Source: Gemmata obscuriglobus
GTDB taxonomy: Bacteria; Planctomycetota; Planctomycetia; Gemmatales; Gemmataceae
NCBI RefSeq assembly: GCF_008065095.1
Contig: NZ_CP042911.1
Location: forward strand, 5,970,001 to 6,002,000
Direction: 5' to 3'
Length of the DNA stretch: 32,000 bases
Shown here: positions 1-32,000 of the stretch, one piece after another
Layout: each line of letters begins with the position of its first letter
How positions within the stretch are numbered: position 1 is the first letter of the stretch
Notes under the pieces: generated by a model
What the model was told of the DNA's origin: nothing
The model's database searches: none
Seen by the model: the letters and a program-made list of their open reading frames with translations, nothing else
Position numbers and translations under genes: made by a program

Positions 1-2
1 GG

Positions 3-956
3 CTGACGGATTCCGTCTCACCCGAGGCGCTGCAGCTGATCGTGCTGGCCGGCGGGAGTTGGTCGTTCGACGCGGCACGCACCAACCTGACGCGGTTCTG
101 TGGGGTCGAAGTATCCGATGAGTTGATCCGTCCGCGCACGTTACGAGAAGGCCCGAAGCTGGCGGCGTTTGGAGCCTCGGCGCCCGAAGCCGCAGTCCCT
201 TTTCGGACCGCTTCGGGGGACATCGAATTCGAGACCGATGCGACCAAGGTGAACACCGTGAGCGGGTGGCGGGACGCGAAGATCGGGATCTTCGTGAAGC
301 GAGTTCCGGGCCCCGGGGCGACGGTTGCCGAGTGGGACACGCGCACGTTGCCCGCCCCGACGGCCCGGTTCGCGTTCGCGGAGGTTGCGGAGAGCGACGC
401 GTTCGCGTCGCAGTGGGTGCCGCGGGCCGAGCACCTGGGGATCGATCCGCAGTCGCGGTTGAGCGTGTTGGCCGATGGGGCCGAGTGGATCTGGAATCGG
501 ACCGCCGAAGCGTTCCCCAACGCGCGAGGGGTGTTGGACATCTTTCACGCCCTGGAATACGTGTCGCATGCGGCGAGGGGGTACTTGGTCAATGCCCCCG
601 AGGCGGTGGACGAGGCGACGGCACGAGGCCGAGAGTTGTTACTGGGCGACGGTTACACGGGTGTGGTGGATTGGGTCGGTGAGTTGGGGTTGCACCCGCG
701 CGGGGGCGATGGGGCGTCGTTGGGTGGGATGTTGAACTATTTGGCCGGTCACCAGGACCGGCTGACGTATGCGTTGCGATTGCGGCGTGGCCAGACGATC
801 GGGAGCGGTCTGATCGAGGGGGCCGCGAAGAACCTCATCGGCCGGCGTCTGAAAGCGAACAACGCGCGGTGGGTGCCGGAGAACGTGAATCGCATCGCGG
901 GCGTCTGCTGCGCCCTCTACAGCGGAACTTGGGACGCGTACTGGGAATCGAACTGA
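3..956 (+). CDS. ISKra4-like DDE transposase, C-terminal part (5' end lies outside the window)
   Basis: The frame is open from nt 3, with no stop before the GTG at 42. The C-terminal motif GSGLIEGAAKNLIGRRLKANNARW resembles the conserved tail of ISKra4-family transposases (recollection, not searched). Confidence 0.6.
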   Translation: MTDSVSPEALQLIVLAGGSWSFDAARTNLTRFCGVEVSDELIRPRTLREGPKLAAFGASAPEAAVPFRTASGDIEFETDATKVNTVSGWRDAKIGIFVKRVPGPGATVAEWDTRTLPAPTARFAFAEVAESDAFASQWVPRAEHLGIDPQSRLSVLADGAEWIWNRTAEAFPNARGVLDIFHALEYVSHAARGYLVNAPEAVDEATARGRELLLGDGYTGVVDWVGELGLHPRGGDGASLGGMLNYLAGHQDRLTYALRLRRGQTIGSGLIEGAAKNLIGRRLKANNARWVPENVNRIAGVCCALYSGTWDAYWESN

Positions 957-1326
957 CTCGGCAAACTGGGGCGGCACCAGGAAACGTTGCTACACCCCCT
1001 TGCAACCTTGCAACCGCCGGACCGGAACCGCTAAAGTTTTTCGGGCGACGAGCCGACAGCCCGTTCGCCCGTGATTCACCGTAGAACACGAACCCTAACG
1101 GGTGGAGCCATCCGCGAATTGGCCCCAAGTTTCGATGCCGCTTGGCCGACAGGGAATTCGGCTTCCCACGCTCTGGTAAGTTGGGTACCATCTGCCCGTT
1201 CTGGCAACCCGATCCGTCAGCCGTCCCGCCGCGCGCCGGCAACAAAAACGCATCGAATCTTTACACGCAAAGGCCTACTGTCGGGGTACCGCTCGCCGAG
1301 CGAACCACCAGCAGAAAGGCACGCAC

Positions 1327-1476
1327 ATGACCAACACCCGCACCCCTCACGAGTACACCGGCAACGAAACCACCGTTCACAACCCGAAGGCCCCCGGCCA
1401 GGTTGAAAAGGTGGAACCGTCCACCGGCGACACCACGACCGAAAGCACCAACGTGCAGAAGCCCAAGGACCGCTAA
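1327..1476 (+). CDS. small hypothetical protein (49 aa, Thr/Pro/Lys-rich)
   Basis: ATG preceded by GAAAGG. The ORF ends 21 nt before a strong hairpin + T-tract terminator. It is below the 60-aa cutoff of the ORF track. Confidence 0.3.
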   Translation: MTNTRTPHEYTGNETTVHNPKAPGQVEKVEPSTGDTTTESTNVQKPKDR

Positions 1477-1497
1477 CCGGCGGCACCTGATACCGAG

Positions 1498-1535
1498 AGG
1501 GGCGGGGGATCATACCCTCGCCCCTTTTGTTGTTG
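1498..1535 (+). terminator. intrinsic terminator
   Basis: 11-bp stem AGGGGCGGGGG / CCCTCGCCCCT (one G-U), 6-nt loop, followed by TTTTGTTGTT. Confidence 0.65.
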
Positions 1536-1583
1536 GCATCGCACACGGGGCGCGCTATAAGGAGCCAACAACACAGAGAGCCC

Positions 1584-1688
1584 ATGACCCGACCGACCCT
1601 CTCCCTACTCATCCTTCTCACGCTCACCGGGTGCTCGTGCCTCGACTACGGGTACTGCCCGGCCCTCTTTCCTCGGGCCGACCGGTGA
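1584..1688 (+). CDS. putative micro-lipoprotein (34 aa)
   Basis: MTRPTLSLLILLTLTGCS... has a signal-peptide-like N-terminus with a lipobox-like LTGC. GAGAG lies just upstream of the ATG. Very short, so weak. Confidence 0.3.
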   Translation: MTRPTLSLLILLTLTGCSCLDYGYCPALFPRADR

Positions 1689-1735
1689 GCGGATTCGCAC
1701 ACAATCCGCTACATGTCGCGCGCGAGGCACAGCAC

Positions 1736-1888
1736 ATGGCCAAGACGGCCAGCGAGCGGGACGCGATGCTGCTTCAGAAAGTCTCGGTGGGCGCCATCTT
1801 TATCATGGCCCTGCCGTGCGCCTTTCAGGCCGTTCACGAGGTGTTCAAGCTGTTCAAGGGCAAGGACGAGCGCGGGCACAGCAGATAA
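1736..1888 (+). CDS. small membrane protein (50 aa)
   Basis: Internal ATG of track ORF 1403..1888. MAKTASERDAMLLQKVSVGAIFIMALPCAF... has one hydrophobic helix and a basic tail. Confidence 0.3.
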   Translation: MAKTASERDAMLLQKVSVGAIFIMALPCAFQAVHEVFKLFKGKDERGHSR

Positions 1889-2179
1889 AGGCAGCCAACA
1901 CGGGGGAAGGCATCAAAGGCCCCCCGCTCCGCTGCCTCCTCAGGCATCAAGCGTGATTTAGAAAGCCATCCCGATCCCGCCTTTCGCCTCTGGGGTTCCG
2001 CTTCCGCGGGGTCGTCTATTCGACGATATACCCCGCGAAAGCTACACCCCGACGGCTGACGGCGTGAAAGGCAAGGGAGGGCATTTCCAGAGGCAGAAGG
2101 CACCCCGCTCCATTTTGTGCCCGGTGGCACGCAGCGTGCAGAATTCCGGCAGCCGAACGGACGCCCCCACCCGTACAGG

Positions 2180-2353
2180 ATGTCCCCGATGACCGCCACC
2201 CAACCAACCAACCGCAAGAACAGCAAGAAGGCCAGCACCGCACGCCCCGTTCCCGCCATGCTGCTGGAACTCGCGTACCTCATGCACGCCACCAAGGTCG
2301 TCGGGGTGCGCGAGACGCCAGCCCCACGCCAGGTCTCGGGTCGCTCCATCTAA
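2180..2353 (+). CDS. small hypothetical protein (57 aa), paralog of 3761..3955
   Basis: Internal ATG of track ORF 2117..2353. It shares an MxPxTxT N-terminus and an ML..(L/M)AY(L/V)...T..V core with ORF 3761..3955, and is followed by a hairpin terminator. Confidence 0.4.
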   Translation: MSPMTATQPTNRKNSKKASTARPVPAMLLELAYLMHATKVVGVRETPAPRQVSGRSI

Positions 2354-2375
2354 CTCGCTGCACGAATCATCCGTG

Positions 2376-2420
2376 ATCGCTGCCTGCTGAACCCGGCACG
2401 GCAGCGATTCGTCGTTTCTG
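2376..2420 (+). terminator. probable intrinsic terminator
   Basis: 9-bp stem ATCGCTGCC / GGCAGCGAT with a 15-nt loop, followed by TTCGTCGTTTCT. Confidence 0.45.
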
Positions 2421-2679
2421 GCCTCTCATTTCGCTTTGTAAAGCTGGGCTGCAAGACTTGCATCGGCAGCATCTACACCGGCCAGCACCTTCTTTCCGAT
2501 CCGCTCCCGAACTGGAGCAAAAAGCTTCACTCCACTACTGAGATGGCATTTTCAGATTCGGTTGTACCGCGCACGGAGAAAGCCAGGGTCGGGTAATTCG
2601 GTAACGGTTGCTGGACTGGGACGGGGCTGCGGGTTACAGGATATGTATAGCCCGCACCCCACCACCGAGTCGCACCATC

Positions 2680-3069
2680 ATGGCCAAGAAGAAAGCCGCC
2701 GAGCCGACCGTTGAGACCCCGGCCGAGGAGACCGCCCCCGCCGAGAAGATCACCCAGCGGGTCGCCGTGCAGAAGGCACTCGACGAGGGCAACGAACTCC
2801 CTGTGGACGGCGTGCCCTACGTTAAGGAGAAGTTCGGCATCACCCTCAGCAACCAGGCGTTCTCGACCATAAAGTCGAAGATCACCACGGCGGGGAAGAA
2901 AGCTAAGTCCACGGCGAAGGCCCCCGTCGCGGTTCCGGCTGCGGCCCGCACTACCTCCCCGGCGAACGGCACCATCGGGGTGGCGGGCCAGGTCGAAGCG
3001 ATCAAGGCCCTGTGTGACAAACTCGGCGCGGACCAGGTAATCACCATCGCCAAGCTGTTCACCAAGTAA
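2680..3069 (+). CDS. hypothetical Lys/Ala-rich protein (129 aa)
   Basis: ATG at 2680 (MAKKKAAEPT...) inside track ORF 2608..3069. Coding-like composition, and it ends 16 nt before a strong terminator. No family recognised. Confidence 0.65.
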   Translation: MAKKKAAEPTVETPAEETAPAEKITQRVAVQKALDEGNELPVDGVPYVKEKFGITLSNQAFSTIKSKITTAGKKAKSTAKAPVAVPAAARTTSPANGTIGVAGQVEAIKALCDKLGADQVITIAKLFTK

Positions 3070-3085
3070 CGGTCAGACAACGAAG

Positions 3086-3130
3086 CGGCCCCGGCACTTC
3101 TCGCGAGTGTGCCGGGGCCGTTGTCGTTTT
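3086..3130. terminator. bidirectional intrinsic terminator between the 2680..3069 gene and the tRNA-like gene
   Basis: 12-bp perfect stem CGGCCCCGGCAC / GTGCCGGGGCCG. It is followed by TTGTCGTTTT on the + strand. A weaker T-containing tail (CTTCGTTG) follows it on the - strand. Confidence 0.7.
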
Positions 3131-3143
3131 AAAGGGTCAGAAG

Positions 3144-3216
3144 TGCGGAGGGTGGGGTTCGCACCCACGGCTTCGGGGGATTAGCCCGACGAGTTAACTA
3201 ACTACTCCACCCCCGC
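3144..3216 (-). tRNA. aberrant initiator-like tRNA (anticodon AAU), possibly a pseudo-tRNA or tRNA mimic
   Basis: 73-nt cloverleaf on the minus strand: acceptor GCGGGGG/CCTCCGC, D stem GAGT/ACTC, anticodon stem TCGGG/CCCGA, loop CTAATCC, T stem GTGGG/CCCAC, discriminator A, no encoded CCA. The D loop, T loop, position 37 and variable loop are non-canonical (see findings). Confidence 0.6.
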
Positions 3217-3760
3217 AATCGGCCGGCTCGGGCGTCAGGCAACAAGAGTTAGAGGCCCACGCGCGTCGATCGGTTCAACTCTTTGTCCGCCCGTGTCGGT
3301 GGTGACGGGCATCGCGCGTCGGCGGGATTCGGAATGGTGTATTGGCGGGGCCACAGCCCCTTTTCGTCGACCGGACCCGGTGCAAACAACCAACTCGTCA
3401 TGACACCCGCGGCACGTCGTTGACTGTGCCATCACCCAGCTTTACTCCCGTTGCGCGTGGGGCTTACAAGCAAACCAGAATCGCCGGTCACCTCGGCTTT
3501 ATTCGGCACCAAGATAAGTGTTTTCTGCCCCCACGCGCGAGTTGTAGCTCCTCCAGTCACGGAATGTACTCTTTCCGTAAAGTCGCAACGGTTACACCGG
3601 TCGCGTTGCAACCACGTCCGCGGCGATTACAGACTCGAATGCCACCAAACGCTTGAAATCCTAGGTTGTGGAGCGATTTCGACCAAATCATTCACGATCC
3701 GGCATGGCCGGTGCTTTGATGCTTTCCAACGAAGGAAACTCAACGGTAAGGAAGCCGACC

Positions 3761-3955
3761 ATGACCCCGATTACCAGCACCACCGAAGTCACCCCGGTTG
3801 CCGCCGCGATGGAAGTCGCCGCCGCCGAGAAGATGCTCTGCGACATGGCGTATGTCCTGAAGCTCACCCGCCGCGTGAAGGCGGAGATGTCCGCCGAAAA
3901 GGCCCCCGAGAAGGCGATCATCGCCCGGACCTGGGAGCGCGTGCTGGAGGCGTAA
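3761..3955 (+). CDS. small hypothetical protein (64 aa), paralog of 2180..2353
   Basis: ATG at 3761 preceded by AAGGAAG, inside track ORF 3668..3955. Shares motifs with ORF 2180..2353. Converges on the nuclease gene with a 1-nt gap. Confidence 0.45.
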   Translation: MTPITSTTEVTPVAAAMEVAAAEKMLCDMAYVLKLTRRVKAEMSAEKAPEKAIIARTWERVLEA

Positions 3956-3956
3956 C

Positions 3957-4256
3957 TCAGGGCTTACCGCGGTACGGTTCCGCCAGGCCACGGTCCAGCA
4001 TCGCGTCACTCAGCGACGGCGTCTCTGCCGTCCCGCACTCGCCGAGGAGCCGCCCATACTTCTCGCGCTTTCGCACATAGCAGCGGACCTCTTTCCCCTC
4101 GATCATCAACCGCATGGCGTCCTTAGCTTCCTGGAAGCCGGGCTGCCCGCGTTCCACAGAATCGATCCGGGCGAGCCGCACGCGCTCGTCGCCGCACCGG
4201 AGAGTATCACCGTCGATGGCGGTGCAGAGCGCGAAGACGTAGAGGAGCGGGATCAC
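3957..4256 (-). CDS. staphylococcal-nuclease (SNase/thermonuclease)-like nuclease, 99 aa
   Basis: IDGDT, VRLARIDSVE and KYGR match the SNase Ca-binding and catalytic constellation (D21, R35, D40, E43, R87 equivalents). There is a 4-nt ATGA overlap with the upstream gene. Confidence 0.8.
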   Translation of the reverse strand: MIPLLYVFALCTAIDGDTLRCGDERVRLARIDSVERGQPGFQEAKDAMRLMIEGKEVRCYVRKREKYGRLLGECGTAETPSLSDAMLDRGLAEPYRGKP

Positions 4257-5242
4257 CGTCCCTCCACGAGTGTGACCCGATTTCGGTAAGCCGAAGCCAC
4301 CAGGTCATCAGCCGCATCGTAGTCCGGTTTCTCGGGCAGCGCTGAAAGCCGCTGGCACTCTTCCAGGCGCACCATCCCGTCCTCGATCAACTCCGCCACC
4401 TGCCGGTACGGCAATTGGCCTTTACGGATCTGGAGCAGTAGTTCGGCCTCGGGCCGCGGGTAGCTCACCGTGTGGTGCGTCAGCAACTCTTCCGCCTCCC
4501 GGCACACCCGCACGGCATGCATGAGCGCCTTCCAGTCCACACCCTCGTTGGTCTCCGCCAGCCGCGCCCGGTGGCCGTACTCGTCGAGCAGGTGCTGGTA
4601 GATCTTGAGCGCCTCCTTGAGCGTGACGTGCTCCTGCGCCTTCCGGTTGCAGACCGACACCATCCGCACCACGCACTCGGGCCGACCGCGCAACGAGTCC
4701 GTGAGGAACTCGACGTGCTCCTGCCCGCTCATAATCGCTATCAGCTCGTCCCAGTGCTGGGACAGCTTGCAGGCCGGGTAGCTGGCCTCGATGCGGTTCT
4801 GCAGGAAGCCGACCATCGCACGTGTCACTGCGACGCGCGAGCCCTTGATCCCGTATTTATTGGCCTGCTGGCGGCAATACCCGGCGAACGCGGCAACCCC
4901 ACGGTGAAGCCACAGGTGCTTATTGGCCCGAATCTCGTCCCACAGGGGCAACGACTCAATGATCCACCGTTCCGGCGTGAACAGCATCGTGATGGCGACC
5001 GTCTGCCCGTCCAGCAACAGCTTCATGTACTTCTGGAGCGAGAACGACTCGAAGTCGATGTCGTCCGGCCCGTTCTTCTGGGTGCCGTCTTGCTTCGTCT
5101 TCACGTTGATCGCGTTCTGGACCCGCTGGAGCAGGATCTCGCGACCGTCGGGGAAGTGAACCGCCTTGTAGTCGTGATCGCTGGTGGGGACGTTCGTGCC
5201 GTAGACGTGGGAGCCGAACTGCATGCGGACGAGCGCGGTCAT
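4253..5242 (-). CDS. Pol-beta superfamily nucleotidyltransferase, RlaP-like (as I recall Pfam PF10127)
   Basis: The N-terminal FGSHVYGTNVPTSDHDY fits hG[GS]x9-13Dx[DE]. Overall length and layout are like the predicted nucleotidyltransferases of phages and plasmids. ATGA overlaps at both ends. Confidence 0.8.
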   Translation of the reverse strand: MTALVRMQFGSHVYGTNVPTSDHDYKAVHFPDGREILLQRVQNAINVKTKQDGTQKNGPDDIDFESFSLQKYMKLLLDGQTVAITMLFTPERWIIESLPLWDEIRANKHLWLHRGVAAFAGYCRQQANKYGIKGSRVAVTRAMVGFLQNRIEASYPACKLSQHWDELIAIMSGQEHVEFLTDSLRGRPECVVRMVSVCNRKAQEHVTLKEALKIYQHLLDEYGHRARLAETNEGVDWKALMHAVRVCREAEELLTHHTVSYPRPEAELLLQIRKGQLPYRQVAELIEDGMVRLEECQRLSALPEKPDYDAADDLVASAYRNRVTLVEGR

Positions 5243-5469
5243 GCGGCCTCGTCCATCACGCGATTCATTGCGGTCGATGGCGTGTAACCCGCCAGCCGAT
5301 TGCCGTCGGGCCGGATCGAGCGGAAGATCAAGTCACGCGTGCGCCCGCACATCAGGTCGCCCGCGGCTTTCCGGTACGGGAAGATGAACCGTCGCACCTC
5401 GGCCGGGAACGTGTCCAACTTCAGCCCGACGTCCTTATCGCTCAGGTGGGCCACCGTATCCGCCACCAC
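5239..5469 (-). CDS. hypothetical protein (76 aa), first gene of the NTase/nuclease operon
   Basis: GTG start at 5469 with an in-frame TAG immediately upstream. The stop overlaps the NTase start (ATGA). The IS3 element ends 8 nt upstream of the start codon. No family recognised. Confidence 0.5.
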   Translation of the reverse strand: MVADTVAHLSDKDVGLKLDTFPAEVRRFIFPYRKAAGDLMCGRTRDLIFRSIRPDGNRLAGYTPSTAMNRVMDEAA

Positions 5470-5517
5470 ACGCTACAGTGGACCCCATTGTCTAGACCAA
5501 AAAGTTGCTATCCTTCG

Positions 5518-6288
5518 CTACTGTTTCGTCGGGGCCTTCGTGGCTCCGACGCCATACACCTGAGCCGGGGTGCGGTAGTCCAGGGACTGGTGTAACCGCT
5601 CGGTGTTGTAGAACCCGAAGTACGCCCGGAGCCCACTCTCCAGGGCCGGCACCGACTCGTAACCCTTGAGGTACACGTCCTCGTACTTGACGCTCCGCCA
5701 CAGGCGCTCCACGAACACGTTGTCCAGGCACCGGCCCCGCCCGTCCATGCTCACCGCGACCCCGGCCCGCTCCAATCGCCCGACCCACGCGGCGGCCGTG
5801 AACTGGACTCCCTGGTCCGTGTTGAACACCTCCGGCTTGCCCCGGCCCAAGGCCTCCTCCAGCATGTCCTGGCAGAATGACCCGTCCAACGTGTTGGACA
5901 GTCGCCAGGCCACCACGTACCGGCTGAACCAGTCCATCGTTGCGGCCAGGTACATGAACCCGGTGGGCATCGGGATGTACGTGATGTCCGTGCTCCACAC
6001 CTGATGGACCCGGTCGATGGCCACGCCCCGCAACAGGTACGGGTACACCTTGTGCCCGGACCCGACCGACAGCTTGGGCTTGGGGTACAGGGCCTCCAAC
6101 CCCATGATCCGCAACAGCCGCTGCACCCGCTTGCGGTTCACCTCGTGGCCCTGGGTGCCCAGCCACGCGGCCAGGCGCCGGCTCCCGTAGAACGGGCACG
6201 TCGTGTACTGCTCGTCGATCAACCGCATCAGCGTCAGGTTCTCCGCGCTCTCCGGGGTCGGCTCGTAGTACACCGTCGAGCGGTTCAA
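5518..6288 (-). CDS. IS3-family transposase OrfB (rve/DDE integrase core)
   Basis: WSTDITYIP ... NTDQGVQFT ... ERLWRSVKYE ... YNTERLHQSL is the classic rve domain. This frame stays open upstream as far as the A9 run at 6377-6385. Confidence 0.9.
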   Translation of the reverse strand: MNRSTVYYEPTPESAENLTLMRLIDEQYTTCPFYGSRRLAAWLGTQGHEVNRKRVQRLLRIMGLEALYPKPKLSVGSGHKVYPYLLRGVAIDRVHQVWSTDITYIPMPTGFMYLAATMDWFSRYVVAWRLSNTLDGSFCQDMLEEALGRGKPEVFNTDQGVQFTAAAWVGRLERAGVAVSMDGRGRCLDNVFVERLWRSVKYEDVYLKGYESVPALESGLRAYFGFYNTERLHQSLDYRTPAQVYGVGATKAPTKQ

Positions 6289-6358
6289 TCCGATCAGCTC
6301 GCACTGGCGCCGGACGCTCAGCTCCGGGTGCTCGGCCTCGATCCGGGCACGCTTGGCC

Positions 6359-6646
6359 TCAGCCGAGGGCGGCCGATTTTTTTTTCACCCAGTCGAGTTC
6401 CACCTTGAGGCGGCCGATCTGCTCGTACAACTCGGTCGTCTTGTCTTCCGGGGGGCCGGTGCCCTTCGCCCCCGAGGCGAACACGGCCTCGGCCCCGGTG
6501 AGCAACTGCTTCTTCCACCCATGAATCAGGGTCGGGTGGACGCCGTGCTGACTCGCCAGTTCGTTGATGGTCTTGTCGCCCTTGAGGGCCGCCAGCGCGA
6601 CCTGGGCCTTGAACGCCGCCGAGTGACTCTTCCGCTTGCCCGCCAT
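6359..6646 (-). CDS. IS3-family transposase OrfA (HTH)
   Basis: MAGKRKSHSAAFKAQVALAALKGDKTINELASQHGVHPTLIHGWKK... is typical of IS3 OrfA. It ends in the A9 run (..DWVKKKSAALG*). Confidence 0.9.
   Translation of the reverse strand: MAGKRKSHSAAFKAQVALAALKGDKTINELASQHGVHPTLIHGWKKQLLTGAEAVFASGAKGTGPPEDKTTELYEQIGRLKVELDWVKKKSAALG
6377..6385 (-). promoter_or_regulatory. A9 slippery run (T9 on the + strand) at the orfA/orfB junction
   Basis: Nine consecutive T at 6377-6385 encode KKK at the end of OrfA. orfB lies in the +1 frame relative to orfA (see finding). Confidence 0.55.
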
Positions 6647-6776
6647 GGGTTCCCCTTTCCTGGGCCTCCGGTATAGCTTAACCGGCGGTCCAGTTTTCGG
6701 GGTCCACTATACCTGGTTTGCTGCTATCACCATCAGCCACGGTATCGAGAGTGGCACGAACGTTCAATCAGCGTTG

Positions 6777-7456
6777 CTAAAACAGCGACCGCTGCTGTAG
6801 CCTCTTCACCCGCACCGCGAACGCCGGAACGGCCCCTTGCGCTCCTGGCCCATCATCGGGCTTATCGTCCGCAGGCTTCGTTTCTTCCGGCTTCGGCTCC
6901 TCGACCGGTTTCGCCTCTTCCGCCATAACCACTCGCTCACTCCGCCGCCGTTCCGCTTTCGGTTTCTCACGGACCCGCGCCGGTGCCGCTTCCACCTGGT
7001 GGCCTGCCTTCAGCGCCTTGATCTGCTCCGCGAGTTCGCCCGCCGTGGGTTCGCCCTCCGCTGGGGTGCCCGAGAGGGATGTCTTCAGCCGGTCCCGCAG
7101 GCCCGTGAGCTCTTCCATGTACGCTGTGTGCTGGAACACCCGCCCGATCCGGGCCTCGTAATCCGCGAGCTGCCGCTGTGCGAGTTCGCGGTCCTGCTTC
7201 GCCCGGTCGATCAGCTCGCCGTAGGAGTCCGCAAGCCTCCCGAGCGCGTTCAGCACGGCGCGCGGCCCATGTGACGAAAGCAACCCGGTACGCGAGGCTT
7301 GCCCTTCGAGGTAAACGTCCGCTCCCCCGACGGGATGACGCTCGATGCCGAAAGCCAAGCCGCGGTACTTCCCGAGGGGAAACCGGCGGGTGTAGCTCAC
7401 CGTCTCGGGGATGCGGTCCAGGGCGTTCGCCAGCGCGGTGTCCTGGGGAGTGATGT
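6777..7456 (-). pseudogene. C-terminal fragment of the IS-disrupted DarB-like methyltransferase/helicase gene
   Basis: It continues in frame from 9054 once the IS4-like element and one TSD copy are removed (..GGRNITP|QDTALANALD..). The first four codons of track ORF 6777..7469 (VHST) are IS inverted-repeat sequence. Confidence 0.8.
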
Positions 7457-9053
7457 CAGTGCTATGCACATCTTGGATTTGTATAACTGATTGCGGATTG
7501 CTGATTTAGGGTTTTCACTGCGACGAAATTGGGGTTAACCGAGTGGTCGTGGGACGCGGGGTGGTGCGGGGTCCGCGACCCGGGACATGGAGGTCACCGT
7601 GATTCTGCCACCTCATCAGCGCGTCCCACGCTCCCAACCGCACGCGCCCACGGACTTCGCGCGCCAGGTCCTGGAGGGCCTGCCACTGGCCCACGCGTCG
7701 CTCGCACTCTTCGCCTATGGCGTTCCCGACCCGGTCCTCGCGGACCTCTACGAGCGACATCGGGGACGCGGCTATGAGGACGTCGTGACCTTCGCCCAAC
7801 TGGTCACCTGGATCTTCGATGCGCTCATCGAACACCAGGGCTCGGGGCGGCAGGCCCACCTGCGACGCCACCGGCAACCCGACGACGGGTGCCACGAAGC
7901 GTTCTACGGCAAGCTCCGGCGCATCCCCCGGGGCCTGAGCGAAGCGTTCCTGCGGGACGTCACCGACCGGTTCACCGCCCTGTTCCCCGAGGTCGTCGCG
8001 CACCGCCTTCCGACCTCCTTCGACCGCCTGGAGGTTCTGATCCTCGACGGCAAGAGTCTCAAGAAGGTGGCCAAGCGACTCGTCGACACGCGGGGCACAC
8101 CGGGCAAGCTCTTGGGCGGAAAACTGCTCGTGGCGTACCGGCCCCGTGACGGGTTGGTGCTCGACATGGCGGCCGATCTCGATGGCGAAACCAACGAGGC
8201 CAAACTGATCCCCGATTTGATGCCCCGAGTGCACGCCCGAGGCGGTCCGGCGAAACTGGTGGTCGGGGATCGGTTGTTCTGTGCGTCGAAGCACTTCGCC
8301 GAGTTCACCAAGGACAATGGTCATTTCGTGGTGCGGTACGCGCGGACCCTGTCGTTCGAACCCGACCCGAAGCGCCCCGCGGTCACGACCGCGGACCCAT
8401 CCCAACGAGCCGTGGTCGAAGAATGGGGGTGGGCCGGGAAGCCCAAGGACAAGCTCCGCCGGTACGTCCGGCGGATCACCGTCGCGCGCCCGGTGGGCGA
8501 AGCGATTACAATCCTCACGGACCTGCTCGATTCGGCCCCATACCCGGCGACCGATCTGTTGGACCTGTACCGCATCCGGTGGACCATCGAAGGCACGTTC
8601 CAAAAGGTGACGGCGATCTTCGCCCTGGGTCGGTTCATCGGTTCGACACCGGAGGCGACCGTGTTTCAGGCGTCGATGTGTTTCGTCCTCGCGAACGTGG
8701 TGCAGGTCCTCCAGGGCTATGTGGTTGCGAAGCGGAAGGTGACCATCGACGACCTCTCGACGGCGCAGTTCTGCACGGACTGGCATCGTCAGTTGGCCGC
8801 GCTCAAGGAGTTGGTCGAGGTGTCGATGATCGTGTCCCTGATCCCGACGGATCAGACGGCAGAGAGTGTGGGAACGTTGTTGGATCAGTTATTGGGCACG
8901 ATGTGGAAGCCGGGCTGGGACAAGACACGCAACAAGGCGCCCCGTGCCCACCCGCACGCCGCGAAACAGAAGGGGGCACACACCTCCGTCCAACGGCGTC
9001 GACAAGCCCACAAGCCCAACGAGGATCCCTGAACTCAGTTGTGCACAGCACTG
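7457..9053 (+). mobile_element. IS4-family-like insertion sequence (1,597 bp)
   Basis: IRs CAGTGCTATGCAC (7457-7469) and GTGCACAGCACTG (9041-9053). Perfect 9-bp TSD GAGTGATGT at 7448-7456 and 9054-9062. Confidence 0.85.
7587..9032 (+). CDS. IS4-family DDE transposase (481 aa)
   Basis: Y-x2-R-x3-E signature in LYRIRWTIEGTFQKV, with upstream DDE-like blocks (ILDGKSL.., VVGDRLF..). Confidence 0.85.
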   Translation: MEVTVILPPHQRVPRSQPHAPTDFARQVLEGLPLAHASLALFAYGVPDPVLADLYERHRGRGYEDVVTFAQLVTWIFDALIEHQGSGRQAHLRRHRQPDDGCHEAFYGKLRRIPRGLSEAFLRDVTDRFTALFPEVVAHRLPTSFDRLEVLILDGKSLKKVAKRLVDTRGTPGKLLGGKLLVAYRPRDGLVLDMAADLDGETNEAKLIPDLMPRVHARGGPAKLVVGDRLFCASKHFAEFTKDNGHFVVRYARTLSFEPDPKRPAVTTADPSQRAVVEEWGWAGKPKDKLRRYVRRITVARPVGEAITILTDLLDSAPYPATDLLDLYRIRWTIEGTFQKVTAIFALGRFIGSTPEATVFQASMCFVLANVVQVLQGYVVAKRKVTIDDLSTAQFCTDWHRQLAALKELVEVSMIVSLIPTDQTAESVGTLLDQLLGTMWKPGWDKTRNKAPRAHPHAAKQKGAHTSVQRRRQAHKPNEDP

Positions 9054-12000
9054 GAGTGATGTTACGGCCGCCGATCACGAGGGAATCGCCACCGGAGAGC
9101 GTCTTCGCGTCGGCCTCAAGTGCCACGAGCCGCTTCTCCGTCCGCTCGATCGTCTGCGGCAGTTCGCGGAGGTTCTTCCGCGCCAGATACTGCTCGTCGG
9201 CGTGGTTCCGCTTCAGCACCCCGAGCCGCTGCAACTCCGCATCCGCTTCCGCGAGCGTGAGCACGGCTGGGTTCCCGGACGCGATGGCCTTCACCTCGGC
9301 GTAGCTCATCTCCTGGCCACCGACGTCCTCGGCCTTCCGGAGGCCGGATTCACCCGTCATGATCTGCCCGATGAACTTCGCCTTCGTCTCCAGCGCCTGC
9401 CACATGTAAGCGTCGAAGCTCCCTTCCGTGACGTAGCGGTAGATCGCGACTTCCTCGTTCTGGTTCCCCTGGCGGAGGATGCGGCCGTCACGCTGTTCCA
9501 CTTCGGCGGGCTTCCACGGTGCATCGAGGTGGTGCATCGCCACGAGACGCTTCTGCACGTTGGTCCCGGTACCCATCTTCGAGGTCGAGCCGATCAGCAC
9601 ACGCACCGCGCCGTTCCTGACCTTCTCGAACAGCGCCTGCTTCTTGGCGTCGGAGTCTGCGTCGCCCATCACGGCGATCTGGTCGCGAGGGATGCCGTGG
9701 GCGGTGAGCTTCGCCACGATTTCGTCGTAAGGGCAGTAGCCCCAGGAGGTGGGGTTCACGCCCATGTCGCAGAAGATCATCTGTGTGCCCTTGGTCGGGG
9801 CGGTGTTCTGCCAGATGCCAGCGACGTTCTCCACCATCCGGTTGACCTTCGACCCCTCGAACTCCCTGGCACCGGCGGTGAGCATGCGCGCGTCGAGTGC
9901 CAGTTTCCGCCCGTCGGTCGTGATGGCGAGCGCGTTGTCCTCGCGCGGATCGACCCCGCCGTTCCTGATCCGCTCGTACCGCTCGACCAGCTTCTGCTGG
10001 AGCGCCTCCTGCTCGTCGGACATGGGGCAGGCGACGACATGGGGCTTCCCGCCTTCCAGCTTCGGCCGGGGCAGGTTCAGCATCTCGACGGTCTGCACGT
10101 CGGCGAACGCGCGGAACATCTGCTGCAGCTCAGGCAGGTTCACGAACTTCGAGAACCGGGCGCGTGGCTTGAGCGATTTGCCATCCGGGGAGATCTCCAT
10201 CGCCTCAACGACCTCGCCGAAAGTGGCGGCCCAGGCGTCGAAGTGCTCGATGCCGCGATCGCGTAGGCCCTGCGGATCGAAGAACCGCTGAAGGGTGTAG
10301 AGTTCAACCAGCGAGTTGCTGATGGGTGTGCCGCTCGCACCGACGAGGCCATGGCCGGGGTGCCGCTCGTGGAGGAAGCGGGCCTTCATGAACAGGTCGA
10401 ACGCGCGTTCCGAACCGCCAGTCTGGATGCCGGCGACACGGTCCATCTTGCTGGGCGTTTCGAGGTTCTTATGCGCCTGTACTTCATCAATAAACAGGTG
10501 ATCGACACCCAGCTCATCGAAAACGAGGCCGCAGTCCTTCTTGTCGCTGGCGAGCAGGTCTTTCAGCTTCGCTTCGCGAGCGGCTTTCTGCTTCTCGATC
10601 ACCTTCAGCATGTTCCGATTGGACTTCGAGAACTTCTCCGCCGCACGATCCGCCAGCAGCTCGTCGTACTCGGCGATCTGCTCCCGCAGGAACTTCTCCT
10701 GGTACTCACGCGACATTCCAATGCGCTCGAAGCTGGAATGCGTGACGATGATCGCGTCCCAATCCCCGGAGGCGATCTTCGCGGTGAGGAACTTGCGGCG
10801 CTCCTTGGTCAGGTCTTCCTTCGAGGCGATCAAGAGCTTGGCGTTGGGGTAAAGTTGGAGGAACTCGCGGCCGAACTGCTCGAGCATGTGATTGGGTATA
10901 ACGCACATCGGCTTCTTGATGAGTCCGGCCTGCTTCATCTTCATTGCCGACGCAGCCATGACGTAGCTCTTGCCGGCCCCGACCGTGTGGGCCAGCAGCG
11001 TGTTTCCGCCGGACATGCTCCGCCAGATGGCGTCCTTCTGGTGCGGGCGAAGTGCTATGGCCTCGCTCATCCCCGGAAATTCGAGGTGCGAGCCATCGAA
11101 CTGGCGCGGCCGGAGATTGTTGAACGCGTCGTTGTAAGTCCGCACCAGCCGCTCCGTGCGGTCGGGCTCGGCGAATACCCACGAGCGGAACTGCTCCTTG
11201 ATCTGTTTCTGCTTCTCCTTCGCCCGGAGCGTCTCCTCCTGGTTCACCATCCGCTTTTCGGGGTCGCCCGGCACGGGATCGTAGATGACAGGGGACTTCA
11301 TGTTGAGCGCAAGCTCAAAAAGCCACAATCCGCTGGCGCGTGCCGTGCCGTAATCGGAGGTGACGGCCACCGACCGCTGGGCTGAGTAATCCCCTTCCAC
11401 GCTCCACACCGCGTCCTTGGCCATGTGGGAGATGCTGATCGAAGACGGTGCGACGTGGAACAGTTCGGCGGCGAACTTCTGCACGTCGGAAACCGGAACC
11501 CACGGCGCGCCGAGGTTGGCGTCGATGTCGCCTGGCAACACGTCCTCGGGCTGAACCGCCTTCAGGGCGTCGATGTTCCGAGCGGCTCCGGCTCTCTCAG
11601 CGGCCGCAAGCTTCGCGCGGACGTTTCCGGACAGATACGCGTCGGCCGTCTCCCACCGCTTTGATTCGGGGTCGAGGTAAATCAGACCACCGAGTTCGCT
11701 GACGACATTGGCCTCGGGTTGACCGTAGAGCTTCGCAATCAGGGGCAGATCGACCCCGCCCGTGCGGTCGAGCGAGACGAGCAGCCCTTCTTCTGCGGTC
11801 GCGGCGTGCGTGACCGGCGGCGTTTTGCCCACCACGTCCTTAAGCAGAATCGGGGCTTTCTTCGCCTCGCCCGTCTGCTCGTCGTACTCCTCCAGCGCCA
11901 TAACCAGCATGGCGTCCGGGTCTTCGCGGAACTTCACCAGGTTCGGCATGCGGCGGATCGAGGTGCCGTCAGCGGTATCCGAGATGGTGGTCTTGTTGAT

Positions 12001-12963
12001 CGCTCCGTAGGCCGACTTGAAGATGTCGTAAGCGGCATTCAGTTTCCGGCGGGCGTCCTCGCGCGCGTGAGCGGGCCAGCCCTCATTCTGCGACCGGAGT
12101 ACATACCGGGCCTTATCGCGGAGTTCGATCAGCGCGCCCATCCGACGTCCGACCAGCGCGCCGTTGGCCCAGAGTTCACCGCCACCATAAACGACAGGCG
12201 AGGCGGCACCATCGACCATCTGGTGGATGCGTCCCTCGTGGACGAAGAAGCTGCCCTCGGTGACGTGGCGCTCGGGCGGGGGCGGGACGAAGGTAGGTGC
12301 TACTTGATGAGTTGAGCCGCTTACTTGATGAGTTTGGTCTGATACTTGAGGTTTCCGGGTCAGTTCCGGCAGCCGCTCCACCGCCTGCTTCAACTGCTCT
12401 GCGAGATCGCCATTCGAGAGGACGCTGTAACCCTCGCCATACAGGCTATCCTTGCCCGAGTACGTGCCCAGCACCATCTCAGGGTGCGTTTTGAAGTAGT
12501 GGTTGATCGGCAGCGACCGACCGTCGATCTCGGTGGGTTCGGCCTTCAGCCAGTCGGGGTCGGCGTGGTGTGCCGGTTCGCCGGGCCCGCGCTTCCGCAG
12601 GAACACGATGTCGGTAACGACGGCTGTACCTTCCCGTTTAAAGGCGTCCGACGGCAGCCGGATGGCCCCGAGGAAGTCGGCCTTGTCACCGAGGTACTCA
12701 CGGATCGCGGCGTTGTTCTTGTCGAGGGTGTAGTGGCTGGTCACGAGTGCCAGCACCCCGCCGGGCTTCAGGGCGTCCGTGGCCTTCGCGAAGAAGTAAT
12801 CGTGCAGGGCGAACTTCTGCCCGTGGTGGTCGAGCTTCAGGTCAGCGAACGGGACGTTGCCGATGACGGCGTCGAGTTCGGGCAGCTTCGTCCGCTGGAA
12901 GTCTTCGTTGCGGATGTCCTGGCCGGGGTGTAGCGCCTTCGCGATCTGGGCGGAGACGGAATC
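9054..12963 (-). pseudogene. central fragment of the DarB-like N6-adenine methyltransferase + SNF2-family helicase gene
   Basis: MTase motif IV-like GNVPF. Helicase motifs are LLAHTVGAGKSYVM (I), LFIDEVQAHKN (II), SGTPISNS (III) and QRDGRILRQGN (VI). Track ORF 8803..12975 begins in IS sequence (TTG at 12975) and ends by reading into the IS4 element. Confidence 0.85.
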
Positions 12964-14220
12964 CAGTAGTTTCAAGTTGGCGGCTTGGTTTTGTTGGCCG
13001 ATCGTGCAGTAGTAATGGACTTATTTTCGCCATCTGTAGGTGCCAGCCCATCGGCCAACAGTATCAGGCATACCGCCGCCAGTGTCCACCCGAGGCCGCG
13101 GGCTGAGCGGGACCACAACCAGGCGTTACGCAGGATCAGCCCGACGGCGACCCACAGGAGTCGCACGACCCCATCGGTGGTCGAGGTCCGGGGCCGAACC
13201 TGCCCCAACTGGCGGTAGCTGCTCTCGATCCCGAATCGGGTCCGGTACAGGTCCCGAATCGCCACCGGGCTCCCGCTCACCCGCCACGCCGCGTACAGTA
13301 ACTTCTTGCTCCGCCGGCCCCCGGTCCGCCGGTACCGGTAGCTCTTGTGAGCGATCACCACGTGCACCCGCACCGAGGTGCCCCGATCCGCGTGGGTGTA
13401 CGCATATCGACCCGCGCCCCGCCGCCGCACGGCCCGCAACCCGACCCCCTTCACCCCGGGCCGGGGCTTGCGGCCCCGGACCACGGCCGGGATCACGAAC
13501 GGCACACCCCGCGCCTGGAGCAACCGCATCACCGCGATCGAGAAGAACGCCTTGTCCAGCAGCGCGACCCGGACCGTAACCCGTGCCGCCGTCACCTGAT
13601 CCAACAGCCGGGTGAGCACCGCGGTCATCGGCTCCTTCTCGCCCACGGCCGTCAACCCGAGCGTGTACCGGTCCGGTCCCCCGACGAGGCACGCGGTGGC
13701 GTACGTGTGGAACGTGTGGGTGCCGCCGGCCCCCTTGGACCGGGTGGTGTCCCGGTTCGGCGTCCCGAAGTACCCGATCCGGTGGTAGTCGATCGCGACC
13801 CGAGCCGCCCGCTTCCGCTTGCCGAGCGGGGCGTGGAGGGCCGGCCGCAACCGCCGCTCGAGGGTGCGGCGCCGCTTGGGCAGCGTGAGGTACAAGCAAT
13901 CCCAGATGGCCTGCCCGGACGGGGCGTCGGCGATCGCGGCACAGGCCGCGGCCACCGAGCGGGCGAACGCCGCGGCGAACAGCACCACCCGCCACACCAC
14001 CTCGGGTGTACAGGTGCGGCGACGCTTGGGCAGTTGGACCGCACGGCCGAGCCAGTCGGTCAGGACCGGACGGAGGTGCCGGGTGGCGTGGGCCGGGGTG
14101 GCTCGGATAGACTGACGTTTGGGTCGCATGGGGGCTCCGACAGTGGAGGCGTGGTAACCACCATTGACCGGTAAACCCATGCGGCCCGCTACTCATAAAT
14201 CGCCCAACTTGAAACTACTG
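12964..14220 (-). mobile_element. ISH3-like insertion sequence, copy A (1,257 bp)
   Basis: 17-bp perfect IRs CAGTAGTTTCAAGTTGG / CCAACTTGAAACTACTG. 5-bp TSD GAATC at 12959-12963 and 14221-14225. Near-identical to 22004..23260. Confidence 0.9.
12972..14180 (-). CDS. DDE transposase (402 aa), ISH3/IS4-superfamily-like
   Basis: YRTRFGIESSYRQLGQVRPRTSTTD..VRLLWVAVGLILRNAW matches the Y-R-E tail (GIE[ST]SYR) that I associate with ISH3-family transposases. The family call is tentative. Confidence 0.85.
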   Translation of the reverse strand: MGLPVNGGYHASTVGAPMRPKRQSIRATPAHATRHLRPVLTDWLGRAVQLPKRRRTCTPEVVWRVVLFAAAFARSVAAACAAIADAPSGQAIWDCLYLTLPKRRRTLERRLRPALHAPLGKRKRAARVAIDYHRIGYFGTPNRDTTRSKGAGGTHTFHTYATACLVGGPDRYTLGLTAVGEKEPMTAVLTRLLDQVTAARVTVRVALLDKAFFSIAVMRLLQARGVPFVIPAVVRGRKPRPGVKGVGLRAVRRRGAGRYAYTHADRGTSVRVHVVIAHKSYRYRRTGGRRSKKLLYAAWRVSGSPVAIRDLYRTRFGIESSYRQLGQVRPRTSTTDGVVRLLWVAVGLILRNAWLWSRSARGLGWTLAAVCLILLADGLAPTDGENKSITTARSANKTKPPT

Positions 14221-14831
14221 GAATCCAGTTCGACCCCTATATACCGCTTACCGGGACGGAGGAATGTGCCGGGCCCGCATCCCGGCTCCAGCACCAGCGC
14301 GTCATCCGGCACCCCGAGCCGGGTCAGGGCCGAGTGCATCGCATCGACGACGGTGGGTGAGGTGTAGAAGGCGTTGAACGTGGTGCGCCGGGCGGATGCG
14401 TACTCCTCGTGCGTGAGCAGGGCTTTCAGTTCCTCGCCGAGCGCCTTCCACGAGTCGTCCTTGTACTGGCCATTAGCGGGGTTCGGGAAGATGGAGAGGG
14501 CCACCGGACCCATGCCGGGGTATTTGGCGAGCGTGTCGCGTTCCTCTGGGGTAGCGGGTGTGCCGCGCTTCTCGACCTGGTGGAGCGTCTTGATCGCGGC
14601 AATGATGTCGCGTGCCTTGCCCTTTTCCCCGTTGGAGAGCGGAGGTCCGCGGACTGCCTCGGGGACGGGATCGACGGGCGGGGTGACCGGTGCTGCTGGG
14701 GGACGCACACGTTCGGCAAACGTCGAGGCCGGTGGCTTCTCTCCGACGCGATCGGCAAACGTGGCTGGCGGTTCTTCGTCCAGGTAATCGAATAGGCTCG
14801 GGCCGGGCTTCTTGGTGGGCTTCGGGGGCAT
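14221..14831 (-). pseudogene. N-terminal fragment of the DarB-like methyltransferase/helicase gene
   Basis: Contains the SAM-binding motif I VLEPGCGPGTF. It joins 12963 in frame after removal of IS copy A and one TSD (..RYIGVELDS|VSAQIAKAL..). Confidence 0.8.
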
Positions 14832-14918
14832 CTCGGGACGGGACGGGCGGTTGATGTAGCCACAGTTGTAAAGCGGATCGGCGGCAGGCGCAAGAGAAAG
14901 GCCGCGCTCGCGGACGTC

Positions 14919-15521
14919 CTAGACGCGCCCGCCGTAGCCGTGGTTGATGCCTTTTTCCGAGCGGATCATCCCGGCCACCTCGTTGAACAGCTTCTCCGCG
15001 TCGATCCGAACGCTCATGGCGTTCTCCGGCGTCAGCCGGTGCGTCCACGCTTTGTTCTGAGCTTGGTAGCGGTAGCCGGCGTCCTTCAGCTTGTCGATCA
15101 CCTCCTGGCTGGGCTTTTCCTCGAACTTCAGGGCCATTTCCCGGTACTCGCGCGACTCGAACAGGCGGACCCCGGCGACGTAGTCACCTGCGATCCCGAA
15201 CGGGTCGGGGGAGGGTTTAAACGCTCGCTTGCCAACCAACTCGGCGTGGGAACGGCCGTGTTCATGGTCATGCTCACGCGGCTTGTGGTGCCGCTCGGCA
15301 TGCCCGTGCGGCTGGTGGCCGGTCTCGTGCGCAGCCTGGCGTTCTTCCGTCATTGGACGGGGTTGTTCGATGGCGGGCAGTTCGGCGACAGGAGCGTGAA
15401 CGATGCCCTCGGGCTGGATCTGCACGCGAGGCGGCTCAACGGGTGCCGCTTCGGTGGTGGACGTTTGCTCTGCTGGTGCTTCAGTTGCGGTGGGTTCTTG
15501 TGCTCTTTTGCGACGTGCCAT
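14919..15521 (-). CDS. hypothetical His-rich protein (200 aa)
   Basis: ATG at 15521 (MARRKRAQEP) preceded by GAGAGAGGA. His-rich tract HETGHQPHGHAERHHKPREHDHEHGRSH. The C-terminal block is ..KFEEKPSQEVIDKLKDAGYRYQAQNKAWTH... It lies directly upstream of the methyltransferase/helicase gene. Confidence 0.6.
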   Translation of the reverse strand: MARRKRAQEPTATEAPAEQTSTTEAAPVEPPRVQIQPEGIVHAPVAELPAIEQPRPMTEERQAAHETGHQPHGHAERHHKPREHDHEHGRSHAELVGKRAFKPSPDPFGIAGDYVAGVRLFESREYREMALKFEEKPSQEVIDKLKDAGYRYQAQNKAWTHRLTPENAMSVRIDAEKLFNEVAGMIRSEKGINHGYGGRV

Positions 15522-16040
15522 GGGCGAATCCTCTCTCTCGGTTAAACGCCTGCCCACGACCGAGAGGGCGAGAGCAGGCCTGAGAGGAATGGCACGCCCA
15601 ACGGCATCTGTCAAGAGATTGCCTGGTAATATAAGATAATGATACCTTGTTTGATAAGTCATATTTGATTCGAAGCAATCACTTCATGATCCCTGCTGCA
15701 CTCTATTGCCGGCAATCGCACTACACACTGCCGCGGCGTCTTCGATACGGATGAGGTGCGAGCGGGGTAATCGCGGATGCGAAGCGGCACGCTTGCTCCG
15801 TGGCATAACGAATCTCTCCGAGGCGCGCAAAGCCCGCCTCCCGGTTACATACGAGCGGAATCAGTCTGAGACTGCGTCCAGGATGAGTCTTTCCTCGTGT
15901 CGGAATAGCGTCGAGACACTTGCAGAATTAACTGGATTTGCAGTGGCCAACTGGGATTTCATTCCGTAGGGGCTGCGGGGGCAAAGTTTGAGGCAATGCC
16001 CGTGCCATTAGGCGCCTACATACCCTTACGGAGTTTTCCG

Positions 16041-16517
16041 ATGGAAGAGTCTAACTCGCTCCCTGAACTCCTGCGTTCAATGGGACGAATTGCCCTTCCG
16101 TTCCACGACAAGGAAGACGCTGCTCAGGATGCTGAGGTCGCGTTCCTGATGTACGAGGGAGAACCGTTGGACAACACGCTCGCATGGAAGGTCACCGCCG
16201 CTCGCCGGAGGGCTTTCAAAATCGCTCGAAAGAAGCGTGCGTGCGATACGTGCGATCTCAGCGGGGCCGAGATGGCCGAAACCAACTCGGCCAGAGAGGT
16301 GGAGCAGCGAGACTGTGCCCGGGCCGTAAGGGAAGCCGTTGCAGCCCTCCCGGAAGATCTCCGTGTGGTAGTGGTCATCTGCTACCTCGAAGAGAAGACT
16401 GGAATTGAAGCCGCCTGTGCGTGTAGGGTGCAGCCAAGCACCGTCTGTCGACGCCTCCAGCAAGCCCTCGAAATGCTCCGCAGCACTATGATCGCGCGAG
16501 GGTTGGGGCCGAGCTAA
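16041..16517 (+). CDS. short ECF-type sigma-70 family factor (158 aa)
   Basis: Region 2-like DAAQDAEVAFL...LAWKVTAARRRAFKIARKK. Region 4 HTH-like LPEDLRVVVVICYLEEKTGIEAACACRVQPSTVCRRLQQALEMLR. GGAG lies 8 nt upstream of ATG 16041, and an alternative ATG is at 15996. Confidence 0.75.
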   Translation: MEESNSLPELLRSMGRIALPFHDKEDAAQDAEVAFLMYEGEPLDNTLAWKVTAARRRAFKIARKKRACDTCDLSGAEMAETNSAREVEQRDCARAVREAVAALPEDLRVVVVICYLEEKTGIEAACACRVQPSTVCRRLQQALEMLRSTMIARGLGPS

Positions 16518-16850
16518 CGAACTGCAACGCAATTCCTCTGCCGCCCGCGGCACGCTATCAGTGAAGCCTCGCAGCTACGCGCCACACCTCGCCCAGATCG
16601 TTCCCAGCCCCCTGATCACTCGCCCAGCGAACCTACCGCACACTGTGCGTCCGCGAGGGTACGTCCATGGACCAAGACCCAGACATACTGCTCGCAATCG
16701 CCCAGTGGCTAAGCGAAGGCGGGCGAAGCTTGCCCGACGATTAGTTCAGCAATCCCGGCCGAAGGCACGTTGCCCCGGCCTCATTCCCACCCATTACGGG
16801 GCGGAGGTGTTCGATGAACCGGACGGGCGATGCCCCACAAAGGGGGCTTC

Positions 16851-17690
16851 ATGACCAAGCTGAGCTACGAGGTGGTCACCAAGGCGGTGACATGGCTCAT
16901 CCTTCTGGAGCAGATCCGCCAGCAGGCAACGGACGAGGCGGATGTCCACCTCACCGAAAGCATTCGACGCCACGGCGTACTGCAACCGATCGGTGCGAGG
17001 CCGAAAGGAGATAAGGAAGGTAAGGAGGATAAAGGGGAGGTGGTTTGGGGTCACCGCCGACTCCGATGCGCCATCGCGGCGGGCCTTTCGGAAGTGCCCT
17101 GCGTGATTCTCGACAGGGACATGAGCGAGTCGGACTTCCTCGCCCTTCAAGTCGTCGAAAACACCGCCCGTGAGTCTCTCTCTCCTTTCGATTTGTGGCA
17201 GGGCTGCGTGCGTTTGATGGATGCCAATGCTGGCTGGTCGCAGAAGGATTTAGCAAAGGCTATCTCACTGGACGCATCGAGCATCACCAGGATCATGTCG
17301 GCTTCAAAGTGCGTCTCAGCCGTGATCGAGTCGTTCAAGACGGGCGCACTGAGCCAGTCCGACGTTTACGCCATCTCGAAGGTTGAGGAGTCGGCACAGG
17401 CCAGTTTGCTGGCGCTCAAACTGAGCGGCGCGGCCAACCGCAATGTACTGGAGCAAGCAGGACGGAAAACCAGGGCTCCGAAGACCGAGGAGACAGTCAA
17501 GACGAGCAGCCTGCGGATCGCCCTTGGAGAGGTCGTCATCACGGTCAAGGGCGCGGACCTGACGCTCGGACTCGTAGCTGAGATGCTCGATAAGGCCAGC
17601 AAGGAGGCCGAGAAGGCCAAGACGCAAGGCTTGAACGCGAAAACCGCCGAGCGCGTCTGGAAGGATCGGTCAGCCAAGAAGACCGCGTAA
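16851..17690 (+). CDS. ParB/KorB-like N-terminal-domain protein (279 aa)
   Basis: ParB box VVWGHRRLRCAIAAG preceded by SIRRHGVLQPIG. An HTH-like segment WSQKDLAKAISLDASSITRI follows. The SD AAGGGGG precedes ATG 16851. Confidence 0.8.
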   Translation: MTKLSYEVVTKAVTWLILLEQIRQQATDEADVHLTESIRRHGVLQPIGARPKGDKEGKEDKGEVVWGHRRLRCAIAAGLSEVPCVILDRDMSESDFLALQVVENTARESLSPFDLWQGCVRLMDANAGWSQKDLAKAISLDASSITRIMSASKCVSAVIESFKTGALSQSDVYAISKVEESAQASLLALKLSGAANRNVLEQAGRKTRAPKTEETVKTSSLRIALGEVVITVKGADLTLGLVAEMLDKASKEAEKAKTQGLNAKTAERVWKDRSAKKTA

Positions 17691-17745
17691 TGAGAAAGGT
17701 CGCTCGGCGCAGCCCGGGCGACCTTCCACTTGCTGAGGTGAAAAC

Positions 17746-17934
17746 ATGATCGAGTGTGTTCTCCAGTGGCTGGTAGTCCTGTCTCCATTTGTGCTCGTTC
17801 CGATTGGGTTGGGTTACGTTCGTGATGAAAAGGAGGAGATCAAAATGATGGAGGACGAGATACTTGGGGCGCATGAGGAGATGGAGTGCGCAATGCGTGA
17901 CTTAGAGGCGATTAAGGAGGTTGCGAATGATTAA
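17746..17934 (+). CDS. small membrane protein (62 aa)
   Basis: SD GAGGTG 5 nt upstream. An N-terminal hydrophobic helix is followed by an acidic coiled segment. The local GC is lower. Confidence 0.4.
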   Translation: MIECVLQWLVVLSPFVLVPIGLGYVRDEKEEIKMMEDEILGAHEEMECAMRDLEAIKEVAND

Positions 17935-18161
17935 GCCGCCGGATGGTTTGCTGCAGTGGGCAATTGTTATTGATGCAATTCTCTTCGCGCGGATACTTGG
18001 GTTCATTGGGTGCGCGACTAGACTGGAATGGCCTGTTATGTTGGCGACAGCGCAGGCAAAGCAAATCAGGGCTGAGGTCGATCTGGAGAAGATTCGACTC
18101 GAGAGATTGCAACTGGAGAAGCGCCTGGTAACCGACGTATTGATTCAGCAAGAAAAGGAAG
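17927..18161 (+). pseudogene. membrane/coiled-coil ORF disrupted by IS66; its 3' end is at 19746..19810
   Basis: After removing the IS and one TSD copy, the frame continues ..VLIQQEKE|ESGSLPPSPMRLAGNAPEAHQ*. Its TGA (19808-19810) overlaps the traG ATG (19807-19809). Confidence 0.6.
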
Positions 18162-19737
18162 GTAAGCGTTCACGGGTGATGCGGCAGTGTATCAACAGTT
18201 GGCGAGTAGCGGATTCACAACGTTCTGTTGTTGAGCTTCAGCTGGAACGAGCGTCGGTGCCTTCGCGCCGGTCCGGTGTGCGGTGACGGCGTCGATGAGG
18301 AACGCCAAGACGTTGCGCTTCTGGCGGCGGCACGAGGCGATCACCGTGAGGATTCGTTCCACGAACCGGCTCCCGCGTTCGCTGTCGGTCCCGAAGCTGG
18401 TTTTGCGCCAGCACACGGCGTGACGCACCTCACGCTCGGCCGCGTTGTTGGTCGGTTCCACGCCGACGACACGCGCGAACGTCCACAACGACGCCTCGAC
18501 CGACAACAGTTCCGCGCAGGTCGTGGCGGTCTTGGCGCAGCCGCACGCCGCCCCGTTCCGCAGGTGCGTGCCGACCTGACGACGCAACGCGGGGATGTAG
18601 GTCGAGCGACATGTGGACCGCGCGAGGGTTCCGTCCCGGACCCGATACCAGTTCTCGAACAGGGCGTCCGAACACGCCAACAGAGCCGCGCCGATCGCCT
18701 GTCCGGAACCGCCCCGGTCGATCATCGCCTGGAAATCGCGTCGCAGGTGCGCCCAGCAGAGTTGACGCTTGTACTTGTCGAGGTGCGTGTACACCGGATA
18801 CCGGTCCGTCGTATGCACGGCCGTGGACCCGGCACGCAGGTCATCAAAGGCGGCCCGGCCCCGGGTCCGGCGGATCAGGAACGCCACCACGAACGTGGTC
18901 ACGGCGGCCCACAGCCAGGCCCGCTGACGCCCCTGCTTCCAACCGGTCTCGTCCACGTTGGCCGGGTGCCCGCGGGTGTACACCAGGGCCTGTTCGGCCA
19001 CCGGCTTCAGCGCCTCGGCGGTTCGGTGCTGGAGCTTGCACACCATGGCCGGGCTCAGGGGCAGGCCGAACAGATCGTCGAACAGTTGGCTCGTGCCCCG
19101 CTTGCCCAGACGGCACGAGCCGGTGAGAAGCGCGGCCACCGCCTGCGCCCGGGGGCCGTATCCGGTGCGCGCCTCCGACGGCACCGCGGGCACCGTGGTC
19201 GTGCCGCAGTGGGGGCACCGGAGCCGGTGGCACCGATACTCGGTCACGTGGGGTTTGATAACGGGCAACTCGTGGACCTGATGAATGGCCGGAGCCGGAT
19301 CGTCCCCGGCCAGCGACCGCGAGCAGTCCCGGCACACGGACGGCTTGAGGGTCCGGATCTCATCGGGTGGCAGGAGCGTGCGCTCGGCTTTGGGATGCCC
19401 CGGTTGCCCGCCCCGACGCTTCCCCGAAGGGGCCTTGGGCGGGGCCAGTTTCACCTGCGGAGGATCGGACGAGGGCGGCTTCGACGAGTTGGTGGAGCTC
19501 TGGTTGAGTCGGGCCTTGAGTTCGGCGACCTCGGCCACCAGAGCAGTGATCGTGGCCTCCAAGGCGCGAATATACGCCACCACCGCCGGTGGTAAGTTAT
19601 CGGGCAGTTCCGGCGGTTGAGGAACAGGCGTCATGACGTCTGCTCGATTACGGAACATGCCCGCTTGTGGCAACCGCGTATCCAAACGGGCTAAAATGAC
19701 GGGCAAAAGCGGGTGGCGCACCCCCATGAACGCTTAC
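18162..19737 (-). mobile_element. IS66-family (single-ORF, ISBst12-like) insertion sequence (1,576 bp)
   Basis: Ends GTAAGCGTTCAC... (18162) and ...GAACGCTTAC (19737) give GTAAGCG termini typical of IS66. Perfect 8-bp TSD AAAGGAAG at 18154-18161 and 19738-19745. Confidence 0.9.
18192..19634 (-). CDS. IS66-family transposase (480 aa from ATG 19634)
   Basis: N-terminal coiled segment (ITALVAEVAELKARL), Zn-finger-like CHRLRCPHCG, and core blocks NVDETGW ... DRYPVY ... CWAHLRRDF typical of IS66 TnpC. The track start at 19727 lies inside the terminal IR. Confidence 0.85.
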   Translation of the reverse strand: MTPVPQPPELPDNLPPAVVAYIRALEATITALVAEVAELKARLNQSSTNSSKPPSSDPPQVKLAPPKAPSGKRRGGQPGHPKAERTLLPPDEIRTLKPSVCRDCSRSLAGDDPAPAIHQVHELPVIKPHVTEYRCHRLRCPHCGTTTVPAVPSEARTGYGPRAQAVAALLTGSCRLGKRGTSQLFDDLFGLPLSPAMVCKLQHRTAEALKPVAEQALVYTRGHPANVDETGWKQGRQRAWLWAAVTTFVVAFLIRRTRGRAAFDDLRAGSTAVHTTDRYPVYTHLDKYKRQLCWAHLRRDFQAMIDRGGSGQAIGAALLACSDALFENWYRVRDGTLARSTCRSTYIPALRRQVGTHLRNGAACGCAKTATTCAELLSVEASLWTFARVVGVEPTNNAAEREVRHAVCWRKTSFGTDSERGSRFVERILTVIASCRRQKRNVLAFLIDAVTAHRTGAKAPTLVPAEAQQQNVVNPLLANC

Positions 19738-19806
19738 AAAGGAAGAATCCGGTTCGCTTCCGCCTTCTCCTATGAGGCTTGCTGGAAATGCACCAGAGGC
19801 ACACCA

Positions 19807-21594
19807 ATGAGGTACTGCAGGATCGTCCTGATTCTCGCCATCACCCTGGCTGCGATTGAGTTGCTGCTCCTCATCATTGCGGCCCCAAAGTTCATGACAT
19901 TCCTCGCAGTGGCGCTGTTCCTGATCTACCGCAGCAGGCGGAAGGGACGGCTGGATGCCTTCGGGACTGCGGAGTGGGCTAGTTACGGGGCACTGAAAAG
20001 GAAGGGCATGCTCGAAGCGGGAGAGGGACTGTGCATCGGACTGGTAACCGGGCAACGTCCGACCCTTTGGGCATCCGTGGTTAACTTGTTCCGCCGCAGC
20101 GTCCCGGCCGCAATCGCCTGCGAGCAGCTAGTCATGGCGGTGCGGCAGTTCAACCGGCCTACACCCGAACCGGTGAAAGTGAGGTTAAACAAGGTCGTTC
20201 ACTTAGCAGCGTTCGCACCCACCGGGGTTGGCAAGGGCACGTCTCTGATTTTGCCCTTCCTGCTTGGTTTAATTCGTGACTCGGTGGTGATCTACGACCC
20301 AAAAGGGGAGGCGTGCAATCTTACCGCTCAGAGCTTTCGCGACCGAGGTTATCAGGTGGTGGTGCTCGACCCATACCAGGTCGCCACCAAGACACCGGAC
20401 GGGTTCAATCCGCTGGCGATGATCGACAAGGACTCGCCGCTGGTCATCGATCACGCCAGAGCCATGGCAGCCGAGATGGTTGTGAGAACTGGTAACGAGC
20501 CCGATCCGCACTGGAACGACTCCGCCGAAGCCTTCATCGCGGCCATGATCGCGCTCACCTGCCTGTACGGCGACGGGGCTAACCGAAGCCTCCAGGCCGT
20601 GCGGAGCCTGCTCACCGACCCGGAACGGATGCAGGCCGCAATCAAGGTGATGGTCGGAGACACAGCAATGTCGGGGATGATTGCTCGCATGGGGCATCAG
20701 CTCGCCACGCTCAAGGACAAAGAGCTTGCAAGCGTCCTGAGCACGACGAATCGGCACATGCGGTGGCTCGACACGCCAGCAATTGCGAACTCGACGCGGG
20801 AATCGACCTTCGATCCGCTGGACCTGACCAAGAAGCCGCTGGCAGTCTTCGTTGTCCTTCCGGTCGATCAGATGAAGGCCCAGGCGGGATACCTCAGGCT
20901 CGTGATGGGCTCTTTGTTGCGAGCCTGTGTCGCCGGTGGCCTGCAAGAGCAGCACAAGGTTCATTTCGTCCTGGATGAGGCTGCCTCACTGGGGGAGATG
21001 GATGCGCTAGAACAGGCGCTCAACATCGGACGCGGCTACGGGATACGAATTCAACTTTATTACCAGTCGACCGGGCAACTGAAGAAGTGCTGGGGCGTTG
21101 ATGGTGGCGATCAGGTGGTGCTCTCCAACACCACGCAAATCTTCTTCGGGGTTCGGGACAAGGACACGGCAGAGTATGTGTCGGCCATGCTCGGTGAAGA
21201 GACCATCTGGGTGGAATCGAGCGGGAGCAATTCCGGCGATTCCACCTCGGTCAACCGCAACGATCCGGGTGGAAGCTTCAGCGTCTCACGGGGGCGAAAC
21301 ACGGGGCTCCAACAGCAGGCCCGGAAGCTGTTAAAGCCAGAGGAGGTGGTCGCCCTGGATGAACGTACCGCCATCACCCTGACGCCCGGAGTGAAACCCA
21401 TCGCGACGACTTTAGTCCGCTACTACGAGGAACCGCTAGGAAACGGGGCGGGCCGTTGGCGGCGGCTGCGAATCAGGGTGGAAGTGTGGCTCGCCTCCAT
21501 CCTGCTGCTGGTTGTGTTTTCCGTGCTGGGGGCACAGATGACACGGGCCATGTTTCACCCCCAACATCCGCCGCTCCGACGGGCGGCCAAGTAA
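19807..21594 (+). CDS. traG: type IV secretion coupling protein, TraG/VirD4 family (595 aa)
   Basis: N-terminal hydrophobic TM region, Walker A APTGVGKGTS, Walker B HFVLDEAASLG. The start at 19807 is supported by the ATGA overlap with the reconstructed upstream ORF. The track's N-terminal extension is IS-end and frame-shifted sequence. Confidence 0.9.
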   Translation: MRYCRIVLILAITLAAIELLLLIIAAPKFMTFLAVALFLIYRSRRKGRLDAFGTAEWASYGALKRKGMLEAGEGLCIGLVTGQRPTLWASVVNLFRRSVPAAIACEQLVMAVRQFNRPTPEPVKVRLNKVVHLAAFAPTGVGKGTSLILPFLLGLIRDSVVIYDPKGEACNLTAQSFRDRGYQVVVLDPYQVATKTPDGFNPLAMIDKDSPLVIDHARAMAAEMVVRTGNEPDPHWNDSAEAFIAAMIALTCLYGDGANRSLQAVRSLLTDPERMQAAIKVMVGDTAMSGMIARMGHQLATLKDKELASVLSTTNRHMRWLDTPAIANSTRESTFDPLDLTKKPLAVFVVLPVDQMKAQAGYLRLVMGSLLRACVAGGLQEQHKVHFVLDEAASLGEMDALEQALNIGRGYGIRIQLYYQSTGQLKKCWGVDGGDQVVLSNTTQIFFGVRDKDTAEYVSAMLGEETIWVESSGSNSGDSTSVNRNDPGGSFSVSRGRNTGLQQQARKLLKPEEVVALDERTAITLTPGVKPIATTLVRYYEEPLGNGAGRWRRLRIRVEVWLASILLLVVFSVLGAQMTRAMFHPQHPPLRRAAK

Positions 21595-21872
21595 TGGAGG
21601 ATCAGTCGATGTCAGCTAAAGAACTGTTTCGGGAAATCGTCAGCGACATCCGCGTTGACGTTGGGGCGGAAGTCGGGCGTCTAGCGGTTCAAGGGCAAGC
21701 AGAGATGGCCAGCGCGCTGTTCACCGGATCTGCCTTCGTCCCTTACGGTGAAGGCCAGCTCGCCGTTGAAGCGCCTCAGCAGGCTCAGACCGAACCGCAG
21801 CACGGCCTACCGGTCGAGGCCATGAAGGCCCCCGAGGTTCAGCAGGAGATGGAACGGGGCGGTCGGGAGTAG
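21594..21872 (+). CDS. hypothetical protein (92 aa)
   Basis: Its ATG overlaps the traG TAA by 1 nt (TAATG), suggesting coupling. No family recognised. Confidence 0.5.
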   Translation: MEDQSMSAKELFREIVSDIRVDVGAEVGRLAVQGQAEMASALFTGSAFVPYGEGQLAVEAPQQAQTEPQHGLPVEAMKAPEVQQEMERGGRE

Positions 21873-22003
21873 TCAGGCGGCCGGGGTGTGCGCTCCGCTG
21901 GACTTTCCGGCGGCACCCCGGCACCCGAGGCTCTACATGCCCGTGGGCAGGGAGCTGACAGAAGATCGATAGCGCGTTTCGTGTTCCAACACAAGGGAGA
22001 TTC

Positions 22004-23260
22004 CAGTAGTTTCAAGTTGGCGGCTTGGTTTTGTTGGCCGATCGTGCAGTAGTAATGGACTTATTTTCGCCATCTGTAGGTGCCAGCCCATCGGCCAACA
22101 GTATCAGGCATACCGCCGCCAGTGTCCACCCGAGGCCGCGGGCTGAGCGGGACCACAACCAGGCGTTACGCAGGATCAGCCCGACGGCCACCCACAGGAG
22201 TCGCACGACCCCATCGGTGGTCGAGGTCCGGGGCCGAACCTGCCCCAACTGGCGGTAGCTGCTCTCGATCCCGAATCGGGTCCGGTACAGGTCCCGAATC
22301 GCCACCGGGCTCCCGCTCACCCGCCACGCCGCGTACAGTAACTTCTTGCTCCGCCGGCCCCCGGTCCGCCGGTACCGGTAGCTCTTGTGAGCGATCACCA
22401 CGTGCACCCGCACCGAGGTGCCCCGATCCGCGTGGGTGTACGCATATCGACCCGCGCCCCGCCGCCGCACGGCCCGCAACCCGACCCCCTTCACCCCGGG
22501 CCGGGGCTTGCGGCCCCGGACCACGGCCGGGATCACGAACGGCACACCCCGCGCCTGGAGCAACCGCATCACCGCGATCGAGAAGAACGCCTTGTCCAGC
22601 AGCGCGACCCGGACCGTAACCCGTGCCGCCGTCACCTGATCCAACAGCCGGGTGAGCACCGCGGTCATCGGCTCCTTCTCGCCCACGGCCGTCAACCCGA
22701 GCGTGTACCGGTCCGGTCCCCCGACGAGGCACGCGGTGGCGTACGTGTGGAACGTGTGGGTGCCGCCGGCCCCCTTGGACCGGGTGGTGTCCCGGTTCGG
22801 CGTCCCGAAGTACCCGATCCGGTGGTAGTCGATCGCGACCCGAGCCGCCCGCTTCCGCTTGCCGAGCGGGGCGTGGAGGGCCGGCCGCAACCGCCGCTCG
22901 AGGGTGCGGCGCCGCTTGGGCAGCGTGAGGTACAAGCAATCCCAGATGGCCTGCCCGGACGGGGCGTCGGCGATCGCGGCACAGGCCGCGGCCACCGAGC
23001 GGGCGAACGCCGCGGCGAACAGCACCACCCGCCACACCACCTCGGGTGTACAGGTGCGGCGACGCTTGGGCAGTTGGACCGCACGGCCGAGCCAGTCGGT
23101 CAGGACCGGACGGAGGTGCCGGGTGGCGTGGGCCGGGGTGGCTCGGATAGACTGACGTTTGGGTCGCATGGGGGCTCCGACAGTGGAGGCGTGGTAACCA
23201 CCATTGACCGGTAAACCCATGCGGCCCGCTACTCATAAATCGCCCAACTTGAAACTACTG
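22004..23260 (-). mobile_element. ISH3-like insertion sequence, copy B (1,257 bp)
   Basis: Same IRs as copy A. 5-bp TSD GATTC at 21999-22003 and 23261-23265. I detected one difference from copy A (22189 C vs 13149 G), which is synonymous in the transposase. Confidence 0.9.
22012..23220 (-). CDS. DDE transposase (402 aa), identical protein to 12972..14180
   Basis: The track translation is identical to copy A. Confidence 0.85.
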   Translation of the reverse strand: MGLPVNGGYHASTVGAPMRPKRQSIRATPAHATRHLRPVLTDWLGRAVQLPKRRRTCTPEVVWRVVLFAAAFARSVAAACAAIADAPSGQAIWDCLYLTLPKRRRTLERRLRPALHAPLGKRKRAARVAIDYHRIGYFGTPNRDTTRSKGAGGTHTFHTYATACLVGGPDRYTLGLTAVGEKEPMTAVLTRLLDQVTAARVTVRVALLDKAFFSIAVMRLLQARGVPFVIPAVVRGRKPRPGVKGVGLRAVRRRGAGRYAYTHADRGTSVRVHVVIAHKSYRYRRTGGRRSKKLLYAAWRVSGSPVAIRDLYRTRFGIESSYRQLGQVRPRTSTTDGVVRLLWVAVGLILRNAWLWSRSARGLGWTLAAVCLILLADGLAPTDGENKSITTARSANKTKPPT

Positions 23261-23268
23261 GATTCGCA

Positions 23269-23445
23269 ATGGAAGGGATCTTACTGTTCGTCGTCGCGTG
23301 TCTGGTTATCGGGGTCCTGGGACGCATGGCCATGGGCCAGTCGGCCGGCGAGGCCACCAAGACCACTCTCGGCAATTTCGGTGGCGGCATGAAGACGGCG
23401 GGCAAGATCGCGGGCTTCGGTTGGAAGGTCTACCGGCGGCGCTAA
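23269..23445 (+). CDS. small single-TM protein (58 aa)
   Basis: MEGILLFVVACLVIGVLG... with a Gly/Lys-rich tail ending YRRR. Below the track cutoff. IS copy B separated its SD (AAGGGAG, 21994-22000) from the ATG. Confidence 0.4.
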   Translation: MEGILLFVVACLVIGVLGRMAMGQSAGEATKTTLGNFGGGMKTAGKIAGFGWKVYRRR

Positions 23446-23498
23446 CCAACGTCGGGGGACGCCCACCCCCGCTTCTTTCAACCCATTCGGAGCGATCC

Positions 23499-23672
23499 AT
23501 GGAGTTCATCAGCGTCGCGTTCGGTCGGCTTTTCATCCTCGCCTGCCTCGCAATGGCCTTCGCCATGATGGTGATGAAGAAGTACGCCGAGCAACACCCC
23601 ACGGACGCAAAGCGGCTACAGGTCAAAGCGGGCAGAACGCTCGGAGGGTGGCTCAAGAAGCATCTGAAGTAA
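23499..23672 (+). CDS. small single-TM protein (57 aa)
   Basis: Internal ATG of track ORF 23298..23672. MEFISVAFGRLFILACLAMAFAMMVM then a basic tail. Confidence 0.4.
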   Translation: MEFISVAFGRLFILACLAMAFAMMVMKKYAEQHPTDAKRLQVKAGRTLGGWLKKHLK

Positions 23673-23712
23673 ACAGAAACGCTGCAGTTTCACTCAAGCA
23701 AGGGACGCACCC

Positions 23713-23889
23713 ATGAACGAAGTCTTGTTTGTGATTTTCCTGATCGGCTGGTTCGGGTTCTGGATCTGGCTCCGCTTCGCTAATCCCGAGGCGTTCCGGA
23801 AGGCGCACGACACGATGCAGGGCGCCATCGACAAAGCAGCCGGGGCGGCATCCGACGCGGTCCACCGTGCGGTCAGCCGCAAGAAGTAA
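23713..23889 (+). CDS. small single-TM protein (58 aa)
   Basis: MNEVLFVIFLIGWFGFWIWLRF then a basic, Ala-rich tail ending SRKK. Below the track cutoff. Confidence 0.4.
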   Translation: MNEVLFVIFLIGWFGFWIWLRFANPEAFRKAHDTMQGAIDKAAGAASDAVHRAVSRKK

Positions 23890-23921
23890 ACAGTGTCAGC
23901 CACCCTGCATCTGAGGCCATC

Positions 23922-24329
23922 ATGGAACCACAGAACCCTCGACTCGACTGGCGCGGCACCGACCTTCGCGGTGTGAATCTTCAGGGCGTCAACCTGGAGA
24001 GCGCGGACCTCCGAGGCGCCGACCTCCGCGGAGTCAACATGAGCCGCGTGAACCTCCGCTATGCGGACCTGCGTGGTGCGAGCATCCAGCAGGCGAACTT
24101 CCAGAACGCCAACCTCTACGGCGCGAAGATGCAAGGGGTTGAAGCCCAGATGACTGACTTCCGGGGTACTGACCTGCGGCAGGCGAACCTCGCGGGCGCG
24201 TATCTAGACGGGGCGATGATGTCGGGGCCGGACATCGCCAAGCTGCTGTTTCAGGAGGCGGTGCGTGGGAACGAGGTGAAGGAGCCATCAGCACCCGAGT
24301 ACACGAAGGCTCGCGAGATCGAGCGGTGA
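23922..24329 (+). CDS. pentapeptide-repeat protein (135 aa)
   Basis: About 20 consecutive A(D/N)LxG-type pentapeptides (DLRGVNLQGVNLESADLRGADLRGVNMSRVNLRYADLRGASIQQANFQNANLYGAKMQG...). Confidence 0.85.
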   Translation: MEPQNPRLDWRGTDLRGVNLQGVNLESADLRGADLRGVNMSRVNLRYADLRGASIQQANFQNANLYGAKMQGVEAQMTDFRGTDLRQANLAGAYLDGAMMSGPDIAKLLFQEAVRGNEVKEPSAPEYTKAREIER

Positions 24330-24406
24330 GAAACTGGTTGCGCGAGCAATCCGACTGTGTCATGGTCGGGGAGTGCAAGCGGCCTTCATTTCCCATCCAT
24401 ACCGTT

Positions 24407-24456
24407 TTTCCGCAGCAGACGTTGTCGCTTGCAACCCGTCGCGTCTGCTGCGGAAA
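24407..24456. repeat. 15-bp perfect inverted repeat (hairpin) with a 20-nt spacer
   Basis: TTTCCGCAGCAGACG (24407-24421) and CGTCTGCTGCGGAAA (24442-24456). There is no downstream T-tract on either strand. Confidence 0.7.
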
Positions 24457-24477
24457 GCCGGTAGAGAGTGAGACCTA

Positions 24478-24756
24478 ATGTTCGATGACGACGACTTTGG
24501 AATTGGCGTGTTGTTACCGTGGCAGATAGGGCTGCTGATCGTGGTCTGCTTGGTCGGGTACGCGATCTGGTACAGCCGTCTGCCTGATGCGGAGAAGGCG
24601 GAGATGTGCGCCGCAAAGGCCGCGAAGCTTCACCTGGAGAGTCGGTACGACAAGGAACTCGATTGCCTTGTGAAGATCGACTCCACGCACTGGCAGAAGA
24701 TCGAAAAGTATAAGAGGTCCGGAATCGTCGAACTTCAAGACGGCGCGAAGCCATGA
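24478..24756 (+). CDS. small membrane-anchored protein (92 aa)
   Basis: SD-like GAGAGTGAG upstream. One TM helix (LLPWQIGLLIVVCLVGYAIWY). The stop overlaps the next start (ATGA). Confidence 0.5.
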   Translation: MFDDDDFGIGVLLPWQIGLLIVVCLVGYAIWYSRLPDAEKAEMCAAKAAKLHLESRYDKELDCLVKIDSTHWQKIEKYKRSGIVELQDGAKP

Positions 24757-25118
24757 GCCACTTCTTTTACTCTGACCCGCTTGCTGCTGCTTGGATGGCC
24801 TCTCGTTACGAAATGGTCTTCTGCACAGCAACCGGGGAGATCATCGACCGGTGGGTCATCGACAGTCTGATCAGCACGACGCGAAATAACCCAGAAGGCG
24901 TGTCTGGAAAGTACACGAAGCTCTTCGTGCATCACGACAGCTTGTTTCTGTTGGAGCCCATCTTGAATGACGTCATTTGGACGGTGCGAGAGGGGTTCTA
25001 CGAAGTGCAGCGCATCTGCGACGTTTACGATCTGCCCGTTCATAACACTTGGGCGCTGCATCGAATTGCCGAACGAAACGGCATCCCTTTCATGTGGCCC
25101 GAGCAGGAGGCAGCATGA
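24753..25118 (+). CDS. hypothetical protein (121 aa)
   Basis: Overlap-coupled to both neighbours. The N-terminus FYSDPLAAAWMA recalls uncharacterised phage and plasmid proteins (recollection only). Confidence 0.55.
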   Translation: MSHFFYSDPLAAAWMASRYEMVFCTATGEIIDRWVIDSLISTTRNNPEGVSGKYTKLFVHHDSLFLLEPILNDVIWTVREGFYEVQRICDVYDLPVHNTWALHRIAERNGIPFMWPEQEAA

Positions 25119-25267
25119 TCTGCCGTGTTTGCGAAGGAGCCAGTTACCTGCTGTTCCTCAAGCTCCGGGAATACTGGCACTGCCCATGTTGCGGCGGAGC
25201 TGGTGTGAGCGTTCAGCACGGCCCGTCGGTGATCGGCCCCGGGACCAGAAGGCGGAAGAAGTCGTGA
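25115..25267 (+). CDS. small Zn-ribbon-like protein (50 aa)
   Basis: CRVC ... CPCC cysteine pairs and a basic tail RRRKKS. ATGA overlap upstream and GTGA overlap downstream. Confidence 0.4.
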   Translation: MICRVCEGASYLLFLKLREYWHCPCCGGAGVSVQHGPSVIGPGTRRRKKS

Positions 25268-25593
25268 CCCCGCTCGCGCAGACCGCCCTCGACTTCGCGC
25301 GAGAGTGCCTCAAGTGGCGGAAGGCGGAGTTCTCAGGAACGTCCCACACGGAATTGATGTGGTTCAACGCCCCGGGCGGAATTCGCTTCCTGCGCTTTGG
25401 CGACCTGAGCGCTGTGATGAGTGCTGTCCGCGAATGGTGCGACCGGACGGGATGCCGAATTGAGATGCACTACTCGCCCGATCAGAACGGCTTCGGTGTG
25501 CTGTGTGAGGGCGTTGACACCTGGGATGCCGATCCCTGCCACGCGCTCCTCGAAGCTTGCGTTGAAGCCAGTCGAAAACTGAAGATCGCGTAA
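25264..25593 (+). CDS. hypothetical protein (109 aa)
   Basis: GTG start overlapping the previous stop, in frame within track ORF 24967..25593. Confidence 0.5.
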   Translation: MTPLAQTALDFARECLKWRKAEFSGTSHTELMWFNAPGGIRFLRFGDLSAVMSAVREWCDRTGCRIEMHYSPDQNGFGVLCEGVDTWDADPCHALLEACVEASRKLKIA

Positions 25594-25672
25594 CCGCCCG
25601 ACAACCTGAACCCCGCGAGCAGAGGCACCGTGCCGCGTGCTCGGGACACCGCGCGCCCAAATGGAGACTCCG

Positions 25673-25864
25673 ATGAGCTTCGATTCGAGACTCGCCGAGG
25701 ACGTGATGTACGCATCGGCGTTTTGCCTCTGCGATGGATGGCCGGAGCTGGTTGACCTGACCCCGGCCGAACGGCTGGATCGCATCGTCGCGTACTTTGA
25801 AGCGGCGTTCATGGCCTACCGCGACGGGCTTGCGGGGTGGGTACCCGAGCCGAGCGCGAATTAA
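25673..25864 (+). CDS. hypothetical protein (63 aa)
   Basis: ATG at 25673 has GGAG 6 nt upstream. An alternative ATG is at 25661. Confidence 0.4.
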   Translation: MSFDSRLAEDVMYASAFCLCDGWPELVDLTPAERLDRIVAYFEAAFMAYRDGLAGWVPEPSAN

Positions 25865-25894
25865 GCACCACGAACTCGCAACAGGAGGAGCGCC

Positions 25895-26146
25895 GTGTTG
25901 ACCGTGAAGCAGGCCGCCGCGCACGCCTGCGTGTGCGAGTCTATCACCCGGGCGTGGGTCAAAAGGGGGCTGCTGCCGCACTTCCGCATGAGCGCGTCGG
26001 GCAAGCCGGGGCAGGGGAAGATACTGATTCAGGTGGAAGACCTCGACGGCGTGATGGCGGGATTCAAGTTGGGGGCGAAGGAGCCGGAGCCCGCCCCGGC
26101 CCCGGTGAATCGGCCGCGTTCGACGTTCAAGCACCTTAAGTTCTGA
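25895..26146 (+). CDS. xis: excisionase/AlpA-like helix-turn-helix DNA-binding protein (83 aa)
   Basis: LTVKQAAAHACVCESITRAWVKRGLLPHFRM is a typical Xis/MerR-type HTH. Strong SD AGGAGG precedes GTG 25895. Its 3' end overlaps the integrase 3' end by 11 nt. Confidence 0.7.
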   Translation: MLTVKQAAAHACVCESITRAWVKRGLLPHFRMSASGKPGQGKILIQVEDLDGVMAGFKLGAKEPEPAPAPVNRPRSTFKHLKF

Positions 26147-27323
26147 CGCCCGCCTCACCTCGCGGGCCGTTCGCCGCGTCCAGCAGGTGCTCGCAGTCCT
26201 TCGACAGCTCCTGGTAGTGCCGGGCCAGCATCCCGGTGTCCCGGTGCCCGAGCAGCGTCGCCACCGTGATCGGGTCGTGCCCCTCCTTCAGCTTGCGGGT
26301 CGCGAACAGGTGCCGCAGGTCGTACATGGCGAACCGCTTCTCCCCCTCCCGGGCCTTCGTCGCCCGCTCCCGCCGCCGCTCCGCCAGTGCTGCCACGTGC
26401 GCCGCCTTCGCCTTCGCCCGCTCGGCCGGGTCGGCGATCTTGTAGCCCTGGAACCGCGGCAGCTTTGGCACGGCGGCCTCCGCCCCCGACATCTTCACCA
26501 ACAGCCGCTGGAGCCGGCACACCAGCGCCTGGGCGGTCCACGGGTTGCCGTCCCGGTTGAGGAACAGCGGCCCGGTGGGCCGGAGGGCGGCCAGGCGGGC
26601 CAGCGTCGCGTGGGCGGCCGCGGACAGGTAGATCACCCGCCACCGCTTCTTCCCCTTCGCCTCCGGCGGCGGCAGTTCGACCCGGCGGAACTCCGGCCGC
26701 AGGTGCCGGGCCTCGATCCGCCGCGCCTCCTGCGGGCGGCACCCGGCCTCGTACGCGAAGGTGAGCAGGTCGCGGAACGGGTCGCTCTCGGCCACGTGCC
26801 CCAGCAGCGTCGCGAAGTCGGCCGCCGTCATGGTGGTGTCGCGCTTGGTCCGCCCCGGCTTCTCCACCCCGCGCAGGGGGTTGGCGGCCACGTACCCGAG
26901 CTTCTCCGCCCACGCGTACGCGCGGGTGACGTCGCCGATGGCGTTCCGCCGCTGGTTCGGCCCCCAGGCCGGTTTGGAGTCCGCCCACTCGGCCACGTGG
27001 AACGGCTTGAGGTCGGCGGCCGGGAGGGTGCGGGCGGTGCGGAGGTGGTCGCAGAACGACTGGACGTGCTTGCGGGCCAGCTCGTAGGTGCGGGGGCTGC
27101 GGTGCTTCTGGCACCAGTCGAGAAATTTTTCGAACACGTCGGCGGCGGTGCGGTCGGATCTGTTGGCGGGGGAAGGGGTCGGCTTCTCGGGCCGGGCCAT
27201 CAGTTCGTGGAACCGGCGGTCGGCCTCCTTCTTGTCGGGGCCGAGGTTGTGCCGGGTGCCGTCGATGGTGACGAAATAGGCGTTACGGTCTTCGCGGAAC
27301 CAGGGCTTCGGTGTGCGGGCCAT
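26136..27323 (-). CDS. int: tyrosine recombinase / phage-type integrase (395 aa)
   Basis: Box I ..AGCRPQEARRIE... Box II YDLRHLFAT ... LLGHRDTGMLARHY supplies the R..HxxR..H..Y catalytic set. The start at ATG 27323 (MARTPKPWF) is typical of the N-terminal arm-binding domain. Confidence 0.9.
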   Translation of the reverse strand: MARTPKPWFREDRNAYFVTIDGTRHNLGPDKKEADRRFHELMARPEKPTPSPANRSDRTAADVFEKFLDWCQKHRSPRTYELARKHVQSFCDHLRTARTLPAADLKPFHVAEWADSKPAWGPNQRRNAIGDVTRAYAWAEKLGYVAANPLRGVEKPGRTKRDTTMTAADFATLLGHVAESDPFRDLLTFAYEAGCRPQEARRIEARHLRPEFRRVELPPPEAKGKKRWRVIYLSAAAHATLARLAALRPTGPLFLNRDGNPWTAQALVCRLQRLLVKMSGAEAAVPKLPRFQGYKIADPAERAKAKAAHVAALAERRRERATKAREGEKRFAMYDLRHLFATRKLKEGHDPITVATLLGHRDTGMLARHYQELSKDCEHLLDAANGPRGEAGVRT

Positions 27324-27708
27324 AGGAAACACCCCTGAAAAGTGCGTGACAAAAGCCACAGCACCCGTCAGGGGTATTATTCCGTACCGCGATTCTGTAC
27401 CAAGTGTCCCGTCGCGAAACCGTTCTCGCCACAAACCCTTGGTATTTCAAGCTCCTCGAGCACAACACTCTTCGAACTCCAACAGGTCTCCACGCGCGAG
27501 ACTTTTCGGCACCGTATCGCGTCGAAGCACTGGAAATCACAGCGTTTCGTGGGAAAGGAGCCTAGGCGTACGCTGTTCACCGATCGGCCGTTCAGATCGC
27601 GTTCGGTGTCCGAGGAAAACACTCCTCGAACCTCTCGATGTCTCTCTGCTATTAACTCGCGGGTTCGGCTGTCGTGTCAGCAAAACTGACACCGCCTCCG
27701 GTTAACGG

Positions 27709-28158
27709 GTGCGCGACTTTTGGTCCGTCAAGATCCCGCGCACCGGCATCGCAGCCGTTCGCGGTGCCTCCGTCGAGCCGGTGACCCACTTGCTGATCGA
27801 CCACGACACCAAACACGCGGCGAACTTTGACACCGTGTTCGAGGCGCAAGAGGTCGAGGTGAAGCGGGTGGGGCCGCGTGCCCCGAACATGAATGCGTAC
27901 GCCGAGCGTTGGGTGCAGACCCTGCGTCAGGAGTGTCTGCACCACTTCCTCGTACTGGGCGCGGGGCACCTGGGCCACCTGGTAAAGGATTTCGTGGCCC
28001 ATTACAACGCGGAGCGGCCGCACCAGGCTAAGGACAACATGCCGCTCCCCGTGGCCGACGAGCCGGAGCCGCGGATCCTGACGTTCCCGACCGGCCGGGT
28101 GGAGTGCAAGGAGCGGTTCGGTGGGCTGCTGAAGCACTACTACCGGGCCGCAGCCTGA
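27709..28158 (+). pseudogene. 5'-truncated rve (integrase-core) transposase fragment
   Basis: LLIDHDTKHAANFDTVF ... PRAPNMNAYAERWVQTLRQECL ... YNAERPHQA is only the C-terminal third of an IS481/IS3-type DDE domain. No N-terminal HTH or first catalytic D is present. Confidence 0.7.
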
Positions 28159-28368
28159 CACATCTCGTGCGCTCTCAGCCGCTGAGATGCCGTTGCCGCC
28201 GCCCTGCGGTGGGCGGTGCCCGCACGCACCGTCGAGTCGCTTCGGTGTCACTGTGCTGGGTTCTGGGCGGGCCATGCCAGATCTTGAGACATCGACTCGC
28301 CGCCCTGACAGGGGCGCCCCCCTTTCGGGACCGCCACCCCACCACGGTCAAGATTTTGCAAAGGACGT

Positions 28369-30303
28369 TCAAGGCTTTGGCTTGAGCGTCTTTGACAGCT
28401 TGTCGTCCTCTAGCCATTGGTTGCAGTCGAATCGCACCGTTGGCCGCCCTTTCCGTGCCACCGTAATGTACTCCAAGTGCCACCCCGCAGCCGGGTTCTT
28501 CCCGTCGCTGCGCACCGTTAGGCCGCTCAGTTCGCCCACGTCCTTCACGTTCTTCAGGGTGCAAGTGTCGGTCTGGTTCCGCTCGAACGCGTTGCCTGTA
28601 ACCAAGTCGTTCAACTTGTGCTCCCCGGTCGAGCCGTCCTTACCGACGATGGTGACGAACACGCCCGCGTCTGTGCCGGCGAGGCTCTTGTCGCTCGTTT
28701 TGATCGTGAGCACGTAATCGACGTTAAGGGCACCGGGCAAGACCTTCGGGTTGGTCGGGCGGTCCTCGCCGTTCTGCTTCATGAACACCCGACCGTACCC
28801 GGCCGGGTACCGGGCAATGACCATCTGCTTGTCGTTGACCCGCCACTGATTACTGCCATCAAGCGTTTCCGCGAACCCGAGCATTGCGTTGTCCTCAGTC
28901 AGTAACACGCCCGCGGGCGCGCCGAGCTTGGCCATTAGCCGGTTCACCTCGTCCTTCGCAAGGAAGCTGAGCTTGATCATGGCGACCGTGTTGTAAGCGG
29001 GTGGAACGCGGCGGTAGTCGATCCACCCGCCCTTCGGGTCCAGTTTGAGTTCCTTCTCGTCGAACTCTTTCCGAGTGATCCGCTTGCCATAATCAAGCGG
29101 GGGCTGGTCCATCCACTTGTCGAACTCGGTCGCGTCGGCGAGCAATGCCTTCGCCAACTCCTCTGCGGTCAACCCGGTGGCGGACTTGGTAACGTGGTTG
29201 AGGACACTGAGTTTCACCTGCTTGATGAAATCCTGCAGGGCCACGAGCCCGAGCGCCTTGGCCACCGTCTCGAACGCCACGACCGTCTTCCCGACCGCGT
29301 CCGGCAGGCCTGCCATCGACATCAGCGCCGGCTTGAAGGCGTCGAGGATCTCCCGCGCCTTCGCCAGGTCGGCCTTCCCGGTTGGGTTGAACATCAGCGC
29401 GAGCGCAAGTTCGTGGCTCACCTTCGGCAGCTTCTCCAAGCCGGCATCGATGTCCGCGATCCATGCCTTCTGGTACCACGTGAGCGGGGTCGGGATGGCG
29501 GTCGCCCGCACGTCGGCGTAGAGCGTGTTGCGCAACGCGGTGAACTGAGCCGCAAGCGTGAGTTTCACGTTGTCGCCGGTGAGCAGTTGGGCGAGGGGCG
29601 TGCCCGGACGGCCGGCTATCATCTGTCGGTGAATGAACCCGTCCACCCCGTCGCCGATGCTGGTCTTGTACGTTGGGGCCGGCACGTACTTGTCGAAGTA
29701 CCCTTCGACGACAATGTGGCGGATTGCGTTCTTCGGTTCGGTCTGGAAGTTGAACGCATCGCCGGTGTAGTAGTTCACGCAGGTGTGCCCGTACAGGTCG
29801 CCGGCCGCGTGCGCCAGGAAGCCGGCCACGAACGCGCGCGTGGCCGGCGTGGCGTCCGGCCCTTTCCCAGTGTAGGCCGCCACCCACAGGTGTCGCAGCC
29901 ACGGGTCGGGCCCGGGACCGTTCTTGTTCACGTCCACGCCGGTCTCGCCGGTGGTTAACTTGCCCGCAGGGTGAATGATCTGCTGCCCGGTCAGGATGTC
30001 CGGGAACGCATCCGGCCCCAGCACCCCGGCCCGGAACTGGTCCGGGTATCTCCTGAGTGCCTCCAGGATGCGCGGGTCTACCATGTAGTCGCCGATTTTG
30101 ACCGGCTTACCGTCCACGCCCTTCCTAAGCTGATTCGTGGTTGGGTCCACCTCGTAGAAGGTGACTAGACCATCGTCGTTCGCATCCTTCATCGCTTCCT
30201 CAGCGAGGTAGACGTGCGTTTTGGGCTTCCACGCGAGCGCCGGCTGCGAGGCGAAAGGCAGTATGCACACTGCGACTGCGGAGAGATAAACGTGACGGAA
30301 CAC
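28369..30303 (-). CDS. secreted zinc-dependent phospholipase C family protein with C-terminal PLAT/LH2 domain (644 aa)
   Basis: GTG 30303 is preceded by GAGGAG. The signal peptide ends ALA|W, so Trp would be the mature N-terminus as in Zn-PLCs (WKPKTHVYLAEEA). FLAHAAGDLYGH is a metal-binding-like block. The C-terminal YVLTIKTSDKSLAGTDAGVFVTIVGKDGS...W.LEYITV is a PLAT signature. Confidence 0.8.
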   Translation of the reverse strand: MFRHVYLSAVAVCILPFASQPALAWKPKTHVYLAEEAMKDANDDGLVTFYEVDPTTNQLRKGVDGKPVKIGDYMVDPRILEALRRYPDQFRAGVLGPDAFPDILTGQQIIHPAGKLTTGETGVDVNKNGPGPDPWLRHLWVAAYTGKGPDATPATRAFVAGFLAHAAGDLYGHTCVNYYTGDAFNFQTEPKNAIRHIVVEGYFDKYVPAPTYKTSIGDGVDGFIHRQMIAGRPGTPLAQLLTGDNVKLTLAAQFTALRNTLYADVRATAIPTPLTWYQKAWIADIDAGLEKLPKVSHELALALMFNPTGKADLAKAREILDAFKPALMSMAGLPDAVGKTVVAFETVAKALGLVALQDFIKQVKLSVLNHVTKSATGLTAEELAKALLADATEFDKWMDQPPLDYGKRITRKEFDEKELKLDPKGGWIDYRRVPPAYNTVAMIKLSFLAKDEVNRLMAKLGAPAGVLLTEDNAMLGFAETLDGSNQWRVNDKQMVIARYPAGYGRVFMKQNGEDRPTNPKVLPGALNVDYVLTIKTSDKSLAGTDAGVFVTIVGKDGSTGEHKLNDLVTGNAFERNQTDTCTLKNVKDVGELSGLTVRSDGKNPAAGWHLEYITVARKGRPTVRFDCNQWLEDDKLSKTLKPKP

Positions 30304-30459
30304 GCGGGCTCCTCGGGGTCGGGAAAGGCGGCAAGGTGAACAGCAACAATCTGTGTTGGGCATGAATGCGGCGCCGGCTCCCTAACTGACCGTAATAATC
30401 GCAAAAACGATAATTGTTTTTAGAAACAAACACAAATCCGTGTACCGATCGAGCTCCAC

Positions 30460-31143
30460 TTAACGCCTGCCCGTCGCTTGTACCAAGTACGCCTTCCGCC
30501 GTTCGATCCGGTCCTTCGGTACCCCCGGCCAGTTGGCTGGATCGGCCATCACTTTGGCTAACCCGACCGAGTCGTTCTTGACTGCCAAGGGCTGCACTAG
30601 TTTTCGCGACGCCGGTGTGTAGTCGCCCCGGAAACGGAGGTCGACAAGCACATCTCGCACCTTCGGATCGAGCTTGTCCCAGTCCACTTTGCCGTAGGTC
30701 TCAACTACATCATTCTTTTCGCAGATCCGCTTCACGTCAGCAGCCGCCTCGTCGTAGCTGATGGCGAACAGAGCCTTCTGCTGGGCTCGGGTGATTTCCA
30801 CTTCGGCGAGGTTGGCTTTGACGTAGGCTTTGGCGTCGTCGCCCTTCTTACCAGCCCCGTCGGCCAGAGACTTAGCGGTCGGTCCTGGCACCCCCGCTGC
30901 CGTCAAGTCTTTCTCGGCCTGCGCGATCGACCGCTCCTTCAGGTCGTACCCGCGGCCGATCGTCACACCGGACGACGCCGACGGGACGTGCGGGCGCCGG
31001 CTGAAGTGCACTGATTTGGGGTCATCGTTCCCCTCGGCGTCGAACGTGAGCTGGCCGCGCGGAACTTTGAGATCGTCGTTTGCGGCAGTAGAGGTTGTAA
31101 CGACGATGGCGAGTAGACAGGCGGCGAACGGGAGCCGGATCAT
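30460..31143 (-). CDS. secreted pesticin-type / T4-lysozyme-like muramidase (227 aa)
   Basis: Signal peptide MIRLPFAACLLAIVVTTSTAA. FDAEG...SSGVTIGRGYDL matches the E...(D)...T catalytic layout of the pesticin C-terminal lysozyme fold (from memory). SD GAGGT lies upstream of ATG 31143. Confidence 0.7.
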   Translation of the reverse strand: MIRLPFAACLLAIVVTTSTAANDDLKVPRGQLTFDAEGNDDPKSVHFSRRPHVPSASSGVTIGRGYDLKERSIAQAEKDLTAAGVPGPTAKSLADGAGKKGDDAKAYVKANLAEVEITRAQQKALFAISYDEAAADVKRICEKNDVVETYGKVDWDKLDPKVRDVLVDLRFRGDYTPASRKLVQPLAVKNDSVGLAKVMADPANWPGVPKDRIERRKAYLVQATGRR

Positions 31144-31192
31144 TTCGGACCTCGGGTTCGGGTACAGCAACGTTGCGATCAGGTCGGCCCGG

Positions 31193-31996
31193 TCACTTAA
31201 ACTTGATTACCCAATAAACGACCACGTTCACCGGACGTGTCTCAGCATCGCCACCACCGGTGATCTCGTGGACGTGGTCACCGTCTTTTTCAAGTGGCAG
31301 TTGGCTCTTTTTGTTTTCATCGTTAATACTGGTTACTGTGTGGGCATTTTCCGCGGCGCCACCCGCTTTTCGGGATGCTTTGAGTTCCATCTTGAGAGGG
31401 TGGCTGTGAGCACCCTTTTTATCAGTTGTGAACGCGTCCTTGCCGGCGGGGCGCGCCGTCGCGTATCCCTGGCTCAGACCAACTGTTCGTGGCTCGCCTT
31501 TGTCTCGACCAGCTGGGCCCATGAAGGGGGACGTGTCGAGACCGCGGAGGAAGTACCCCCGGTAGTCGGGTAAGTGGAGAGCGTGTGGTGCCGACCTCTG
31601 TGGGATATAATTTGGACCGTCCAAAACAGCTCTCAGTTCCCACAGATCGGCGCGAACCCCGTCGAGGGACTTGTCCTCCCACTTCCGGCCGTCGCACAGG
31701 AGCCAACCGATTTCCGCCTCGGTCCAAACACCGCCGTCGCTCCTCTTCGGCGGCCATGTCCCAGCGAACGCCGTAACCGTCCCGACCGGCGGGCTGGTCC
31801 GCGACAGGTGGGAAACGTCTTCGGCCGTCTTGGTCGTCGTCAGGCGGTCGGCTAAGAGGGCGGCCTTCAATTCAGCAACCTCCTGGCGCAGTTTGGCCAC
31901 ATCGTCGGACTCGGCTGGCTTCATTCCGAACACCGCCACGGCCGCTACCACGGCCGCTCCGCACCCTGCCGCGGTGAGCCCCGATCGCCTGGTCAT
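31193..31996 (-). CDS. phage tail-collar-domain protein (MdpB-like), exported (267 aa)
   Basis: N-terminal RR-containing signal/anchor, then a coiled segment. PVGTVTAFAG...GWLLCDG...LPDYRGYFLRG...ETRPVNVVVYWVIK matches the tail collar domain (PF07484). Confidence 0.75.
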   Translation of the reverse strand: MTRRSGLTAAGCGAAVVAAVAVFGMKPAESDDVAKLRQEVAELKAALLADRLTTTKTAEDVSHLSRTSPPVGTVTAFAGTWPPKRSDGGVWTEAEIGWLLCDGRKWEDKSLDGVRADLWELRAVLDGPNYIPQRSAPHALHLPDYRGYFLRGLDTSPFMGPAGRDKGEPRTVGLSQGYATARPAGKDAFTTDKKGAHSHPLKMELKASRKAGGAAENAHTVTSINDENKKSQLPLEKDGDHVHEITGGGDAETRPVNVVVYWVIKFK

Positions 31997-32000
31997 AGCT

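Follow-up and report, generated by a model that had tools for sequence, protein, structure and literature searches.

An apparently undescribed family of conserved tRNA-shaped RNAs related to initiator tRNA in Gemmataceae

A stretch of 32,000 nt of Gemmata obscuriglobus DNA (NZ_CP042911.1, positions 5,970,001 to 6,002,000), referred to here as the window, contains a tRNA-like gene with the anticodon AAU in a body that resembles the bacterial initiator tRNA-fMet. Is this gene a decoder, a tRNA-shaped RNA with some other use, or a relic? A sequence-only reading of the window had proposed these roles and had described the D-loop/T-loop tertiary pairs as broken. In this study, we found that the gene at 3144-3216 (-) is an intact member of an initiator-derived family of tRNA-shaped RNAs. 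The family is conserved, apparently descends from initiator tRNA and is apparently undescribed; full-text literature searches yielded no description of it, nor of any AAU-anticodon tRNA in Planctomycetes.

The tRNA-like gene and its family

The gene and its loops were placed as follows.

3144..3216, minus strand: tRNA-like gene, 73 nt, with G1 at 3216 and discriminator A73 at 3144 (from ARAGORN, Rfam RF00005, family covariance model R1 and alignments)
3195..3203, minus strand: D loop AGUUAGUUA, with A18 at 3199 and G19 at 3198 (numbering from the alignment with family member L005)
3178..3184, minus strand: anticodon loop CUAAUCC, with C32 at 3184, U33 at 3183, A34-A35-U36 at 3182-3180, C37 at 3179 and C38 at 3178 (from the sequence)
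3157..3163, minus strand: T loop UGCGAAC, with U54 at 3163, G55 at 3162, C56 at 3161, G57 at 3160 and A58 at 3159 (from the sequence)

Read on the minus strand from 3216 to 3144, the gene is GCGGGGG UG GAGU AGUUAGUUA ACUC G UCGGG CUAAUCC CCCGA AGCC GUGGG UGCGAAC CCCAC CCUCCGC A. All four helices form, with 21 of 21 pairs and one G5:U68; the variable loop has 4 nt, and CCA is not encoded. ARAGORN called a single tRNA over the 32 kb, at 3143-3216 (-), and named it tRNA-Ile with anticodon aat. Rfam RF00005 matched the gene over its full length at 52.3 bits (gathering score 29, E = 1.1e-8), and the scan of the whole window gave no other Rfam match. At E ≤ 1, no RNA besides this gene was found over 2400-4300. 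The window copy scored 95.8 bits on the family covariance model, with every pair intact. Thus, the 73-nt cloverleaf with four paired stems described by the sequence-only reading, which had suggested scoring by ARAGORN and RF00005, was upheld by the sequence and by both programs. The anticodon, C37, C38, G55, the short variable loop and the absence of CCA were also as described. The gene has the initiator hallmarks listed in that reading, A11:U24 and three G:C pairs at 29-31:39-41, along with G1:C72. Among the tertiary nucleotides, U8, A14, G15:C48, G19:C56, U54:A58 and G53:C61 are present, and G18 and U55 are replaced.

A search of relatives for the same variant and for covariation, also suggested by that reading, gave 55 loci with 30 distinct sequences from five Gemmataceae genera, one Isosphaeraceae MAG and metagenomes. 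Compensatory double changes were observed at four pairs (3:70, 7:66, 50:64 and 51:63). The divergent member L050 has further changes from G:C to A:U at 29:41 and 49:65, and its loop is still CUAAUCC. Base pairing was kept in 99.4% of alignment cells, and none of 500 shuffles reached the observed values. The invariance of the D stem and anticodon stem in most of the set is imposed by the search patterns, and the protein-anchored loci are unbiased but few. G1:C72 is found in 24 of 25 sequences, the exception being the metagenomic copy L022, in which the acceptor stem is broken. The discriminator is either G or A, with G73 in 22 of the 30 sequences. When the window was compared with loci L001-L042 by blastn, the RNA gene matched, at 85-93% identity. 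The only other matches were to 56 nt of the terminator (L014) and to an unrelated stretch of IS66 (L005). The compensatory changes and the conservation of the RNA gene together argue for selection on structure and against free decay. The earlier proposal that the stem differences from tRNA-fMet are compensated is borne out by the family alignment and covariance, whereas "structurally conserved relic" cannot describe the family. Uncompensated, lineage-private changes, as expected of a plain pseudogene, were not what the alignment contained. We consider it very probable that this is a selected, functional RNA family.

An exact 20-mer of the family was found in only 16 GTDB species genomes, and its distribution may therefore be patchy. 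A blastn search of plasmids and phages gave no copy of the tRNA-like gene; the only matches, at about 77%, were ordinary tRNA-Met genes of Acinetobacter and Enterococcus. Two pattern scans of viral contigs gave 0 matches to the family. An origin as a phage or plasmid tRNA was ruled out by these searches.

The elbow and the kinship with initiator tRNA

Positions (18,19)/(55,56), which lie in the tRNA elbow (anatomy taken from PMC4810234), are AG/GC in 29 of the 30 distinct sequences and GG/UC in one, with no mixed states; G55 is accordingly found in 29 of 30. G19:C56 never varies; U54, G57, A58 and G53:C61 are also retained, save that A58 is replaced by U in one sequence. The sole member with a canonical elbow is L005 (D loop AGCGGUCA, T loop UUCGAAU). 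When aligned to it, the 'AG' of the window D loop falls on positions 18-19, and hence G19 is kept and G18 became A. The earlier statement that the D loop has lost G19 was therefore wrong, and the pairs that it had called broken are remodelled, with 18/55 being either A/G or G/U. Judged from the aligned sequences, the elbow is swapped (A18/G55 for G18/U55), not broken, and the swap is essentially one evolutionary event. In this family, an alternative elbow contact can be studied as a natural experiment.

By both sequence and covariance model, the closest relative of the family is the bacterial initiator tRNA-fMet (E. coli metZWV/metY; Zavarzinella formosa L012 7654-7728). The similarity to E. 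coli tRNA-fMet stated in the sequence-only reading held on comparison, as the best matches in all 5,426 E. coli genomes were annotated tRNA-Met. These matches had 74-76% identity over 96-99% of the query, with a median of 4 per genome; they were obtained at E ≤ 10, and none was returned at E ≤ 0.01 because of database size. The match that was inspected belongs to a row of three consecutive tRNA-Met genes flanked by mltA and amiC; C1/A72 and the anticodon CAU are found in the aligned copy. The block UGGAG.AG....CUCGUCGGGCU.AU..CCCGAAG is common to the window gene and E. coli tRNA-fMet. On model R1, family members scored 85-105 bits, the canonical Zavarzinella tRNA-fMet scored 50 bits, and elongators scored at most 36 bits. 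L050 has anticodon-stem and T-stem states in common with the Zavarzinella initiator; in this protein-anchored locus, 29:41 is A:U as in that initiator, and two of the three G:C pairs are left. In Z. formosa, the tRNA-like gene and the canonical tRNA-fMet lie about 190 nt apart. From these sequence comparisons, we lean towards the view that the family originated when the initiator tRNA-fMet gene of this lineage was duplicated, with members in Gemmataceae and at least one Isosphaeraceae genome.

The family and tRNA-fMet are alike in A11:U24, the G:C-rich anticodon stem, C32 U33 and overall arm lengths. The window has both A11:U24 and the three G:C pairs, and most of the set was retrieved with patterns that fix those bases. 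However, the CAU anticodon of initiators, which confers MetRS identity, occurs in no family member, and 1:72 is paired as G1:C72, in contrast to C1xA72 in the canonical Z. formosa and E. coli initiators, a mismatch on which formylation and the rejection of EF-Tu depend. The family also differs at 37 and 38 (Y37 C38, against A37 A38) and at 18/55 (A18/G55, against G18/U55), and it has U13:A22 and a variable loop of 4 nt.

The anticodon loop and decoding

The anticodon loop in the 30 distinct sequences is CUAAUCC in 21, CUAAACC in 6, and CUAACUC, CUAAUUC and the 6-nt CUCGUC of Frigoriglobus tundricola in one each. When the loop was left free in the search, CUAAUCC was found 14 times, CUAAACC 9 times, CUAACUC twice and CUAAUUC once. 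The resulting pattern is C32 U33 A34 A35, followed by U/A/C36, C/U37 and C38. A switch between U36 and A36 was observed on at least three different backgrounds. Of the 29 distinct sequences whose loop has 7 nt, 27 have C37, 2 have U37 and none has a purine there. The conservation of C32 U33 A34 A35 would equally be expected of a decoder of NUU codons.

A purine at position 37 is needed for codon-anticodon stability in the A site, above all with A:U-rich anticodons, and AAU is absent from, or has been lost in, prokaryotic tRNA sets (PMC8007984). The fact that ARAGORN named near-identical bodies Ile, Phe or Val speaks against an ordinary decoder. The sequence-only reading had suggested a decoder of AUU/AUH; this did not hold up, since near-identical bodies carry AAU, AAA or AAC, one loop has 6 nt, a pyrimidine occupies position 37 throughout and the discriminator is G or A. 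The identity set of E. coli IleRS consists of G34/L34, A35, U36, t6A37, A38, A73, C29:G41, U12:A23 and C4:G69. Against this set, the orthologues have AAU, AAA, AAC or a 6-nt loop, together with C37, C38, G29:C41, G12:C23 and G4:C69. In work from the Schulman laboratory of about 1988-1991, E. coli tRNA-fMet with GAU, GAC or GAA was reportedly charged with Ile, Val or Phe, and an initiator body could therefore shift its amino-acid identity with position 36 and still decode correctly. Taking the loop sequences together, we think that the family is probably non-decoding. The anticodons AAU, AAA and AAC are believed to go unused in bacteria, and members will go on being annotated as tRNA-Ile(AAU), tRNA-Phe(AAA) or tRNA-Val(AAC), distorting analyses of tRNA sets and codon usage in Planctomycetes.

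Genomic setting and candidate roles

In about half of the loci, the gene lies 5-47 nt from infA, which encodes IF-1, and/or from a 33-aa Lys-rich ORF, with no terminator between. Among the 42 tRNA-anchored loci, 22 have the gene 5-34 nt after infA or the Lys-rich ORF, and 20, the window included, lack both. The upstream ORF was identified as IF-1 by TIGR00008 (108 bits against a cut-off of 61). Its stop codon precedes the RNA by 9-29 nt in 8 of the tRNA-anchored loci, and the same was seen at 4 of the 4 places located through the IF-1 protein P0080. The Lys-rich ORF has a GAGGU Shine-Dalgarno sequence and synonymous third-position variation. It is upstream of the RNA in 14 loci and downstream in others; in F. 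tundricola, the order is infA, tRNA-like gene, Lys-rich ORF. It also occurs without the RNA (L054, L058, L059 and L061). It had no match in Pfam, NCBIfam or PDB, and its 49 database homologues are all 'hypothetical'. Both infA and the Lys-rich ORF fall below the threshold of at least 100 aa used in the all-against-all ORF clustering and were seen by reading the upstream sequences. At that threshold, the search for a universally conserved protein neighbour gave only lineage-level synteny (6PGDH-like dehydrogenase, WD40 and desaturase genes). A TANNNT box starting at -12 or -13 was found in 15 of 38 unique upstream regions (shuffles: mean 3.0, maximum 9). Extra-ribosomal aminoacyl-carrier tRNAs are charged by a standard synthetase and serve a tRNA-dependent transferase whose gene is often close by; no Fem, L/F-transferase, CDPS or PEARL-type gene was present among the neighbours examined. 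The linkage to infA and the Lys-rich ORF could be inherited synteny rather than function.

The window copy has different surroundings, with two features next to the gene.

3079..3128, no strand: GC-rich hairpin, likely a bidirectional terminator, between the tRNA-like gene and a convergent ORF at 2680-3069 (+)
3217..3760, no strand: upstream non-coding stretch that lacks infA, the Lys-rich ORF and the -10 box at -12 typical of the family

The terminator that had been proposed beside the gene folds at -34.8 kcal/mol (z = -4.46), and 0 of 200 shuffles were as stable. It is the only flank common to the window and Gemmata sp. IIL30 (L014), where the blastn match (window 3088-3216) spans it. The non-coding stretch, put at about 540 nt in the earlier reading, has no gene in the NCBI records and no Rfam or phage match. 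There is no promoter-like site in 2500-4500 and no TANNNT at -20..-9 of the window copy. Structurally, the window copy is intact. It lies between IS/ICE-like DNA and a prophage, away from infA and the Lys-rich ORF, which makes its expression uncertain. A tyrosine integrase is encoded at 26136-27434, 23 kb from the gene, and the prophage side runs past the DNA read. Apart from an IS present in duplicate, the window has no long repeat, and a megablast of 2400-5500 against plasmids gave no match. A second copy of the tRNA 3' 23-mer (≤3 mismatches) was absent from the 32-kb window and from L044, a 21-kb locus around the gene, and the attachment-site repeat search gave no shared 13-mers. The distance of about 740 nt to a nucleotidyltransferase/nuclease operon was correct, the SNase gene starting 741 nt away. 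The suggested tie to this operon was not substantiated, as tblastn of the nucleotidyltransferase, a Pfam RlaP protein, and of the SNase against L001-L062 gave two weak RlaP-like matches, in L017 only (26-33% identity, E ~1e-6 to 1e-7), and the operon was rejected as a partner.

The explanation that we favour overall, if by a little, is that of a conserved initiator-derived family that would act as a codon-independent, initiation-linked ligand. Transcription would begin at about +1, driven by the -10 box that is fixed at -12, or the RNA would be part of an infA or Lys-rich ORF transcript; it would be processed and CCA-tailed as a tRNA is. Instead of being a codon-specific adaptor, it would then be a ligand of tRNA shape that acts within the initiation machinery or on it. 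Its most likely target would be the 30S P site, where its initiator-type anticodon stem would bind regardless of the codon, perhaps joined by the Lys-rich microprotein. As a mechanism, action in initiation or at the P site is tentative and less likely than not. A more elaborate proposal is a Gemmataceae-specific initiation/ribosome-silencing module, in which an initiator-shaped non-reading RNA, a 33-aa microprotein from the same transcript and IF-1 might occupy the P and A sites of the 30S subunit whatever the codon, for instance to store or gate subunits under stress; this, with unformylated NUU initiation as its variant, is speculative and rather doubtful. What points to the P site is solely the set of retained G:C pairs, of which L050 has just two.

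Other roles would keep the RNA in translation. It could be a genuine elongator that reads NUU codons through Watson-Crick A34:U pairing or I34 editing, and that is charged by its anticodon (AAU with Ile, AAA with Phe, AAC with Val), since the relevant synthetases read mainly the anticodon. Such a role is consistent with the conserved A34 and A35, with variation at 36 confined to U/A/C, with G1:C72, which would permit EF-Tu binding, and with the reported charging of initiator bodies in the Schulman laboratory. However, the E. coli IleRS determinants G34/L34, t6A37, A38, C29:G41, U12:A23 and C4:G69 are absent, TadA-type editing recognises the tRNA-Arg ACG loop, and there is no evident need for the tRNA because G34 tRNAs already read NNU codons. 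The variable discriminator and the 6-nt loop of F. tundricola also speak against decoding, as does the constant pyrimidine 37, given that purine 37 stabilises A-site pairing (PMC8007984). We regard the elongator as improbable. A second, unformylated initiator starting at non-AUG NUU codons such as AUU, with a relaxed first codon position, would fit the initiator-type anticodon stem and A11:U24. It would also fit the variable position 36, which is where initiation tolerates a first-position mismatch, and the genetic link to infA, E. coli metY being likewise linked to the initiation-factor gene infB. Yet G1:C72 removes the main formylation determinant and makes an EF-Tu ligand, no plausible charging enzyme is known for A34 with Y37, no NUU-start genes were identified, and the F. 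tundricola loop again has 6 nt, so that this reading is quite unlikely.

The remaining explanations lie outside translation. RNase P and RNase Z cuts at a tRNA-shaped element could define or protect the ends of short infA and Lys-rich ORF mRNAs, as the spacers of 5-47 nt, without terminator and in either order, might suggest, and the RNase P determinants (acceptor arm, T arm and elbow) are the best-kept parts. But in about half of the loci the gene stands alone and has a -10 box (at -12) and a terminator to itself, and the anticodon stem-loop is conserved though RNase P does not need it, L050 still having CUAAUCC despite its stem changes; we give such an element little credence. The possibility of a decoy or preferred target for attackers of initiator tRNA (VapC-type anticodon-loop nucleases, phage or defence effectors) is raised by the initiator-like anticodon stem with its altered loop, and by the position of the window copy amid mobile DNA, 741 nt from the RlaP-type nucleotidyltransferase and SNase pair. 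It is very unlikely, because that pair has no counterpart beside the RNA in L001-L062 apart from the two weak matches in L017, at other loci the identified neighbours were infA, the Lys-rich ORF or housekeeping genes of the chromosome, viral contigs, phages and plasmids gave no copy, and nothing ties the RNA to tRNA-targeting enzymes. The "tRNA mimic or decoy" of the earlier reading may hold in the broad sense of a non-decoding tRNA-shaped ligand. Finally, a decaying tRNA-fMet pseudogene, or an attachment site kept by mobile elements, would suit the missing promoter box of the window copy, its place between IS/ICE-like DNA and prophage, and the broken acceptor stem of L022. The intact pairs and family-model score of the window copy, the 1-nt difference between it and the copy linked to infA in a related Gemmata genome (L064), the compensatory changes in the family and the lack of a 3'-half repeat in the window and L044 leave this reading with hardly any probability, and for the family it is largely refuted.

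Almost all bacterial tRNA genes follow the usual rules of a purine 37, a G18 and U55 elbow, and an anticodon matched to the body. The family breaks three such rules, yet stays under clear selection for tRNA shape, in a lineage already known for unusual cell biology. The repeated putative co-transcription with IF-1 and an unannotated 33-aa Lys-rich ORF points to a testable, lineage-specific addition to initiation. If the RNA were a non-decoding ribosome ligand or a formylation-independent initiator, it would add a new bacterial role to those of the tRNA fold.

Several known systems resemble the family in part. The non-proteinogenic tRNA-Gly species of Staphylococcus, which serve as donors for the cell-wall pentaglycine, are also extra paralogues that gave up elbow nucleotides and work outside ribosomal decoding; they lack G18, G19, U55 and C56 (PMC4574755). 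However, they still have a Gly anticodon, and GlyRS charges them for use by Fem transferases, whereas the present family keeps G19:C56, has no fixed 'anticodon' and is not linked to an aminoacyl-transferase. In Bacillus cereus, tRNA-Other is a predicted pseudo-tRNA that flanks a genomic island, is non-translational and has physiological effects when deleted (PMC3399842). The window copy likewise borders mobile DNA, but tRNA-Other has a different ancestry and, as described, is a case from a single species, whereas our family is cross-genus, mostly chromosomal and infA-linked. Eukaryotic tRNA-Ile(AAU), read as IAU, has the same genomic anticodon as the window gene; it is deaminated by ADAT and has a purine (t6A) at 37 in a tRNA-Ile body, in contrast to the initiator-like body and variable position 36 found here. 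In mascRNA/MALAT1 and in mitochondrial tRNA punctuation, as in this family, a tRNA shape abuts another transcript and is presumably excised by RNase P and RNase Z. Those modules need only mimicry of the acceptor, T arm and elbow, whereas here the anticodon arm is conserved too and many copies are independent transcription units.

The window copy and its family

On the minus strand, positions 3216 to 3144 read GCGGGGG-UG-GAGU-AGUUAGUUA-ACUC-G-UCGGG-CUAAUCC-CCCGA-AGCC-GUGGG-UGCGAAC-CCCAC-CCUCCGC-A. Direct reading of this sequence bore out most of what the sequence-only reading had described, namely the four stems with G5:U68, the anticodon AAU at 3182-3180 with C37 and C38, G55, a 4-nt variable loop without an encoded CCA, and A11:U24, the three G:C pairs and G1:C72. 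ARAGORN called tRNA-Ile(aat) at 3143-3216 (minus strand) as the sole tRNA in the 32-kb window. The Rfam tRNA model scored the copy at 52.3 bits (gathering score 29, E = 1.1e-8), and Rfam found nothing besides tRNA in the whole window, or at E<=1 around the gene. A hairpin 3' of the gene, at 3079-3128, had a folding energy of -34.8 kcal/mol (z = -4.5). The likeness to E. coli tRNA-fMet also held: the best matches were annotated tRNA-Met in 5,426 of 5,426 complete genomes, at a median of four places per genome, and the block common to both in the alignment was UGGAG.AG....CUCGUCGGGCU.AU..CCCGAAG. The E. coli match that was fetched lay within a three-gene tRNA-Met run, with mltA on one side and amiC on the other.

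Each of 16 GTDB species genomes contained one copy of an exact 20-mer from the anticodon arm. All the genera with names belong to the Gemmataceae: Gemmata, Zavarzinella, Fimbriiglobus, Frigoriglobus and Urbifossiella. Further matches came from MAGs of Gemmataceae and Planctomycetia, from one of Isosphaeraceae (on a 2.2-Mb contig) and from another labelled Singulisphaera. A truncated copy (L007, 2768-2822) lay on a 2.8-kb contig of 3x coverage binned as 'Actinomycetales', which is probably mis-binned. A second pattern with the seven loop bases left free matched 26 metagenome contigs, and more loci were added by anchoring on neighbour proteins. Full-length copies were present at 55 loci, in 30 distinct sequences. 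When the window was compared with loci L001-L042 by blastn, the 73-nt gene alone matched (85-93% identity), with two exceptions: 56 nt of terminator, the only flank that the window copy shares with its counterpart in Gemmata sp. IIL30, and, in the Isosphaeraceae locus L005, an unrelated stretch of IS66.

A family covariance model was built from 25 sequences. Members scored 85-105 bits, compared with 50 for the canonical Zavarzinella tRNA-fMet and <=36 for elongators. The window copy, the only one that the model found in the window, scored 95.8 bits with every pair formed, and differed by one D-loop base from the copy at L064, a locus linked to infA, the IF-1 gene. The window copy is thus structurally intact. 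One copy (L022, 7384-7456, minus strand) had a defective acceptor 3' strand, CCCTGTG, and is possibly a pseudogene or a sequencing error.

Across the 25 distinct sequences, 99.4% of cells were paired. Position 3:70 switched between G:C and A:U five times, and changes on both sides were also found at 7:66, 50:64 and 51:63. The observed pairing values were reached by 0 of 500 shuffles, and pairing fell to 47-65% when partners were slid. The D and anticodon stems are uninformative in this set because the search patterns had preset them. A copy found through its protein neighbour (L050), however, carried U13:G22, U27:G43, A29:U41 and A49:U65, and nonetheless kept CUAAUCC as its loop and UGCGAAU as its T loop. 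Very probably, the family consists of RNAs that fold as tRNAs and are under selection. The Zavarzinella initiator has the same stem states as L050, which suggests that the family arose when the lineage duplicated its own initiator gene. In Zavarzinella formosa (L012), the canonical tRNA-fMet at 7654-7728 with C1xA72, CAU and A29:U41 stood ~190 nt upstream of a family member at 7392-7463 (minus strand), with the initiator's own terminator between them. This arrangement is consistent with tandem duplication.

Anticodon loop and elbow

Among copies found without constraint on the loop, its sequence was CUAAUCC in 14, CUAAACC in 9, CUAACUC in 2 and CUAAUUC in 1. Over all distinct sequences the counts were 21, 6, 1 and 1, together with one 6-nt loop, CUCGUC. 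This last came from the complete genome of Frigoriglobus tundricola (CP053452.2; L047, 3928-3999), was called 'tRNA-???' by ARAGORN, and may reflect true divergence or, in part, an assembly error in a run of C. In the 7-nt loops, C32, U33, A34, A35 and C38 were conserved, position 36 was U, A or C, and position 37 was always a pyrimidine, so that ARAGORN named near-identical bodies Ile, Phe or Val. Both U36 and A36 were seen with the consensus body, with the 9-nt D loop AGGUAGGCA and with acceptor GCAGGGG, which makes at least three backgrounds. The discriminator was G in 22, A in 7 and C in 1 of the 30 distinct sequences. In the A site, codon-anticodon pairing is stabilised by a purine at 37, and AAU is absent from prokaryotic tRNA sets (PMC8007984). 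These results indicate that the family loop does not behave as an anticodon loop.

The D-loop and T-loop pairs had been read as broken; the elbow instead appears remodelled. In 29 of the 30 distinct sequences a D-loop ..AG.. accompanied the T loop UGCGAAN, the Isosphaeraceae copy had ..GG.. with UUCGAAU, and no mixed state occurred among the 30. With L005 as guide, the window elbow is A18 = 3199, G19 = 3198, G55 = 3162 and C56 = 3161. G19:C56, U54, G57 and G53:C61 were present throughout the family, and A58 was kept in every distinct sequence but that of L029/L033/L034, which has U there; therefore, only the 18/55 contact has been exchanged. Residue 18 intercalates between 57 and 58 with a single hydrogen bond to 55, and G19:C56 forms the flat outer face, where RNase P and T-boxes make contact and where, on the ribosome, protein L5, the L1 stalk and the A-site finger do so (PMC4810234). 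The exchange is essentially one evolutionary event, of small statistical weight. Canonical tRNAs on the same contigs had GG, UUC and purine 37. G at the second T-loop position is common in the T-loops of rRNA and RNase P. A Fimbriiglobus sp. MAG (JAYUFU010000179.1; L002, 26-1001, plus strand) packed 11 tRNA genes within 1 kb. The last of them, an unrelated tRNA-Thr(CGU) at 928-1001, had AG for GG in the D-loop and the T loop UGCGACU (G55). Several tRNAs of this array were oddly shaped (Met and Ile calls of 69-71 nt).

Genomic neighbours

The 110 nt upstream of every copy were read, and two small genes were found that fell below an earlier ORF threshold of >=100 aa. One is a 75-aa ORF that encodes IF-1 (TIGR00008, 108 bits, cut-off 61; Pfam eIF-1a match). 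Its stop codon lay 9 nt before the RNA in L003, L004, L006, L008, L013, L020 and L036; in L031 the distance was 7 nt. With one IF-1 protein (P0080) as anchor, the RNA lay 9-29 nt downstream at four of four places, one of them L064 on a 10.09-Mb contig. The other gene is a conserved, unannotated, lysine-rich micro-ORF of 32-34 aa (MGKGNNSQGKEKKKPKKxAKPAPVKxxPPPKKK). Two features argue that it is a real gene: a GAGGU Shine-Dalgarno lies 6-8 nt upstream, and its third codon positions vary synonymously from locus to locus. It had no match in Pfam, NCBIfam or PDB, and its 49 database homologues were all 'hypothetical'. Examples are as follows.

Micro-ORF positions
L021, 5055-5156, minus strand
L048, 4001-4102, plus strand
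L047, 4046-4147, plus strand
L050, about 3064-3168, plus strand

The micro-ORF was usually within 5-47 nt of the RNA in either order. It ended 5-34 nt before the RNA in 14 tRNA-anchored loci; anchoring on the micro-ORF gave the same order in L048 and L049, and the reverse, with a 36-47-nt spacer and no terminator, in L047, L050-53 and L055-57. The order in F. tundricola was infA, RNA, micro-ORF. Lower-GC planctomycete contigs (L054, L058, L059, L061/62) carried the micro-ORF without the RNA. In Urbifossiella (limnaea CP036273.1 and relatives; L067-L074, ~3050-3465), an RRM_1 gene rather than the RNA followed infA by ~320 nt, and the RNA was elsewhere, beside the micro-ORF; L001 and L073 belong to the same MAG.

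TANNNT was found at -12/-13 from G1 in 15 of 38 unique upstream regions (TATAAT, TACAAT, TAGAAT and similar; shuffles, mean 3.0, maximum 9). Since a -10 hexamer at -12 to -7 predicts a start near +1, transcripts of the boxed copies may carry little or no leader. Those copies that lie 5-9 nt after infA or the micro-ORF must be excised from a longer RNA. No TANNNT box precedes the window copy, and a promoter scan of 2500-4500 found nothing.

Directly upstream of the RNA, infA or the micro-ORF was present in 22 of 42 tRNA-anchored loci. The window copy has neither and stands alone between mobile elements.

Features around the window copy
5' side of the tRNA-like gene, before the SNase-like gene: small ORF
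3957-4256, minus strand: SNase-like nuclease, 99 aa
4253-5242, minus strand: RlaP-family nucleotidyltransferase (RNA-repair-associated, Pol-beta-type), 329 aa
5239-5469: 76-aa ORF preceding the nucleotidyltransferase/SNase operon
Beyond the RlaP gene, 5' side: IS3 element, 1,390-aa SNF2-like protein
Farther along the 5' side: ParB, IS66, TraG/VirD4 coupling protein
12959-14180 and 21999-23220: DDE_Tnp_1 transposase element, two near-identical copies 9,040 bp apart
26136-27434: tyrosine integrase
5518-6646, 16830-17690, 18192-19727, 19633-21594: other features of the ICE-like region
L043/L044 15755-20990, beyond window position 1 (tRNA 3' side): CsrA, LysC-like, phage lysozyme, Phage-tail_3

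The transposases, IS3, IS66, TraG/VirD4, ParB, SNF2-like protein and integrase together form an IS-riddled, ICE-like region. The RlaP and SNase genes, with overlapping stop and start, form a two-gene operon (3957-5242, minus strand) that had no counterpart adjoining the RNA in the other loci compared by tblastn and may represent a mobile module for defence or a toxin. The 3'-side genes, taken from the G. obscuriglobus records that contain the window, ABGO01000001.1 and CP025958.1 (at ~2.04 Mb), show a prophage or remnant that starts a few kb from the tRNA-like gene, beyond its 3' end; neither the window nor the 21-kb locus L044 contained a repeat of the tRNA 3' half. Mobile DNA may have split the window copy from infA, or else a second copy may sit at infA in G. 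obscuriglobus.

Possible roles

The family does not fit an initiator tRNA, as CAU is missing and 1:72 is closed, nor tRNA-Ile, whose identity set is absent and whose anticodon is unconserved here. It does not fit a pseudogene either. On balance, we favour the view that the family is no codon-specific adaptor. The main counter-argument is that IleRS, ValRS, PheRS and MetRS read identity mainly from the anticodon, and that tRNA-fMet bodies given GAU, GAC or GAA in the Schulman laboratory were reportedly charged accordingly in vivo. A body that switches amino-acid identity together with position 36, and so decodes NUU, is therefore conceivable, but pyrimidine 37, A34, the varying discriminator and the 6-nt loop speak against it. 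Further rivals are an alternative initiator that is not formylated, an element for processing or stability, a decoy, and a relic.

The retained initiator-type anticodon stem and the predicted, repeated co-transcription with IF-1 and a very basic microprotein suggest, tentatively, that the initiation machinery could bind the RNA as a ligand of tRNA shape, independently of codons. The simplest target would be the 30S P site, perhaps with the RNA in an RNP with the micro-ORF protein. IF-1 binds RNA through an OB fold, and in Urbifossiella the gene after infA encodes an RRM protein, so a role in RNA chaperoning or stress is another possibility.

A full-text literature search found no description of the family and no AAU-anticodon tRNA in Planctomycetes. 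There are two nearest precedents: Staphylococcus has non-proteinogenic tRNA-Gly species without G18, G19, U55 and C56 (PMC4574755), and B. cereus has the pseudo-tRNA tRNA-Other (PMC3399842). The family belongs with such non-canonical tRNA paralogues, its combination of features is unusual, and it offers a specific, testable genetic link to initiation.
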